A DNA stretch of 64,000 nt from an uncultured Acidobacteriaceae bacterium (GCA_963788515.1 CAWBGZ010000003.1:830768-894767), one strand, 5' to 3'. Positions 1-64,000 are shown, counted from the first letter of the stretch. Program-made: numbers and translations. Notes: generated by a model from the sequence alone, not told the origin.

Positions 1-1111
1 GGTTGTAGCGGGTAATATCTGCCGGATCGGCATAATCCCCAGGCTTTGCTCCGGGCGTCGAGAGGGCCCAGCCGGCATCGATAAGCATGTAGGGAAAGCC
101 CGAATCCGAAGCAAACTCAATGTAATGCTTTAAGGTTGCGGTGTTCATCCCCGGCGTGAAATCCACCCCGGTCGCCCAGTCGCCCGACCACCAGTCCCAG
201 GCCGATTTTCCCGCTCGAATCCAGGAGGTGTCGGCGATCCTGGAAGGGGGATTCAGGTTGAGAATTATGTTCGACTCGATCAGCCGCCCGGGAGCATCCC
301 CGATCATGAGCACTCGCCAGGGAGACTGGAAGGGAGCCGTTGCGTCCACAACAACACCGGGCACGTCGACTTTTGGGGATAGCTCGGCCTTCAGGCTGAA
401 CAGCGGTTTATCGCTACGAAGATACATGCCCGCATAGTTATTGATATTCGCTTCGGTGATCGCCACCCAGCCGGTACCCGGCACCTCGGCCAGCAGCGGC
501 AGCGCAACCAGCCAGTCGCGATGCAGGCTTCCCACCGTCCTCATCTGGTAATCGTCTTCATAGGAGGATTGAAAGCCGCTCAAGACCAGAGGGTAAAGGG
601 TTGCATCCTTGCTATAGCGGAACTGGGTCCGCTCGGCGGCAATGTGCACGCTCTTAATGGAAGGCTGCTCGGGCACGATGTACCGGAAAGCCACCCCGTC
701 GTCGAACGCTCGCACCTCGATCGATAGCCTGGTCCCGGATTCACCCTCGAAATCCGCTCTGAGGGAGTTGTAGTGGTCGCGGACCTCCTTAGTCTTGCCG
801 ACCGGGATGGTGTAAGTCTCATCTGCGCTGCCCGGCTTCGAGCCCACGTAGTGCATCCCGGGACCCAGCGCCGGCTGCCCCTGGAGATCCAGACCGAGCT
901 CCCCCTCATCGAGCAGCCGTTTGCCATGGAAGTCAACCGAGTAGCGGAGGGCGGCCGGCCCGGTCCCTGAACTTTCATTGGAAAGGGCAAAGACGATCTG
1001 TCCGTTGGGAGAGGCGACCTGCCACCGGTTCTGGCTGGCGTCCTGGGCCGAAGCAAGGAGGGCGACCGTGAAAACAAAGGAAAAGAGCAGGAAAATCCGC
1101 AGAAAGGGCAT
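1..1111 (-). CDS. Glycoside hydrolase family 97-like protein, N-terminal ~370 aa (3' end lies beyond window start)
   Basis: Absent from the ORF track because it runs off the window edge. My own minus-strand translation from the ATG (1109-1111) stays open to base 1: MPFLRIFLLFSFVFTVALLASAQ (signal peptide) ... FQSPWRVLMIGD ... SWIRAGKSAWDWWSG ... LKHYIEFASDSGFPYMLIDAGW. This matches my recollection of GH97 N-terminal and catalytic-domain signatures. Track ORFs 141-437, 521-727, 580-1200 and 773-970 are shadow frames. Confidence 0.75.
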   Translation of the reverse strand, partial: MPFLRIFLLFSFVFTVALLASAQDASQNRWQVASPNGQIVFALSNESSGTGPAALRYSVDFHGKRLLDEGELGLDLQGQPALGPGMHYVGSKPGSADETYTIPVGKTKEVRDHYNSLRADFEGESGTRLSIEVRAFDDGVAFRYIVPEQPSIKSVHIAAERTQFRYSKDATLYPLVLSGFQSSYEDDYQMRTVGSLHRDWLVALPLLAEVPGTGWVAITEANINNYAGMYLRSDKPLFSLKAELSPKVDVPGVVVDATAPFQSPWRVLMIGDAPGRLIESNIILNLNPPSRIADTSWIRAGKSAWDWWSGDWATGVDFTPGMNTATLKHYIEFASDSGFPYMLIDAGWALSTPGAKPGDYADPADITRYN

Positions 1112-1258
1112 AGTTTCTCCGGGTCGAATGGTATTACAAAGGTTCCTTTGCTTCCAATCGGGCCTGCCAGCCGTCGCCGGGCCGGAAATACCTGTCGCAT
1201 GGTTAGGTCTTAGGCGTAGAGTGTTCAGCGAATTCCATTTCATTCCGAGGGGGCTCCC

Positions 1259-1714
1259 ATGTTGAAGCCTTTCCTGATCCTTTCCTCCGTGCTCCTAACC
1301 GGCGCTATCGCGTCACTCCTGCAGGCGCAGCAGGCCGCAACTCCAGCTCCGCCGGCCGCATTCAACGTTCCGCTGGAAGCCGTAAACCAGGTAAACCCAA
1401 TGAAACCAACCGCCGATTCGCTGGCCCGCGCCAAAAAGATCTACGGCTACGAGTGTGCCGCGTGCCATGGTGACGACGGTGCAGGCACCGGCGACGTAGC
1501 CAAGACCCTGAAGGCGAAGATGCCCGATTTCCGCGACCCCACGGCTCTCAAGGCACAAACCGACGGCGAACTCTACTACATCATTAATAAAGGCAAGGGA
1601 GTGATGGAGGGCGAAGGCGCACGCGTCAAGCCCGACGACACCTGGAACCTGGTGAACTATATCCGCTCCTTCTCCAAGCTGCAAGCCGCGACGGCGGCTC
1701 AAGGACCGTCGTAG
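1259..1714 (+). CDS. Secreted class I c-type cytochrome (single heme)
   Basis: 151-aa ORF with a signal-peptide-like N-terminus (LILSSVLLTGAIASLLQAQQ) and one heme-binding CAACH motif. A downstream GKGVMEG region could supply the Met ligand. Confidence 0.85.
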   Translation: MLKPFLILSSVLLTGAIASLLQAQQAATPAPPAAFNVPLEAVNQVNPMKPTADSLARAKKIYGYECAACHGDDGAGTGDVAKTLKAKMPDFRDPTALKAQTDGELYYIINKGKGVMEGEGARVKPDDTWNLVNYIRSFSKLQAATAAQGPS

Positions 1715-1992
1715 ATTCTCCGGGCTCGCGGTCTGGATCAGAGAGGTACTTGTGCTCAGGCTCTTGTACACGAGCCTTCCGCAGCACCATCTTGCCTTCT
1801 TGAACGAATGATCCGGCCGGCGTCGGCAACCTCCTGATCTGCCGGCGCCGGTAACCTACGAGTCCGTTGAGCCTCTAAAATCAAATCCCGGTCGATAGCT
1901 GAACGTGTGCGCATTCGAGAATTCCTGGATCCGCTTAACCCCACACGTCAGTGAATGGTCAACGTCGAGCGTCTGGCCAGGGCGTATCCTTC

Positions 1993-2879
1993 TTATCGGA
2001 ACGACCATCCGATGGTTGACGTTAGTCCCAAGTTATTTTCTGGCGCCCCTACGACTGGCCGGTTGTCAAAATTGTCGTAGAAGCTCCCCCGAATATAAAA
2101 GTCTTTATAAAATTTGTAATAAACATCCTGGTTGAGAGTCATTCGTACGCGGCCTGGTGTGGTGAGGCTCGGATAGACCCACAGTGTGGTGTCAAAAGTT
2201 GTTGAATCGAATCGGAACGTTGAGAACTGAACTGCGAAAGCGGAATCGAGGCTGTGCTTGCTCGCCGTCGATTCACTTTCCGATGCATCCTTCTCCGAAG
2301 TGAAGGCCAATCCCGCGATCAACGAAAGGTTCGACTTGTTGGTGTAGACCGGCCGTATCGCCAGCGCTCCCCCGAGCGTCGTACGCAGGTCAATCTGCTG
2401 TTCTGAGCTCGAAAGAAAATTTGCAATGGCCCCGCCGTACCAGTTCGATTTGCGAAGCTGATTGAAATACTCGGTCTTCGCCGTGGTTTCGTTCGTATCA
2501 CTGACTTCCTTCTGACTTGTGACCGCTGAATGCATCTCCTCTGTTGTCAACCACCACGAAGGGCTGGTTAGTTTGGATGTTGTCAACTTTGTTCCAGTCG
2601 AAGACCACCGTGGAATTGGCATAGTCCTGCTTCACCGTAAGCTGCCCTTGCTCGAACGAGCGTATTTCGCAGGTTGATTCGGTCGCCATTTTTCATAAAA
2701 ACCACGTCGGTCTTCAAACGGCTGGAGGCGTGCACCTGGGGTGTGAAAATTGCCGAGAAGAGAAGGCAGAGCAACACGGTTGGTGCGCCGCAGGACTCAC
2801 GGAATTTAGCCTCTGCAATGTATGCCAGTTCGCGTGGTCCCAGTTCGGGTGAAAGATCGTTTGCTGCCGGGCGTGCCAC
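1993..2879 (-). pseudogene. DUF481 (YdiY-like) outer-membrane protein gene broken by two frameshifts
   Basis: Three consecutive minus-strand ORFs in three frames read as one protein. 2583-2879 gives LLCLLFSAIFTPQVHA...DVVFMKNGDRI. 2498-2689 gives CEIRSFEQGQLTVKQDYANSTVVFDWNKVDN. 1993-2622 gives NWYGGAIANF...YYKFYKDFYIRGSFYDNFDNRP...IGWSFR. The NGDR-type N-terminus and Tyr/Phe-rich beta-barrel C-terminus fit DUF481. The 5' end is uncertain. Confidence 0.7.
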
Positions 2880-3293
2880 TCGGCACCTCCGTTAGGTTGA
2901 CGCACTATCGTGCTCAATTGAAGATGATCACTCATTCTCACGGCCAGCAGCAATGGCGTGGAGGGATCGCTCGCGAACCAACCCCGAGCGCTGACTGCTT
3001 GGTGAAAGTACTTATCTCTTTGCCGCAGGTTTAAGATGAAAGGTTCTTGACCTCAATGTCAGCCAGGAATCGGACAACTATCTTGAGACCCGGAGCTCGC
3101 ATCGAATAAATGTGCGCCAGCGAAGTAAGGCCCAGTCGTTAAGATCCAATACGCGTGATTGGACAGCACGCTTCAAGAGGGAACTCTTGGAGTTCCTCTT
3201 CAAAGTTCTTCTGTGAAGTCAACGCAGCGTCAGGACAAAAAATCCATGCAAGGCAAGGAACTCAGAACTCTGATCAATCAGGAGGATCCCCTT

Positions 3294-4625
3294 ATGGCGA
3301 ATACCACAGCTTCACCGGCTGACGTCCGCACCATCGCTAAGGATGCTTACATCTATGGCTACCCCATGGTGCAGACCTACCTCACCATGTACGCTTTCTC
3401 CATCGACACCCACAATCCCCAGTACAAAGGCCCCTTCAACGCGCCACTCAGTTTCGCCCGGGTCTTCACTCCCGACGATAGTGCCTTCGTCACCCCCAAC
3501 TCCGACACCCCATACACCTTCCTAAGTCTCGACCTGCGCACCGAACCCATGGTCCTCACAGTCCCTCCAGTGGAGAAGAACCGCTACTGGGTCTTCCAGA
3601 TGATGGATCTCTATACCTTCAACTTCGATTACCTCGGCACCCGCACCACCGGAAATGGCGGAGGCACGTTTCTCATCGTCGGTCCCCGCTGGAAAGGCAC
3701 AGTCCCTCCGGGCATGACCAAGGTCCTCCACCCCGAGACCGAGTTCATCAACGTAGTCGGCCGGACCCAACTCTTTAATCCCGCTGACCTCGACAACGTA
3801 AAGAAGATCCAGTCCGAGTACAAAGCGCAGCCTCTCTCTGCCTTTCTGAGTCAACCCGCCCCACCCGCAGCGCCGGTGATCCACTGGATCCCACCCGTCT
3901 CTCCAGCGCAGATGCAGACCTCGCTACACTTCTTCAACGTGATGAACCTTCTGCTCCAGTTCTGTCCGGTGGAGGCGAGCGAGACAGCTCTGCGCTCCAG
4001 CTTTTCCGGCATCGGCGTCGGTCCTGGTAAAACCATCGATGTCGCCATGCTCTCACCAGAGATCAGGGCTTCTATGGAAGATGGAATGGCGGATGGACAA
4101 AAAGAAATCGACGAACGCCGCGCCGCAAGCGGCGGAAACATCAGCAGTTTCTTTGGCACGCGTGCCTTCCTGCACAACGACTACGTCGCTCGCGCCACCG
4201 GAGCCCAGATGGGCATCGGCGCCAACTCCAGGGAAGAAGCTATGTATCCCCTCTATGAAAAGGACTCCAGTGGCGGCCTCCTCGACGGCAGCAAAGCGCG
4301 CTACACCCTTCACTTCAACAAAGGGGAGTTTCCACCCGTCGACGCCTTCTGGTCGCTCACCATGTACAACCTCCCGGAGCAGCTTCTGGTGAAAAACCCG
4401 ATCAACCGCTATCTCATCAACTCGCCCATGCTGCCTGACCTGAAGCTCGACTCCGAAGGCGGCCTCACCATCTATATCCAATCCGACTCACCCGGAAAGG
4501 ACAAAGAGTCGAACTGGCTACCAGCCCCCAAGGCGCCCTTCATGCTCGCCATGCGCTATTACCTTCCCAAACCTGAGCTCATCCAGGGCACTTGGAAATC
4601 TCCAGCCGTTGTCCGAGTCAACTAA
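3294..4625 (+). CDS. DUF1254/DUF1214 two-domain protein
   Basis: Motifs AKDAYIYGYPMV, TPNSDTPY, NRYW (DUF1254) and PPVDAFWSLTMYN...NRYLINS...NWLPAP...MRYYLP (DUF1214). I prefer the ATG at 3294 (AGGAGGA 8 nt upstream) over the track TTG at 3159. No signal peptide seen. Confidence 0.85.
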   Translation: MANTTASPADVRTIAKDAYIYGYPMVQTYLTMYAFSIDTHNPQYKGPFNAPLSFARVFTPDDSAFVTPNSDTPYTFLSLDLRTEPMVLTVPPVEKNRYWVFQMMDLYTFNFDYLGTRTTGNGGGTFLIVGPRWKGTVPPGMTKVLHPETEFINVVGRTQLFNPADLDNVKKIQSEYKAQPLSAFLSQPAPPAAPVIHWIPPVSPAQMQTSLHFFNVMNLLLQFCPVEASETALRSSFSGIGVGPGKTIDVAMLSPEIRASMEDGMADGQKEIDERRAASGGNISSFFGTRAFLHNDYVARATGAQMGIGANSREEAMYPLYEKDSSGGLLDGSKARYTLHFNKGEFPPVDAFWSLTMYNLPEQLLVKNPINRYLINSPMLPDLKLDSEGGLTIYIQSDSPGKDKESNWLPAPKAPFMLAMRYYLPKPELIQGTWKSPAVVRVN

Positions 4626-4645
4626 TTGGCCCCACAGGAGGATTT

Positions 4646-6013
4646 ATGCTGCAGCAACAAGAAGACAAGAAGCCCGCTGACTCCGCCCTCACTTCGCAAG
4701 ACGCACGCGCCATCGCCAAAGAGGCGTACATCTACGCCTTCCCCATGGCCGCCAACTATGAGACGCTCCACAAGCAAGCCCTCGACACCACTGGCCACGA
4801 TTACCGCGCCCCCTTCAACACTCTCACCAACGCCAGCAGTGTCGCCACGCCAGAAGACAAGTTCGTCGTCACCCCGAACTCCGACACACCTTACTCCTAT
4901 GTCTGGATGGACCTCCGCGCCGAGCCCCTCGTCGTCACCATGCCGCAGATCGAGAAGGAGCGCTACTACACCGGCCAGCTCATCGACCTCTACACCTTCA
5001 ACTTCGCCTATCTCGGCACGCGCAGCTTCGGCAACGACGGCGGCAATTTTCTCATCGCCGGACCAAACTGGAACGGCACAACCCCGGCCGGCATCAAGGC
5101 CGTCCTCCGCACCCAGACCCAGTTCGCCTACCTTCTCATCCGGACGCAACTCTTCAATGCTGCTGACATCGGCAACGTAAAAAAGATCCAGGCCGCCTAC
5201 CGCGCTCAACCCCTCAGCACCTTCCTGCACCAGCCGGCGCCATCAGCCGCCCCTGCGGTCCACTGGCCTGAACCGAGTGCGGATATGCTGACTACGCCGG
5301 CCATCTTTTCCTATTTGAACTTCCTGCTCCAGTTCTGTCCCACCGACCCCTCTGAGACCGGTCTCATGGCGCGCTTCGCCCAACTCAATCTGGGCGCGGG
5401 CAAGACGTTCGCGCTAGCGAGTTTTGCCCCAGAGGTTCAGCAGGCCATCAGCAACGGCATCGCCGACACGAAGGCCGACGTCGACCTGATGATGAAGAAG
5501 ATCAATACCGATCAACTCCAGAGCTCTGACCTCTTCGGCACGCGCGACTTCCTCAAGAACAACTATCTCTACCGTTTCATCGGAGCCAAGCTCGGTCTCT
5601 ATGGCAACTCCGGAGCCGATGCTGCCTACTTTGGTTACTTCATCGATGCCGAGCACCATCCGCTCGATGCCTCGAAGAGCAACTACGAGCTGCACTTTGC
5701 CCAGGGCGCCATCCCCGAGTACCACGCCTTCTGGTCTCTTACTATGTACGACGGCAAGACGCAGCTCCTGGTCGCCAACCCCCTCAATCGCTACCTGCTC
5801 AACTCCACTACGCTGAAGTCTTACAAGTACGGCTCCGATGGTTCGCTCACCTTCTATATCCAGAAGAACTCGCCCGGCAAGGATAAGGAATCCAACTGGC
5901 TGCCCGCGCCGGACGGCCCGTTCTATTGCATCTACCGCGTCTACATGCCGGGGCAAGCCGTCCTCGACGGCACCTGGAAGAAGCCGCAGATGCAGGCTGT
6001 CGCCGCAAAGTAA
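4646..6013 (+). CDS. DUF1254/DUF1214 two-domain protein (tandem paralogue)
   Basis: Same motif set (AKEAYIYAFPMA, TPNSDTPY, ERYY, HAFWSLTMYD, NRYLLNS, NWLPAP). ATG at 4646 follows CAGGAGGA, 20 nt after the stop of the upstream paralogue. No signal peptide. Confidence 0.85.
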   Translation: MLQQQEDKKPADSALTSQDARAIAKEAYIYAFPMAANYETLHKQALDTTGHDYRAPFNTLTNASSVATPEDKFVVTPNSDTPYSYVWMDLRAEPLVVTMPQIEKERYYTGQLIDLYTFNFAYLGTRSFGNDGGNFLIAGPNWNGTTPAGIKAVLRTQTQFAYLLIRTQLFNAADIGNVKKIQAAYRAQPLSTFLHQPAPSAAPAVHWPEPSADMLTTPAIFSYLNFLLQFCPTDPSETGLMARFAQLNLGAGKTFALASFAPEVQQAISNGIADTKADVDLMMKKINTDQLQSSDLFGTRDFLKNNYLYRFIGAKLGLYGNSGADAAYFGYFIDAEHHPLDASKSNYELHFAQGAIPEYHAFWSLTMYDGKTQLLVANPLNRYLLNSTTLKSYKYGSDGSLTFYIQKNSPGKDKESNWLPAPDGPFYCIYRVYMPGQAVLDGTWKKPQMQAVAAK

Positions 6014-6099
6014 GAATCAGGTTGTTTTTGTGGGTGGAGCGAATGGTGCATCCGCCCGCCTCAACGTGGGGCGTGCGGATGCGAATTCCATTGCATCTC

Positions 6100-6978
6100 T
6101 TATTTCACCGGCGTCCACGAGGCATCGACCGCAAAGGTCTTCATCTGTTGTGCGATGTCTCCAGTCTTCTCGCCTAGATCCTTCTGGTAGATGATCCCCT
6201 TCTGGTTTACCAGGAAGGTCATCACCCCGCTCGACCGATAGTCTGCCGGGTAGGCTATGAAGCCGAAGCCGCTGGCACTCGGGAGCATGCGGTAGTAGTA
6301 GCCGTGATAAGGTGTCCGTCTGCCGGAGACGTCGTAGCCCTCCGAGGATGCGGACGCGAGCATCGGTCCTGCGGGGCTTTGCGGCTCGCCCTGTTCCGGT
6401 TCCCAATAAAGTCCGTTTTGCTTGCCCGGTTCGCTCACCAAGCGCGGAGCGTACGAGCCCGCAGGCCGCCCATCGTGGCTGGTCGCCGCGTAATCTCGCT
6501 GCGCGGCGACGATGCCGTGACAGACATTGATGGCGTCGAGTTCATTGTGGCCGATGCGGCGATAGAGTATCTCTTGTTTGCCCGCAGCTCCATCCCAGTA
6601 CCAGACGCTCCCTGATTTCACCAGCGGAATGGGAAGCGGCCAATCGTTTTTTCCGACTTGCAATGTAAGCTTCCCGTTGCCGGCAGGTATGAGCGAGTGC
6701 CGCTCGTCGTACCAGCCCAGAAACGCTGTGCGACCCTTGTCGTCAGCGATCGAATCGCTGGAGGAGACAATCTCCTCGCTGCCGGGGCCCAGAATCGCAA
6801 CCAGTTCCGATGTATTCCGATCCCGCGACGCTTGGATGAAAGCGCTGACCGCGTCCTTGGCGCTGGAGAATGTTTTCTGACCCCTGGCCTGAGCATAGAC
6901 AGAGCAGGTGAAGTGAAGTGCCCCCAGGACGAGGACGAGTGGGACAAAATGACGGGTGGCTCGATGAATCCTGCTCAT
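6100..6978 (-). CDS. DUF2950 secreted protein
   Basis: Signal peptide, then WPLPIPLVK..WYWDG..GKQEILYRRIGHNELDAI..YAPRLVSEPGKQNGLYW..PYHGYYYRML..FIAYPADYRSSGVMTFLVNQKGIIYQKDLG. This is the pattern I associate with DUF2950. It lies 50 nt downstream of a DUF3300 gene, the usual partner. Confidence 0.8.
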   Translation of the reverse strand: MSRIHRATRHFVPLVLVLGALHFTCSVYAQARGQKTFSSAKDAVSAFIQASRDRNTSELVAILGPGSEEIVSSSDSIADDKGRTAFLGWYDERHSLIPAGNGKLTLQVGKNDWPLPIPLVKSGSVWYWDGAAGKQEILYRRIGHNELDAINVCHGIVAAQRDYAATSHDGRPAGSYAPRLVSEPGKQNGLYWEPEQGEPQSPAGPMLASASSEGYDVSGRRTPYHGYYYRMLPSASGFGFIAYPADYRSSGVMTFLVNQKGIIYQKDLGEKTGDIAQQMKTFAVDASWTPVK

Positions 6979-7028
6979 GTCTTAAATCCTCAAGTGCGCG
7001 CTGAGAAGTAGGTAAGGGCCTTCCTTCG

Positions 7029-8573
7029 TTAGTGTCTCTTTCCCCTGCCACCACCACCGCCAAAGCTTGCCTGTCCGCGATTGCTGGCTGCTCGCTCTGA
7101 CTGAGCGCTTCCGCTGGCGCTGAATGCGTTGTTGCCGCCTCCTCCGCGATTCTGTGCCTGTGGAGCAGGACGGGCCGCCGGGGAGGATCCTCCCGCTGGA
7201 CGAGCCGACGTGTTCCCGTAGCCGCGATCTCCCCCGCGATTCATATTTGCTGGAGTCGCCGCAGGTCGAGCCATCGCGGATGTATTTCCCGCAGCCGGCG
7301 GCCTCATGGTGCCGGCGTTGCCCGCACCTGGGCGGTTTGCAAAGGAGCCGTTGTTAGCAGCGTTAGGGCGATTGGCGAGGGCGGCGTTGTTATTCCCGTT
7401 AGGCCGATTGGCAAAGGAGCCGTTATTGTTCGTGTTTGGGCGATTCGCGGGGTTCGCGGCGGCCATCGACGCTCCCGGCCTCGCGTTGTTCGCAGTCGCA
7501 GGGCGAGCTCCCTGGTAGGTGGACTGACCCTTCCAGTTTGGTTGGTTCGCGGGACGATTGTTCGCATTCACGTTCACATTCACATTCGTATTGCGAACAC
7601 TATTGTTGTTATAGCGGGAGTAATAGTTGTTATTGTTGTACCGCGTGTTGATGCTCTGGTTGTAATTGCTCCAGTGATAGTTCGGTGGTGGACGGTATCC
7701 ATACGCGGGTCGATAGCCCGGGTAGACAGGGCGGTACGGAGGCGGATAGTAAGGGCGGCCGCCGTAATAGACGTGCCCATAACCCCATGCGGGATAAGGG
7801 TAATAGTTGTTGTTGTTAAAGGTAGATCCGATGGCCATGCCCACACCGAAAGAGAGAAGCCCGATCGCAACCGCGGTTCCGGTGCTGACCCCGCTCGACT
7901 GCTGCGTGACCACGGTGGTGGTGGCCGGCGGCGCCGGCGTGTTGTAGATGGTCACGGGGTTGTACTGGGGAACGTAGACAACCTGCGGATTGGCAGGCTG
8001 AATTTCCACGTAGCTCTGGCCATTTTCGGTCTTGGTATCGACAGTCATCTGTGGGCTCGACTTGAGATTGCCCAGCTGTTGCGCCTGGACACGCTTTTGC
8101 TGGATGGCGTCCATAACTGCCTTCGGGTTTGCCTGGAATGCCTGACCAAGCTGCGTTGTCCAGTCCATCTGCTGGCACATGTTGTCAACCACCTGGGGGA
8201 AGGCTGTGAGGTACTGCATACTGGGACTCAACCCCACCTGCTTGGCCGCGTTTGCGAGGGCATCTCCTTTGAGGGTCTGATTCTGCAGCAGCCAGTTGCC
8301 CCCGTCGAGAACTTCCTGTGGATTTGTTGATGCCGCTAGAATCTGCGCCAGCAGCTTATCGGGATAGAGCGCAATCGGCGCCACTAGGTCGGCAACGCTC
8401 ATCTGCGGCGCGGCGGGCGCGGCGGCAGCGGGAGGAGGCGGAGGGGCAGACTGCGCGGCATCCGGACCCGCCGCGGGATTCGGTGTCGCCGACTTGCAGC
8501 CGGACACGACGCTCATCGTCGAGACCGCGGCAGCCAGGAGAAGTGCTGTGTTGGCACGAAAAAGGTGATTCAT
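7029..8573 (-). CDS. DUF3300 lipoprotein with a Gly-zipper segment and a long Tyr/Pro- then Asn/Gly/Ala-rich tail
   Basis: Start moved to the ATG at 8571-8573 (AGGAG upstream). It gives MNHLFRANTALLLAAAVSTMSVVSGC (lipobox). The DUF3300 signature is LVAPIALYPDKLLAQILAASTNPQEV. The C-terminal half is low complexity (YYPYPAWGYGHVYYGGRPYYPPPY; repeated FANRPN units; ends GGGGRGKRH). Confidence 0.8.
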   Translation of the reverse strand: MNHLFRANTALLLAAAVSTMSVVSGCKSATPNPAAGPDAAQSAPPPPPAAAAPAAPQMSVADLVAPIALYPDKLLAQILAASTNPQEVLDGGNWLLQNQTLKGDALANAAKQVGLSPSMQYLTAFPQVVDNMCQQMDWTTQLGQAFQANPKAVMDAIQQKRVQAQQLGNLKSSPQMTVDTKTENGQSYVEIQPANPQVVYVPQYNPVTIYNTPAPPATTTVVTQQSSGVSTGTAVAIGLLSFGVGMAIGSTFNNNNYYPYPAWGYGHVYYGGRPYYPPPYRPVYPGYRPAYGYRPPPNYHWSNYNQSINTRYNNNNYYSRYNNNSVRNTNVNVNVNANNRPANQPNWKGQSTYQGARPATANNARPGASMAAANPANRPNTNNNGSFANRPNGNNNAALANRPNAANNGSFANRPGAGNAGTMRPPAAGNTSAMARPAATPANMNRGGDRGYGNTSARPAGGSSPAARPAPQAQNRGGGGNNAFSASGSAQSERAASNRGQASFGGGGGRGKRH

Positions 8574-9107
8574 CTTAGACTCCTGGGTGCAAAAGAACTT
8601 TTGGTGATTACCTTTCCAAAAGCGATAGAACACGTTGCCACTACTTCGTCGAGAGGCGTATGGTGATCAGCGGCGGGGCCGGCTAACGAGGAAGAACTCC
8701 TTCGTCGGTAGAAAAGCAATCCTCCGGCACCAGTACGGTAGTCCTTCTGGCGAGTCATTTCAAGACGCACGCATAGTACCTAAGGACTACATTTTTCTTG
8801 TCGCTCGCCTTGCCTTTCCGACAGCGAACAGTGACACTGTTCGCGGGCTCGCTCAGCGCTGTGCAAATGCATGGGACGGGAAAGTCTCTCCCGCTTGCAT
8901 GTAACTATGAATTCTCCAACCTCCGTCCTCGTCGCCGGGCAAAAACATGATCTGGATTACCGCGACGCTTGCCTATTGAATTCCAACAAGCACTAGTTAA
9001 AAGGGAGCACCCAATTACACGTCGACAGTGGAGTGCTTCGGTTGGGCCCTTTCGGCGCTACCACCAATCAACGCAAGAGTGAAATTCCAACCATGGAGGA
9101 AAAGAGA

Positions 9108-10664
9108 ATGCCCAACAAAGCGAAGGAAGCTGCGAAGAAGCCGAACATCCTGGTCATTTTGGGGTGATGACATCGGAATTTCGAACCTCAGTTGTTACAG
9201 CCATGGGCTGATGGGTTACCAGACCCCCAACATCGATCGTCTCGCCAAAGAAGGCATGATGTTTATCGACTCCTATGGAGAGCAGAGTTGCACTGCGGGC
9301 CGGTCATCCTTTATCACCGGCCAGAGTGTCTACCGTACCGGCTTGTCCAAGGTCGGAATTCCTGGCGCTCCTATCGGCATGAATGAGCAATTGGTAACCA
9401 TCGCAGGATGCCTTAAGAACCAGGGCTACGCGACGGGCCAGTTTGGCAAGAATCATTTGGGCGACCTGAATAAGCATTTACCCACGAATCACGGCTTCGA
9501 CGAGTTCTTCGGTAACCTCTACCACCTCAACGCTGAGGAGGAGCCGGAGATGTACGACTACTTCACCGAGAAGGATTTCCCGGAGTTCAGAAAGACCGTC
9601 ACACCGCGCGGCGTCCTTAAATGCTGGGCAACCGACAAAGACGACCCCACGGTGCAAGAGCGTTGGGGACGTGTTGGAAAGCAAAGGATCGAGGATACGG
9701 GTCCGCTCACCAAGAAGCGGATGGAGACCTGCGACGATGAGTTTGCGCCGCTGCCAAGGATTTCATCAAACGTCAGACAGACGTCGACAAACCGTTCTTC
9801 CTCTGGCTCAACTTCACACATATGCACCTGTTCACGCACACCAAGCCGTCGAGCCTCGGGCAGGCAGGCCGCTGGCAGTCGCCGTATCACGACACGATGA
9901 TCGACCACGATAAGAATGTCGGCGAGGTGCTCGACTATCTCGACGAGCTGGGCATCGCGGACAACACCTTTGTCATGTACTCAACCGACAACGGTCCGCA
10001 TCGGAACTCATGGCCCGATGGCGGCATGACGCCGTTCCGCAGCGAGAAAGACACCAACTGGGAAGGCGCCTTTCGCATTCCGCTGCTGGCGCGCTGGCCC
10101 GGCAAGATCAAGGCTGGCGCCGTCTCCACCCAGATCGTCCAGCACCACGACTGGTTGCCGACCTTCCTCGCCATGGCCGGTGATCCGGATGTAGTAGAGA
10201 AGCTGAAGAAGGGATACGAAACCATCGGCAGGACCTACAAGAATCACATCGATGGCTACAACCTGGTGCCCTATCTCACCGGGCAGGAGAAGGAGAGCCC
10301 GCGCAAGCTGTTCGTCTATTTGAGCGATGACGGCGACGTGCTCGCAATTCGCTTTGACAACTGGAAGGCAGTGTTTATGGAGCAGCGCTGCAGAGGTACG
10401 CTGCAGGTCTGGGCGGAGCCTTTCACCAGGCTCCGGCTGCCGAAGCTCTACAATCTCCGCACCGATCCCTACGAATTCGCCGACATCACCTCGAACACCT
10501 ACTACGACTGGTTTATCTACCATGACTACATTGTGTATGGCGCCTTGGCGATCGCAGATAAGTGGGCGGCGACCTTCAAGGACTTCCCGCCGGTACAGAA
10601 ACCAAACAGCTTTACCATTGATCACGCACTGAAAATGTTAAGCTCAGCTGCAACCGGCAGATAG
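9108..10664 (+). pseudogene. Arylsulfatase gene with at least two frameshifts
   Basis: The ATG at 9108 (GGAGGA upstream) reads MPNKAKEAAKKPNILVILG then TGA at 9165. The next frame continues WGDDIGISNLSCYSHGLMGYQTPNIDRLAKEG...SCTAGRSSF. A second shift near 9745-9752 joins METCDDEFA to AAAKDFIKRQTDVDKPFFLWLNFTHMH (track ORF 9822-10664). It is collinear with the intact paralogue at 29509-31038. Confidence 0.8.
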
Positions 10665-10680
10665 TGCTGGATGCAAAACG

Positions 10681-10721
10681 CCGGCAGGCGAACGAAATCT
10701 CGCCTGCCGGTGTGGTTTTTT
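10681..10721. terminator. Intrinsic terminator hairpin between convergent genes
   Basis: CCGGCAGGCG - 10 nt loop - CGCCTGCCGG followed by TGTGGTTTTTT. An A-rich tract on the other side could serve the minus-strand gene as well. Confidence 0.6.
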
Positions 10722-10736
10722 GAGTTTTGCTTCCCG

Positions 10737-11222
10737 TCAGCGGTGGCCGTTACTGTTAACCACTCTCCCACTAACAAACCGCTCGTTCCGAAGCACCGCT
10801 TCTACGGCAGCCATCAGGTCGCTGCCGGCATCCGATTTGATAACATAGCCCAGCGCGCCCAGGCGGAGAGCCTCTTGCACAAAATCAGCCGAAGATTCCT
10901 GGCTCACGAAAAGTATTTTGGATTTAGGAGAAAGCCTCCGGATGCGGCGACCGGCTTCAATGCCATTTAGGCCCGGCAGGCCGATGTCGAGCAAAATGAG
11001 GTCTGGTTGCAGCTCTTCAGCCTTCTGAACTGCCTCTAACCCATCCCCCACTTCACCTACGATCTGCAATTCCGGCTTTGAACCCAAAGCCGAGCAGAGG
11101 TAACGCCGGAACTGTTCGTTATCTTCGACCACGAGCACACGAACGAATGACCCCCGTCGGTCGGCGTCAGTGCAAAGTGGTTCGGGGTTGGATCTTCCAG
11201 GCTGACGGCGTTCTTCGACCAT
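10737..11222 (-). CDS. Stand-alone receiver-domain response regulator (no output domain)
   Basis: VLVVEDNEQFRR...PDLILLDIGLPGLNG...KILFVSQ...GALGYVIK. This is a NarL-type REC sequence, but the ORF ends about 25 aa after the REC domain with no HTH. Confidence 0.8.
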   Translation of the reverse strand: MVEERRQPGRSNPEPLCTDADRRGSFVRVLVVEDNEQFRRYLCSALGSKPELQIVGEVGDGLEAVQKAEELQPDLILLDIGLPGLNGIEAGRRIRRLSPKSKILFVSQESSADFVQEALRLGALGYVIKSDAGSDLMAAVEAVLRNERFVSGRVVNSNGHR

Positions 11223-11543
11223 GGAACTCCTGTAAAGCGAAGCGTGTGCGATCTCGCAAAAAGTGGTTGCGGTAATGGCTTATTAGTATGATGCTACTCT
11301 GTTCGTACCGTCATTGAGATTTCAGGTTTTCATTCGTCCCTTCAAAGATCTAAATGGTTGTGCATTGTAAAGAACCCTTAGCATCAGCGAGCACTTCAGT
11401 TGTCCCGAAATCGAGAACGCGCGTATAACCTCTTTTAATTGTGCGCGTTGTCATCTTGGGCCAGGACGGTCCCCGGAGTCGAATGGACTATTATCTGTGC
11501 AAGAGCTTTTTGCTAATTCTCTGCTGAAAGTTTTGCGGAACCG

Positions 11544-14500
11544 ATGATGGAAAGGCTCTCGTCGAATCTCGGAAATCGTCCAAGGGCCCTTTCCTGGCCG
11601 ACCGCGCTCATCGCAATTGTGGTCGTCAGGGCCGTCGTCTCATACGCCGTCAAACCCGGCTCTCCTCTGTTGTCCTACGGCGTAACCAGTTATTGGCTCC
11701 TTCTGCTTCTGGCGACTGGCTTCGCCATACGCAATGCGATCCAACTTACCCTGGGAAGCCGTGCCTTCTGGGTATTGCTCGCGATCGGCTATAGCCTGTG
11801 GGCGCTCGACCAATCCATTTTCATGCTCCACGAATTTGTTCTGCACACCGACGTGCCCGACAATTCGATCGCCGATCCGGTGCTCTTTCTGCATATCGTA
11901 CCGCTCATAGCCGCAGTGGCCATCTTTCCCAACCTGCACCTATCGGGTCCTAAGCTGTATCGAGTGCTTTCCAATTCTCTGCTCCTCTTGTTTTTCTGGG
12001 GCACTCTTTACGTTTACGCTGTCTTTCCCTACCAGTATTTGTTCTCCAACACCACCACCTACGCCCTGCGATTTGACATCCTTTACCTGGTGGAAAATCT
12101 GGTCATGGTTGCGGTCGTCGGAATTCTGAGCCTGCGCGTGCAGACCCCCTGGAAACCAATCTACCTTCACTTATTGGGCGCGTCCGCAATCTACGCCTTA
12201 AGTTCTGCAGTCGCCAACTGCGCAATCGACTCTGGGGGCTATACCTATGGAAAGCTATACGGTCTGGGTCTGACCTCTTCTGCCTGCTGGTTTCTTTGGG
12301 TACCACTGCGCGCACGGCGCTCCACAGGAGGCGAAGGAAAAACGGCCCCATTCGACAGCGGCCAGGACACACGGGCCTCAGCGTGGGCGATGCTGGTCGT
12401 TGTCATGATCTCTATCCCCATGGTGTGGGAGCTCTTCCAGAAAGACGAGACCGGTGGCATGCGCACGTTCCGTCTCTTCGTCGCGATCGTTGCTATCGTC
12501 TGTCTGGCGAGTGTTGCCTATATAAAGGAATACTTTGCCAAGAGCGAACTGATTTCACAACTGGGCTTAGCGAACGATCGGGTTCGCATGGCCGTGGAAG
12601 CCGGTAAGTCGTTGGGATGGGAATGGGACCTTAAGACAGGACGCCTCTCCTGGTTCGGGGATCTGCAGAACATAATGGGAATTCCGTCCGATACGTTCGT
12701 TGGGCGAAGGGAAGATTTCTATCAATTCGTGCACCCCGAGGACCGGCAGTTGGTGGAGAAAGCTAATGCCGATGCCAGGCAAAGCCGGAATCCGTACGCG
12801 GCGGAATTTCGGGTTATTCGAGTTGATGGGACAGTGCGCTGGGTCGCAGCGAAAGGACAATACTATTACGCCACCAATGCCGATCCCGTGAGAATGCTGG
12901 GAATAGCGGTCGACATCACGGGGCAAAGACGCACTGAAGAATCGCTGCGCCTGTTCCGAAAACTGATAGATGAATCCAATGACGCGATTGAGGTGGTCGA
13001 CCCGGAAACACTGCGCTTCCTTGATGTGAATGACAAGTCCTGTCGCGACCTCGGCTACACCCGCGACGAACTCCTATCTCTCCGCGTTTTCGATGTTGAT
13101 CCCAATTTGGACGAATCCTTCGCCTCAAGAGTTAAAAAAGAGCTCGATCACTCAGGTTTCGCGACCCTCGAGAGACTGCACCGGCGAAAAGACGGATCGA
13201 CTTTCCCGGTGGAAATCAATCTCAAACGTGTCCACCTGGACCGTGAGTACAACGTCAACGTCGTTCGCGATATTACCCAACGTAAACGGGTCGAGGAAGC
13301 GCTGCGTCAAAAGGACGCGGAGCTTGCCAAAGCCCAGCGTTTGGCCGGACTAGGAAGCTGGCAGTGGGATGCACGGACCGACACAGTGATCTGGTCAGAG
13401 GAGCTTTACCGCCTCGCCGGTCGTGACCCCAACTTGCCGGCGCCCCCCTTCAGGGACCACTCCAGCCTCTTTACTTCTGAAAGTTGGGAACGGCTTGAGG
13501 GCGCTGTGAGAGCAGCCTTACAAGCCGGAACATCCTACGAGCTCGATATGGAGATCATCGGCGGGTCTGCCACAAAATGGGTGATTGCGCGGGGCGAACC
13601 GCTGCGCGATGCGGGCGGCCAAATCGTCGGACTCCTTGGCACTGTGCACGACATCACCATTCGCAAGCAGGCGGAACAGGCACTGCGCGAGAGTGAGGAC
13701 AAACTCCGGCTGATTCTGGATTCGACTGCCGAGGCCATTTACGGAAGCGATCTCGAAGGCCGATGCACTTTTTGCAATCCAGCCGGCCTTCGCATTTTGG
13801 GGTATGGAGCAATCGACGACCTCCTGGGCAAAGATATGCATCTGCTGATTCATCACACTCGAGCAGACGGGACACCATTCCCCGTCGAGGAGTGCCGAAT
13901 CTTCCGAACAAGGCACACTGGGGAAGGAATCCACGTGGACGATGAAGTGCTGTGGCGTGCCAATGGAACGAGTTTCCCTGCAGAATACTGGTGCTATCCC
14001 CAGCGTCGAGGGCAAAAGGTTGTTGGCAGTGTGGTGGCCTTCGTCGACATCACTCGGCGCAAACTGGCGGACGCTGCGCTCGCGAGTGTCAGCGGCAAGT
14101 TGATCGAGGCGCAGGAGCAGGAACGTAGGCGGATCGCCAGAGAGCTTCACGACGACATAGGTCAGCGTCTTGCATTGTTGGCCATCGGGCTGGCGCAGCT
14201 CCAACAAGGCCATCCCAATTCATCTGAACTCCCTGGCCGTGTAAGTGAACTGCAGAAGCAGACTTCCGAGATAGCGTCCGACATTCAGTCCTTGTCTCAC
14301 GAGTTGCACTCTTCGCGACTGCAATACCTCGGTCTCGCCGTTGCTCTAAGAGGCTTCTGCCAGGAATTCGGCGACCAGCAGAAAGTGGAGATTGATTTCA
14401 CCACCCAGGATCTGCCGGTCTCTTTGTCGCAGGAGATTTCGCTTTGCTTATTCCGAGTGTTACAGGAAGCTCTCCACAACTCGGCAAAACACAGTGGGGC

Positions 14501-14750
14501 ACGGCACTTTCAAGTGCGCTTGTGGGGAGCAGCCGACGAAATTCATCTCACGGTGAGCGACCCCGGCGTAGGCTTTGATATCGATGCGGCAAGGGCGAGC
14601 CGAGGGCTTGGCCTGATCAGCATGCAGGAGCGTCTGAAACTCCTTAAGGGAACGTTGTCCATCGAATCGCAACTCCAGCATGGCACCACGATCCGCGCGG
14701 TCGTGCCTCTCAGATCAGATCTCGAACGCGTACGTTACGTTCCGTCATAA
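11544..14750 (+). CDS. Membrane sensor histidine kinase: multi-TM N-terminus, several PAS domains, HisKA_3 + HATPase_c
   Basis: 1068 aa. About 330 aa of hydrophobic helices come first. Repeated PAS-like blocks follow (e.g. WEWDLKTGRLSW, WQWDARTDTVIWSEELYRL, DITxRK ends). The H-box is RRRIARELHDDIGQRL (HisKA_3), with G-boxes DPGVGFD / RGLGLISMQER. Confidence 0.9.
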   Translation: MMERLSSNLGNRPRALSWPTALIAIVVVRAVVSYAVKPGSPLLSYGVTSYWLLLLLATGFAIRNAIQLTLGSRAFWVLLAIGYSLWALDQSIFMLHEFVLHTDVPDNSIADPVLFLHIVPLIAAVAIFPNLHLSGPKLYRVLSNSLLLLFFWGTLYVYAVFPYQYLFSNTTTYALRFDILYLVENLVMVAVVGILSLRVQTPWKPIYLHLLGASAIYALSSAVANCAIDSGGYTYGKLYGLGLTSSACWFLWVPLRARRSTGGEGKTAPFDSGQDTRASAWAMLVVVMISIPMVWELFQKDETGGMRTFRLFVAIVAIVCLASVAYIKEYFAKSELISQLGLANDRVRMAVEAGKSLGWEWDLKTGRLSWFGDLQNIMGIPSDTFVGRREDFYQFVHPEDRQLVEKANADARQSRNPYAAEFRVIRVDGTVRWVAAKGQYYYATNADPVRMLGIAVDITGQRRTEESLRLFRKLIDESNDAIEVVDPETLRFLDVNDKSCRDLGYTRDELLSLRVFDVDPNLDESFASRVKKELDHSGFATLERLHRRKDGSTFPVEINLKRVHLDREYNVNVVRDITQRKRVEEALRQKDAELAKAQRLAGLGSWQWDARTDTVIWSEELYRLAGRDPNLPAPPFRDHSSLFTSESWERLEGAVRAALQAGTSYELDMEIIGGSATKWVIARGEPLRDAGGQIVGLLGTVHDITIRKQAEQALRESEDKLRLILDSTAEAIYGSDLEGRCTFCNPAGLRILGYGAIDDLLGKDMHLLIHHTRADGTPFPVEECRIFRTRHTGEGIHVDDEVLWRANGTSFPAEYWCYPQRRGQKVVGSVVAFVDITRRKLADAALASVSGKLIEAQEQERRRIARELHDDIGQRLALLAIGLAQLQQGHPNSSELPGRVSELQKQTSEIASDIQSLSHELHSSRLQYLGLAVALRGFCQEFGDQQKVEIDFTTQDLPVSLSQEISLCLFRVLQEALHNSAKHSGARHFQVRLWGAADEIHLTVSDPGVGFDIDAARASRGLGLISMQERLKLLKGTLSIESQLQHGTTIRAVVPLRSDLERVRYVPS

Positions 14751-14926
14751 ACCACAACAAAAGCCATCGCTTGTTACGCGCCTGCCCGAACCGCTAAATC
14801 TAAAGAGCGCTCGCCCTGCAACTTTTACTAGTTCCCGTCCAGACAGTCCCCTGCGATGCTATTGCCTCTGGACAGCGAGGTTCAGCAAGCAGTCTCTATA
14901 ATTGATCGACCCAGGAGGCCCTCTGA

Positions 14927-15601
14927 ATGCCCGAAGCTGGAGGTTCCAACATTGAAATTGCCCACCACCTTAGCGAACCCAAGGAATCGGCCGAACACGC
15001 GATACTGGAGATCCTCGAGGCCGTGGTGCTCGCCATTGTCGCGATCGCCACGGCTTGGAGCGGCTATCAAGCGGCGCTCTGGACTGGTCATCAATCAGAG
15101 TTGTATGGCCAGGCGAGCAAACTGCGGGTGCAAGCGGAAGGAGCCGCCACCTTCGCAAATCAAGAGCGTCTCTATAACGCATCGACCGTGGTCGAGTGGC
15201 TGAAGGCGGAGGCTCATGGTGATAGAAAGCTCTCTGACCTTTTTGAACGGCGTTTCCTGCCCGAGTTCCGTCCCGCCTTTGAAGCCTGGAAGAAGACTGA
15301 CCCTCTCAACAATCCCAACGCGCCGGCAGGTCCTCAGTTGATGGGGCAGTATCGAAGCGCCAAGACCGAAGCTGCTGCCAAGTTGAATGATCAAGCCTCA
15401 GCTGTCTTCGACCAGGGCACCAAAGGCCGTGAAACCTCTGACCAGTACGTGCGCGCAACCGTGACTCTGGCCACCGTGCTGCTGCTGATAGCCATCAGCC
15501 AGCGTTTCACCACCCGTCGCGTGCGGGTCGGATTACTGGTGATCGCCATGTTCCTGCTCTGCTTTCCGGTTTATCACATACTGACGCTCCCTCGAGCATA
15601 G
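14927..15601 (+). CDS. Membrane protein with one N-proximal and C-terminal TM helices (DUF4337-like by recollection)
   Basis: 224-aa ORF with AGGAGG-like RBS (CCAGGAGGCC) upstream. It contains ILEILEAVVLAIVAIATAWSGYQAALW and C-terminal VTLATVLLLIAISQRF...LLVIAMFLLCFPVY. Family assignment is uncertain. Confidence 0.6.
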   Translation: MPEAGGSNIEIAHHLSEPKESAEHAILEILEAVVLAIVAIATAWSGYQAALWTGHQSELYGQASKLRVQAEGAATFANQERLYNASTVVEWLKAEAHGDRKLSDLFERRFLPEFRPAFEAWKKTDPLNNPNAPAGPQLMGQYRSAKTEAAAKLNDQASAVFDQGTKGRETSDQYVRATVTLATVLLLIAISQRFTTRRVRVGLLVIAMFLLCFPVYHILTLPRA

Positions 15602-15610
15602 CGCGGCTCT

Positions 15611-16387
15611 GTGAATGCTGGCTTTCTTTACCGAACGAATGAGTGGGTCGTCCAATGGGTCTTCTTCGTCTTAATGGTGGCAGCCACGGAAGTTGGTTTC
15701 CGCCTCGGACGGAAGTTTGAAACGCGCGCTCCCGCCAGCATCAAAACACAAATCTCGACTGTGGAGGCCGCCATACTGGGCATTCTCGCGCTCCTGCTTG
15801 GGTTCACTATGTCCATGGCGGTGTCCCGCTTCGACCTGCGCAAACAATTGATGTTGGACGAGGCCAACGCTATCAGCACAACTTGCCTTCGTGCCCAACT
15901 TCTACCCGCGCCTGTAGGCTCCGAGGTGACGAGCCTTCTACACCAGTACATCGACCTGAGGGTGCAATACGGTACTGCGGGCAACGAACGTGCCCGGCTT
16001 GAAAGTCTACACTCTCAAACAGCGCGGTTGCGGAACCAGCTTTGGATGCGGGTGGTAGCGTACGCACAACAGGATCCTAATCCGGTGAGAACCGGCTTGC
16101 TGCTGCAATCGATGAACGAGGCCTTCGATCTGGAGGCAGCGCGCTGGATGGCGTTTCAAAATCCCGTACCTGAAAGTGTGATCTACGTAAATGCCGTGAT
16201 GGGTTTGCTGGCAGCTATGCTGGTCGGGTACACCTTCGGTGTGAACGGACGGAGGAATTTCTTTTCCATGGGCCTGCTGGCGCTGTCTATCACTTTGATC
16301 CTTGCCGTAATTACCGATCTTGACCGGCCGCGCTCTGGATTCATTCGCGCAAGCCAGCAGCCCATGATCGACTTGCAGCAACGGTAA
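15611..16387 (+). CDS. Integral membrane protein (DUF4239 / bestrophin-like by recollection)
   Basis: 258-aa ORF starting 9 nt after the previous stop (GTG). It has four hydrophobic segments and the central motif VSRFDLRKQLMLDEANAI. Family assignment is uncertain. Confidence 0.55.
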   Translation: MNAGFLYRTNEWVVQWVFFVLMVAATEVGFRLGRKFETRAPASIKTQISTVEAAILGILALLLGFTMSMAVSRFDLRKQLMLDEANAISTTCLRAQLLPAPVGSEVTSLLHQYIDLRVQYGTAGNERARLESLHSQTARLRNQLWMRVVAYAQQDPNPVRTGLLLQSMNEAFDLEAARWMAFQNPVPESVIYVNAVMGLLAAMLVGYTFGVNGRRNFFSMGLLALSITLILAVITDLDRPRSGFIRASQQPMIDLQQR

Positions 16388-16399
16388 AAACGTTCTCGC

Positions 16400-16761
16400 T
16401 CACTTATCGAAAGGGAAAATGCGCTTCCAGTCGTCCTGCATGCTGATTACTACCCAACCGTTCTGCTTCGCCTGAGTCATACGGTCAAGTGCAAACGTCG
16501 CTTGCGTATATAAGGGGTGCCCCGTCCAGAGGGTTCCGTCCGGGTCAAACGTGGCGATGCGATCGTCTGGCTTAACGTACTTGGGGACCCTTGTCGGTCG
16601 TGTCTTTAAGAAAAGTAAGAATTGCCTGTTTGGCCGGCCCGTTATTTCACGAGGGCAGTGGGTCCCTCCGGGCCTCCGCGCGAACTGTCCAAAGGCAGCA
16701 CGAGGAACAGCGCTGATGTCGCTCTGAACCGCCAGCAAAGACGAAGAGCAAAACGAATCAT
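16400..16761 (-). pseudogene. Remnant of a secreted HAD-superfamily hydrolase gene (frameshifts plus large internal deletion)
   Basis: My translation gives MIRFALRLCWRFRATSALFLVLPL (signal-like). A shifted frame then gives WNNGPAKQAILTFLKDTTDKGSPKYVKPDDRIATFDPDGTLWTGHPLYTQ (HAD motif I, DxDGT). This is fused directly to a C-terminal-looking GWVVISMQDDWKRIFPFDK. It is only about 120 codons in total. Confidence 0.55.
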
Positions 16762-16889
16762 CTCGATTTCCTTTTGAGGCGGTCTGTTACCCAGCCGGAG
16801 GGGTTCGGCTTTGGGACGCGAAACCTTTTCAGCCAGGATCGTTCATAAGCCCCGCCTCGTCCAGAATCGTGAGTCTGCTGGCGGGGGCC

Positions 16890-17381
16890 TTACGGAATAA
16901 TGATGGCCTCTGCCGTGCTGGAGCCGCACATTCCCTGAATCTCCCCGGAAATGCAAGCGCCTGCCGAAAACTTGTAGCAACCGGCTTTCTTGGCGGTCAC
17001 GGATATGGGACGCGTGGCGCCGCCCATAATCGCATCGTCGGAACCGAAGGCTGCAGGCGACCCAAAGTCGACGACGAAGCCCGTATTCTTCTGCGTGCTC
17101 CTCCACACAATGGTTGTGCCGGTCTTGACGCAGAATGTGCTATTCGCCTTCGCGTTGGCGATACTGGGCGTCGCTGAGGCGCCGTAGTTGTCGCGCTTCA
17201 CGTCTACAGTACACGGGTTGGAACTGGATCCACAGGTGTTCCCGGCGTTGCACAGCGATTGTGGATTGGGTTCTGAGCAAGCATACTTGTCATTCTGCGC
17301 CAGCGCTGCAACGCAGCTCAAAAGCAGCAGAAGACACGTCATGGGGCCCGTACGAACAAGCAAACTCTTCTGAGTCTTCAT
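16890..17381 (-). CDS. Secreted Cys-rich hypothetical protein
   Basis: Start moved to the ATG at 17379-17381: MKTQKSLLVRTGPMTCLLLLLSCVAALAQ (signal peptide). The mature part has 10 Cys. No family recognised. Confidence 0.55.
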   Translation of the reverse strand: MKTQKSLLVRTGPMTCLLLLLSCVAALAQNDKYACSEPNPQSLCNAGNTCGSSSNPCTVDVKRDNYGASATPSIANAKANSTFCVKTGTTIVWRSTQKNTGFVVDFGSPAAFGSDDAIMGGATRPISVTAKKAGCYKFSAGACISGEIQGMCGSSTAEAIIIP

Positions 17382-17416
17382 GCAACACCTCACCTTTCCG
17401 ACCGTAGTCAGTGTAG

Positions 17417-18013
17417 TTAGTTGACGCCCGCTGTTCCCTTCCAGTCGATGAGGGAAGAAAGCCGCCACGGATTCTGTAGCAGATCCAACTGCAGCTCGCC
17501 TTCTTTGTCGAGGATCAGTTGCGCCGCAGGATAGAGAGTGCCGGTGCTTTTGCTCTTATCCTGATCATTCAGTTCCAGGACGCCCGCAGTCAGATCGTAG
17601 GACATGGAATTGCTGTCCGTCCATGCCTCTGCCATGCGGATTTGGCGGGTGGTGGCAAAGACGATCTTGCGGCCGGTGGGCGTGTTAAACATCCTGATGT
17701 AAGAGCAGTCGTTTCCCAGCGTGCCCGTGATCTCGAGATGTCCGACCGCCTTCATCTTCGACAGAGCATTGGTCAGCCCCTTATTCTGTCCCTGCTGGTA
17801 CGCCTGCACCAGGATATTCTTGTCCGCCGGAGTTGAAAACTCGTAGATGTCCAACGTCACGCCGATGTTCTGGCCCAGTTGGGTTCCCGTTCCATACGCC
17901 TGCGCATCGATCGTTTCATACCTGTCCCGGGCAAAACCGGGGCGGCCTGCGGCTGCTAGAGTCACCAGCACGATACTGTTGACGAGGTAGCGTGAAAATT
18001 GTTGTGTGCGCAT
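17417..18013 (-). CDS. Secreted hypothetical protein
   Basis: 198-aa ORF with signal-like N-terminus (LVNSIVLVTLAAAGRPGFA). Composition looks coding. No family recognised. Confidence 0.55.
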   Translation of the reverse strand: MRTQQFSRYLVNSIVLVTLAAAGRPGFARDRYETIDAQAYGTGTQLGQNIGVTLDIYEFSTPADKNILVQAYQQGQNKGLTNALSKMKAVGHLEITGTLGNDCSYIRMFNTPTGRKIVFATTRQIRMAEAWTDSNSMSYDLTAGVLELNDQDKSKSTGTLYPAAQLILDKEGELQLDLLQNPWRLSSLIDWKGTAGVN

Positions 18014-18168
18014 CTTCTTCTCCCGTTCCCTGCAGTTGGCAGGTCTCTCTTGTTTTCGCGGCCGTACGACGCACAGCGTCTCAAGCCGTCGTTTGCAACA
18101 TCACTGCGATGAAGTGGGGCCCAGCAAGCTTATTGGAAGAGTTCACTCCGATTGCAACCAGCTGGGAA

Positions 18169-18188
18169 CTGTCAGTAGTGACAGGTGC
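18169..18188. repeat. Intergenic palindrome CTGTCR-N4-YGACAG, copy a
   Basis: ggaaCTGTCAGTAGTGACAGgtgc. About 156 nt upstream of the 18013 start (minus strand) and about 390 nt upstream of 18581 (plus strand). Confidence 0.7.
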
Positions 18189-18580
18189 CTGTCAGAGCGA
18201 ACCTCGCCGTTGCTTGAACAATGCCTGCAGCCTACCTCGTAGCAGAGAACTGGATCGCGGTCGGACAACTAACAGAGTTCGGGACCTAGCAGTTCTATTA
18301 GTATGCCGGGTCGAGATTGGTTTCCCGTGCTCTTGCTCCCGTGATGATGATTTAACTTGAGGACCCGGGAGACAGATTGAGGGAGTAGGCGCCGTCAAGC
18401 ATAGGCAAACGCCTGGGAGACTTTTAACCATTCGCTCCAGTCTCCATGCAGAATTTTCTGCCGAGTGGGATCCGAGGAGCTATTATTTTTGTTAGTACAA
18501 TCAGCCCGATTACCGATCTATAGATACGCCCTCCGCGATGGGGCCCCCAAACGATTCATCACTGGTCGTGGGCTGGGAGT

Positions 18581-19170
18581 GTGTCGATGAGAAGTGAATC
18601 CTTTGTACTACGAACCAACGACGCCCGATGGCCTTTGCTGCCCACATACCGTCGGCAATCTTGTCGCATCCTCGCTGTTTGCCTGACGTCTCTGCTGATT
18701 ACGGCTTGCGAAAAGAAGGAAGCGCCGCGCGAGATGCCGCCTCCTGAGGTCGAGGTCACGGGGGTCCTTCAACGGGACGTGCCGACCTATCAGGAGTTCG
18801 TTGCTCAATTGAATGGACCGATCAACGCTGAGATTACCCCAAAGTACAGGGCTACCTGCTGAAGCAGACTTACCAGAACGGCTTTTTCGTCAAGAAAGGC
18901 CAGTTACTCTTTGAGATAGATCCTCGACCCTTCGTGGCGTCCCTTGATCAAGCGAAGGCACAGGTAGCGGTGGCTGAGGCGCAACTCTCCAATGCGCAAA
19001 CCAACGTGACCCGTGACACGCCCCTGGTCGCCCAGAACGCCATCCCGCGTAAACAGCTGGACAACGATCTCGCAATGTTAGCGGCCAACCAGGCTCAACT
19101 TGACGCCACGAAGGCCCAGATGGTGCAGGCGCAACTGAACCTCGCCTGGACCAAGGTATATTCGCCCATG
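18581..19170 (+). pseudogene. RND efflux periplasmic adaptor (MFP) gene, 5' half only, with one frameshift
   Basis: Lipobox LLITAC, then VEVTGVLQRDVPTYQEFVAQLNGPINAEITPK. A frameshift near 18845 leads to VQGYLLKQTYQNGFFVKKGQLLFEIDPRPF...AQLNLAWTKVYSPM, and the homology stops there abruptly. Confidence 0.75.
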
Positions 19171-19230
19171 ATTGGAGGCATGCTAGCCGCCTCATTGCTC
19201 GTCATCTTCTTCATCCCAGTTTCCTTCGAC
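19171..19230 (+). pseudogene. Last ~20 codons of an RND (HAE1-type) inner-membrane pump
   Basis: GGMLAASLLVIFFIPVSF resembles the final TM helix of AcrB-like pumps (AcrB: GGMVTATVLAIFFVPVFF). It is fused in frame to the truncated adaptor, so about 3.5 kb appear to be deleted. Confidence 0.55.
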
Positions 19231-19235
19231 GTCAC

Positions 19236-19803
19236 TTGCCGTCGGCACTGCTGCAGCGGCGTCCCGACCTGCAACAGGCGGAGCAAGCACTGGTAGCGGC
19301 CAATGCTAATGTCGGAGTCGCGAAGGCGAACTTCTTTTCCCAGCTTTCCCTCACCGGCGCCTTCGGCGCGCAGAGCACGGCATTAAGCAGCTTTCTGCAG
19401 GGACCGGCTACGTTCTGGTCGGTGGGGGGCGGCGTCGTTCAACCCCTCTTTGAGGGAGGCAGGATCACCGGCGCCTACAAGCTTGCCTGGGCGCAACGCA
19501 ATCAAGCGGAATTAGCCTACAAGCAGGCCGTGCAGCAGGCCTTCGCGGATGTTTCCACCAGCCTGGTGGGCTATCGCCAGTCCCGGCTCTCGAATCAAGC
19601 TGCAGGAGCAGACAGCCACCTATCAGGAAACGGCACGGCTGGCCAACGTCCGGTTTACCGGAGGGTATACCAGCTTTTTAGAGGTGCTGTATACGGAGCA
19701 ACAGTACTTCACCTCCGAATTGAGCCTGACGCAAGCCTGGTATGCGGAGATGCAAAACTACGCCCACTTGTACCAGGCGCTGGGTGGCAGCTGGGAACAA
19801 TAG
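19236..19803 (+). pseudogene. Outer-membrane factor (OprM/NodT family) gene, 3' half only, with one frameshift
   Basis: LLQRRPDLQQAEQALVAANANVGVAKANFFSQLSLTGAFG...LVGYRQSR. A frameshift near 19585 leads to KLQEQTATYQETARLANVRFTGGYTSFLEVLYTEQQYF...LYQALGGSWEQ. Confidence 0.75.
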
Positions 19804-19829
19804 CGTCACCGCGACGCTCCCATGGAAGG

Positions 19830-19849
19830 CTGTCAGTAGTGACAGGTGC
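19830..19849. repeat. Intergenic palindrome CTGTCR-N4-YGACAG, copy b (identical 20-mer to copy a)
   Basis: aggCTGTCAGTAGTGACAGgtgc. About 190 nt upstream of the FGE start at 20036. Confidence 0.7.
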
Positions 19850-20035
19850 GCGTCAGGCGTCCAGGGAGTAGCATTCATTGAGGTTTGAGAGAATAGGTGA
19901 GCGCTTCAAGCGGCGGCGAATTTCCCAATGCGAGCCGCTGGATCGTATGATCGGCAGACGCGGCACCGAAGCCGCAAGAATCCATGGGAGCAGGAACGCA
20001 ATGACTCGTGACCATGCTGGAAGAGGCGCAATAGG

Positions 20036-21394
20036 ATGAGCAGCCAGGTGTCTCAAGAGATGACGCAGACCCAGGCGCCGCCCGATATGCTGTGGATTCC
20101 CAGGGGTACGTTCCTGATGGGTTCAGAGGACTTTTACCCCGAGGAAGGCCCCGTCCATGAGGTGAGCGTCGATGGCTTCTGGATGGATCGGCACGTGGTC
20201 ACTAACGAGCAATTCGCGCGCTTCGTCGACGCGACTGGCTACATCACGGTCGCTGAACGTCCGCTGAACCCCGCCGATTTTCCCGGAGCGCCACCCGAGA
20301 ACCTCGTTCCCGGTGCGCTGGTCTTTCAGAAGTCGCGCGGCCCGGTTGATCTGAAGGATTACAGAAACTGGTGGGTTTGGACGCCCGGAACGAGCTGGCG
20401 CCACCCGCGCGGACCGGAGAGCTCCATCGACGACATTCTGCAGCACCCGGCCGTCCATATCGCCTACGAGGACGCCGAAGCCTACGCGCGCTGGGCAGGC
20501 AAAGAGCTGCCCACTGAAACCGAGTGGGAGCGGGCGGCCCGGGGCGGACTGGAGGGCAAGAAATTTACCTGGGGGGATGAACATTTTCCTGGCGGAAAGG
20601 CCATGGCAAATTCCTGGCAGGGCGAATTCCCGTGGCAAAACCTGCTGGTCGACGGCTTTCCAGGCACCTCGCCCGTGGGCTCCTTTCCGGCCAACGGCTA
20701 CGGACTATTTGATATGGCCGGAAATGTATGGGAGTGGACTTCAGACTGGTATGTCCATCACCATGCCAACGAAATCGCCCAGGCTTGTTGCGGGCCGGCG
20801 GTCAACCCACGTATCGCTTCTGCTGACAAGAGCTACGACCCGGCGCAGCCGGCGTTCCGCATTCCACGCCGCGTCGTCAAGGGTGGTTCGCACTTATGCG
20901 CTCCCAACTACTGCCTGCGTTACCGTCCCGCGGCTCGCCAGCCACAGATGATCGACACCGGGATGAGCCACATTGGTTTTCGCTGCATCCTGCGGAAGGC
21001 CGGACTACAAGCACCGAACGTTGCTGTGGAAAGCCCTCAGGAGCAACTGAAACAACCACCAGTACAAAAGCTCAAGAGTTCACTCCAGCGGGTTTTCAAA
21101 GAGTTCAGAATCATGCGGCGGGCTTTGGTGCACCCTCTGGTGCCATGGCATGCGAAAGTAGTCACCGGCTGCGCGGTCCTTTATGTCGTCAGTCCTATTC
21201 AGCTCGTCCCCAACTTTATTCCGATCATCGGGCAGATGGACGACGTACTGGTGGTCACCCTGGGCATCAGATACCTTCGGCGATATGTTCCCCAAAGTGT
21301 TCTCGATGAGTGTGAGAGCCATTCTCACAAACTTCGTAAACCCAAAATCACAGTGAGTCCGGTAACCCACCCGCTTCCGACTTCGCAAGCATAA
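20036..21394 (+). CDS. Formylglycine-generating enzyme (sulfatase-modifying factor) fused to a C-terminal DUF1232 (YkvA-like) membrane domain
   Basis: FGE signatures: MLWIPRGTFLMGS, VTNEQFARFVDATGYITVAE, HPAVHIAYEDAEAYARWAGKELPTETEWERAARGG, GNVWEWTSDWY, VKGGSHLCAPNYCLRYRPAAR. The C-terminal ~100 aa carry AVLYVVSPIQLVPNFIPIIGQMDDVLVV, which is DUF1232-like. Confidence 0.88.
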   Translation: MSSQVSQEMTQTQAPPDMLWIPRGTFLMGSEDFYPEEGPVHEVSVDGFWMDRHVVTNEQFARFVDATGYITVAERPLNPADFPGAPPENLVPGALVFQKSRGPVDLKDYRNWWVWTPGTSWRHPRGPESSIDDILQHPAVHIAYEDAEAYARWAGKELPTETEWERAARGGLEGKKFTWGDEHFPGGKAMANSWQGEFPWQNLLVDGFPGTSPVGSFPANGYGLFDMAGNVWEWTSDWYVHHHANEIAQACCGPAVNPRIASADKSYDPAQPAFRIPRRVVKGGSHLCAPNYCLRYRPAARQPQMIDTGMSHIGFRCILRKAGLQAPNVAVESPQEQLKQPPVQKLKSSLQRVFKEFRIMRRALVHPLVPWHAKVVTGCAVLYVVSPIQLVPNFIPIIGQMDDVLVVTLGIRYLRRYVPQSVLDECESHSHKLRKPKITVSPVTHPLPTSQA

Positions 21395-21423
21395 GCGCTT
21401 GCGCATTCGCTTGATATAAATCT

Positions 21424-23499
21424 TCACTTCGGTATGATTTCGTCAGCGCTGCCTGCGCGCACCCCGCGCAGCGCCCGCCCCACCTCCACGATTTTGGAAT
21501 TGCTCGAGTTGGTCCCCGCGTGCGCGGGACTGAGAATCGTTCTGTAGTTGCCCCATGGTCTGGCCGGAAGGCTGGCTGGGCTGAGTTTGAGAGCCTCGGC
21601 CATGCGCGCCGCTCGTCGTCGTGCTTCCTGACAGGGCCGTTGACGAGCCTTTGTATTGTGATTGTCCCAGGCTGTTAGAGCCGGTGGAGTTCTGCCTTTG
21701 CTGCTTTGCCTGGGCTGTCGCTGTAGACGGGTCCACTGGAGTCCAGCCTCCATCGCTATACTTGCTCCAGTTGCCGTTCGCATCCTTCTTGTAGACGTTG
21801 CCGTCGGCGCCCGCATAGACGTTGTTGCCGTCCCTGCCGAACCATACGGGCCGTAGACCGCGCGGCCAACTCCGTAGAACCCTGTGTAGGGGTTATAAAC
21901 GGCGGCCACGCCATAGGTGTATGGGTAGGGATAATAGACGGGATGCGGTCCGTAATAAACGTAAGGGGGGTAGTAATATCCAGTGCCATAGACGATCGTC
22001 GATCCCACGGCCATCCCCATCACAAACACCCCCAGATAGCCGCTTGAATAACTCGTCTGCACGGTAGTTGGCGTGGGGTTAGAGACAATCACATAAGTGA
22101 CGTTATACATAGGTGAAGCCGGTGGAATGGTGTAGATAACCGGAGGGACTGAATCCGCCGTCTTCCACGGGCCGTTTGGAGTTTGAGCCACAAACCAGAT
22201 GCCCTGGAAGCAAAGGTAATAGAGGTTGCCAGCGCGAATCACTTTGTCCGGCGTGTTCACCGCGTAAAGCATGGAGGTGGTTGGGATGAGCACGAATTGC
22301 GGCGGCCCCGCATAGGAGACTTTCACCGCAGCTTCTGCAGCGGCGCGGCTCACAATGGCCGTCGTCGGTACTTGCGACAGCAACACAGCATCACTCGCCT
22401 GCTGCGTCCCCGGCACGGAAACCAGAACTCCGGAATAGACCTGCCCCGGTGGGATCTTGGCGAAATCAGCGGGGAGGCTATCCCCGGCATATGTCCACGG
22501 ACCGTTCAGGCTGGCAGCACGGAACCAGCGACCGGAAATCAGGACGTAGACCTGGTCATCAGGCATATGCAAAAAAACTTTGCTCTCGGTGTTGCTGGCG
22601 TATTCAAGACTGGTGCCGGGGATTTTCGCGTAGAGGGGTTTACCCCTGAATGCGAGTAACTCCGCTGGCTTATCTGTGAACAAGACGGTCGGAGAAGTTC
22701 CCGTCTGCGCGGTCGGCGGCACTGCCTTCAGGACGTCGTGCCAGTTCTGCTTTGCGGGTAGCTTGGCCATGTCTGGTGGGATCTTGAGCGTGATGGTCCA
22801 CGGTCCCCGCGGCTCCTTTGCCTTGAGCCAGGTCCGGCCACTTAGCAGGTAATAGTCGGAGTTGTCATAGAACAGATCAAAGTTGATATTGACGACGTAT
22901 TGCAGGTTCGTGCCCTGAATGGGAGCCAATACCGGCTTTCCGTCCATGAAAAGCACAATCGCCGGAACGGTGCTGACAAGAATCGTGGGCGCCTTCGTTC
23001 CGGCAGCAACGGAACGTACTGGTTGGTTCAGATGTTCGAGGCTGGCTATCATGCGGGGTAGGCCGATGGTCAGCGTCATGGTCGGATAAATCTGATGCAC
23101 CCGTTTCTGCATGGCTGCCGTCTGAGCCGTGTCGAGGGAAGGGAAGCGCGCATCCATGACCACGATGTTGCTGATGTAAACGGTTTGGGCGCTTTGATCG
23201 GTGATCGTTTGCGCATGCCAGGAGATGACGCCCACGACAGGTTTTTGCCCTTTGTCAGTAACCGAGATTGCTGTGTCGGCGAACAGTTCCCGATATCTTT
23301 GCCAGGCCTTGAGTTGCGGCTGGTAGACAACGACATGCGTCCCGTTCCGATCAAAGACCCTTGGCCAGGATGGCGTAGAGGGCGTCGCACTCATTGAGTT
23401 GCCGGTTGCTGTAGGGGTTTGTTGCGCCGAGCCGGAAATAGAGCCAGTCGCGAGGCACATGGCAATGGCAAGAATCAGAAGACCGCTCAACTTTGCCAA
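21424..23499 (-). CDS. Large secreted repeat protein with Gly-zipper/Tyr-Pro-rich region; C-terminus probably frameshifted
   Basis: A signal peptide is followed by three ~90-aa modules ending in GPWT/GPWK, then GVFVMGMAVGSTIVYGTGYYYPPYVYYGPHPVYYPYPY. After about 21840 the annotated frame becomes Arg/Thr/Ala noise. The neighbouring frame reads DGNNVYAGADGNVYKKDANGNWSKYSDGGW...GGGAGAARGARRQR and stops at 21443. Confidence 0.6.
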   Translation of the reverse strand: MAKLSGLLILAIAMCLATGSISGSAQQTPTATGNSMSATPSTPSWPRVFDRNGTHVVVYQPQLKAWQRYRELFADTAISVTDKGQKPVVGVISWHAQTITDQSAQTVYISNIVVMDARFPSLDTAQTAAMQKRVHQIYPTMTLTIGLPRMIASLEHLNQPVRSVAAGTKAPTILVSTVPAIVLFMDGKPVLAPIQGTNLQYVVNINFDLFYDNSDYYLLSGRTWLKAKEPRGPWTITLKIPPDMAKLPAKQNWHDVLKAVPPTAQTGTSPTVLFTDKPAELLAFRGKPLYAKIPGTSLEYASNTESKVFLHMPDDQVYVLISGRWFRAASLNGPWTYAGDSLPADFAKIPPGQVYSGVLVSVPGTQQASDAVLLSQVPTTAIVSRAAAEAAVKVSYAGPPQFVLIPTTSMLYAVNTPDKVIRAGNLYYLCFQGIWFVAQTPNGPWKTADSVPPVIYTIPPASPMYNVTYVIVSNPTPTTVQTSYSSGYLGVFVMGMAVGSTIVYGTGYYYPPYVYYGPHPVYYPYPYTYGVAAVYNPYTGFYGVGRAVYGPYGSAGTATTSMRAPTATSTRRMRTATGASIAMEAGLQWTRLQRQPRQSSKGRTPPALTAWDNHNTKARQRPCQEARRRAARMAEALKLSPASLPARPWGNYRTILSPAHAGTNSSNSKIVEVGRALRGVRAGSADEIIPK

Positions 23500-23831
23500 A
23501 GGTCCCTCATGAGTGATCGCTTTCTCCTGAATCGTTCAGAATGGTCCTCGCAAAAGCGCCGGCACGCCCCTGGGTGTCCCAGTGGCTTGCCGAGGAGTGT
23601 CATTGGGACCGACCTTAGTGCCAGTCGAGTGTATATCAATGGCAATGAGTTGTGGTGTGTGTTTTGCCTCTCCGGAAATAGGTCAATGCCACAGATCTAA
23701 GCCGAGACGCCAGGGCGCGCCGCATCAGAAAAAGTGGGATGAGCGAGCAGCAAAGCTGGGACCACGGGTCCCGAATCTCTGTTACAGTCCGCGCCTACAT
23801 ACTCTCTTAGCCTTATCCGTGAGATAAGGCT

Positions 23832-23855
23832 ACACCTGTCGCTAGTGACAGGTGT
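23832..23855. repeat. Intergenic palindrome, copy c (extended 9-bp arms)
   Basis: ACACCTGTC-gctagt-GACAGGTGT. About 250 nt upstream of 24101 (plus strand) and about 335 nt upstream of 23499 (minus strand). A 7-bp hairpin CCTTATC-cgtga-GATAAGG lies just before it. Confidence 0.7.
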
Positions 23856-24100
23856 ATGTTCTGCTTCTTGCCAGTACTTTCATGTTGAATCTAAATCGTC
23901 CGGCCGTGACCGGTTCGTAGCTATAGCTGGTGCGGAATACTTCGAGAGGTTGCGCGCGCGGAACTATCGAAAGCGTTCACCACCACAAGCGAAACGGCGG
24001 GCGGTTGTTAGGGGAGACATCGTGCGAAAGCAAGTTTTTGCCGCGATGCCTTGTGTCCAATCAGCGTGACTAACAAGAGCAGACGATGGAGAGAAATCAG

Positions 24101-25081
24101 ATGAAATCAGCGAGAGGCAACTTTACAGGCGCAGGGGCGCAAAGATGGTGCGCGGTCCTGCTTACCATAATATCGTTAGCATCCGTAGCTTATGCACAGA
24201 CGTTCACTTCCGGGCAGAAAGGGAAAGTGAAGGGAACAATCGTGTCCAGAAGCGGAGACCTGATCAAAGTGCAGGACGCGAAAACCGGATCGACGGCAAT
24301 CGTTAAGATCACGGATGATACCAAGATTATCCGCAACAAATCCAAGGTGTCGTTCCACCGTCACGAAGACATGGACGTTACCGCCATGGTGCCTGGCTTG
24401 ACCATCAGTGCCGAGGGCGTAGGCAACGCGAGCAGCCAGCTGGAAGCGACCAAGATCACCTTCTCGCCGGATGAGTTCGCGGTGGAAGTGGCGCAGGAAC
24501 AGCAGATCATGGCCAACAAGTCAGCCGCCGGCCAGGCGCAATCGACGGCCAACCAGGGTGTGACCGCGGCGGGCGCCGCGCAGACCTCGGCAAATCAGGC
24601 GCAAACCTCAGCTAACCAGGCCGGTTCCATGGCCCAGGCAGCCGGTTCCGTGGCGGTGATGAACGCGGCAGCTGTTCAAATGGTGAATAAGCGGGTATCT
24701 GACCTCGACGACTACAAAACAGTGGCCGAAGCTGCGATCTTCTATCCCGTCGGCCAGTACACTTTGGATGACGCTGCCAAGGCGGATCTCGACAAGCTTG
24801 CCGCTCTTGCCTTGTCAACCGACGGCTACATGATTGAGGTCGCGGGCTACGCCTCCAAGACAGGAACGAAAGCGGTGAACCAGCAACTCAGCGAAGATCG
24901 TGCGGCCGCAGCGGCAAACTATCTTCGCAACCACGGGAATATTCCATTGAGGCGGATCCTTGCACCGGCTGGTTACGGCGCCACCCATCCCGACGCCGAG
25001 AATACAGACCCCCAGGGACGAGAGCTCAACCAGCGTGTCGATGTAAAACTAATCGTGAACAAGGGACTGAACGGCGTGTAG
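24101..25081 (+). CDS. OmpA-family protein: N-terminal beta-rich domain, Ala/Gln-rich linker, C-terminal OmpA peptidoglycan-binding domain
   Basis: Start moved to the ATG at 24101 (MKSARGNF...). It has a signal peptide and the linker repeats AQTSANQAQTSANQ. The OmpA_C-like block is YMIEVAGYASKTGTKAVNQQLSEDRAAAAANYL...GYGATHP...NQRVDVKL. Confidence 0.8.
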   Translation: MKSARGNFTGAGAQRWCAVLLTIISLASVAYAQTFTSGQKGKVKGTIVSRSGDLIKVQDAKTGSTAIVKITDDTKIIRNKSKVSFHRHEDMDVTAMVPGLTISAEGVGNASSQLEATKITFSPDEFAVEVAQEQQIMANKSAAGQAQSTANQGVTAAGAAQTSANQAQTSANQAGSMAQAAGSVAVMNAAAVQMVNKRVSDLDDYKTVAEAAIFYPVGQYTLDDAAKADLDKLAALALSTDGYMIEVAGYASKTGTKAVNQQLSEDRAAAAANYLRNHGNIPLRRILAPAGYGATHPDAENTDPQGRELNQRVDVKLIVNKGLNGV

Positions 25082-25243
25082 TTTTGGAATCCGGCCAAGT
25101 TATATGATCTCTCTGAGCAAGATGCGTTGCATAGGGTATTCACCAATCCATACGCGGCGCGTCTTGCTTTGTCTTTAGGATATGGAACGAGCGTTGCCGT
25201 CTTAGCCCGCGTCATATCCCGAACGCAATAGGAGAAAGCAAAC

Positions 25244-25915
25244 ATGACCCTGCCAAGTTTTCCCCAGGTCGACTTGTTCGCCGCCGGCATCAACGCCCTG
25301 AACGGGGTGCTTGTGGCGCGCAATCCGTCGCACAACCGCGGCTACACCCTTGCGGGACTACTGATCATGGCCTACTTCGGAGGAATTGGAGGCGGCGTGT
25401 CGCGTGACCTGCTGCTCAATGACATCCCCGGGCCGCTCCAGGGTCCGGACTATCTGATCGTGTGCCCCCTGATGGGTCTGCTGGGGCTGGCGATTTATCG
25501 CTTCGCCGAATCACAGGAGGAGCGCTTCCGCACCCGGATACTGGCCTACTTCAAGTCGTTCACGCTGCCCTGGTTTGCCATCCTGGGAGCGCATAAAGCG
25601 CTCGATCACAATCTTGGCATCTTCGCCGCGATCGTGGTCGGGCTCATCGCCACCACCGCCGGCGGGGTATTCATCGATCTCTTCTCCGGGGTCACGCCTG
25701 AGATCGTGAGGCCGGCGGAGCAACTCGTTACCTCGGCGCTGCTGGCAAGCACGGTCTACACCTTGATCGCCGTGCATTATAAGACGAGCACCAGCTTCTT
25801 TCCCGTCACACTGGTAGCGGTGCTGGTTTCCTTTGTCTTCCGAGTGTTCGCGGTGCGGGACCACTGGGGGTCGATCGTGCCCCTCGCTGCGGCTCCCCAG
25901 GGCCCGCGCCCGTGA
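25244..25915 (+). CDS. UPF0126/TRIC-type membrane protein (YadS/YicG-like)
   Basis: Seven hydrophobic segments. Diagnostic motif GGIGGGVSRDLLLN in the first half, with a degenerate second repeat (ATTAGGVFIDLF). Confidence 0.75.
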   Translation: MTLPSFPQVDLFAAGINALNGVLVARNPSHNRGYTLAGLLIMAYFGGIGGGVSRDLLLNDIPGPLQGPDYLIVCPLMGLLGLAIYRFAESQEERFRTRILAYFKSFTLPWFAILGAHKALDHNLGIFAAIVVGLIATTAGGVFIDLFSGVTPEIVRPAEQLVTSALLASTVYTLIAVHYKTSTSFFPVTLVAVLVSFVFRVFAVRDHWGSIVPLAAAPQGPRP

Positions 25916-25981
25916 AGGATTCCTGGCCCTTGGCGTCCGAAGTGTACGCTACTCTAGGCCGGAGATCAAAGGAATCTTTCC

Positions 25982-26401
25982 ATGAGCCCAGTTGAACCGA
26001 AAAAAGATAGGGGAACGCTGCTTGCCGAAGAGCGAACGAATCTAGCCTACCAACGCACGATTATCGCAGCAGAGAGAACGCTCATGGCATGGATTCGAAC
26101 CGCTCTTTCAATGATCGGTTTCGGGTTTACGATCTACAAATTCTTCCAATACCAGGCTGATGAAATCGCTTCGGGTAAGATCGCGCGTCCGAACGCACCG
26201 CGCAATCTGGGATTGACTTTTATCGCTGTCGGGACCCTGGCATTGGTAGGCGCAGCCTGGCAGCACCGGCAGTTTTTGAAATCACTTGGGACATCAGAGA
26301 AGAAGCACACGATCTCCATCTCCATCGTTGTGGCGATGGTTGTGGTCCTGATTGGACTGGTCACGTTTTATGGAGTTCTGCTGAAAAGTGGGCCGTTTTA
26401 G
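25982..26401 (+). CDS. DUF202 (YidH-like) small membrane protein
   Basis: LAEERTNLAYQRTIIAAERTLMAWIRTALSMIGFGF plus two further TM helices. Confidence 0.8.
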   Translation: MSPVEPKKDRGTLLAEERTNLAYQRTIIAAERTLMAWIRTALSMIGFGFTIYKFFQYQADEIASGKIARPNAPRNLGLTFIAVGTLALVGAAWQHRQFLKSLGTSEKKHTISISIVVAMVVVLIGLVTFYGVLLKSGPF

Positions 26402-26424
26402 CGCCTTCTTCTATCCAAGGCTGC

Positions 26425-26880
26425 CTATGGGTGCTCGAGCGACCAGACTTTCTGGATGAGAGCAAATAAGAAAGCGGCGGTCAGCCCGAACAGGATCCAT
26501 CCATCCAAAGCCTCAAGCGGCCACATGAGCTGCCAGCCTGGCTCCAGGCGGAGATCAGTGCCCCCTACGGTTGTCATGACGCTCAACGAGTACAACATTG
26601 CCTGCTTCCGGTCGCCGCCCAACGCACCAAGCAGATGGTAAGCGACGGACCACGTCCACGCTTCAACACCATGCAGGCATATGGCGCAAAATGAAGATCC
26701 CCCAACTACCAAGACCGACAGGGTATGGGTGAGACGCTTATTCTGCTCCTCTTTCAGGAGGATACGCAGCCCCCGGCTGAGCAGCCCAAGACCATAGGAG
26801 TGGAAGACTATGGTCAGAAGAATGAGGGGGATACTCCATAGCCAATCGGACCTCCATGGAGCAAGCGGGGCAGAAGTCAT
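26425..26880 (-). CDS. Two-TM pore-loop ion-channel-like protein with a non-canonical filter
   Basis: TM - pore helix - SVMTTVGGTDLRLEP - TM (WILFGLTAAFLFALI). This resembles the K+ channel TVGYGD region but reads TVGGTD. Start is uncertain (ATG 26880 or GTG 26928). Confidence 0.55.
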   Translation of the reverse strand: MTSAPLAPWRSDWLWSIPLILLTIVFHSYGLGLLSRGLRILLKEEQNKRLTHTLSVLVVGGSSFCAICLHGVEAWTWSVAYHLLGALGGDRKQAMLYSLSVMTTVGGTDLRLEPGWQLMWPLEALDGWILFGLTAAFLFALIQKVWSLEHP

Positions 26881-26921
26881 AAGTGAACAATAGTGAACCA
26901 AGGGGAATGCGATCAAGGGAA

Positions 26922-26940
26922 CTGTCACTTACGACAGGTG
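26922..26940. repeat. Intergenic palindrome, copy d
   Basis: ggaaCTGTCACTTACGACAGgtgc. About 105 nt upstream of 27045 (plus strand) and about 42 nt upstream of 26880 (minus strand). Confidence 0.7.
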
Positions 26941-27044
26941 CAACAGTTTGTAATTTGCATAAATTGACTGGCCGACTAGGACTTTTGCTAATGGGCTGAT
27001 CAGCACCGAACTGATAGATTGCCCTTGTGATTTGTGAACAAACG

Positions 27045-28022
27045 ATGATGAAGTTCCGCGTATGTTTATGCACGGCGTTGTTCCTCTTGATGGCGCTTAC
27101 ATCCACCTTAGCTCTGGCGCAACAGAGCAAGCCTCCGGTTGCAGCAGACACACCGATCGCACCGGAGGGAGCGCAGGTTGCCACGGAGCAGACGCCTGCG
27201 GCCGCTGCCAGCACCGATGCCTTGAGGAAAGCGACACAAAACCCGGTTGCCAGTCTCATCAGCGTTCCCATCCAAAACAATAGCAATTTTGGGGTGGCTC
27301 CTGGCGACCGAACCCAGGATGTTCTCAATATTCAGCCTGTCGTGCCATTGAGCCTTACCAAGGACTGGAATCTGGTCATTCGCTGGATCACGCCGATTGT
27401 ATGGCAGCCGCTGCCGAATCAACCATCGGATCCCGAAACAGGGGTCTATGGCTTCGGTGATATGCAGCCGACTTTCTTCCTGGTGCCGAAGAAGACTGGA
27501 AAGTTGATCTGGGGAGGAGGCCCTATCGTTCAGTTGCCCACCGCCACCAGCAAATTCCTTGGGCAAGGGAAGCTGGGGTTAGGGCCGTCTATTGTTCTGC
27601 TGACGCAACCCGGCCCCTGGACGATCGGTGTTTTGGCAAACAACGTGTGGTCCGTGGCAGGTTCAGGCGGCCGTCCGGATGTGAATCAATTTCTAATGCA
27701 GTACTTCATCAACTACAACTTGAAGAAGGGCTGGTATTTGACCACCGCGCCCATTCTTACTGCTAACTGGCGGTCTACCAGCGGAGGCACCTGGACCGTG
27801 CCCTTCGGCGGCGGTGTAGGCAGAATCATGAAACTGGGCTTTCAACCGGTGAACCTCAGCGCAACGTTTTATGGCAACGCAGTCTATCCCACGGGAACTT
27901 CATCTTGGAACATGCGTCTGCAGATCGCGTTTCTGTTCCCCAAGCTGACCAAGGAGCAGGAAATGATGATGATGGAGCAGCGGCTGAAACAGATGAAGGA
28001 TCAGCCAACAAAGCAAAAGTAA
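27045..28022 (+). CDS. Outer-membrane beta-barrel protein (MetA-pathway/'transporter'-like family by recollection)
   Basis: Signal peptide MMKFRVCLCTALFLLMALTSTLALAQQ. Alternating beta-strand pattern, with GFGDMQPTFFL, GLGPSIVLL and NQFLMQYFINYNL. The tail is Met/Gln/Lys-rich. Confidence 0.5.
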   Translation: MMKFRVCLCTALFLLMALTSTLALAQQSKPPVAADTPIAPEGAQVATEQTPAAAASTDALRKATQNPVASLISVPIQNNSNFGVAPGDRTQDVLNIQPVVPLSLTKDWNLVIRWITPIVWQPLPNQPSDPETGVYGFGDMQPTFFLVPKKTGKLIWGGGPIVQLPTATSKFLGQGKLGLGPSIVLLTQPGPWTIGVLANNVWSVAGSGGRPDVNQFLMQYFINYNLKKGWYLTTAPILTANWRSTSGGTWTVPFGGGVGRIMKLGFQPVNLSATFYGNAVYPTGTSSWNMRLQIAFLFPKLTKEQEMMMMEQRLKQMKDQPTKQK

Positions 28023-28158
28023 TATCGTGCCTCGAGGTCGCCGAAGGCGCTTTCGTCCGGTCTGGGGCCGGTTGAGTGATCAGCTCGATTTCGTGGCGAG
28101 ACTACCTGAGTCATCCAAAAGAGAAATGCCGTCGACGATTCGAAGAGCAGCCAGCGCG

Positions 28159-29496
28159 CTATACCTCGCGAAATGTGGAAGTCGAATAGACCACCTGATC
28201 ATGCCACCACAACCGTTCAAAGAAGGTGCGTGCTTCCATTCGCACTGGTCCCTTCGAGGATGGCGGTGTGGTCTCCAAAAGGTCACTGATCGTGCGCTTG
28301 CCATCCATCGCATCGAACCATCGCTTCTCTATCGCGCTGATGGTCATAAAAAGGTCCCTGTAGGTGTGGCTCCGATTGATGAGAACGCCTGCGGCGCCAG
28401 GAGGCAGGCGCTCTTGAACACAGATCGTTTCTGATATCCGAATGGGCACGTACCCCAGCCAGGCGTCGCCTTCGAAACTAATCACCTGGTTGGCCGCGTA
28501 TCTCTCGTCGCGGTAAACAATCATGCTGTGCCGAACCATCGTCCCGCGGAAAAGTTCCGCAGCTGCATATTGTTCTGCCAGGGGAAGGTGCGCCATCCGG
28601 GAGGCCTGGGGGATCTGCGCCATCACTCCACAGCGAGGGGAGTAGGGCGCCTGCTTTACCCAGCGGCCGAAAGTCAGCCCTCCCCGTGCAATAAAATCGA
28701 CCAACTGGGCCACCGAATACGCACGATCTTGCGGATGCAGCAGGGCATCGGCAAGTGCTGCCCTCTGCCGAAAATCCGGGGCCTCGCGCAACAGATTTTC
28801 CAACGGATGGCCTGGCGGCAACGCCCCCAGCGCAGCGATGAGCTCCTCGATCCCGTCATCGGTAGCCCGCGTCCCAATCCGCCTACAAAATTCCTGCAGC
28901 ATATAGATGCCGGCCCGTCCGTAGGGAGCATAGACCATCAGGTGCATGGCACCATCCGGCTTCAGCACAGCGCGTAGAGTTGCGAGTCCGGCATCGGGAT
29001 CCGCGAGATGATGGAGAACTCCGGTGCAGACAATCTGGTCAAATGTTTCTCCCAGCTCGCTGATACGATCGATCGGAAGTTGATGGACCTGAAGGTTGGT
29101 TAAGTTGTATTTGCGTTTCAGCTCTTCTGTACATCGCACACTGGTCGTGCTCATGTCGATGCCGGTTACACGAGCCGCAGGCCGACGCATCGCATGCTTT
29201 GCCGCCTGGGAGGTTCCGCAGCCAGCAATCAGGATGGAATAGTCTTCCCTATACGGACTGTCAGGCCAAAACAGATGGTAATCCGCGCGGCGCTTTTGCA
29301 GGTCCTGCCAGTGCAAGCGATATTGCTCCAGGCTATCCACCGGCGGAGGGTAGGGGTAACGGTCATAGAAGTCCTGGACCCGCTCTGCTATATCGAGCGA
29401 TGGTGGAGTGTCGTCTGCTGTTCGGCTCATGGCAAATAATGTCGCATTCAAATTCCCCGGCAGACCATTGTCAGCCGGGGAACCTTTGTCCATCAA
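28159..29496 (-). CDS. Class I SAM-dependent methyltransferase with a ~200-aa uncharacterised C-terminal domain
   Basis: SAM motif I ILIAGCGTSQ, then VTGIDMS and FDQIVCTGVLHHLADPDAGLATLRAVLKPDGAMHLMVY. It starts 12 nt after the arylsulfatase stop. Confidence 0.85.
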   Translation of the reverse strand: MMDKGSPADNGLPGNLNATLFAMSRTADDTPPSLDIAERVQDFYDRYPYPPPVDSLEQYRLHWQDLQKRRADYHLFWPDSPYREDYSILIAGCGTSQAAKHAMRRPAARVTGIDMSTTSVRCTEELKRKYNLTNLQVHQLPIDRISELGETFDQIVCTGVLHHLADPDAGLATLRAVLKPDGAMHLMVYAPYGRAGIYMLQEFCRRIGTRATDDGIEELIAALGALPPGHPLENLLREAPDFRQRAALADALLHPQDRAYSVAQLVDFIARGGLTFGRWVKQAPYSPRCGVMAQIPQASRMAHLPLAEQYAAAELFRGTMVRHSMIVYRDERYAANQVISFEGDAWLGYVPIRISETICVQERLPPGAAGVLINRSHTYRDLFMTISAIEKRWFDAMDGKRTISDLLETTPPSSKGPVRMEARTFFERLWWHDQVVYSTSTFREV

Positions 29497-29508
29497 GCTT
29501 TTCGCAGT

Positions 29509-31038
29509 TTATTTATGTCCCGCGACAGCGGCCTGTGTTTGATGCAACGACGCCATCACTGCGTCGAGGTTAAAGGAAGCTGCCTTTTGGCGAGGCGGAT
29601 ACTTCACATAGTTCTCTATCTGGCCAGCCACGACTGCCTGGCACAGATAAAGTTGGGGGACGTGATTGATCATCCAATCAAAGTAGACATTGGAGTTGTA
29701 GTCGGCGCGCTCGAACGGATCCCGACGGAGGTTAAAGATGTGCGGAAGCCGCAGCTTCACCATGGGCTCTGCCCAAACCTGCGTTGAGAATGCACGCTGT
29801 ACTTCAAACACCAGTTTATAATCGCCGACCCGGACTGCCATGACGCCGCCATCATCGCTGATGTAGAAGAAGTATTCCCTGGGGCTCTCCTTCACCTGGC
29901 CAGTGATATAGGGCAGCATATTGAAGCCGTCGATATGTACTGTGAACGTCTTGTCCCCGGCTTTGTAACCGGTGAGAAGCTTCGTACTGACGTCTGGATC
30001 ACCTGCGGCCGCCAGCAGTGTGGGCAGCATATCCTGGTGGGTCACGATGCCGTTCAGCACCGAGCCCGCAGGAATCTTGCCTGGCCAGCGGAGGAACGCC
30101 GGAACACGCCATGCGCCTTCCCAGTTGGTGTCTTTCTGGCTGCGGAACGGTGTGTTGGCGCCATCGGGCCAGGTGTCGTTCTCCGGTCCGTTGTCAGTGG
30201 AATACATGACGATAGTGTTGTCGGCGATGCCCAGTTCATCGACTTTGTTCAGGATCTCACCAATTTGCTCGTCGTGGGTGACCATGCGATCGCTGTAGTC
30301 GTCCTGGCCGCTCTTGCCGCGGTTCTTATCGGCAAGGTGCGTCCTGAAGTGCATGGCGGTTGAGTTGTACCAGAGGAAGAAGGGCTTATCCGCCTTGACT
30401 TGCTTTTCCATCCAGCCGATGGCGCCTGCTGTGATCTCCTCATCGACTGTCTCCATGCGCTTCTTGGTAAGGGGGCCCGTGTCTTCGATGGTCTGCTTGC
30501 CTACTCTTCCCCAGCGAGGATCAGTCGTTGGGTCATCTTTGTCGGTTGCGAAGCAGTGCAGCACGCCTCTGGGTCCAAATCTGGCCAGGAACTTGGGATC
30601 CTTGGGATAGTCGGGCAGTTCCGGTTCTTCTTCGGCGTTCAGGTGATAGAGATTGCCAAAGAACTCGTCGAAGCCGTGCACGGTCGGCAAGTATTCGTTG
30701 CGATCCCCGAGATGGTTCTTTCCGAACTGGCCGGTGGCATAGCCGAGCGGCTTGAGCAATTCAGCGATAGTCGGGTCTTCAGGCTGAAGTCCGACAGTAG
30801 CGCCGGGCATGCCGACTTTCGTCAGACCGGTGCGGAGCGGGTTCTGGCCGCAGATGAAAGAAGCGCGTCCAGCGGTGCAGCTCTGCTGGCCGTAGTAGTC
30901 AGTGAAAGTGACGCCTTCTTTGGCGACGCGGTCGATATTCGGGGTGGTGTAGCCCATCATGCCTCGGCTGAAGTGACTGATGTTCCAAGTGCCGATGTCA
31001 TCGCCCCAGAGGATCAGGATATTCGGTTGTTTAGCCAT
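29509..31038 (-). CDS. Arylsulfatase (Cys-type, CxAxR variant), no signal peptide
   Basis: MAKQPNILILWGDDIG, YGQQSCTAGRASFICG (C-T-A-G-R), GKNHLGD, YSTDNGPE, WEGAWRVP. 509 aa and intact. Confidence 0.88.
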   Translation of the reverse strand: MAKQPNILILWGDDIGTWNISHFSRGMMGYTTPNIDRVAKEGVTFTDYYGQQSCTAGRASFICGQNPLRTGLTKVGMPGATVGLQPEDPTIAELLKPLGYATGQFGKNHLGDRNEYLPTVHGFDEFFGNLYHLNAEEEPELPDYPKDPKFLARFGPRGVLHCFATDKDDPTTDPRWGRVGKQTIEDTGPLTKKRMETVDEEITAGAIGWMEKQVKADKPFFLWYNSTAMHFRTHLADKNRGKSGQDDYSDRMVTHDEQIGEILNKVDELGIADNTIVMYSTDNGPENDTWPDGANTPFRSQKDTNWEGAWRVPAFLRWPGKIPAGSVLNGIVTHQDMLPTLLAAAGDPDVSTKLLTGYKAGDKTFTVHIDGFNMLPYITGQVKESPREYFFYISDDGGVMAVRVGDYKLVFEVQRAFSTQVWAEPMVKLRLPHIFNLRRDPFERADYNSNVYFDWMINHVPQLYLCQAVVAGQIENYVKYPPRQKAASFNLDAVMASLHQTQAAVAGHK

Positions 31039-31241
31039 TGGTGTTTTCCTTTTTTAGGTTGGTTTCTTGCGCTGAAGTTGTCGGCCATAGCCGGGCAAAC
31101 CTTGAAATCCATCACGAAGTTTCAGATTTAATGAATCCACCCGAGAGCCGCTATCCCTGCCGTTCGCAGTCAACTCGGTGTGGGCGGGTCGTGCCCACTT
31201 TGGGCGTGTGCGGACGGATACCTGGTTACCATGCGCATCCT

Positions 31242-31655
31242 CTAATCTCCGGCAAGGCGTTCCTTTACCGCGTTGTGCCGGCGCCGCGCGATTCGATTGA
31301 TAGGTCCGCGGAACAGCAGGTAGGGGACGATGGCGAGAATGATCGCGACCAATATTGCCTCGCCGGGATAAACCGTCCACCGGTGCTCGATGAGCTGGTA
31401 GACCACGTCCAGCACGACCGCGAGGATGAACACCTTCCCCACGCCCTTCCAGCCGTTCTCCAGCATCGACTCACGCTCCCCCTTGTCAGTGAAGAGAGCC
31501 CAAAAATAAGCCGGCTTGCCCTCTCGGGCATCTTTCAACCCGTCGCGGATGGCGAAGAAGGTGGCCATGGCCGGTTGCAGGAAGAGACGGAACTTCATTG
31601 GACCAGTGACTCGTGCGATCATGTCGTCTGCAATGCGCGTAAAAAGATGATCCAT
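31242..31655 (-). CDS. Hypothetical membrane protein
   Basis: 137-aa ORF, 16 nt downstream of the DUF1622 gene. It has hydrophobic helices (KVFILAVVLDVVYQLI, AILVAIILAIVPYLLF). No family recognised. Confidence 0.55.
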   Translation of the reverse strand: MDHLFTRIADDMIARVTGPMKFRLFLQPAMATFFAIRDGLKDAREGKPAYFWALFTDKGERESMLENGWKGVGKVFILAVVLDVVYQLIEHRWTVYPGEAILVAIILAIVPYLLFRGPINRIARRRHNAVKERLAGD

Positions 31656-31671
31656 CGCTGTCTTTCTCCCC

Positions 31672-32037
31672 TCAGACCGTCAATTCAGGGCGGCCAACCT
31701 GCGCCGGCTGCCACGGCCAACGGCCTTCCATTTCTACCGCCAGAGACCAGCTTAAGAAAGTACGGGTCAGGATGACTGCGGCCAAGATTCCAATGTTTGT
31801 AAATGTGGGCGCCAAGGTCACCGTGCGGATCACATCCGCTGCAACCAGAAACTCCAAACCGAGCGAGAGCGCTCTACCCAAAGAAAGCTTGTATCTCTCA
31901 TAGCGGTTGCTGGCTTGCTGGCCTGTGTGGATGAGAAAGCGGACGGATGCCCAGAGAAACGCACCCGCGATCAGCAGAACAGCCATCGCCTCGATAGCCA
32001 CGGCCCCAATTTCGATTAACCTGCGAGAAGTTTCCAT
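31672..32037 (-). CDS. DUF1622 membrane protein
   Basis: Start at the ATG 32035-32037. LSLGRALSLGLEFLVAADVIRTV is the motif I associate with DUF1622. Confidence 0.7.
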   Translation of the reverse strand: METSRRLIEIGAVAIEAMAVLLIAGAFLWASVRFLIHTGQQASNRYERYKLSLGRALSLGLEFLVAADVIRTVTLAPTFTNIGILAAVILTRTFLSWSLAVEMEGRWPWQPAQVGRPELTV

Positions 32038-32155
32038 GCTCTCTGACGGGCAGAATAGGCTCTTGCCCGCGAAATCCACTTCTGGCGGATTTCGCGGGCA
32101 AGAGCTATTTCATGCTTACTTCTGCAAGTTCACACCGATCGCGGTTGATTGAGAA

Positions 32156-32171
32156 CTGTCACTTGCGACAG
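32156..32171. repeat. Intergenic palindrome, copy e
   Basis: agaaCTGTCACTTGCGACAGgtc. About 119 nt upstream of the DUF1622 start at 32037. Confidence 0.7.
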
Positions 32172-32196
32172 GTCAAGGCTGGCCGGGAGGGGCCAT

Positions 32197-32505
32197 CTAC
32201 GGAATCATTCCGCAGTCGAACATTTTGTTGGCGATGGGGGCAGCCACCTTGTTAATGAACACTACACGCATCTGCGGATCACTCTTCAAGAACTGTACTA
32301 CCTTCACTTCTTGCGGCGAAGGCGGTTGCGGCTGCTGCTTCTTCGCTATCAGTTCCTGGCAGGGGGTACTCTGGTACTTCTGAATCACCTTGGCCGCGAG
32401 TTTATCTAGCATTGGGTACTGCTCTTGCGCCTGCGTTCCGGTTACCATGGTCAGGGCTAATGGGGAAGTCAGTAAAACGAACTTGCCGATACGATTAAGC
32501 TTCAT
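32197..32505 (-). CDS. Small secreted hypothetical protein (102 aa)
   Basis: ATG at 32503-32505 preceded by AGGAGAAAAC. MKLNRIGKFVLLTSPLALTMVTGTQAQ is a signal peptide. The longer track ORF (to 32802) is a chimera with a gene remnant. Confidence 0.55.
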   Translation of the reverse strand: MKLNRIGKFVLLTSPLALTMVTGTQAQEQYPMLDKLAAKVIQKYQSTPCQELIAKKQQPQPPSPQEVKVVQFLKSDPQMRVVFINKVAAPIANKMFDCGMIP

Positions 32506-32624
32506 CAGTTGTTTTCTCCTTGTTTCGAAAAATGCTAAACCCTTCCTGGCTGAGATCGAGACGAAGAAGCGCCCGAAATCCCTGGGGAAGGTTGCCGGAG
32601 CTATTAGAACAGGATTAGGTGTAT

Positions 32625-32835
32625 GCGCGCAGGCGTGCTTCTCTGCTGGCGGCCTCCCCCGAAGACATCGAGCTTGAAATCGGAGTTCTTCTTTGAATCG
32701 GCGTTCCCCCAGCGCACCACGGCGGGATATACCCCGGGCTTCACAAACGTCCCAGTGGCGAGCCAGGCGGCCAGCTGGGGGTCCCGTCCAGCTTTTACTC
32801 AAGGATTCGAACTGGGCCGGGCGCAGACCCCCTTT
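32625..32835 (-). pseudogene. Remnant of a y4iL-like catalase-family gene with ~0.7-kb internal deletion
   Basis: 32625-32659 matches 46619-46653 (35 nt, 1 mismatch by eye). 32672-32835 matches 47355-47520 (roughly 80% by eye) of the intact gene 46528-47598. The two blocks are only about 12 nt apart here. Confidence 0.7.
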
Positions 32836-33092
32836 GGGTGGGTTCCGGGGCCAGCGCGGTATTGTGACTCCAAAATGCCAAAAAATGAGCGCAAAAAGCG
32901 CTATAGGCGCTAGAAGTCCTGTGGGGTGACCCCTTAGGTTGAGACAGTTTTAAAAGCGCGCTTCCTCTTCGGCCACCCACTCGTCTGAGTCGGTTTCGTC
33001 TCCTCATTTCCCAGGGTGCCCGTGACTCGGGAGGTAGCTTTCAAGCCGACGCGATTCCATTAGGGTCATTTCCGTCCCACTTTCCCCACGTC

Positions 33093-35792
33093 CTACTTTC
33101 CCCAGTCGAGCGAATAGATATCCTGGGTGCCGTTGTTGCGGAGCAGCAGCGGGGAATCGTCGGGGGTCAGGGTCAGGGAGGCGGTCCAATACCCGGTAGT
33201 CGGCAAGTCCTTGAGATCGGCCACCACTTCCACTTTGCGGTCGAGGATACCGATCCTGAGCACTGCCCGGTCCGGTGCTCGACCCACGAAAGGCACTCGA
33301 CCCAGGAAATATATATATCTTCCATCCGCTGACCAGTTAGGAAAGCCGGCTGTTAATTGCGTCAGGTCTGACCACTTTCGTGTCCGGAGATCGAAGAGAA
33401 AAATACCGTCGGTCTTTGCCGACATGGCCGCAATGTATCGTCCGTCGGGTGACCAGCGTGGAGAGTAATATCCCTGGGACTCTGGAAGGGGGGAGATTTT
33501 GTGGCTTGTCAAGTCGAGCACACGGATCGCTGAGGACCCCGTATCCACGCGGCCTGCGAAGACAAGCTTGCTGCCGTCAGGCGACCAGTTGGGGTCACTT
33601 TGAGGATCAGGATCGTTGGGAATCAATTGCTCCGGGACCCCGCCGTTTCGAGAAACTGCGTACACCTTATAGGGTTGTGCTGAGATGCTGACCCGATTGT
33701 CGACCAGCAGTTTGCCTTCAAGGTCCCAACCGTAGAAGACGATGCGCTTGCCGTCTGGAGACCAACGCGGCAGCCTTGCATACATCTCAGCATTGCTGAG
33801 GGCTAGACGCTCGCTCCCATCCACCTTGCTTCGCCAGAGGACGCCGTCGGGATAGGTGACGTATGCCACCCATTGGCCATCCTTCGAGAAGGAAACGAAT
33901 TCCGCCGAGATTCCGGAAAGAAAGGGCAGGAACTCTGCAGACCTCGCGTCATAACGCACTAGTTCGCCCAACAACCTGTGGCCCACCAGGAAGAGCTTCT
34001 TGCCGTCCTTGCCGGGCAGGGGCGAATCGAGGCTGAGCGGGCTTTCAGTCAATTTGACGGGCGTCCCAATGGATCTGCGAAAAAAACCTGTCCTTTCCGG
34101 AAGAACCCAAATCTGTCCCTCTGACTGGAAGACGAAGTACTTTCCGTCCGGGGTCCACTTGCCATGTTCCTCGTCCGCTGGGGTATGCAGACCTGGAAGC
34201 AAGGGGTGCAGGTTTGTTCCTTGTGCGGTGATCTCCCACAGGGCGCGGTCGCCCGACTGCGGATTCCTTATGCTGAATCTTAGCTTTGTTTCATCGGGCG
34301 AAAATTGAGGGTCGTAAGGTATACCGGGGACGGTGACCAGCTTGCGGGCTTCGGCGCCATCGCTTCTTGCCAGAAACAAGTCGTTCCCGTGGCAGTACGC
34401 CAGCATCTTTCCGTCCGGAGACCAGACAGCCGTTTGAGACGCGACCAATGAAAAAGTAGTTGGCACGCGATGAGGCGCACCACCGAGTGTCGGCAGACTC
34501 CAGAGGGCCCCCGACAAGTCGACGGCGAGAAGGTTAGATCCATCGGGAGAAACGCTGAGCGGGGTCAGGCCTTCGGAGGGGACGGGGATCGGAATCGGGT
34601 CGCCACCCGAGACGGAAATTTCCGCGATCGTCCTGTTGGAAGGGGTTCTCATGCCGAGATAAAGGCGCAGCCCGTCGGTCGCCTCCAGAACCTTCGGCTC
34701 ACCGTCCTGGGTGAGCTGGACATAATTCGAGACTTTCGGGGGTGGCAGTGGACGCGACCGGAAGTAGACAAAGGCGCCAGCGAGCAGCACAAAAACTGCC
34801 GCGAGAGCCACCGGCCAGCGCCGAGGCAGAATTGATCTCGTGGATTCCGGCGGGCTGCTCATCCTCGACGTTGAGAGTTCGCGCACCGATGTCCGTGTTT
34901 GACGTGCTACAGAGTGGGTGGGAGGCTCCATCGACGGATTGTGTTGCAGGCGCTTCAAGTCGGCGCGAATTTCCGAGGCGTGCTGATAGCGGTACTCGGG
35001 GTTTTTCTCGAGACACAGGTCGATGATCCCGGCCAGGGCGGCGGGAATATCGGGATTGAGCTGAGTTGGCGTGATCTGGACTTGCTGAACGATGGAGATC
35101 AGAAGCTCGCCCGTGGTATCTCCCCCGAACGGCGAGCGGCCGGTGCACATCTCGTAAACCGTGATGCCGAAAGAGAAGAGATCGGTGCGCGTGTCGACCT
35201 GTCTACCCAGCGCTTGCTCGGGCGACATGTATGCGGCCGTTCCCATTGCGGCGCCAAGGCCGTCAGTGAGTTGCTGTCGCTCCAGGGAAGACTCCTCCCC
35301 GGCGGCTGCGAGTTCCTTTACGGGCACCATTTTGGCCAGACCGAAGTCCAGGACCTTGGCACCGCCGCGTTTGGTAATGAAGATGTTTGCTGGCTTGATG
35401 TCGCGGTGGATGATGCCCTTCTCATGCGCCGCTTCGAGGGCGTCCGCGACGTCGATCGCGATTTCGATCACGCGATCGATGGGAAGCGGGCCTTCTTGAA
35501 TCAACTGTTTCAGCGTCTCGCCATCCAGGAACTCCATGGCGATGAAGGTGCGGCCGCCTTCTTCGGCGATCTCATGAATGGTGCAGATATTGGGATGATT
35601 CAGGGCCGATGCGGCACGCGCCTCGCGCCGGAAGCGTTCCAGAACCGCATGATCGTTGGCGAAGTGATCGGGCAGGAATTTGAGGGCGACAAACCGTCCA
35701 AGCAGCGTGTCTTGTGCCTTGTAGACTACGCCCATGCCACCGCCGCCGATCTTTTCCAATCCACGGTAGTGGGAGATGTTTGCTTCACCCAT
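33093..35792 (-). CDS. Ser/Thr protein kinase with one TM segment and a C-terminal TolB/PD40-like beta-propeller
   Basis: Kinase motifs [31 protein letters not shown] and SPEQA. A TM follows ([19 protein letters not shown]). Then come many repeats of the W/FSPDGK type ([40 protein letters not shown]). Confidence 0.92.
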
Positions 35793-36048
35793 TGGGATAT
35801 TTTCGCAGGAATCCGGAAGTCTCGTTGACGCAAGTCAGCGGCCATGTCCCGAGTCGTGCATCGCCGGAGCAATTCTAGCCGGTGTTAACAGCGCTTTTTC
35901 GCGACCGGGAATCGATTGTGAAGGTGCAAAACATGAAGTTCTTGGTTCACCAGCCGAAGCATAAAGGGACGATTCACTCCTGGATCGCCTATCGCATATC
36001 TACTACCCGAAAGGTTGACGAATCGCATTCGCGGAGTGCTCTCGCCCC

Positions 36049-36064
36049 CTGTCACAAGTGACAG
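36049..36064. repeat. Intergenic palindrome, copy f
   Basis: cccCTGTCACAAGTGACAGtttt. About 257 nt upstream of the kinase start at 35792. Confidence 0.7.
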
Positions 36065-36455
36065 TTTTCCAATCAGCTGGGATGGAGTGAACTAAAGATC
36101 GAGCCTTTGCTTGCGGCGCGCGGAACGCTTGCATCTATTGCGAGTCTACACCTCGACCTCCAACCAGGCACGGGTCGCACGGGCCGACATAGGCAAATCG
36201 TCCGATAGATAGTTCAGCGATCTGCAGCGCTCAGTGTTACGCGCGCGCTCGTCTACTGAAGCATGAACTCCGACGTCCAACAGGCCGCGCGCCGCCCGGC
36301 TGGCCGTTCACGGTCTAGTCCGCACGTTTCACACGGAGGATAGGAGAGATAAATATGACTGACGGGTGGCCGTTGGATTCGGACCTGGGTGAGACGCTCC
36401 ACGAGAATGAAATCGCAACAGATCTCGGAATCGATGGCGACCACGGTTGTCGCAC

Positions 36456-36471
36456 CTGTCGCAGCTGACAG
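36456..36471. repeat. Intergenic palindrome, copy g
   Basis: gcacCTGTCGCAGCTGACAGtttcc. About 226 nt upstream of 36697. Confidence 0.7.
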
Positions 36472-36696
36472 TTTCCGGTCAGCTTGTGATGGGGTGAAGT
36501 GAATATCGACTATGTGATTTTCTGCGTGACTGACTCTTGCGTACAGCGCGGGGTCGGATGACGGCCACGCGAACGAGCGTGCCACGCCCTTCGATTGAAC
36601 GAATCAACCCTTAACCCAGAGCATAGCTACTGACGATGTGACTGTTACGGCGAACACGAGGTCGCTTTGCTTTGACTAACCTGAAAGGAGCATAAT

Positions 36697-37554
36697 ATGA
36701 GCTTAATTCAAAGTCACCTCACGATTACGTTTCCGATTAAATCACCCGCAGATGCAAGAGCGATTGCAGAAGAGCTGCCCACGTTGATGGCCGATTTCGC
36801 GAAAGCGCAGGATGCCATCGGATCCGTGCATTACTCCCGTTTCCTCCCCTTCGACGATAACTCGCTCATCTTCCTCGCCGACGTTGACGGCGAGCTCGAA
36901 AAGCTCAGTGGAGATCTGGCGAAGTCTGCGGGGCCAGTGTTTGACTCCATATTCAAGCACGTCAGTGACCCTCCTCCCACGCCGGTGGCCAGCAACTCTG
37001 ATGCGTTCATCAAATGGGTGAAACAACATTCATCTAATCCTCTGATCGTCTACTCCGCTTTTGGAAACGCTTCGGTTCAGGACATCAAGGCCGCCGTTCG
37101 TGCCGTGGGCTTCAAGGGCAGTAGCGAGCAGTCCCCTTTACTGATCGCTCTGCCTATGAAATCGAAGCTGAAAGCCTTTGTCTTTGAGGACATCGTTTTG
37201 AAAGCCGCGGCGAAGACTATGACGGAAGGAGCGAACTCCATTGGCACATTGCATTTCGCCCACTTTGTGCCCCTCGCGGACACCCACCTCGGCTTCTTCA
37301 CCATCTTCGACGGTACTTTCGAAAAGTACATCGGGGACTTTACGGAGAAGATCGGGCCGGTTTTCGACCTTATGTTCAAGTATGTAAGCGATCCGCCGCC
37401 AACCCCTGTCGCGAAGCATGCCAAGGCGTTCTTGGATTTTTCTGGAGCAATGAATCGCCCCGGCATCGGGTATTACAGTGCCTACCCAGGCCTGGCGGTT
37501 CAAGATGTCAGGGCCTTGCTCGCCGACGCTAAGGTAGGAGCTGCTTCGCGTTGA
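36697..37554 (+). CDS. Internally duplicated (2 x ~140 aa) protein of unrecognised family, copy A
   Basis: RBS GAAAGGAG before the ATG. The two halves align: GSVHYSRFLPF..LIFLADVDGELEKLSGDLAKSAGPVFDSIFKHVSDPPPTPVA versus GTLHFAHFVPL..LGFFTIFDGTFEKYIGDFTEKIGPVFDLMFKYVSDPPPTPVA. A paralogue lies at 49301-50152. Confidence 0.75.
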   Translation: MSLIQSHLTITFPIKSPADARAIAEELPTLMADFAKAQDAIGSVHYSRFLPFDDNSLIFLADVDGELEKLSGDLAKSAGPVFDSIFKHVSDPPPTPVASNSDAFIKWVKQHSSNPLIVYSAFGNASVQDIKAAVRAVGFKGSSEQSPLLIALPMKSKLKAFVFEDIVLKAAAKTMTEGANSIGTLHFAHFVPLADTHLGFFTIFDGTFEKYIGDFTEKIGPVFDLMFKYVSDPPPTPVAKHAKAFLDFSGAMNRPGIGYYSAYPGLAVQDVRALLADAKVGAASR

Positions 37555-37632
37555 TCGCTCAGTCTTGGCGAACAGCGATTCGTTGCTAAGCACCGGAGGA
37601 CGAGCATTGGCCTCCGGTGCCTGTCTCTGAAG

Positions 37633-37698
37633 TCAAACCAGTCGGGAAATGAATTTTACAGCGGTGATGCTTGGCAAGAAGTAGTTCGTCCTTAAGGA
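37633..37698 (-). pseudogene. 3'-terminal remnant (~20 codons) of a third DyP-type peroxidase gene
   Basis: It encodes ...NYFLPSITAVKFISRLV*, almost identical to the C-termini of 40969-42540 (CFLPSITAVKFISGLV*) and 47719-49275 (CFLPSVTAIKFISKLG*). Nucleotide similarity continues through TTCGTCCTTAAGGA. Confidence 0.7.
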
Positions 37699-37705
37699 GA
37701 ATGAG

Positions 37706-39802
37706 ATGAAATGGAGATCAGCTGTTCCGAGACCGACGCTCGCGGCGATCATGATTTGCAATTTGTTTTTTGTAACACGGACGTTTGCTGCCGACATCGG
37801 CGGCCAAGTGTTGGGCGCAGGCAAGCCCATCACCCAATCAACGGTGACCCTATTGGCAGCGAGCGCGGGCCAGCCCAAACAACTCGCACAGACCAAAACC
37901 GACAACGATGGCCGGTTCGTGATCGATAGCACTGGCACGGCTGACTCCAGCCTCTATCTTGTAGCTACCGGTGGCGTATCTGCAGCCAATCAAGGAGCCG
38001 GTGAAAATCCGGCGATTGCGCTGATCGCGGTCGTGGGAAGCAATCCCCCAGCCCGCGTCACCATCAACGAGTTCACTACCATTGCATCGGTGGTGACCCA
38101 TGCGCAGTTCATCGACGACACCACCATCAAAGGCGCCCCGCTCCAGCTGCGGATTGCGGCGGGCAACGTGCCCAACTTCGTCGATTTAGAAACAGGCAGT
38201 TGGGGGCAGACGATTCTCGACGCCCTCAACAGCGCGCAGACACCGACGATGGCCAACTTCGGCACGCTAGCCAACGTGATGGCCGGTTGTATCACGCGCG
38301 TGAGGCCAGATGCGTGCAGCCAGTTCTTCGCGGCGACTACGCCTCCCAGCGGCGGCGCTCCACCGGATACGCTTCTTGCGGCGGAAGTGGTCGCGTCGTT
38401 CCCATGGCACCAGCCGGACAAAATATTCGCGCTTCTCAACCAGTTCTATCCCCTGCCGAAGTCCGGCATTCCCGGCAAGCTCTTGCGGGATACACCGTAC
38501 CTGCCGTATCTCACCTTCGCTCCCAGCGCCTTCGTGTTCCCGCTTAAGTTCACGGGTGGTGGCGTGAGCGGGGGCGGCAAGCTCATGTTCGACAGCGAAG
38601 GCAATGCCTGGGTTGCCGACAACTTCTCCGTCGGCGCGCAAAACCAGGACGCCTCGTGGACCGGCAACGTCAGCAAGTTCGCTCCCAATGGTAAGCCGCT
38701 TTCACCTAGCCCCCTGGGCTTCAGCGGCGGAGGTCTGGCAGGCCCCGGTTTCGGATTGGCGGTCGACGCTCAGGACAACGCGTGGGTCACCAGCTTTACC
38801 GGCCAGAACATCTCGAAGTTCGATAAGAGCGGCAATCCGCTTTCGCCACCCGAGGGCTGGAACTTTAACCGCCAGATCAGCCAGATGCAGGGCATCATCG
38901 CCACTCCAAGTGGCGACATCTGGACGCTGGACCTGATCAAGGGCCAGGTTCTGAAACTACCCCAGGGCGATCCATCTAAGGTCCAGTTCTACTGCCAGAA
39001 CAAGACCGGCGATCCGCTGAAGAACCCTTGCAAACTTGTCGGGCCCTTCGCCCTCGCCATTGATCAGCAGGACCGAATCTGGATTACCAACGCCGTCACG
39101 GACAAAGTTGTTCGTTTCCCAGCTTCCGATCCCAGCAAAGTCGAAACGTTCAAGGTAGGATACTCTGCCAGCGGCCTCGCTATCGACAGCCTGGGCAACG
39201 TGTGGGTGACGAATAAACTGGGCAGCTCGCCCAAGGGGGAATTGAAATTCGGGGAAATGCTGGCCGCATTTAAATTCAACTTCGACAACGACCCCGACGC
39301 CGGGGCAAGAGCGACCAAAGTCCTGGTTCCTGCCATGGCCGTGGAGAAATCCGGCTACGAAGGCGGCAGCGTTACGGTGTTGCGCCCCGACGGCACCGAG
39401 GCGCCCTTCTCGCCGGTGTATGGCAAGGGTATAGTCGGGCCCTGGGCGGCTTCAGTCGACGGCAATGATAACGTCTGGATTTCCAACTTCGCCTCCTCGT
39501 CGGCCGGAATAGTAGAGTTGTGTGGCTTCCGCACCGAACACTGCCCGCCGGGCGTAAAGACCGGTGACGCCATCTCGCCTCCAGGCGGTTACGTCGGCGG
39601 CGGATTGCAATTGCAGGTGGACGTTGGCATCGGTCCCGCCGGAGATGTCTGGGTCACCAATAACTGGCAGGACTACAAGGACGCCCTGGGCAAGACCGAT
39701 GAAGCAGTACAAACCCTCGGCGCGGGCCAAGGGGTGGTGGTCTTCTACGGAATGGCAAAGCCGGTTAAGGTGCCGCTGATCGGTCCGGCTCGTCCGTTCT
39801 AA
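37706..39802 (+). CDS. Secreted NHL-repeat beta-propeller protein with an N-terminal carboxypeptidase-regulatory-like domain
   Basis: Signal peptide, then GQVLGAGKPITQSTVTLL...TKTDNDGRFVI. Repeated blocks follow: D..GN.WV.N / DRIWITN / GNVWVTN / DNVWISN / GDVWVTNNW. Confidence 0.75.
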   Translation: MKWRSAVPRPTLAAIMICNLFFVTRTFAADIGGQVLGAGKPITQSTVTLLAASAGQPKQLAQTKTDNDGRFVIDSTGTADSSLYLVATGGVSAANQGAGENPAIALIAVVGSNPPARVTINEFTTIASVVTHAQFIDDTTIKGAPLQLRIAAGNVPNFVDLETGSWGQTILDALNSAQTPTMANFGTLANVMAGCITRVRPDACSQFFAATTPPSGGAPPDTLLAAEVVASFPWHQPDKIFALLNQFYPLPKSGIPGKLLRDTPYLPYLTFAPSAFVFPLKFTGGGVSGGGKLMFDSEGNAWVADNFSVGAQNQDASWTGNVSKFAPNGKPLSPSPLGFSGGGLAGPGFGLAVDAQDNAWVTSFTGQNISKFDKSGNPLSPPEGWNFNRQISQMQGIIATPSGDIWTLDLIKGQVLKLPQGDPSKVQFYCQNKTGDPLKNPCKLVGPFALAIDQQDRIWITNAVTDKVVRFPASDPSKVETFKVGYSASGLAIDSLGNVWVTNKLGSSPKGELKFGEMLAAFKFNFDNDPDAGARATKVLVPAMAVEKSGYEGGSVTVLRPDGTEAPFSPVYGKGIVGPWAASVDGNDNVWISNFASSSAGIVELCGFRTEHCPPGVKTGDAISPPGGYVGGGLQLQVDVGIGPAGDVWVTNNWQDYKDALGKTDEAVQTLGAGQGVVVFYGMAKPVKVPLIGPARPF

Positions 39803-39989
39803 AAGGAGCAAGAGGAGAGGTTCGATGACAAATCAGAGCTGTCCAGATTAGTGGTAGACGTTTGTTTTAGCGTTTATTGTGTTGAAACGTTCAAGACGAG
39901 TGGGAGCGAACGAAATCAGGTTGGCGGAGGATTTCCGATCTACGCATCCATCAGCAACAACATCGCATGGAAGCGCAACTCCCCACTTT

Positions 39990-40168
39990 GTCATCCCGAC
40001 CGAAGCGTAGCGAAGTGGAGGGACCTGCGGTGCGCCTTGACGTCAAGAAAAGGTGCTACAAGTGAGATCGCAAGGCCCAACCAAGCGGTTTGTTCTTTCT
40101 AAACAACTTACCCGGCGTGGAGTGGCGAAGTAAAGATGGCCTTTGTTTGGTCTCAAGGCGCACCGCAG
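39990..40168. repeat. REP/MITE-like element with a perfect 16-bp inverted repeat
   Basis: GTCATCCCGACCGAAGCGTAGCGAAGTGGAGGGACCTGCGGTGCGCC is of the 'SSRPERSEVEGP'-type repeat I recall from soil-bacterial genomes. CTGCGGTGCGCCTTGA (40025-40040) is perfectly complementary to TCAAGGCGCACCGCAG (40153-40168). It lies in a 620-nt non-coding gap. Confidence 0.45.
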
Positions 40169-40423
40169 ATGATAGGTCTCAAGGTTTAGAAACGATTACG
40201 GTTTCGAATATCCTACTTTCCCTTCCGGGGAACTATCATTCCTGACCGCGAGAGGTGGGCATGTTTTTGGCTGACGGGCCCCTGATTAGCCACCCGACCG
40301 GTCAGGACTTCAAGGTCGCGGCAGCGCTGCTTTAGGCCTTGTGGAGGCACTAATCAACCTCATGCAAGTAGACCCACAGCGACTCACGCTTCGGTAGTGG
40401 GTCAGTCTGAAGCCACTGGGGCA

Positions 40424-40795
40424 TTAGAGCCCCGCAAGATACGCAGTGAACAGGATGGCTAATACTCCGTCCATGATCCCGACACCCGTCAGAGCGATCG
40501 TTCGCTTAAAGGGGCCGAGGAAGATCAGTGCAACGATGGCAAACTTTTCGATGATGGCAGCGGTCAAGATCGGAACGCGGGAAGCGGGAACGTAGCCGCT
40601 ATATACGGTCAGTGCGCAGACCACGAAGAGCAGCGCTCCCCAATGCCGAACGAAGAACATCGTCACGCCGTCTGAGCTCTTCACTCCAAACAGCAATTGC
40701 AGAGCAGTTCGAGGGAAGAACAGTCCGGCAAGCCCGCCGGCAGCCGTCCCGATGCCTGAAATTATGAGTATCCATCCGATGGATGATGCCAGCAT
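40424..40795 (-). CDS. Small four-TM membrane protein, hypothetical
   Basis: 123 aa, almost entirely hydrophobic helices (ILIISGIGTAAGGLAGLFF, WGALLFVVCALTVY, FAIVALIFLGPF, GIMDGVLAILFTAYLAG). Confidence 0.6.
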   Translation of the reverse strand: MLASSIGWILIISGIGTAAGGLAGLFFPRTALQLLFGVKSSDGVTMFFVRHWGALLFVVCALTVYSGYVPASRVPILTAAIIEKFAIVALIFLGPFKRTIALTGVGIMDGVLAILFTAYLAGL

Positions 40796-40909
40796 TTAAT
40801 TAGTCCGTTTCTCGGGGGTAATCTTGCCAGTTCTACGGGCGTCGAGCTGTTCGACTTCCGCTCCTGGGGCCCCGGAGTCTGCTGAAAGATTAGGGCGAGT
40901 TCAGTGCCC

Positions 40910-40934
40910 CTGCGACTGGCAGAAGTGACAGGTG
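40910..40934. repeat. Degenerate copy (j) of the intergenic palindrome
   Basis: CTGCGAC-tggcagaag-TGACAGGTG. The right half-site and GTG extension are intact. The left half-site is altered and the spacer is lengthened. About 115 nt upstream of 40795. Confidence 0.4.
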
Positions 40935-40968
40935 TTCTCTTCACGCTGGCGATCGCGTTGCCTGCCGG

Positions 40969-42540
40969 TCAAACCAATCCGGAAATGAATTTGACTGCTG
41001 TGATGCTGGGCAAGAAGCAGTAAGCAGTGGCTTTCGTCCTAAGGAAGCTTGAGAACCCGGTGATCTTAATCGGCGGCGCGTCATCAGCCTGGGGGATCAC
41101 GAAAATACTTTCAGAGGGATCCTGTGTTCCCACAATAGGATCCTTCGATTTAGGATCCAGCCTGACTGCTCCGGCGAACTCGCTGTCATTTACCCAGTTA
41201 TGCAATACAAACTCATACTGGTTCTCGATGGTTGCGTTGATGAAGTAACCCAGAAGCCCGCGCTCGATACCGTCATAGGGTTGAGTCGGATCATAGACTG
41301 GCCCGTATGGCATACCACGACGGATCATTCGGTGAGCATTGTTGCTCCCGCCAGGTTCCCCTTGTCCCTGGACTGGCTGGCCGCGAGGATTTACCCGGCG
41401 TATGTGCGCCCCAACGGGGCAGCGAAGCCCTCTGGGATCCCCTGAGCCATCGGCGTTGACATACCCAAAATTGTTTAGCTGGTCGGGCGAAAGCCCGTCG
41501 GCGGGGTTATCAGTGTCTGGTGACAACGCAAGAGGAACGCCGTTGCGCCACCGCCCGCACATCTTTGCGGCTAGCAGTTCGGGGTCAATCTTGTCCTTGT
41601 TCTTTTGCAGATTATTCTCGAATCCAACCACATCGGTCACGATTATTTTGAAGACAGAGAAACTACCATTGAGGCCGAGTTCCCGGGGCTCGGGCACGGT
41701 GTAATTCTCAGCTCCGTCCTGTAAAACAAACAGCCACGGTTCGCACGGCTGCTGATGATCCGGTTTGTACTTGAGTGGACCACCGCGAATGGTGGTCATG
41801 CTGATGCCGTCGGTGTAGCCGAAGTGGAGTCTGGAGGTAAAGGTGGGCTTGCCATCAATTACCTCGGTTAACGCCATCCCGTCGGCGCGGTAGATCTCCC
41901 GAAAAGCATCGCCTTCGGCAAACAGAGCAGACAGGCGTTCGCTGTAGCTGGTCATTGCCTCCGGACTGATGGCGTAAAGCGTCACCAACACGTGGTCCGA
42001 CCCCGTCCCGAAGCCGCCGACCCAGTTCTGCGGCGCACTCGCCCCCGTGTCCCCCACAAAGGCTGCTCGTTCGGCCGCTCCCGCCATGAATGAGTGGAAC
42101 GACTCGAAGGAGAGCATGGGGACGCGATCTTTGATTTCCAATGCGATAAGTCCCGGCCACGTGATGCCCAGATTAAGGCAATAGTCCGGCTTACAGCGTG
42201 GAGGCTGCGCCGGATCGTCCCCCGGACCGGGTGCAAGACCCACCTGCCACTCCTCTGCGGTGGTTATCTGCGGCGCGTCCGCCTCGTCACCACTGACGAG
42301 TCGCCCCAGCATCTTCCGTGCCGCCGCTGGGACGCCGACCGATAGCAGGAAATGCCTCACTATGGGCATACTGTAACCGCGGATAATGATCCCCTGGATA
42401 TCATCAAGGTCGAGTGCGGATCTCCCGGCCGATCCTGAATGGGCATCGGCAGCAGACGGATCGATCCGGTCGAGCAGGCGGCGGAGGAAACCTTCGCCTT
42501 CCTTTGGCTGTGGCTCATCTTGTTTGATGTCCTGACTCAT
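40969..42540 (-). CDS. Long DyP-type (dye-decolorising) heme peroxidase family protein, copy A
   Basis: LDLDDIQGIIIRGY (N-terminal DIQG), FGYTDGIS (GxxDG), CPVGAHIRRVNPR (proximal His region), GYFINATIENQYEFVLHNWVND. 523 aa, no signal peptide. Confidence 0.82.
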   Translation of the reverse strand: MSQDIKQDEPQPKEGEGFLRRLLDRIDPSAADAHSGSAGRSALDLDDIQGIIIRGYSMPIVRHFLLSVGVPAAARKMLGRLVSGDEADAPQITTAEEWQVGLAPGPGDDPAQPPRCKPDYCLNLGITWPGLIALEIKDRVPMLSFESFHSFMAGAAERAAFVGDTGASAPQNWVGGFGTGSDHVLVTLYAISPEAMTSYSERLSALFAEGDAFREIYRADGMALTEVIDGKPTFTSRLHFGYTDGISMTTIRGGPLKYKPDHQQPCEPWLFVLQDGAENYTVPEPRELGLNGSFSVFKIIVTDVVGFENNLQKNKDKIDPELLAAKMCGRWRNGVPLALSPDTDNPADGLSPDQLNNFGYVNADGSGDPRGLRCPVGAHIRRVNPRGQPVQGQGEPGGSNNAHRMIRRGMPYGPVYDPTQPYDGIERGLLGYFINATIENQYEFVLHNWVNDSEFAGAVRLDPKSKDPIVGTQDPSESIFVIPQADDAPPIKITGFSSFLRTKATAYCFLPSITAVKFISGLV

Positions 42541-42601
42541 AACGTCTCTCCTACATGACCCCCACGTCCGCGATGCGGGAGTCGTGATTCAGTGCCGGAT
42601 G

Positions 42602-42952
42602 TTAAGGCGAAAGAGCAACCAGCCGGTCCCGCATAAATAACAATTGCGAATACATGGGCTGCTCGACCCAGGTCGTACCGTTCTGATCGAAGGTAGCGAT
42701 GCGGTCCTCAGGCTGCACAAATTGGGGGTTCGCCTTGTCGGTCGTGGTCTTGACAAAGCTGAGCATCGCCTGCTTGGCCGCTCCGTTGTTCCATGACGAC
42801 AGTGGATCAGCGCCAAGATCCACTTCAGCTGCGGAGGGAGTTGAGGCAGCAGGACTATTGGAATCGGAAGGATGAGAAGGCGTAGGACTGCTAGAACGGC
42901 CGACAAGGAGGAGCATCGGGAAAATTAATGTCCAAATCAGGCGGATTCTCAA
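42602..42952 (-). pseudogene. 5' fragment of a secreted HAD-superfamily hydrolase gene (truncated; motif I degenerate)
   Basis: Signal peptide MRIRLIWTLIFPMLLLV, then WNNGAAKQAMLSFVKTTTDKANPQFVQPEDRIATFDQNGTTWVEQPMYSQ. It stops after 116 aa. DxDGT has become DQNGT. It is a paralogue of the remnant at 16400-16761. Confidence 0.55.
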
Positions 42953-43025
42953 TCTTTTACCTTACTTGCTTGCGTGGTTAACCATGACCACAAGTGATTG
43001 TTCTACTGACAGAGATATCGGAACA

Positions 43026-43041
43026 CTGTCATTTGCGACAG
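43026..43041. repeat. Intergenic palindrome, copy h
   Basis: aacaCTGTCATTTGCGACAGtgcc. About 74 nt upstream of 42952. Confidence 0.7.
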
Positions 43042-43334
43042 TGCCAAGGTAACGACGCTTTCCGAGGAGATGGATCGTAATTTGCTTGCTTACCGCGCGT
43101 TGCATCCGATGACTGAAGAGTCAGAGGGAAAGAGGGTGGTGGAATCTGCGACATCTCGTGAACGAGCGCGAACCAACATTTTCTGTACGCGGGAATTGGA
43201 GAGAGCCACGTGCGGCTTTCATTGAGGTGAGCCGCATGAAGCCCATCTACGCCATTAAACTTCGCAGGAAATCCGGGGCGCGGGACGCCCTTCATTTGTT
43301 AGGGAGCGAGGCAACGGTAACTGCCGGTCGCGAT

Positions 43335-43472
43335 TCACTGCTGCAGGAGCATGATGCAGATCTGAATGACTGCCGCGAGCACCAGGACAACGGCAAGGCC
43401 GATGTTCAGATAGGCAATTCGAGAGCGGCTCCGGTTGAAGGCCTGGTTGAGCTTTTCACGTTCTTCGCCCAT
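43335..43472 (-). CDS. Possible 45-aa single-TM small protein
   Basis: Below the track size cutoff. My translation: MGEEREKLNQAFNRSRSRIAYLNIGLAVVLVLAAVIQICIMLLQQ*, with GAGAGGA upstream of the ATG. No homology support. Confidence 0.3.
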   Translation of the reverse strand: MGEEREKLNQAFNRSRSRIAYLNIGLAVVLVLAAVIQICIMLLQQ

Positions 43473-43627
43473 GCATCCTCTCAATCGGATACAGCCAACG
43501 TAGCTGGAATCGCCTCAGCCTGCTGAGGTAAACATTTAGCCTAGCTGCTCTTAGTTTTCCTGCCCTCCTACGTCTTTAATCGGGAAGCTCCTGCTGCTCG
43601 GCAGCCGCTTCGGCTCGCCTTGGCCAC

Positions 43628-46090
<2,463 letters not shown>

Positions 46091-46527
46091 CTTGTTCTCC
46101 TTCTGCTCTGACTCTTAGTGATTTTTTTGCCGACGGCCTTAGCGTCTTAAATGTCCAACTGGATATTCACAGTCGGGGCGTACTGTGTCGAGAATATTGA
46201 AGTCAACCTGGTGTCCGCGCTGCCAAGCCACATCCGCATCCGAACTCGGTGACTTTCAAGAAGCTGTTTGCGAGAGATTGCCAGAAGATCGTCGGCCATC
46301 CGGAAGGGCTGCCCGGATGCAGCGTTTCCTTCGACAAAAAGAAACAGTACTTGCGGTCGAGATTGCAGATTACGCCCGTCGGCCCGATCAAAACGTGGAA
46401 AGCGTGCAACGCATTCCTTGGGAACGTGTGGCCGCCGTTTTGAAAGTCTCCTGTTGCGGCGGTCACGGCTTTCCTCTCTTGGACCCGTACTCAACAGGCG
46501 ACAGGTTGCTTTCACGTCGGTCGGAGA

Positions 46528-47598
46528 TCACTCGATGTTCTTTGCTGTAGCGACCCGCTCCAATGCTGGGGCAGAGGCGTGCACATCCGCTGCGATTCCA
46601 CTTTGGGGGCTGCTGTTCGCGCGCAGGCGTGCTTCTCTACTGGCGGCCTCCCCAAAGCAGCGAGCGCGGTTGATGCTTCCAACCGGCGTGCTGTCAGGGG
46701 TCGAGTGTCTGGTGACATCGAAATAGACGGTTTCGCCGGCATCTGGGCGAAGCTGAGACTGCGATAGCAGGGTGAGGCGCGCGATCGTGTGAAAAGGCGC
46801 TTCCGCTTCTTTCCACTTGACACTCGCGTTTTCAATCCAGAAGTTGGCGTCGTAGCGTTTACCCCAATAAGTCATCTTCTCGGCGTCGAGGAGTTGGACG
46901 GCAAAATCGAAGCTGCTCATCCTGCCATCCTCGTTGAGGTGCCGGACCAGCTCGTCCTGCAGACCTTTCGGGTTGCTCTTCTGCAGAGGGCGCGCCAGAT
47001 TGTCCGGTGAAGGGATAGCCGAATACTGGACAACGTCGATGGGTCCGTGGCGAAAGGGTACGTTGCTCCAGTAGCGGAGTTGCTGATAAGGCCGGATCTT
47101 CTGGCTCATCTGCAGTTTTGCCAGAGTCAGTATCCTCAGCACTCGTAGTTTGTCCTTGAACGACAATGACAACAAGCCGGAGAGTGGGTTCGATGCCGCC
47201 AGTACCCTCATGATCGCCGCAAATGCAGGGGAGTCGTTGATGGGCAGAGGCGGAGCGTTCTGCAGTGAAAAATCCTGTCGGCCACCGTTCCCGCCGGCGA
47301 CAGCCAAGCCACCCCGCGTAAGATCGACCGAGAATGACATAGACCGGACGTCGGGCTTGAAATCCGAGTTCTTCTTTGAATCAGCGTTTCCCCAGCGCAC
47401 GACCGCGGGATATACGCCGGGCTTGGCAAATATCCCCTTGGCGAGCCGCGCCGCCAGCTGAGGATCGCGTCCGACTGTAACGTCAAGGACTTCGAACTGG
47501 GCCCGCGCGCAGACCCCCTTCGCATGTGTTCCACGAGCAAGCGCGCCGGTGTTGCTCAGCAGCGGAAGTCGCCTGCACCTTGAGGGTTGTTCGGACAA
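46528..47598 (-). CDS. Catalase-related heme protein (y4iL-like mini-catalase family)
   Basis: GALARGTHAKGVCARAQFEV...GIFAKPGVYPAVVRWGNADSKKNSDFKPDVRSMSF fits the distal-His region of catalase-like proteins. The start is uncertain: the track start is TTG, and an upstream ORF in another frame (47483-47704) may be the true N-terminus. Confidence 0.62.
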   Translation of the reverse strand: MSEQPSRCRRLPLLSNTGALARGTHAKGVCARAQFEVLDVTVGRDPQLAARLAKGIFAKPGVYPAVVRWGNADSKKNSDFKPDVRSMSFSVDLTRGGLAVAGGNGGRQDFSLQNAPPLPINDSPAFAAIMRVLAASNPLSGLLSLSFKDKLRVLRILTLAKLQMSQKIRPYQQLRYWSNVPFRHGPIDVVQYSAIPSPDNLARPLQKSNPKGLQDELVRHLNEDGRMSSFDFAVQLLDAEKMTYWGKRYDANFWIENASVKWKEAEAPFHTIARLTLLSQSQLRPDAGETVYFDVTRHSTPDSTPVGSINRARCFGEAASREARLRANSSPQSGIAADVHASAPALERVATAKNIE

Positions 47599-47718
47599 TC
47601 TCCTCGATGTCAGACGATTCCCGCGGCGAGGTTCCGCTCACTGTCGCTACCCGGTCACTCCGAACCACCTGGTCAACCACAGCATAGGTCTCGGCCCTCC
47701 TCAACGCGTATCTTTTCG

Positions 47719-49275
47719 TTATCCCAGTTTGGAGATGAATTTAATTGCGGTGACGCTCGGCAAGAAGCAGTAGGCGGCGGCCTTCGTCGTAGTGAAGCTG
47801 GAGAACCCCGTCAGCTTGATTGGGGGGGCGCCATTTGCCTGGGGAATAACGAAGATGCTTTCCTTGGGGTCTTGCGTGCCGATCATAGGATCTTTCGCCT
47901 TAGGATCCAACCTGACGGCCCCCGCAAACTCGGCGTCGTTTACCCAATGTCCTAGCACGAACTCATATTGATTCTCGATGCTCGAGTTGATGAAGTAGCC
48001 GAGAAGGCCACGCTCGATACCGTCGTAGGGTTGCGCCGGATCATAGTTCGGTCCGTAGGGCAGGCCGCGGCGGATCAGACGATGAGTATTATTGCTGCCC
48101 CCAGGCTTGCCTTGCCCCGTGACTGGCTGGTCGCGTGGATTGACGCGGCGCATGTGCGCGCCCACAGGACAGCGCAGCCCTTTGGGGTCGCCCGATTCGT
48201 CTGCGTTCACGTATCCGTAGTTGTTCAGCTGATCGGGGGAAATTCCTCCCGGCGGACTGTCTGTTTCCGGCGACAATTCCAGAGGGGTGCCGTTGCGCCA
48301 GCGTCCGCAAATCTTGGCGGCGAGCAGCTCGGGATCTATCTTATCCTTGTGCGATTGCAAAAACTCTTCAAACCCAACTACGTCCGTCTTGATCATCTTG
48401 AAGACAGCAAAGCTCCCGTTCAGGCCGAGCTCTCGCGGCTCAGGCACGAAGTAGTTCTCGGCTTCGTCCTGTAAAACAAAGAGCCATGGTTCGCATGGCT
48501 CCTGGTGATCTGGCGTATATCGTTCGGGACCGCCGCGAATGGTGGTCATGCTGATGCCGTCGGTGTATCCGAAGGGAACTTTGGCGCAGGGTTGGGGCTT
48601 GCCATCGACCATCTGCAGCCAGGCGCTCCCGTCGGTATGCCAAATCTCCTGAAACGCTCCGCCTTCGGCAAACAGGGCAGACAGCCGATGGCTATAGGCC
48701 GTCATGGCCTCCGGACTTATGGCGTGTAGCGTCACCAGGACGTGCTCGCTTCCCCTGCCAAAGGCGCTGATCCAGTTTTCTGGTGCACTTGCCCCCGTAT
48801 CGCCGACCAGGCTCGCCCGTGCAGCCGCTCCGGCGACGAACGCGCCGAACGACTTGAACGAGAGCGTTGGCACACGATCTCTGATCTCCAGCGCGACCAG
48901 GCCTGGCCAGGTGATGCCCAGGTTAAGGCAGTAGTCGGGCTTGTGGCGGGGAGGATCGGCGGGATCGTCTCCTGGTCCGGGAGCGAGGCCTACATGCCAG
49001 TCCTCTGCGGTGGTAATCTGCGGCGCGTCCGACTCGTCGCCGCTGACCAGCCTCCCCAGAAGCTCGCGCGCCTGCGCAGCAACGCCCACGGAAAGCACGA
49101 AATGCCGCACCATGGGCATTCTGTATCCACGCAGGATGAACCCCTGAATATCACTCAGGTCGAGTGCGGACTTCTCCGGGCGGCCAGGTGTCTCAGGATC
49201 TTCCTTCCCGCCCCGGGGGGTCACCAGTTTGCGAAAGAACGATTCTGCAGACCATGATCTCTTATCTTCGCTCAC
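47719..49275 (-). CDS. Long DyP-type heme peroxidase family protein, copy B
   Basis: LDLSDIQGFILRGY, FGYTDGIS, CPVGAHMRRVNPR, GYFINSSIENQYEFVLGHWVND. I prefer the GTG at 49273-49275 (AAGAGG 6 nt upstream), 25 nt after the stop of the upstream gene, over the overlapping track start at 49389. Confidence 0.82.
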   Translation of the reverse strand: MSEDKRSWSAESFFRKLVTPRGGKEDPETPGRPEKSALDLSDIQGFILRGYRMPMVRHFVLSVGVAAQARELLGRLVSGDESDAPQITTAEDWHVGLAPGPGDDPADPPRHKPDYCLNLGITWPGLVALEIRDRVPTLSFKSFGAFVAGAAARASLVGDTGASAPENWISAFGRGSEHVLVTLHAISPEAMTAYSHRLSALFAEGGAFQEIWHTDGSAWLQMVDGKPQPCAKVPFGYTDGISMTTIRGGPERYTPDHQEPCEPWLFVLQDEAENYFVPEPRELGLNGSFAVFKMIKTDVVGFEEFLQSHKDKIDPELLAAKICGRWRNGTPLELSPETDSPPGGISPDQLNNYGYVNADESGDPKGLRCPVGAHMRRVNPRDQPVTGQGKPGGSNNTHRLIRRGLPYGPNYDPAQPYDGIERGLLGYFINSSIENQYEFVLGHWVNDAEFAGAVRLDPKAKDPMIGTQDPKESIFVIPQANGAPPIKLTGFSSFTTTKAAAYCFLPSVTAIKFISKLG

Positions 49276-49300
49276 CGCTTGCCTCTTGTGGATGCACGGT

Positions 49301-50152
49301 TTACTGCGGCGCCGCGGCGGCCCTGCTATCGGCGAGCAAGGCGTGAATGTCCTGAACGCCCAGGCCTGGATACGCCTGGTAGAACCCAATCGGCTGGCGG
49401 TTTGCCTTCGCCGCGAAGTCGATAAACTCCTGCAGGTACTTTCGGCAGGGCGAGGGTGGCGGGTTTGTGCAGAATTTGAATATTAGATCGAAGACTTCTC
49501 CAATGTTCTTGGTGAAGTCGGAGATGTACGTATCGAAGGAGCCGTCATACACGGTAAAGAAGCCAACCTGGTGGTCCTCAAGCGGCACGAATTGCGCAAA
49601 GTGGGGCGTGCCGACCTTGTCCAGATCGTGGGTTGTTCCGCGCCCCCTTGCGCGCAGCAGCAGTTTTATCTCGGTGAAAGCAAGTGCTGATTTTATTGGC
49701 AGGATCACCAGGAATGGATTTAGTACACCGTCCCCGCTGAGGCCTGCTGCGGATGCCAGGGCCCTGATCTCCTTTACCGTGGCGCCTGGGTACGCGGTGT
49801 AGCGATTCACCGGGCTCAAAAGGTGCTTCTCGGCCCAATCGACGAACGCATCTGCATGTTCGGCCACCGGAGTGGGTGGCGGATTGTCTACATGCTGGAA
49901 GATAAAATCAAATAGCGGTCCTGTATGTTTGGCGAACTCGCCAAAGAGGTCAGCGAATTCGCCGTCGAAGTCGCCCAGGAACAGCAGTGTTTTCTCGCTG
50001 AGCACGGTGAAGCGTGAGTAATGTATGGTGCCGATCCCATCCTCCGCCTGGAAGAGCGCCGGCATCAGGGGGGGGAGTTGCTCCGCCAACGCTTTTGCGT
50101 CTGAGGGCGCCTTCAAGGGAAATGCCAGTGTAAAGTGGCTCTGGTCTGTCAC
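49301..50152 (-). CDS. Internally duplicated (2 x ~140 aa) protein of unrecognised family, copy B
   Basis: Paralogue of 36697-37554: GTIHYSRFTVL...FLGDFDGEFADLFGEFAKHTGPLFDFIFQHVDNPPPTPVA and GTPHFAQFVPL...FFTVYDGSFDTYISDFTKNIGEVFDLIFKFCTNPPPSP. I prefer the GTG at 50150-50152 (AAGGAGG upstream). Confidence 0.75.
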   Translation of the reverse strand: MTDQSHFTLAFPLKAPSDAKALAEQLPPLMPALFQAEDGIGTIHYSRFTVLSEKTLLFLGDFDGEFADLFGEFAKHTGPLFDFIFQHVDNPPPTPVAEHADAFVDWAEKHLLSPVNRYTAYPGATVKEIRALASAAGLSGDGVLNPFLVILPIKSALAFTEIKLLLRARGRGTTHDLDKVGTPHFAQFVPLEDHQVGFFTVYDGSFDTYISDFTKNIGEVFDLIFKFCTNPPPSPCRKYLQEFIDFAAKANRQPIGFYQAYPGLGVQDIHALLADSRAAAAPQ

Positions 50153-50193
50153 GAGGAACCTCCTTTCAGTTCCTTCGCCTGCCGTGGCGGCTC

Positions 50194-50700
50194 CTAGGCG
50201 GGCCATTGCTTGAACATTTTCTGCACAGCCTTCGATACCATCTGCGAATTCTTGTTGCCGTTATTGCTCAGGGTATTTTGAGCAATTCCCCGCCAAATCA
50301 GGGACTTGGTCTTCGCGTCGTACAGGTCGACAATCATCGTCCCTATCACGTTCTGCTCGGGTGTGATTCCGCCCATTCCGCCACCGATGCCACGCATGCC
50401 CCATGCCTGGTAGGAGGTCTGCTGTTTCATGCCGCCGCTTGCGGTGAGGATGATGTCGGGATTCTGGGATTCCGTCACCAGTTGGAAACCCTTACCCTGC
50501 ATCGCATTGTCGATATCTGATTTGGCTTGTTGCGCCAGGATCGAGTTCTGGATTTCGTTGGCGTTGCCACCGCCCCAGGCGTAGGTGTGATACTGCGAAA
50601 AGCTCTGGCTGCGGTTGTAATTTACTGAGACTTGTTGCCCTAGGGCAACCACGGACGCGATGCACAGAAGCAGGGCGCACAATGCGTATTTCGTCTTCAT
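50194..50700 (-). CDS. DUF4136 lipoprotein
   Basis: MKTKYALCALLLCIASVVALG (signal/lipobox-like), FSQYHTYAWGG, PDIILTASGG, TMIVDLYDAKTKSLIWRG. This pattern is typical of DUF4136. Confidence 0.7.
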   Translation of the reverse strand: MKTKYALCALLLCIASVVALGQQVSVNYNRSQSFSQYHTYAWGGGNANEIQNSILAQQAKSDIDNAMQGKGFQLVTESQNPDIILTASGGMKQQTSYQAWGMRGIGGGMGGITPEQNVIGTMIVDLYDAKTKSLIWRGIAQNTLSNNGNKNSQMVSKAVQKMFKQWPA

Positions 50701-50777
50701 GATCGTTATCCTTTACGTGTAATTCCGTTAGCACCAGTGTTTACCGCGATCATTCTCCCGGAACTGCGGCTTGCCTA

Positions 50778-50793
50778 CTGTCACTTATGACAG
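50778..50793. repeat. Intergenic palindrome, copy i
   Basis: ctaCTGTCACTTATGACAGgcc. About 78 nt upstream of the DUF4136 start at 50700. Confidence 0.7.
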
Positions 50794-50823
50794 GCCGTCA
50801 GGAATTCCTTGATGGTCCAGGAA

Positions 50824-51393
50824 TCACTTAACGATTTGGACCACCAGGGATTCGGTCATGACCATGTCCACGGTTTGGCCTACCTGTAGCTGGTCGAGGT
50901 TCGTAATCTTACTGCTCACCTTGATGGTTTTCTTCTTGCCGTCCGGATCGAGCAGGGTCACACGATCTTTCTGCGGGTCCACCGCCAGAATCTTTGCACT
51001 CAGGGCGGAGGTATCCACCATGACGACCCCGGGTTTGTCGCCTTTTTGCGCCACGGCCACTTCTCCGGCGGAGCCTGCGCCGGGTGCCTGGTTCGACTTG
51101 CCAACCGCGATGAGGAGTTCTTCCGTGTAAGCCATCTTCAGGCGATCTCCCACCTGGACCTGGTCGAGGTTTTGAACGCTCTTGTCTACCTTGAAGGTCT
51201 TTTTCTTGCCGTTTTGTAACAGTAGAGTAACCTTGCGATCTTTCAGGTCTATTTTCTCGACCGTAGCAGTGGACTTAACCACATCTACGGATTCGATGCC
51301 TTGGTCTGTTCCTGTAGATTGGCTCTGGGTGTGGCCAATCGGGCTAGCCGCAAACAGTAGAATCGCACTCAACGTTAAACCGATTGCCTTCAT
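50824..51393 (-). CDS. Secreted protein with two ~80-aa internal repeats, hypothetical
   Basis: After the signal peptide, ATVEKIDLKDRKVTLLLQNGKKKTFKVDKSVQNLDQVQVGDRLKMAYTEELL aligns with AKILAVDPQKDRVTLLDPDGKKKTIKVSSKITNLDQLQVGQTVDMVMTESLV. Confidence 0.6.
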   Translation of the reverse strand: MKAIGLTLSAILLFAASPIGHTQSQSTGTDQGIESVDVVKSTATVEKIDLKDRKVTLLLQNGKKKTFKVDKSVQNLDQVQVGDRLKMAYTEELLIAVGKSNQAPGAGSAGEVAVAQKGDKPGVVMVDTSALSAKILAVDPQKDRVTLLDPDGKKKTIKVSSKITNLDQLQVGQTVDMVMTESLVVQIVK

Positions 51394-51426
51394 GGGTTGT
51401 CTCTTTTCTCGGGATTCTTCCGGACC

Positions 51427-52827
51427 TTAGGAGGCTTTAACAAGCGCTGGCGGCTGCCAGGTGCCCTTGCCCGGCGGCAGTATGGAAGGCGCCGACTCTT
51501 TCGGCCAATACAAGCGCATCACCAGGTAAATCGGGCCATCGGGGGCAGGCAGCCAGTTGGCTTCATTCTCCTTGCCCGGCGAGTCTTTTTGGATATAGAG
51601 CGTTAGCGAACCATCCGGATTCGTCTTCATGTCCGGCAACATGGGAGAGTTGATCAGATACCGGTTAATCGGGATTCTTTATCAGGAACTGGCTCTTGCC
51701 GTCATACATCGTCACCGACCAAAATGCGTTCACCGGCGGAAGCTCACCCTTGGCAAAGGTCAAAGTGTACTTATGCTTGCTGCCGTCGAGCTTCTCTCCG
51801 TTGGGCAGGATTCGGGTCAAGGGGTACATCGCCTCGATCGCGCTGTTACCGAAAATTCCACCCTTGGCGGCCGCGGCCCGCTTGAGCCAGTCTCCGCTGT
51901 AGAAGGCACGATCGCCGAAAAATGAGCCCACGTTCCAGCCGTTGATGACTGCTCCTCCGCTGGCAATGTACTTGTCGACCGCATCCATGCCCTGCTTCAT
52001 CCCAAGCAGGACCTCGGCCTTATGCTCAGAGAGAGGTCTTTCATTTCAAATTGTTTGCCGGCACCGATTCCAATGCTCGCCAGCTTCGCGCGAATTCCCA
52101 CCTCTTCCGGGCCAGCCGGAGAATACTGCAAAGCAAAGTCGAGTAGCTGCCAAAACTCCTTCTTCGCAATTTCCGCGTCGGCCTTGAGGTAGTTGATCGC
52201 GGGCGGAGGCGGAGGCGCGGGCTGCTTGAGAAAGGCGGAGAGTGGCTGCACCTTGTACCCGGCCTGGATCTTGACCACGTTCGGCATATCCGCTGCATCG
52301 AAGAGTTGGGTGCGAAAGATCACAACGGAGAACGGCGTCGTCGAATGGAAGACCTGCTTGATTTGCGCGGGGACTTCACCCTTCCAATCGGGGCCAACGA
52401 TCATGAAGTCGCCCGCCTCGGCGCCCGTGGTCCGGCTGCCGATGTATCCGTAGTTGAAGGTGTTGGCATCGGTCAGCTGCACGGAGTAGTAGCGCGGCTT
52501 TGCAACCGCAGGGACCGATATCACCGTCGGTTCCGCGCGCAGGTCGATCTGCATCAAGGAGTACGGCGTGTCGCTATTGGGCGTGATGACCGCTGTGTCT
52601 TCGTAGGTAAACACCCGTGCTTCATTAGTGAGCGTGCCGGTTGGCGCCTTGTATTGGGACGAAGTTGTGTCCACAAACAACTCGTATGCCGACGTGTAAT
52701 ACATCACCAGCGGCAGTCCGTAGATGAGTCCTTGTTCGGCGATGGCTTTGGTCTCGAGGATGCCGGGTACGGGAACGCCATTGATCTTGTCCAACTTCTC
52801 GGCCTGCGAGATCGCATCAGCACTCAT
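51427..52827 (-). pseudogene. DUF1254/DUF1214 gene broken by two single-base frameshifts
   Basis: ATG at 52825-52827 (AAGGAGGA upstream). Three ORFs (51997-53073, 51665-52000, 51427-51642) carry consecutive parts: IYGLPLVMYY..TPNSDTPY..PRYY | MKQGMDAVDKYI..PPVNAFWSVTMYDGKSQFLIKNP | MLPDMKTNPDGSLTLYIQKDSPGKENEANWLPAP..RLYWP. Confidence 0.8.
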
Positions 52828-53240
52828 GGTCTTTCCTCCTTGCAGGCCTTCTAGCCCAAGGGAAGCATACCGGCCTCCACGGGACTGGCCCACTAGCAGT
52901 AATGCTAGTGACGAACCAAAACAAAGAGAGGGAAGCCAGCGCCGTCCCGTTGTCGAGTTTCGGGCCGGCTTAACCGCCGATACGGCCGAACAGTAGTTCT
53001 CCGGCTCAGATTCCCTAATTCGCCTGCCACTTTTGCTAGTTACAGGAGCGTTTTGACGCGCCGTAAACTGCACTTGCGCATCGGCTGCGATCCTTGTGTC
53101 GCCTAAAAGGATCCCGCACTATGCGTTTGACACATCGCAGTGATTTGCCGGGATTGGTTTCACGGTAGCCTGCGTGGCCTCTTGCCAAATCGGCTAACAA
53201 GTCACATTCATAGGTACACCCTGTGAGGAGAACACCCCCC

Positions 53241-54530
53241 ATGCTAAACATGGCGCGATTTCGAGAATGTCGCCTTCATCCATTCGGCCGCGGACAGAAA
53301 CTCGCGGCCGCTCTTTCTCTTTTGCTCTTGGCCCCGCTGTCTTCACTGGCACAGGCTGCTGCCAAGAACCCTGTAGAGCCGGCAAAGAAAAAGGAACCGG
53401 AAATCAAGGAGGAGCTGACTCTCAAGAACGGCGATAGGTTAACCGGGCAGCTGCTCACTTCCACTGGGACTGAGGTCAAGTTCAAGAGCGATCTGGCGGG
53501 GGAAGTAACGGTTAAGTGGGAAAATGTGGAGGAATTGAAGTCCAGTCGCGACTTCGCGGTCATTCCAAAAGATCTAAAGGAGGCGAGAGATAGCGCGATC
53601 GTACCCCAGGGAGCAATAAAAATTGGTGAAAAGGGAATTATCGTCTCTCCCGTATCCACGGCCAAACCGGCGATAAGTGAGGTACCCACCGCGCCCGAGG
53701 CGAAACCAGCCGCTACCAAGGAGGCCGCTGCGGCAAAAGAGATACCAACCTCTAAAATCGCATCTGTTGTTGACGATGCTACATACCAGAAAGAGATAAA
53801 CACAAAGATAGGTTTCAGATCGGGTTGGGATGGGCACATCACGACCGGAACTTCGATGATTTACTCAACCCAAAACACTTCCCTCTACCAGGTGGATACG
53901 GCACTCAAGCGGTCGATTCCCACGGTAAGTTGGCTGGAGCCGAAGCTCCGCACCACGGCTGACTTCACGCTGAGTGCAGGAAAGACGACACAGCCCGGGA
54001 CCGAAACGACGATCACCAATATCTTCCACGTAGGCGGGGAACGAGACGAATACTTTAGCCCGCGAGGCTACTATCTGCAGGTGCTTTCTCTCGATCACAA
54101 TTATGCCCAGGGCCTTGTACTGCAGCAGAAATACGGCGGCGGAATCGGCGCAACCCTGTTGAAGAAGAAAGAGGCCGAGCTCGATATTACTGCCGATCTG
54201 CACTATGAAACTCAGGAATTCCAGGCAAATCCAAGCATCGACGTAGAAGCGCTATCGCTCCACCTGATCGCATCGACACTGACCGAGGGGTACACACGGA
54301 AGTGGGGCAAGCTGCAGTTTGATGAAAAGATTCTGGCAGACCTTGCATGGAACGATGCCAGCGCCTTCTCCGCCTCGGGACGCAGCTCGATAAGATTGCC
54401 TGTCTACAAGAGGCTGGCCTTTTCGGTATCGACGATCGACACCTTCTTGAATAACCCCCAGGTGGGCTACAAAAAGAACTCGTTCCAGTTCACCACCGGG
54501 TTTGCACTGAACCTGCATGCGAGCGATTGA
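53241..54530 (+). CDS. DUF481 (YdiY-like) outer-membrane protein, intact
   Basis: Signal peptide (LAAALSLLLLAPLSSLAQA), LKNGDRLTGQLLTSTGTEVKFKSDLAGEVTVKWENVEEL, and a beta-barrel-like C-terminal half ending FQFTTGFALNL. Confidence 0.7.
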   Translation: MLNMARFRECRLHPFGRGQKLAAALSLLLLAPLSSLAQAAAKNPVEPAKKKEPEIKEELTLKNGDRLTGQLLTSTGTEVKFKSDLAGEVTVKWENVEELKSSRDFAVIPKDLKEARDSAIVPQGAIKIGEKGIIVSPVSTAKPAISEVPTAPEAKPAATKEAAAAKEIPTSKIASVVDDATYQKEINTKIGFRSGWDGHITTGTSMIYSTQNTSLYQVDTALKRSIPTVSWLEPKLRTTADFTLSAGKTTQPGTETTITNIFHVGGERDEYFSPRGYYLQVLSLDHNYAQGLVLQQKYGGGIGATLLKKKEAELDITADLHYETQEFQANPSIDVEALSLHLIASTLTEGYTRKWGKLQFDEKILADLAWNDASAFSASGRSSIRLPVYKRLAFSVSTIDTFLNNPQVGYKKNSFQFTTGFALNLHASD

Positions 54531-54997
54531 TTGACAGGAAAGAGGAGCAAACTGGTAGTTTTGGTAGTTCGCACTCGCTCGGCGCCCCGATATTGTTTTG
54601 CTACGTTGTTTCTCGTCTCGCGCGGCCTCAGAAGGGAGGTCTGGTGGCGAAACGGATTAGGGCAGTATGCGAAGGGAAGTCCCGATGTCTGGTCAAGATC
54701 CATAAGCTCAAGCACATCAAGCTGCACGCTAAGCTGCTTCTGGCCGACGATAGCCTGGCCATCATCGGCTCGATTAATCTCGCCCCCGGCAGTTTCGACA
54801 GCCGCCGCGAACTGGCTATCCAGGTCAGTGATGAGCACATCACAAAGCGCATTTCGAAGACACTGCAGCATGACTGGGAAAACTCGCATCCGCTCGATTT
54901 AACCGATGAAGGGCTCCTGGCCGAACTCAAGAAAGACGATCCGGCTGTAGAAGAAGTCCTGGGCATCACAGCAGGCAAACACAGGAAGCACGGGTGA
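54527..54997 (+). CDS. Phospholipase-D-like protein with a single HKD motif (possibly a truncated fragment)
   Basis: HAKLLLADDSLAIIGSINL fits HxK-x4-D-x6-GSxN. Only one HKD is present and the N-terminal ~60 aa look non-native. It overlaps the DUF481 stop codon. Confidence 0.45.
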   Translation: MIDRKEEQTGSFGSSHSLGAPILFCYVVSRLARPQKGGLVAKRIRAVCEGKSRCLVKIHKLKHIKLHAKLLLADDSLAIIGSINLAPGSFDSRRELAIQVSDEHITKRISKTLQHDWENSHPLDLTDEGLLAELKKDDPAVEEVLGITAGKHRKHG

Positions 54998-55192
54998 GCG
55001 CGTGGAGATGATGTGGGGCTGGATAGTCAGGGGCACGCACGGCCACTAGGTTTTTCGTTGGGATATCTAGTATTTTTGTGGGTTCACGCCAGGCGGTCGG
55101 CTTGAGACACTTCCCACACAATCGTCGCGCACTTGATGCGACGGCGAGCAAAGATCAGAAGCTAAACTTCTCGCATAACTATAGGAACGACA

Positions 55193-55903
55193 ATGTCGAA
55201 GATGACTCGAGAGACTACTGGAGCCGATGGACGCCCGCTCCCAATCCTGCCTCCGGAGCGCGACGCACGCGTTTGGGCCCGGCTGGTGCGCGTATTGTTT
55301 TACCTGCCTGGCTTCATGGGTCTGTTGCTGCTAAAGACCGGCGAACCTGCAGGCTTCGGGATCACCGTCGAACTGCTGATGCTCTCCAGCGCGTCCGCTG
55401 TTGTTGGGGGCCTGTTCATCGGTTCAGAATCATCAGGCGCCGGTGCGGATGCCGCCTCCAAAGTGGGCACCTGGAGCGGAGCGCTGGCCATCGAGCTGCT
55501 CGCAGTGGTGCCTTTCTTATGCGCGATCCCAACGCTGTTCCACGAACTAGCGCACAGCGCGCTCTTGCATTCCAAGCTGCCTGATTCCGTCGACGTTACC
55601 CTCGGCGCCTCCGAACTACTGCCGGCCGTAGCGATCATACCGTTCCTGATCTACGAGCTTGCCGGCTTCGGTACCTTGAGCTACGTGGTGACGAAGCCTT
55701 TGAACTGGCTCATCAACGCGGTTATTTTCTGCTTGATCATGACCAGTTATATCGCCTACCGCGTGGGTGAGTACTCCATAGAAAAGCGGGTCGGTGCTTT
55801 GCTCGTTGCCGTCATGGCGATTATCGTTTTCTACGGTGTGCTCAAGCTGAAACGAATGCAGGCTATCTACGATGAGCACTGCCCACCAAAGGCTTCGAAA
55901 TAA
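55193..55903 (+). CDS. Hypothetical multi-TM membrane protein
   Basis: 236 aa with about 6 hydrophobic helices. No family recognised. Confidence 0.55.
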   Translation: MSKMTRETTGADGRPLPILPPERDARVWARLVRVLFYLPGFMGLLLLKTGEPAGFGITVELLMLSSASAVVGGLFIGSESSGAGADAASKVGTWSGALAIELLAVVPFLCAIPTLFHELAHSALLHSKLPDSVDVTLGASELLPAVAIIPFLIYELAGFGTLSYVVTKPLNWLINAVIFCLIMTSYIAYRVGEYSIEKRVGALLVAVMAIIVFYGVLKLKRMQAIYDEHCPPKASK

Positions 55904-55953
55904 ATTAGTTTGAGTTAATACATCAACCAGAAAGACGAAAGAAGGAGTTTCCG

Positions 55954-56931
55954 ATGAAATCACTGAATAGCAGGTATACCCGTGGGGGCACAAGGGTTTG
56001 CACGCTCCTGCTTGCGCTCATGGTGTTGGCATCTGTGAGCTTTGCGCAGACGTTTACGTCTGGAGAAAAAGGAAAGGTGAAGGGGACGATCATTTCCAGA
56101 AGCGGAGACCTGGTCAAGGTGCAGGACAAGAAGACCGGTTCTACCGCGGTGGTTAAGATCACTGATGATACCAAGGTTTTGCGGGACAAGCACAGAGTCG
56201 TATTCCATCGTCACGAAGACATGGACGTCACGGCCATGGTTCCTGGCTTGGCGATTAGCGCAGAGGGCGTAGGCAACGCGAGCAACCAGCTGGAGGCGAC
56301 CAAGATCACCTTCTCGCCGGATGTATTCGCGATCGAAGTGGCTCAGCAACAGCAGATTATTGCCAACAAGGCAGCTGCCGGCCAGGCGCAATCGACGGCC
56401 GACCAGGGAGTGGCTGCGGCGGGCACCGCGCAGACCTCGGCGAATCAGGCGCAAGCCTCAGCTAACCAGGCCGGTTCCATGGCCCAGGCAGCCGGTGCCG
56501 TGGCGGTGATGAATGCCGCAGACGTTCAAATGGTGAACAAGCGCGTATCTGACCTCGACGACTACAAAACGGTGGCCGAAGCCGCGATCTTCTATCCTGT
56601 CGGCAAGTACACTTTGGATGACGCCGCGAAGGCGGATCTTGACAAGCTTGCCGCGCTTGCCTTGTCGACCGACGGCTACATGATCGAGGTCGCGGGCTAC
56701 GCCTCCAAGACGGGAACGAAAGCGGTGAACCAGCAACTCAGCGAAGATCGTGCGGCTGCAGTGGCAAACTATCTTCGCAACCACGGAAATATCCCGTTGA
56801 GGCGGATCCTCGCACCGGCTGGCTACGGCTCTACCCATCCTGACGCCGAGAATACAGATCCGCAGGGGCGCGAACTCAACCAGCGAGTCGATGTAAAACT
56901 AATGATCAACAAGGGCATGGCCGGCATGTAG
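55954..56931 (+). CDS. OmpA-family protein, close paralogue of 24101-25081
   Basis: Same architecture. Roughly 90% aa identity by eye after the signal peptide, and near-identity over the last ~140 aa (YMIEVAGYASKTGTKAVNQQLSEDRAAA...NQRVDVKL). Confidence 0.82.
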   Translation: MKSLNSRYTRGGTRVCTLLLALMVLASVSFAQTFTSGEKGKVKGTIISRSGDLVKVQDKKTGSTAVVKITDDTKVLRDKHRVVFHRHEDMDVTAMVPGLAISAEGVGNASNQLEATKITFSPDVFAIEVAQQQQIIANKAAAGQAQSTADQGVAAAGTAQTSANQAQASANQAGSMAQAAGAVAVMNAADVQMVNKRVSDLDDYKTVAEAAIFYPVGKYTLDDAAKADLDKLAALALSTDGYMIEVAGYASKTGTKAVNQQLSEDRAAAVANYLRNHGNIPLRRILAPAGYGSTHPDAENTDPQGRELNQRVDVKLMINKGMAGM

Positions 56932-56961
56932 TTAGCCTGCCCTTTCACGTCAACAACTGTG

Positions 56962-57018
56962 GCCAGATGCGTAGCGCGGAACCCCTGTCGTTTCCAGCGC
57001 TACGCATCTGGCTTTTTG
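56962..57018 (+). terminator. Strong rho-independent terminator
   Basis: Perfect 16-bp stem GCCAGATGCGTAGCGC (56962-56977) / GCGCTACGCATCTGGC (56997-57012), a 19-nt loop, then TTTTTG. It lies 30 nt after the OmpA-like stop. Confidence 0.85.
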
Positions 57019-57137
57019 TGGTCTAGGCGGGAAGCGGATGTGGCAGCGACAGCTTGCCCCGAACGGTTACCACTGGGCTGCCAATTGGTGACGAATGGGC
57101 TGATCCACTAAACGGTTGCTTACTGGGTTAAAGGCGT

Positions 57138-58454
57138 ATGCTTTCCTGTACGCGTTTGAAACCTACGATAGACTCTGGGCCATGGTTGGGTGTACCGGCC
57201 GATCCTACGGACGTTGAAGGCGACCATAGCGGTAAGAAGGGCATCCGTTTGCGGGTGCGTCAGGTAAGCAGGTCAGTGGCTCAGGTGACCTCCTCGATTG
57301 CGGAAAATTTCTCGATCACTCGCGGCGGAGCGCTGCACGGGCTCCTGGTTCGCCTCGGTCAAGCAGGAGACGGACGCCGTCTGGTTCTTCGGAGAGCCTT
57401 GTTCGTCGTCCTGATCACGTGGCTTCCTTTGCTTTTGTTGTCCTTGATGCAGGGGCTGGCCTGGGGACGACAGATCAACATTCCCTTCCTTCGCGATCTT
57501 GCTATCAACGCGCGTCTCTTGATTGCTGCGCCGATCCTGATTCTCTCCGAATCAAGAATCGATCGACGGTGGCGAACCCTCGTGCTTGAATTCCTTAGGA
57601 CCGAATTGGTAACTGGGGAAGTGCTCTCATCTTTTGAACAAGTGCTCGAGCGAACATCGCGGTGGCGTGATGGCTTTGTACCTGAAACCTGTTTAGCACT
57701 CTTGGCGCTCTTCCCGTCCATTTTCATCGTCAAAACCGAATTGCTGATGAGCGGTATCTCGAACTGGCATACCCTGAGCACAGGGGCAGTCAGCGCCGCG
57801 GGTTGGTGGTTCAACCTTGTGAGTACCCCGATCTTCCGGTTTCTCTTGTTGAGGTGGGTGTGGAGGATGTTTCTCTGGACTTCGTTCCTCTGGAGCGTCT
57901 CAAGAATCAAGCTATTTCTTGTTGCCACACACACCGATTTGGCTGCTGGCCTCGGTTTTCTATCTGAGGGCCAAAAGGCATTCAGTCCGATCGTCTTCGC
58001 CGGGGGAGTCGTGGTTGCCGGCCAAGTGGGAAATGCCATCGCCTATCAGGGCGAGTCCCTTTCTTCTCTTAAATTTCCCATGATCGCTTATGGAGTCCTC
58101 GCGGTTCTTTTCCTTGTTGTTCCACTCCTGGTCGTTGCGCCTGTTTTGCTTCAAGTCAAAAGAAGAGCGCTGCTCGATTACGGAGCTCAAGTGACTATCC
58201 ATAACCAATTGTTTGATCAGAAATGGGTCCAGAAGAAAGGACCTGCAAACGAGACTCTTTTGGGAAGCGCCGACGCGTCTTCTTTAGCCGATCTCGGAAG
58301 TAGCTTTACCATCGTCAGACAGATGGGAATTGTGCCGATCGACAAGCCAACTCTTATCACGTTGGCCATATCAGCTGCATTGCCAATGGTTCCCGTTATC
58401 CTTTATGCGACGCCCGTTGTTGAGCTGATTCGGATCGTAAGGATGCTTGGCTAA
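57138..58454 (+). CDS. Hypothetical multi-TM membrane protein
   Basis: 438-aa ORF. Hydrophobic helices run throughout after about residue 85 (ALFVVLITWLPLLLLSL, LLIAAPILILS, WWFNLVSTPIFRFLLLRWVW, etc.). The start codon is uncertain. No family recognised. Confidence 0.55.
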   Translation: MLSCTRLKPTIDSGPWLGVPADPTDVEGDHSGKKGIRLRVRQVSRSVAQVTSSIAENFSITRGGALHGLLVRLGQAGDGRRLVLRRALFVVLITWLPLLLLSLMQGLAWGRQINIPFLRDLAINARLLIAAPILILSESRIDRRWRTLVLEFLRTELVTGEVLSSFEQVLERTSRWRDGFVPETCLALLALFPSIFIVKTELLMSGISNWHTLSTGAVSAAGWWFNLVSTPIFRFLLLRWVWRMFLWTSFLWSVSRIKLFLVATHTDLAAGLGFLSEGQKAFSPIVFAGGVVVAGQVGNAIAYQGESLSSLKFPMIAYGVLAVLFLVVPLLVVAPVLLQVKRRALLDYGAQVTIHNQLFDQKWVQKKGPANETLLGSADASSLADLGSSFTIVRQMGIVPIDKPTLITLAISAALPMVPVILYATPVVELIRIVRMLG

Positions 58455-58556
58455 CCAGGACGTTGCCGGGCTTAGTGATCTCAAAGGTCGTGAAGGACCA
58501 GATGCATTGAATATAGGTACCGGATGTCAAGTGCACGTTTAGGTAAGGAGAATCAG

Positions 58557-59942
58557 ATGAAATCTGCAGTCGGCCTGTCCAGGAGTGATAGGCGCAAACA
58601 AGGAAAAGGGCTGCGCGAAAAACTCCCCCGCACTGCCCATGCCGAATGGAAACCACGCGCAAAGACGCAGGATATCGTCAAACTGCTCGAGGAGTCCGAC
58701 GTCGGCCGAATTCGAGGCCTGCTTCCGGTTAAGTATCAGCGGATGGCGATTTCGCCTTTCACCTTCTTCCGCGGCGCGGCCATGATTCAAGCGCGAGACC
58801 TCGCGAACACGCCGGTTTCAGGGATTACGGTTCAGGCCTGCGGCGATTGCCACCTCGCGAACTTTGGCGGCTTCGCCTCCCCCGAGCGAGTGCTGGTTTT
58901 TGACATTAATGACTTCGACGAAACCTTTCCTGGTCCTTGGGAATGGGACATGAGGCGATTGGGAGCCAGCCTGGTGTTGGCGGCGAGGGATCGGAATTTT
59001 TCGAAAAGTGTAGCCAATCAGGCAGCGCGAGCGGCGGCTGCGTCCTATCGCAAGCGCATGTCTGAGTTCGCCGAAATGACCGTGCTTGACGCCTGGTATG
59101 CAACCGTCGATGTCGCGCAAATCAAAGAGTATTTTCGGAATGACAAGGACATGTCAGCGCGGTTGGCCAGGAAGCAGAAGCAGGCCCGCTCGCAGAACTC
59201 TGAGGCGGTCATTCCCAAGCTAACGGAGGTTGTAAACGGGCGCCGGATGATTAAGGACAGCCCTCCGGTCATCTACCATTTTGACGAATACGCCAAAAAT
59301 GTCGAAAAAGGGCACGCGAAATTCATTGCTCAATACAAGAATTCGCTACAGCTGGATAGGCAAAAGTTGTTCGACCGCTACCGCCTTCAGGACAGTGCAA
59401 TCAAGGTCGTGGGAGTGGGGAGCGTCGGCACGCGCTGTTATCTTTCTCTGCTGCTGGCGGATGGAAAGGATCCACTCTTCCTTCAAGTGAAGGAAGCGCG
59501 CCGGTCGGTGCTGGAGTCGCCTCGCGGAAAAAGTCGCTATGCCCATCAGGGTATGCGGGTGGTGGAGGGCCAGCGTCTCATGCAAGGGGCGAGCGATATC
59601 TTTCTCGGTTGGGCCCGCACCCAGAATCACGATTACTACCTTCGCCAGTTCCGTGACATGAAGGTCTCGGCGGAGATTGAAACCTTCCGTCCTGCAACCC
59701 TGGTTGGTTACGCTACCTTGTGTGGCTGGGCTTTGGCACGGGCCCATGCCAAAGCCGGCGATGCAGCAACAATCGCCGGATACCTGGGAGCGACCGATCA
59801 GTTCGATGTAGCTTTGGCGAAATATTCGGAAGCATACGCCGACCAGGCGGAACGTGACTTCGCAACCTTCAAGGCTGCCATTCGTTCCGGGCGGCTTTCG
59901 ACGGATGCAGAAAAGGGCGCTGGATTGGAGTTCCTGTTGTAG
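58557..59942 (+). CDS. DUF2252 domain protein
   Basis: ATG at 58557 after AAGGAG. Motifs: LPVKYQRMAISPFTFFRGAAMIQARDLANTP, VQACGDCHLANFGGFASPERVLVFDINDFDETFPGPWEWDMRRL. Confidence 0.8.
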   Translation: MKSAVGLSRSDRRKQGKGLREKLPRTAHAEWKPRAKTQDIVKLLEESDVGRIRGLLPVKYQRMAISPFTFFRGAAMIQARDLANTPVSGITVQACGDCHLANFGGFASPERVLVFDINDFDETFPGPWEWDMRRLGASLVLAARDRNFSKSVANQAARAAAASYRKRMSEFAEMTVLDAWYATVDVAQIKEYFRNDKDMSARLARKQKQARSQNSEAVIPKLTEVVNGRRMIKDSPPVIYHFDEYAKNVEKGHAKFIAQYKNSLQLDRQKLFDRYRLQDSAIKVVGVGSVGTRCYLSLLLADGKDPLFLQVKEARRSVLESPRGKSRYAHQGMRVVEGQRLMQGASDIFLGWARTQNHDYYLRQFRDMKVSAEIETFRPATLVGYATLCGWALARAHAKAGDAATIAGYLGATDQFDVALAKYSEAYADQAERDFATFKAAIRSGRLSTDAEKGAGLEFLL

Positions 59943-59973
59943 CCCTTTTGGATCATGGCAACCCTGCTACGGT

Positions 59974-60159
59974 CTACACTCGGGGCAGGGTAAGGATATG
60001 GTAAATGGGAAAGCATAGCAGGACCATGGCGATCACCAGCAGTCCAATCCGGATCGGACGCGTCTTGAAACGCTGACCGATTGCAATCAGCAGCAGCACG
60101 GTGGCTAGCGTCACCGTTGCGCGCACGTATTGTTGAGTCAGCGTCAGGATAATCCTCAA
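59974..60159 (-). pseudogene. C-terminal remnant of a paralogue of 14927-15601
   Basis: QQYVRATVTLATVLLLIAIGQRFKTRPIRIGLLVIAMVLLCFPIYHILTLPRV matches the last ~55 aa of 14927-15601 (DQYVRATVTLATVLLLIAISQRFTTRRVRVGLLVIAMFLLCFPVYHILTLPRA). Nothing upstream is homologous. Confidence 0.7.
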
Positions 60160-60188
60160 TTCGGCTTGAGGTAACGGGGGGGATAGCG

Positions 60189-61592
60189 ATGGATGTCGTG
60201 GTCATCGGTGCTGGCCCCGCGGGTTTGATCGCGGCGCTCAGGGCTGCGGAGTTGGGCACGCGAACGGTGCTTGTAACTCGCGGCAAAGTTGGAGGCATGG
60301 CGGCGAACGACGGCCCTATTCCGGTGCGGACATTCGCTCAGGCAGCCCGGTTGCTGAGGGAAGCTCGACAGCTTGGACGGTTTGGCATCGCTGTGGGCGA
60401 GCCGATTCTTGAATATCACCGGCTACTCGCGCGCATGCGCGAGGTGGTCCATGACGTGGGCGAGCGTTCGACCCGGCGTGAGCACCTTGAACGCATGGGA
60501 GTGACGATTTACGAACACTCTGGCACAGCACGCTTCGTCGACCCGCACACCATCGAGACCGAAAGCGGGCTGCGCCTTCGGGCGGACAAGTTTATCCTGA
60601 GCGCGGGCGGCACGAGCCGGCGACTGGCCATTCCCGGCTTCGAGTGGACTGCCACGCATAGCGAGGCGTGGGGACTGGCCGAAGTGCCTCCATCGATGCT
60701 GGTTGTGGGAGCCGGCGCTACCGGGGTGCAAGTCGCATCCATCTTCCAGGCATTCGGCTCTCGGGTCCAACTCTTTCAGGCCGGCCCGCGCATTCTACCC
60801 ACCGAAGACGAGGATGTGTCTGCCGCAGTCGCGGCCGCCTTCCGGGACGCCGGCATGATCGTGCGCGAGGACTTTGGAACGATCGAATCGTTTGCAAAGA
60901 CACCGGGCGGAGTGCGGATGGTTTTTTCCAAAGACGGCGTGCGCGAGAGTGCCGAGGCTGCGGTCGTTGTGGTGGCGATTGGTTGGGTGGCCGACACAGC
61001 CGGTCTGAACCTGGCGGCGGCGGGCGTCGAGACCAACGCTCGGGGTTACGTGCAGGTGGATGAGTATCTCCAGACCTCCGCTCCCAACATCTTTGCCGCG
61101 GGCGACATCACGGGCCGGCTCATGTTGGTACCGCAGGCGGTCCATGACGGTTTCGTAGCTGCCACCAACGCAGTGCGAGGCGCGAAAGCGACCCTGGGGG
61201 AGCAGGTAAGTCCCATTGGCAGCTTTACTGAGCCGGAGTATGCGCAGGTGGGTCTGACCGAAGCGAAGGCTCGTCAGGGGCACGACGTGGTGGTAGATGT
61301 GGTGCGCTTCGACGAGACCCCGCGCACGATCATCGATGGTCAAACGACTGGGTTCTGCAAGCTGATCACCGACCGCGCGACGGGCAAAATCCTGGGCTGC
61401 CATGTGGTAGGCGAGCGCGCCGTCGAGATCGTGCAGGTGGTGGCGATTGCCATAGCGGCAGGGATGCGGGTGGATAACCTGGCTAGAGTTCCACTCTCCT
61501 TCCCAACCTACGCCGGCATCCTGGGGCGAGCGGCTTACCGCGCTGCGCGGCAGGTCTACCCCGAGTTCCAAGCGGAAGAAATGAACGAGTGA
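60189..61592 (+). CDS. Class I pyridine-nucleotide-disulfide-oxidoreductase-family flavoprotein lacking the redox-active cysteines
   Basis: FAD motif VVVIGAGPAGLIAALRAAELG and NAD motif MLVVGAGATGVQVA, plus a dimerisation domain. The canonical GGTCLNVGCIPSK reads GGMAANDGPIPVR. The C-terminal HPTxxE reads FPTYAG. Confidence 0.8.
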   Translation: MDVVVIGAGPAGLIAALRAAELGTRTVLVTRGKVGGMAANDGPIPVRTFAQAARLLREARQLGRFGIAVGEPILEYHRLLARMREVVHDVGERSTRREHLERMGVTIYEHSGTARFVDPHTIETESGLRLRADKFILSAGGTSRRLAIPGFEWTATHSEAWGLAEVPPSMLVVGAGATGVQVASIFQAFGSRVQLFQAGPRILPTEDEDVSAAVAAAFRDAGMIVREDFGTIESFAKTPGGVRMVFSKDGVRESAEAAVVVVAIGWVADTAGLNLAAAGVETNARGYVQVDEYLQTSAPNIFAAGDITGRLMLVPQAVHDGFVAATNAVRGAKATLGEQVSPIGSFTEPEYAQVGLTEAKARQGHDVVVDVVRFDETPRTIIDGQTTGFCKLITDRATGKILGCHVVGERAVEIVQVVAIAIAAGMRVDNLARVPLSFPTYAGILGRAAYRAARQVYPEFQAEEMNE

Positions 61593-61653
61593 AGCGAAGC
61601 CGGTACTGACCGTCGCGCCTCACTGCAAGGTCGAAGCGGATGAAGTCGATACG

Positions 61654-61953
61654 CTAACGCCAATACCCTGCGACCCAGACATAACCCCCGCTGCGAGGAA
61701 CCCAGCGCCCGGGGATCCACACAACCCCACGATGAGGCGGGTTGACCCAGCGTCCAGGCACCCAGACATAGCGGCCGCCGTACCATCGATAGTATCCAGG
61801 CATCCAGACCCATCCCGGATGCAGGGGTGGTCCCTGACGCTCAACAATGACCGGCGGCGGCGGGCCCGTATGGATAACGACCTGCGCGTTGGCCGCGCCC
61901 ACGGTCAATGTAATCCCGCATAATGCGATCAAGACGCGTCCTTTTACCGTCAT
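61654..61953 (-). CDS. Small secreted WxxGxW/YxWGxW-repeat protein
   Basis: ATG at 61951-61953 after AGGAG. Signal peptide MTVKGRVLIALCGITLTVGAANA, then GWVWMPGYYRWYGGRYVWVPGRWVNPPHRGVVWIPGRWVPRSGGYVWVAGYWR. Confidence 0.7.
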   Translation of the reverse strand: MTVKGRVLIALCGITLTVGAANAQVVIHTGPPPPVIVERQGPPLHPGWVWMPGYYRWYGGRYVWVPGRWVNPPHRGVVWIPGRWVPRSGGYVWVAGYWR

Positions 61954-62008
61954 GGAAATCTCCTGGATCCGACGAGACGATCTTATACGCTGTAACTGCC
62001 CGGGAGCT

Positions 62009-62656
62009 ATGAGGAAAATGACAATCAGTCTGGGGAAGAAGTCCTTGAAGGTCATCGTCGCTTTGACTGTCGTAATGTTCGTGTCACAGGGATTCGTCCT
62101 TGCTTCTTCCCCGACAGGCAAAGGCGAAACGTCCATCATGGCGACCGTTCAGGAATCCCTGGATAAGAAGTCGTTATCGGCGCCACTGATGGAGAGACTC
62201 ATACACGCACTTGCCGGGGAATGGTCCACGGAGGAGACTTACGACCCAAGTGACCTGTTGCCCAACGGCGGCAAGGGACATTCCCAGGATAGCTATCGAA
62301 TCGGCCCGGCTCGCTTGTCGCTGGTTGAGGAGTACCATGGCGACGGCGCCGCCGGGAAATCGTGGGGTACTGGACTCATCTGGTGGGACGCCGAAGCTCA
62401 CGGCTTCCGTTTCGTCTGGTGCGATAGCTATGCGCTAGACCGGGGTTGCCGGGTCTCATCGCAAACAGGCAAGTGGGATGGCGATGACTTTGTGCAGACC
62501 GATGTGCACGAGGTTTCAGGAAAACGGGTGTTCGAGAGGGAAGTCTGGTCCAGTTTTACGGCGAACTCATTCGTACAGACGCTTTACGTTGGCGAGGCGC
62601 CTGACAAGCTGAAGCGATTCATGACGATGAGGGCCACGCGGCTCGCCCGGCCTTGA
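62009..62656 (+). CDS. Secreted hypothetical protein (DUF1579-like, low confidence)
   Basis: MRKMTISLGKKSLKVIVALTVVMFVSQGFVLA is signal-like. The globular part has LAGEWSTEETYDP...GTGLIWWDAEAHGFRFVWCDS. The start could instead be 62018. Confidence 0.5.
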   Translation: MRKMTISLGKKSLKVIVALTVVMFVSQGFVLASSPTGKGETSIMATVQESLDKKSLSAPLMERLIHALAGEWSTEETYDPSDLLPNGGKGHSQDSYRIGPARLSLVEEYHGDGAAGKSWGTGLIWWDAEAHGFRFVWCDSYALDRGCRVSSQTGKWDGDDFVQTDVHEVSGKRVFEREVWSSFTANSFVQTLYVGEAPDKLKRFMTMRATRLARP

Positions 62657-62687
62657 ATCAGGCAGGACTTCGCAGGCAAGCCGGCAA

Positions 62688-63101
62688 CTACATTCTGCTC
62701 TTCTCGGTATTCTTCAATGCGACCTCGGCTTGCAGCAGGACCTTATCTGCATCTTTTACAGGCATGCCGGCCAGAAGCATCTTATAGGAAGTCCGTAACT
62801 GCTCCAGTGCGGCGACCAAGGCAATATTGCTCTCCAGAGTCCACCGAATCCAGTACTCCATCTGTGCTTCGATGACCTCTTTAGGCACTGCGCACTTGCG
62901 GGGTTCCTCAACCGGTTGCACCGGCGTAAGGGCCGGTCGTTGTGACCCAGGGTCGCGCCGCTCTGGAAAAAAATCGAGCTTCCTGCCCAAGAAAAATATC
63001 CGTCGAAATGCGGGCCAGAAGAATAGCGAGAACCAATTGTGGCGCGGCATCGCTTTCGTGTCCGTCGAATGATCCATTGGCGTCGCTGTGTGTAAGATCA
63101 T
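62688..63101 (-). CDS. Hypothetical protein
   Basis: 137-aa ORF. The C-terminal ~65 aa look helical and coding (EVIEAQMEYWIRWTLESNIALVAALEQLRTSYKMLLAG). No family recognised. Confidence 0.4.
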   Translation of the reverse strand: MILHTATPMDHSTDTKAMPRHNWFSLFFWPAFRRIFFLGRKLDFFPERRDPGSQRPALTPVQPVEEPRKCAVPKEVIEAQMEYWIRWTLESNIALVAALEQLRTSYKMLLAGMPVKDADKVLLQAEVALKNTEKSRM

Positions 63102-63255
63102 GCTGGAGAATCCCTTCTACTTCAACAAAACCTGGTGACCTTAACAGGATGACAGATAGAGGGGGCGCAGTCGTTGCGCTCGAGCAACCAAGAGGTTACA
63201 GTTGCCTCGCTGATGCCGGAATGCTAGTCTCCTGACGAGATCTATCTGCGGGGGA

Positions 63256-63936
63256 ATGATGGAAGAGGAGAAGGGAACTGCAATCGCCGCCCGACTGAAG
63301 GCTCCGCGCGCCGGCGCGGTCGCCGGTATCCTGTTCTCAATCCTGTTTATCATTAGCGTGTCGCTGATCCGGCTTTCTGTTCCCGACAGCCCGGGCGATC
63401 CTGGGACTTGGCTTGCCGAGAGCGCAAAGTCCATCCGTCTTGCCCTGGACCTGCTGCCCTTCGCGGGAATTTCCTTCCTGTGGTTCATGGGCGTGCTGCG
63501 CGACCGGATGGGGGTACACGAAGACCGCTTCTTAGCCACCGTGTTTCTGGGCAGCGGGCTCCTGTTCCTCGCCATAGTCTTTACCTCGTCGGCGGTCACA
63601 GGTGCTCTCATGATGGCCTACGAGGCAATTCCCGGAAAGCTGATGGATTCCGCCACTTACACATTTGGCCGCAGCGTGGCCTACGAGCTAGTCAACGTCT
63701 ACGCGTTGAGGATGGCGGGAGTATTCATGATCTCGACCTGCACGATCGATATCCGCATCGGGATATTTCCACGCTGGATGGCGTGGCTCGGCTACGTGCT
63801 CGCCCTTTTTCTGCTGCTGAGCATCGGGCATCTCGGCTGGGCGCCGCTGGTCTTTCCGCTGTGGACGCTGGTGGTGAGCGTGTACGTCCTGTTTGCGAAT
63901 TTTCGACCCAGCCCGCTGGCCAAGTCGGAGGCGTGA
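63256..63936 (+). CDS. Hypothetical multi-TM membrane protein
   Basis: 226 aa with 5-6 hydrophobic helices. No family recognised. The opposite-strand ORF 63141-63611 is judged a shadow. Confidence 0.55.
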   Translation: MMEEEKGTAIAARLKAPRAGAVAGILFSILFIISVSLIRLSVPDSPGDPGTWLAESAKSIRLALDLLPFAGISFLWFMGVLRDRMGVHEDRFLATVFLGSGLLFLAIVFTSSAVTGALMMAYEAIPGKLMDSATYTFGRSVAYELVNVYALRMAGVFMISTCTIDIRIGIFPRWMAWLGYVLALFLLLSIGHLGWAPLVFPLWTLVVSVYVLFANFRPSPLAKSEA

Positions 63937-64000
63937 TTACAGCTACCCTCTTAAGCTCCTCCCATTGCGACTAGTTACGTTCCGTATTTACGAGACGACC

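Follow-up and report, generated by a model that had tools for sequence, protein, structure and literature searches.

The question raised by this locus is whether four neighbouring genes on the minus strand form a genuine unit and, if so, what such a unit might do. The window, that is, the whole stretch of 64,000 nucleotides analysed, comes from an uncultured Acidobacteriaceae bacterium, and the initial annotation had read the genes as a heme-enzyme operon of a DUF4136 lipoprotein, a duplicated protein (dup B), a DyP peroxidase (DyP B) and a catalase-like protein. All four were present as first reported, and the region contains the following features:

50778..50793, no strand: palindrome CTGTCA-N4-TGACAG (CTGTCACTTATGACAG), 77 nt upstream of the DUF4136 ATG
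50194..50700, minus: DUF4136 protein with N-terminal signal peptide (Pfam PF13590)
49301..50152, minus: dup B, tandem ABM-like alpha+beta-barrel protein, 283 aa (AF2 model, Foldseek, DyP adjacency)
47719..49275, minus: DyP B, class V (C/D-type) DyP, 518 aa (PDB phmmer, active-site motifs)
46528..47685, minus: y4iL-like catalase-fold protein, proximal Tyr replaced by Glu (ortholog starts, Foldseek, alignments)
43628..46090, minus: arylsulfatase-type protein, 820 aa (CxPxR motif, Pfam Sulfatase 2e-61, no obvious signal peptide)

Dup B starts at the GTG at 50152, with AAGGAGG ahead and 41 nt after the DUF4136 stop, and DyP B at the GTG at 49275, with AAGAGG ahead and 25 nt after the dup B stop; these gaps, starts and upstream sites are those given in the initial annotation. 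For the catalase-like gene, the proposed gaps of 14 or 120 nt were both wrong. Its orthologs, 358–384 aa long, begin with MLWLTRWFGVTG (MLWLT...) and place the true start at the ATG at 47685, 33 nt past the DyP stop and with GAGGAGG ahead. The gaps along the cluster are 41, 25 and 33 nt, and no terminator-like site was found in any of the three. With their shared strand, short gaps and conserved order, the four genes are predicted to be an operon and a single unit. The palindrome noted upstream of the first gene is indeed there, followed by TAGGCA on the coding strand. The window contains 10 copies of it, where 0.14 would be expected by chance. In 16 related loci the same element precedes the DUF4136 start by 78–82 nt; it is possibly an operator or a promoter-associated element.

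The arrangement extends well beyond this genome. Homologs of dup, tandem or single, lay directly beside a class V DyP in 76 of 78 genome loci, and the order of dup, DyP and catalase-like gene on one strand was found in 76/78 informative genome loci; these are mostly from Acidobacteriota, with Bradyrhizobium, Acetobacteraceae and Verrucomicrobia records included. Among 58 metagenome loci with distant dup homologs (30–75% identity), a DyP lay beside dup in 55, immediately downstream in 52 and convergent in 3. Single-domain forms of dup (138–157 aa) preceded DyPs that share only 37–50% identity with that of the window, and in several of these loci the tblastn hits for the two genes abutted or overlapped. 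The dup–DyP gap was 15–16 nt in L086 and L089. The pairing also holds on two Rhizobiaceae plasmids: R. rosettiformans p1 has a DyP with a single-domain dup and, in addition, a catalase family peroxidase, and in S. chiapasense a NIPSNAP protein accompanies the single-domain dup and the DyP, hemA lying close by. Both are independent versions, with rearranged gene order, in cultured bacteria. The three families thus co-occur massively outside this genome, in genome and metagenome loci, and, with dup B outside any characterised sequence family, the initial view of an uncharacterised conserved unit was borne out; we found no published description of the cluster. Judged by gene order and orientation, the cluster is real, co-directional and widely conserved in soil bacteria.

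Its composition needs revision, however. The invariant core is a barrel domain of ~135 aa, tandem here, together with a class V DyP, and the catalase-like gene is a frequent third member represented by three different mini-catalase types; a y4iL-like catalase-fold gene accompanies the core in Acidobacteriota and some Proteobacteria. Of the proposed four-gene operon, the dup–DyP core stands, whereas DUF4136 is optional, the catalase-like gene is frequent only, and the arylsulfatase had been left out. The DUF4136 protein matches Pfam PF13590 clearly (E 6e-31, 108 bits, cut-off 32.8) and carries a signal peptide at its N-terminus, in which no canonical lipobox was seen by eye. It was found upstream in 35/80 genome loci by tblastn and in 45 by ORF clustering and is best regarded as an optional neighbour predicted to be exported. 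The omitted arylsulfatase is a cluster neighbour as frequent as DUF4136, with orthologs (at least 55% identity) in 43/80 genome loci; in 39 of those 43 it lies upstream on the same strand, with a gap of <200 nt in 19 of the 39. Many metagenome loci have an arylsulfatase, too.

The same families recur elsewhere in the window, as the initial annotation had reported, and we found every copy that it had listed:

40969..42540, minus: DyP A, paralogous DyP, 523 aa, 74% identical to DyP B
37632..37681, minus: DyP 3'-end fragment, 50 nt, abutting dup A, 88% nucleotide identity to 40968-41017 (the DyP A 3' end)
36697..37554, plus: dup A, paralogous tandem barrel protein, 285 aa, 49% identical to dup B
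32624..32846, minus: remnant of a second catalase-like gene (tblastn 76% identity over 62 aa, E 6e-22)
32197..32505, minus: small secreted protein, about 103 aa, 77% identical to its L006 homolog

In L008, L015, L017 and L021 a gene of the dup A type separates the DyP gene from the catalase-like one, and in L129 and L132 it is convergent with a DyP. The DyP fragment, in which tblastn matched 14 aa, is a relic of such a convergent dup A/DyP pair. The catalase-like remnant covers only residues about 23-84 and 304-327; the small secreted protein, whose family is present in 40/80 loci, comes after the catalase-like gene in related genomes. The repeated co-amplification had been taken to argue for a functional link. 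With the loci from other genomes, the genes prove to be linked far more strongly than could be known from the window alone.

For DyP B, sequence homology to solved DyPs spans both ferredoxin-like domains. Its closest matches among PDB sequences (phmmer) include the D. radiodurans DrDyP (8re3, 4e-56, residues 135-517) and an ancestral D-type DyP (7anv, 6e-36, residues 37-512), and 18 further DyPs were matched, among them fungal DyPs, AnaPX and DyP2. The DIQG, GxxDG and GAHxRRxNPR motifs first noted are present as DIQG, GYTDG and GAHMRRVNPR and kept in 68–71 of 71 orthologs; by strict regular expressions, GYTDG was found in 71/71, HRLIRRG in 57/71 and GAHMRRVNPR in 68/71. GYTDG, HRLIRRG and GAHMRRVNPR align to D189, R348 and H324, respectively, the catalytic residues of DrDyP (PMC10820274), so that the GxxDG distal Asp, the distal Arg and the proximal His are all conserved, and the DyP identity is upheld by motifs and PDB homology alike. 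Homology and active-site residues are shared with DrDyP (8RE2/8RE3), Amycolatopsis DyP2 (4G2C) and Anabaena AnaPX (5C2I), and, like class V DyPs, DyP B is long (about 520 aa), cytoplasmic and without a Tat signal (PMC10820274). Unlike the characterised members, it scores below the family cut-offs (TIGR01413, 66.2 bits against 100.5; Pfam DyP_N, 20.6 against 27.5), and an N-terminal extension of about 35 residues precedes its DIQG, which in DrDyP is at residue 11. Despite these scores we read it as belonging to a divergent DyP clade, not as a non-member. As noted initially, inspection by eye revealed no signal peptide in dup B, DyP B or the catalase-like protein, and DyP B is predicted to be a cytoplasmic heme peroxidase.

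The pairing with an ABM-like barrel gene sets DyP B apart: in a comparison that covered the literature, we found no report of such a partner for characterised class V DyPs. DyPs with dedicated partners are known from EfeUOB, with the class A DyP EfeB, and from encapsulin-packaged class B DyPs. These systems similarly tie a DyP gene tightly to a specific accessory or non-enzymatic partner gene, but their partners are a cupredoxin, a permease or a capsid-like shell, whereas the partner here is a soluble alpha+beta-barrel protein and DyP B, without a Tat signal, is of a different class.

For dup B itself, sequence searches were negative. The protein had no match in Pfam, NCBIfam or PDB sequences, to a well-characterised unrelated family or otherwise, and none of 42 barrel family members matched Pfam ABM (PF03992) or SchA_CurD even at E<=10. 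It is an internal duplication with halves 27–36% identical, each containing the motif GT(I/V)H(F/Y)xRF ... DGxF ... PPPxP ... (F)YxAYP and a single conserved His (H44 and H184), in agreement with the initial description of 2 x 140 aa with one conserved His per half. Lying where strand beta2 begins, this His is practically the sole polar residue that the family keeps invariant. In a confident AF2 model (pLDDT 96.5, pTM 0.92), both halves are ferredoxin-like with the same order of elements, beta-alpha-beta-beta-alpha-beta, and Foldseek matched the model to tandem ABM/SchA-like structures at probability 1.00. The best match was WhiE-ORFI (ABM/SchA-like, 9lmn, E 1e-9, TM 0.59), and the polyketide decarboxylase AbxO, an anthrone-oxidase-like protein, PenE and tandem-ABM proteins were among the further top matches. 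As modelled, dup B belongs by fold to the ABM/dimeric alpha+beta-barrel superfamily; it was rightly called unrecognised as to sequence family, but not as to fold. The predicted fold, two ferredoxin-like halves making one barrel, is shared with ABM/SchA-CurD-like polyketide enzymes (WhiE-ORFI 9LMN, Abx(+)O 9LTX, 5F9P, PenE 9KDP, 3F44/3MCS), whereas sequence identity is only 7–13%, the conserved motifs are its own, and its genomic partner is a DyP instead of a polyketide synthase. Because ABM enzymes share no universal catalytic signature, the reaction cannot be deduced from the fold alone. Fusions of the barrel domain to a P450 also exist; the DyP gene comes next, with a 4-nt overlap after a P450–dup fusion. 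The P450 in these fusions is similar to natural-product enzymes such as CypX and EryK rather than to CYP74 or CYP152.

The catalase-like protein is related to catalases, although its heme-enzyme status is not secure. The RGTHAKG distal region reported initially is present and invariant across the family, and at least 90% of 67 orthologs keep RGTHAKG, LQNA, VVRW and the final Arg, which align to R72, H75, N148, R112 and R365 of human catalase; the distal His, the distal Asn and the heme-propionate Args are thus retained. At the proximal Tyr position, however, there is an invariant Glu within a GSINRARxxGExASRxAR helix, and the family lacks the proximal Tyr ligand expected at R(-4)...Y...R(+7). 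The register is secured by GSINRARCFGEAASREAR, which aligns without gaps to GGVNRIRRVVYKTISSLRR in a Tyr-bearing y4iL-like homolog from L133 (30% identity, E 2e-31). Pfam Catalase (PF00199) gave 13–24 bits, below its cut-off of 25, with sub-threshold matches in 21/36 members, colinear with the profile in those inspected; the L133 homolog reached 25.0 bits. With an AF2 model of low confidence (pLDDT 54.6, pTM 0.53), Foldseek gave 80 matches at E<=1e-3, and the 50 listed were all catalase-fold, with MAP_2744c (3e4w) at the top (1e-7) and cAOS-LOX also among them. Like MAP_2744c (3E4W), coral allene oxide synthase, the y4iL-like proteins and the "catalase family peroxidase", the protein has ~360 aa and a putative catalase-core-like fold. 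As in these small hemoproteins, the distal His is preceded by Thr and the distal Asn and propionate Args are conserved, but they have a proximal Tyr where the window's family has its Glu and falls below the Pfam threshold. We know of no natural catalase-fold protein with a glutamate iron ligand. For the heme-enzyme label, the distal residues stand and catalase-fold relatedness is probable, whereas the proximal ligand is replaced. In the window, moreover, single extra nucleotides near 47652, 47624 and 47544, three 1-nt insertions at the 5' end in the first 50 codons, break the frame. With the insertions removed, the gene encodes a 384-aa ORF 87% identical to an ortholog.

Building on the directly supported gene structure, folds, conservation of catalytic residues, Tyr-to-Glu replacement and gene linkage, we infer a physical or functional partnership, a substrate class and a role for each step. 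Our tentative choice, held at somewhat less than even confidence, is a cytoplasmic peroxide-driven module oxidising aromatic compounds, with the barrel protein as the dedicated partner of DyP. By analogy with its cofactor-less ABM relatives acting on anthrone/quinone-type polyketides, the barrel protein would bind an aromatic substrate or intermediate and oxygenate or otherwise prepare it, possibly via an organic hydroperoxide. DyP would then use peroxide to oxidise the prepared substrate, the catalase-like protein would take care of H2O2 or of the organic hydroperoxide, and neighbouring ester hydrolases (arylsulfatase here; alpha/beta hydrolase, GDSL or patatin-like ones elsewhere) could free the phenolic substrate from conjugates. 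Aromatic or polyketide-like substrates are favoured because both the fused P450, by its type, and the structures nearest to the barrel protein point there. The adjacency of the arylsulfatase, often within tens of nucleotides, counts for such a module, and so do the gene linkage, the conserved active site of DyP and the distal residues and propionate Args kept by the catalase-like protein. Against it, the barrel family does not resemble ABM enzymes in sequence, the sulfatase is found in about half of the loci only, and the catalase-like ORF is not intact in the window; against cofactor-less catalysis, the invariant beta2 His would suit the binding of heme or another cofactor no less well. Since the genes outside the core vary widely, it is doubtful that all clusters share one substrate, and the catalase-like protein may not bind heme or handle peroxide because the tyrosinate ligand is missing.

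That His would ligate heme, one per half or per single-domain subunit, if the barrel protein were a heme- or tetrapyrrole-binding accessory of DyP, acting as a heme chaperone, a b-type electron donor (turning DyP into a "cytochrome peroxidase"-like H2O2 scavenger) or an IsdG-like heme degrader. The module would then serve peroxide defence or heme/iron handling and not catabolism, which we consider somewhat unlikely. The near-sole invariance of the residue agrees with this, and so does its position, since siroheme decarboxylase, another alpha+beta barrel, has its siroheme-binding His on beta2 (PMC4835899). Many alpha+beta barrels (IsdG, HmoB, MhuD, OxdA, Cld, HemQ and DyP) bind heme, in the loci examined the family is partnered by heme enzymes, for the most part DyPs but also P450s in fusions and catalase-fold proteins close by, hemA adjoins the Sinorhizobium module, and tight, often overlapping gene pairs fit a stoichiometric partner. 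Foldseek nevertheless placed ABM polyketide enzymes far above HemQ/Cld (TM 0.59 versus about 0.25), no IsdG-family protein was among the 50 matches listed, and the Asn/Trp/His triad of IsdG is not evident in the barrel motifs; other DyP classes are not known to need such a chaperone.

The initial annotation had also suggested lipid hydroperoxides as an alternative to aromatic peroxides, and the barrel relatives and fused P450 bring the latter closer to our best guess. An oxylipin-type pathway for fatty-acid or other lipid hydroperoxides, in which the catalase-related protein would act as coral allene oxide synthase or MAP_2744c, gets little support and seems distinctly improbable. MAP_2744c is the nearest solved structure to the catalase-like model, with cAOS-LOX among the matches, the distal His follows a Thr, as in cAOS (T66-H67, PMC5617202), where true catalases have Val-His, and patatin-like and GDSL-type acyl hydrolases adjoin distant family members. 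Yet no lipoxygenase or dioxygenase gene was seen in the loci examined, the P450 of the fusions does not belong with the hydroperoxide-using CYP74 or CYP152 enzymes, the proteins closest in structure to the barrel work on aromatic polyketides, the commonest hydrolase neighbour is an arylsulfatase, and the proximal Tyr of all characterised catalase-related hydroperoxide enzymes is missing. Barely credible is that no system works in this genome, the genes being adjacent by inherited synteny alone and the catalase-like one decaying as a pseudogene, as the three frame-breaking insertions and the remnant and DyP fragment elsewhere in the window might suggest. The insertions total +3, downstream of them the gene is undamaged, with 87% identity to orthologs, and inertia alone would not predict linkage kept across phyla despite rearranged gene order. 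The insertions are probably assembly errors, because similar scattered 1-nt indels hit different genes in L023, the closest relative, and in further MAGs from that series, and another gene of this window, at 51674.

Beyond the aromatic module with its dedicated barrel partner, a bolder version, which we think unlikely, would make the barrel domain the obligate, hitherto unrecognised second subunit of a large class V DyP clade, that is, a two-component DyP, joined by a y4iL-like hemoprotein with glutamate-held iron. If true, the barrel subunit and the Glu-ligated catalase fold would mean that bacteria among the most abundant in soil have a new peroxide-dependent pathway in their cytoplasm.

The ORF listing of the window places four minus-strand ORFs in 46528-50700, the first three of which have the starts and spacings given below.

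Upstream genes of the cluster in the window
50194-50700, minus strand: DUF4136 protein with signal peptide (Pfam E 6e-31)
GTG start at 50152, minus strand: barrel protein (the duplicated protein), 283 aa; AAGGAGG ahead, 41 nt past the DUF4136 stop
GTG start at 49275, minus strand: DyP, 518 aa; AAGAGG ahead, 25 nt past the barrel-protein stop

For the fourth, the catalase-like gene, the listing gives only a 356-aa ORF from TTG 47598. The initial annotation had offered a gap of 14 or 120 nt ahead of this gene, depending on the start chosen, and the orthologs now point to a different start: their N-termini read MLWLTRWFGVTG, and the window encodes the same peptide from ATG 47685, with GAGGAGG ahead and 33 nt past the DyP stop. 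Both TTG 47598 and TTG 47704 were ruled out as starts by the ortholog N-termini and a DNA alignment. That alignment, against two orthologs, places three single-base insertions in the window gene, near 47652, 47624, and 47544; with these deleted, the gene becomes a 384-aa ORF, the modal length of the family, encoding a protein that shares 87% identity with an ortholog. The closest relative found, L023 (90.7% nucleotide identity), has scattered 1-nt indels of its own in the barrel-protein and catalase-like genes, and split genes are also present in several related MAG loci. Farther upstream in the window, a DUF1254-type gene (51427-53073, minus strand) is broken into three ORFs, with a 1-nt insertion in comparison with L023 at one junction (51674). 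Such scattered indels suggest assembly errors common to sources of this kind, and because of them we read the three catalase-like insertions as probable assembly errors, a reading that we favor over recent pseudogenization of the gene. Overlapping same-strand ORF pairs at 9028-10664 and 55078-55903 (plus strand) and at 16890-18013 and 26425-27328 (minus strand) may be further frame-split genes.

To follow the gene linkage, we collected 80 loci in a scan of species-representative genomes. They come mostly from Acidobacteriota MAGs and include records from Bradyrhizobium (among them the isolate Bradyrhizobium sp. 143), Acetobacteraceae, and Verrucomicrobia. The order barrel protein, DyP, catalase-like protein on one strand was found at 76 of the 78 loci of sufficient length.

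Proteins recurring at the 80 genome loci, from ORF clustering
Duplicated barrel protein: 80/80
Catalase-like protein: 76/80
DyP: 73/80
DUF4136: 45/80
820-aa sulfatase: 43/80
Secreted protein of about 104 aa: 40/80

We rejected DUF4136 as a core member, as it is found at fewer than 60% of the loci and is predicted to be exported. Four genome loci carry a second barrel gene, of the type of window copy A, between the DyP and catalase-like genes. A metagenome scan seeded with distant members of the barrel family gave 80 further loci, and where at least 500 nt of downstream sequence was available, DyP lay directly downstream in 52 of 58 cases and was convergent in 3. Sixteen of the 80 metagenome loci (L154-L169) match the query over a single domain length only, and the proteins that they encode are mostly single-domain, at 138-157 aa; a DyP follows wherever downstream sequence is present, with no more than 37-50% identity to that of the window, and in some cases the tblastn matches to the barrel and DyP genes overlap. 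In two proteins, P0363 (811 aa) and P0382 (937 aa), a divergent class-I-like P450 is fused to barrel domains, and on the P0363 contig the fusion gene is followed by DyP, with a 4-nt overlap, and then by a patatin-like gene. Comparison of the P450 part led us to reject a CYP74 or CYP152-type peroxide user.

Two plasmids extend the set to cultured Rhizobiaceae. Plasmid p1 of Rhizobium rosettiformans (L171, NZ_CP032406, 457768-461774) carries DyP, a single-domain barrel protein, a "catalase family peroxidase" (Pfam Catalase 6e-23) with the normal Tyr, and then an alpha/beta hydrolase. On a Sinorhizobium chiapasense plasmid (L170, NZ_CP133149, 60550-68538), hemA is followed by the barrel protein, DyP, NIPSNAP, DUF4331, a TPR protein, and a c-type cytochrome. 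Both plasmid modules are rearranged versions of the cluster. The barrel protein and DyP form an old and nearly invariant pair, which mini-catalases of three types have joined in differing gene orders, and we infer that the barrel protein works with DyP. Among the loci that depart from this arrangement are L087 and L088. At L087 (1692-3044), the lipoprotein-type barrel member P0318, among the few found without an adjacent DyP, has as its neighbor a secreted protein of 450 aa that carries a CVSCH (c-type heme) motif. At L088 (570-4292), two divergently oriented barrel paralogs lie beside a 542-aa GDSL/SGNH-type hydrolase (Pfam Lipase_GDSL, 3e-6), and DyP is absent from the whole 7-kb contig.

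Sequence and profile searches of Pfam, NCBIfam, and PDB gave no match to the barrel protein, and the domain has no name in the Pfam and NCBIfam libraries; both plasmid homologs are labeled "hypothetical protein" in RefSeq. The family is nevertheless large: clustering at 90% identity leaves more than 3,290 clusters and at 50% identity 980, and it occurs at 306 places in the species-representative genomes of bacteria and archaea. An AlphaFold model built from 42 sequences (pLDDT 96.5, pTM 0.92) consists of two beta-alpha-beta-beta-alpha-beta halves, and Foldseek groups it with tandem or dimeric ABM-type barrels. The matches include WhiE-ORFI (ABM/SchA-like; E 1e-9, TM 0.59), the polyketide decarboxylase Abx(+)O, an anthrone-oxidase-like protein, PenE, and two tandem-ABM "putative monooxygenases." A HemQ or Cld-like protein was rejected, its TM of only about 0.25 in Foldseek being far behind the ABM-type matches. 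Each half shows the same order of motifs, GT(I/V)H(F/Y)xRF at the start of beta2 followed by DGxF, PPPxP, and (F)YxAYP, and the His of the first motif is the best-conserved residue.

DyP strongly matches solved DyP structures: DrDyP 8RE3 (4e-56), an ancestral D-type DyP, fungal DyPs, AnaPX, and DyP2. DrDyP has been described as class C, within class V (PMC10820274). The Asp of GxxDG, the distal Arg, and the proximal His are all present and conserved among the orthologs. The scores fall under the curated Pfam and NCBIfam cut-offs, which places the protein in a divergent clade.

For the catalase-like protein, the same searches of Pfam, NCBIfam, and PDB gave nothing beyond sub-threshold Pfam Catalase, which was seen in 21 of 36 family members. 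AlphaFold, given a shallow alignment, produced a poor model (pLDDT 54.6) with the C-terminal helix unreadable. Using this low-confidence model, the best 50 of 80 Foldseek matches (E ≤ 1e-3) were all catalase-fold, the 33-kDa MAP_2744c ranking at the top and followed by chanoclavine synthase, true catalases, and coral AOS-LOX. The motifs RGTHAKG, VVRW/F, LQNA, and GSINRARxxGExASRxAR are each kept in at least 90% of 67 orthologs. Compared with human catalase, whose reference sequence we checked against PDB 1f4j, the family matches R72, H75, R112, and N148, and hhalign gave a colinear but nonsignificant alignment (E 0.05). The proximal side became readable with a homolog at L133, which is 30% identical (E 2e-31) and scores exactly at the 25-bit Pfam Catalase cut-off. 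The catalase pattern R(-4)-Y-R(+7) is present in its proximal helix, GGVNRIRRVVYKTISSLRR, which aligns without gaps to the helix GSINRARCFGEAASREAR of the catalase-like protein, and the invariant Glu of the family therefore takes the position of the iron-binding Tyr. An alternative register with Phe at this position was overturned by the Tyr-bearing homolog. On the distal side, the residue before the His is Thr, unlike the Val of true catalases. The same Thr-His pair is found in coral allene oxide synthase (T66-H67; PMC5617202).

The paralogs and remnants that the initial annotation listed elsewhere in the window all proved to be real.

Second-copy pieces and neighboring genes in the window
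29509-31038: second sulfatase, 509 aa
32197-32505, minus strand: small secreted protein of about 104 aa
32624-32846, minus strand: catalase-like remnant
36697-37554, plus strand: barrel copy A
37706-39802: NHL-repeat/CarboxypepD_reg gene
40969-42540, minus strand: DyP A
43628-46090, minus strand: arylsulfatase-type protein, 820 aa

The end of barrel copy A abuts a 50-nt DyP 3′ fragment on the minus strand, and this convergent arrangement is intact at L129 and L132. DyP A now lies 3.3 kb from barrel copy A, past the NHL-repeat gene. An insertion or rearrangement appears to have duplicated the DyP 3′ end here, leaving about 3.3 kb (37632-40969), with that gene in it, between the complete DyP A and the pair of copy A and DyP fragment. 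After the catalase-like remnant (32.6-32.8 kb) come the small secreted-protein gene and then the 509-aa sulfatase, an order matched at L001.

In many related genomes, the small secreted protein is encoded after the catalase-like gene; it was found in L006 (14121-14432) and 39 other loci besides the window. Its sequence contains a PPQPPSPQE stretch and two conserved Cys and gives no significant Pfam match. The 820-aa arylsulfatase-type protein has no obvious signal peptide, and its C-terminal 300 aa or so are without a family match. Tightly linked to the cluster in about half of the loci, its gene is found ahead of it in L025-L082 and L105-L127. At 39 of the 80 genome loci the gene is upstream and shares the strand of the cluster, and at 19 of these the gap is less than 200 nt. 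The 16-nt palindrome CTGTCA-N4-TGACAG occurs 10 times in the window (18169, 19830, 23836, 26922, 32156, 36049, 36456, 40916, 43026, and 50778), with 0.14 copies expected by chance, and frequently precedes GTG. In 16 related genomes, the copy upstream of the DUF4136 gene, which precedes TAGGCA, keeps a distance of 78-82 nt to the start codon. Candidate roles for the palindrome are those of an operator, a promoter element, and a REP-like repeat.

As for what the cluster does, we tentatively favor the catabolism or detoxification of aromatic compounds, since the structural relatives of the barrel protein act on anthrone or quinone-type polyketides, DyPs are known to oxidize anthraquinones and phenols (PMC10820274), the P450 in the fusions is of natural-product type, and ester hydrolases, above all the arylsulfatase, are often neighbors. 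In the main alternative, the conserved His of the barrel protein would bind heme or another tetrapyrrole, and the protein would serve as a chaperone, an electron donor, or an IsdG-like enzyme. The placement of the His on beta2, shared with siroheme decarboxylase, makes this plausible, as does the frequency of heme binding among alpha+beta barrels (PMC4835899); we consider it rather unlikely all the same. Processing of lipid hydroperoxides by the cluster is a weaker reading, which we regard as improbable, and a nonfunctional relic is very unlikely.

The literature that we searched on y4iL, DyP context, DyP with ABM, and WhiE-ORFI/AbxO nowhere describes the cluster. Its parts belong to known superfamilies. 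Two points stand out, the partner of DyP and the catalase-like family with Glu for Tyr. The latter poses a question of heme chemistry, as the protein retains the whole distal pocket and has Glu in place of the iron-binding Tyr. With cultured carriers such as Bradyrhizobium sp. 143 and Rhizobium rosettiformans MAE2-X, experiments are feasible, and a protein that is a near-constant neighbor of DyP offers a concrete way into the physiological role of DyPs, especially the cytoplasmic C-type. The hosts of the cluster are dominant Acidobacteriota of soil and peat, and the link to arylsulfatase suggests a role in the turnover of sulfated or phenolic soil organic matter.
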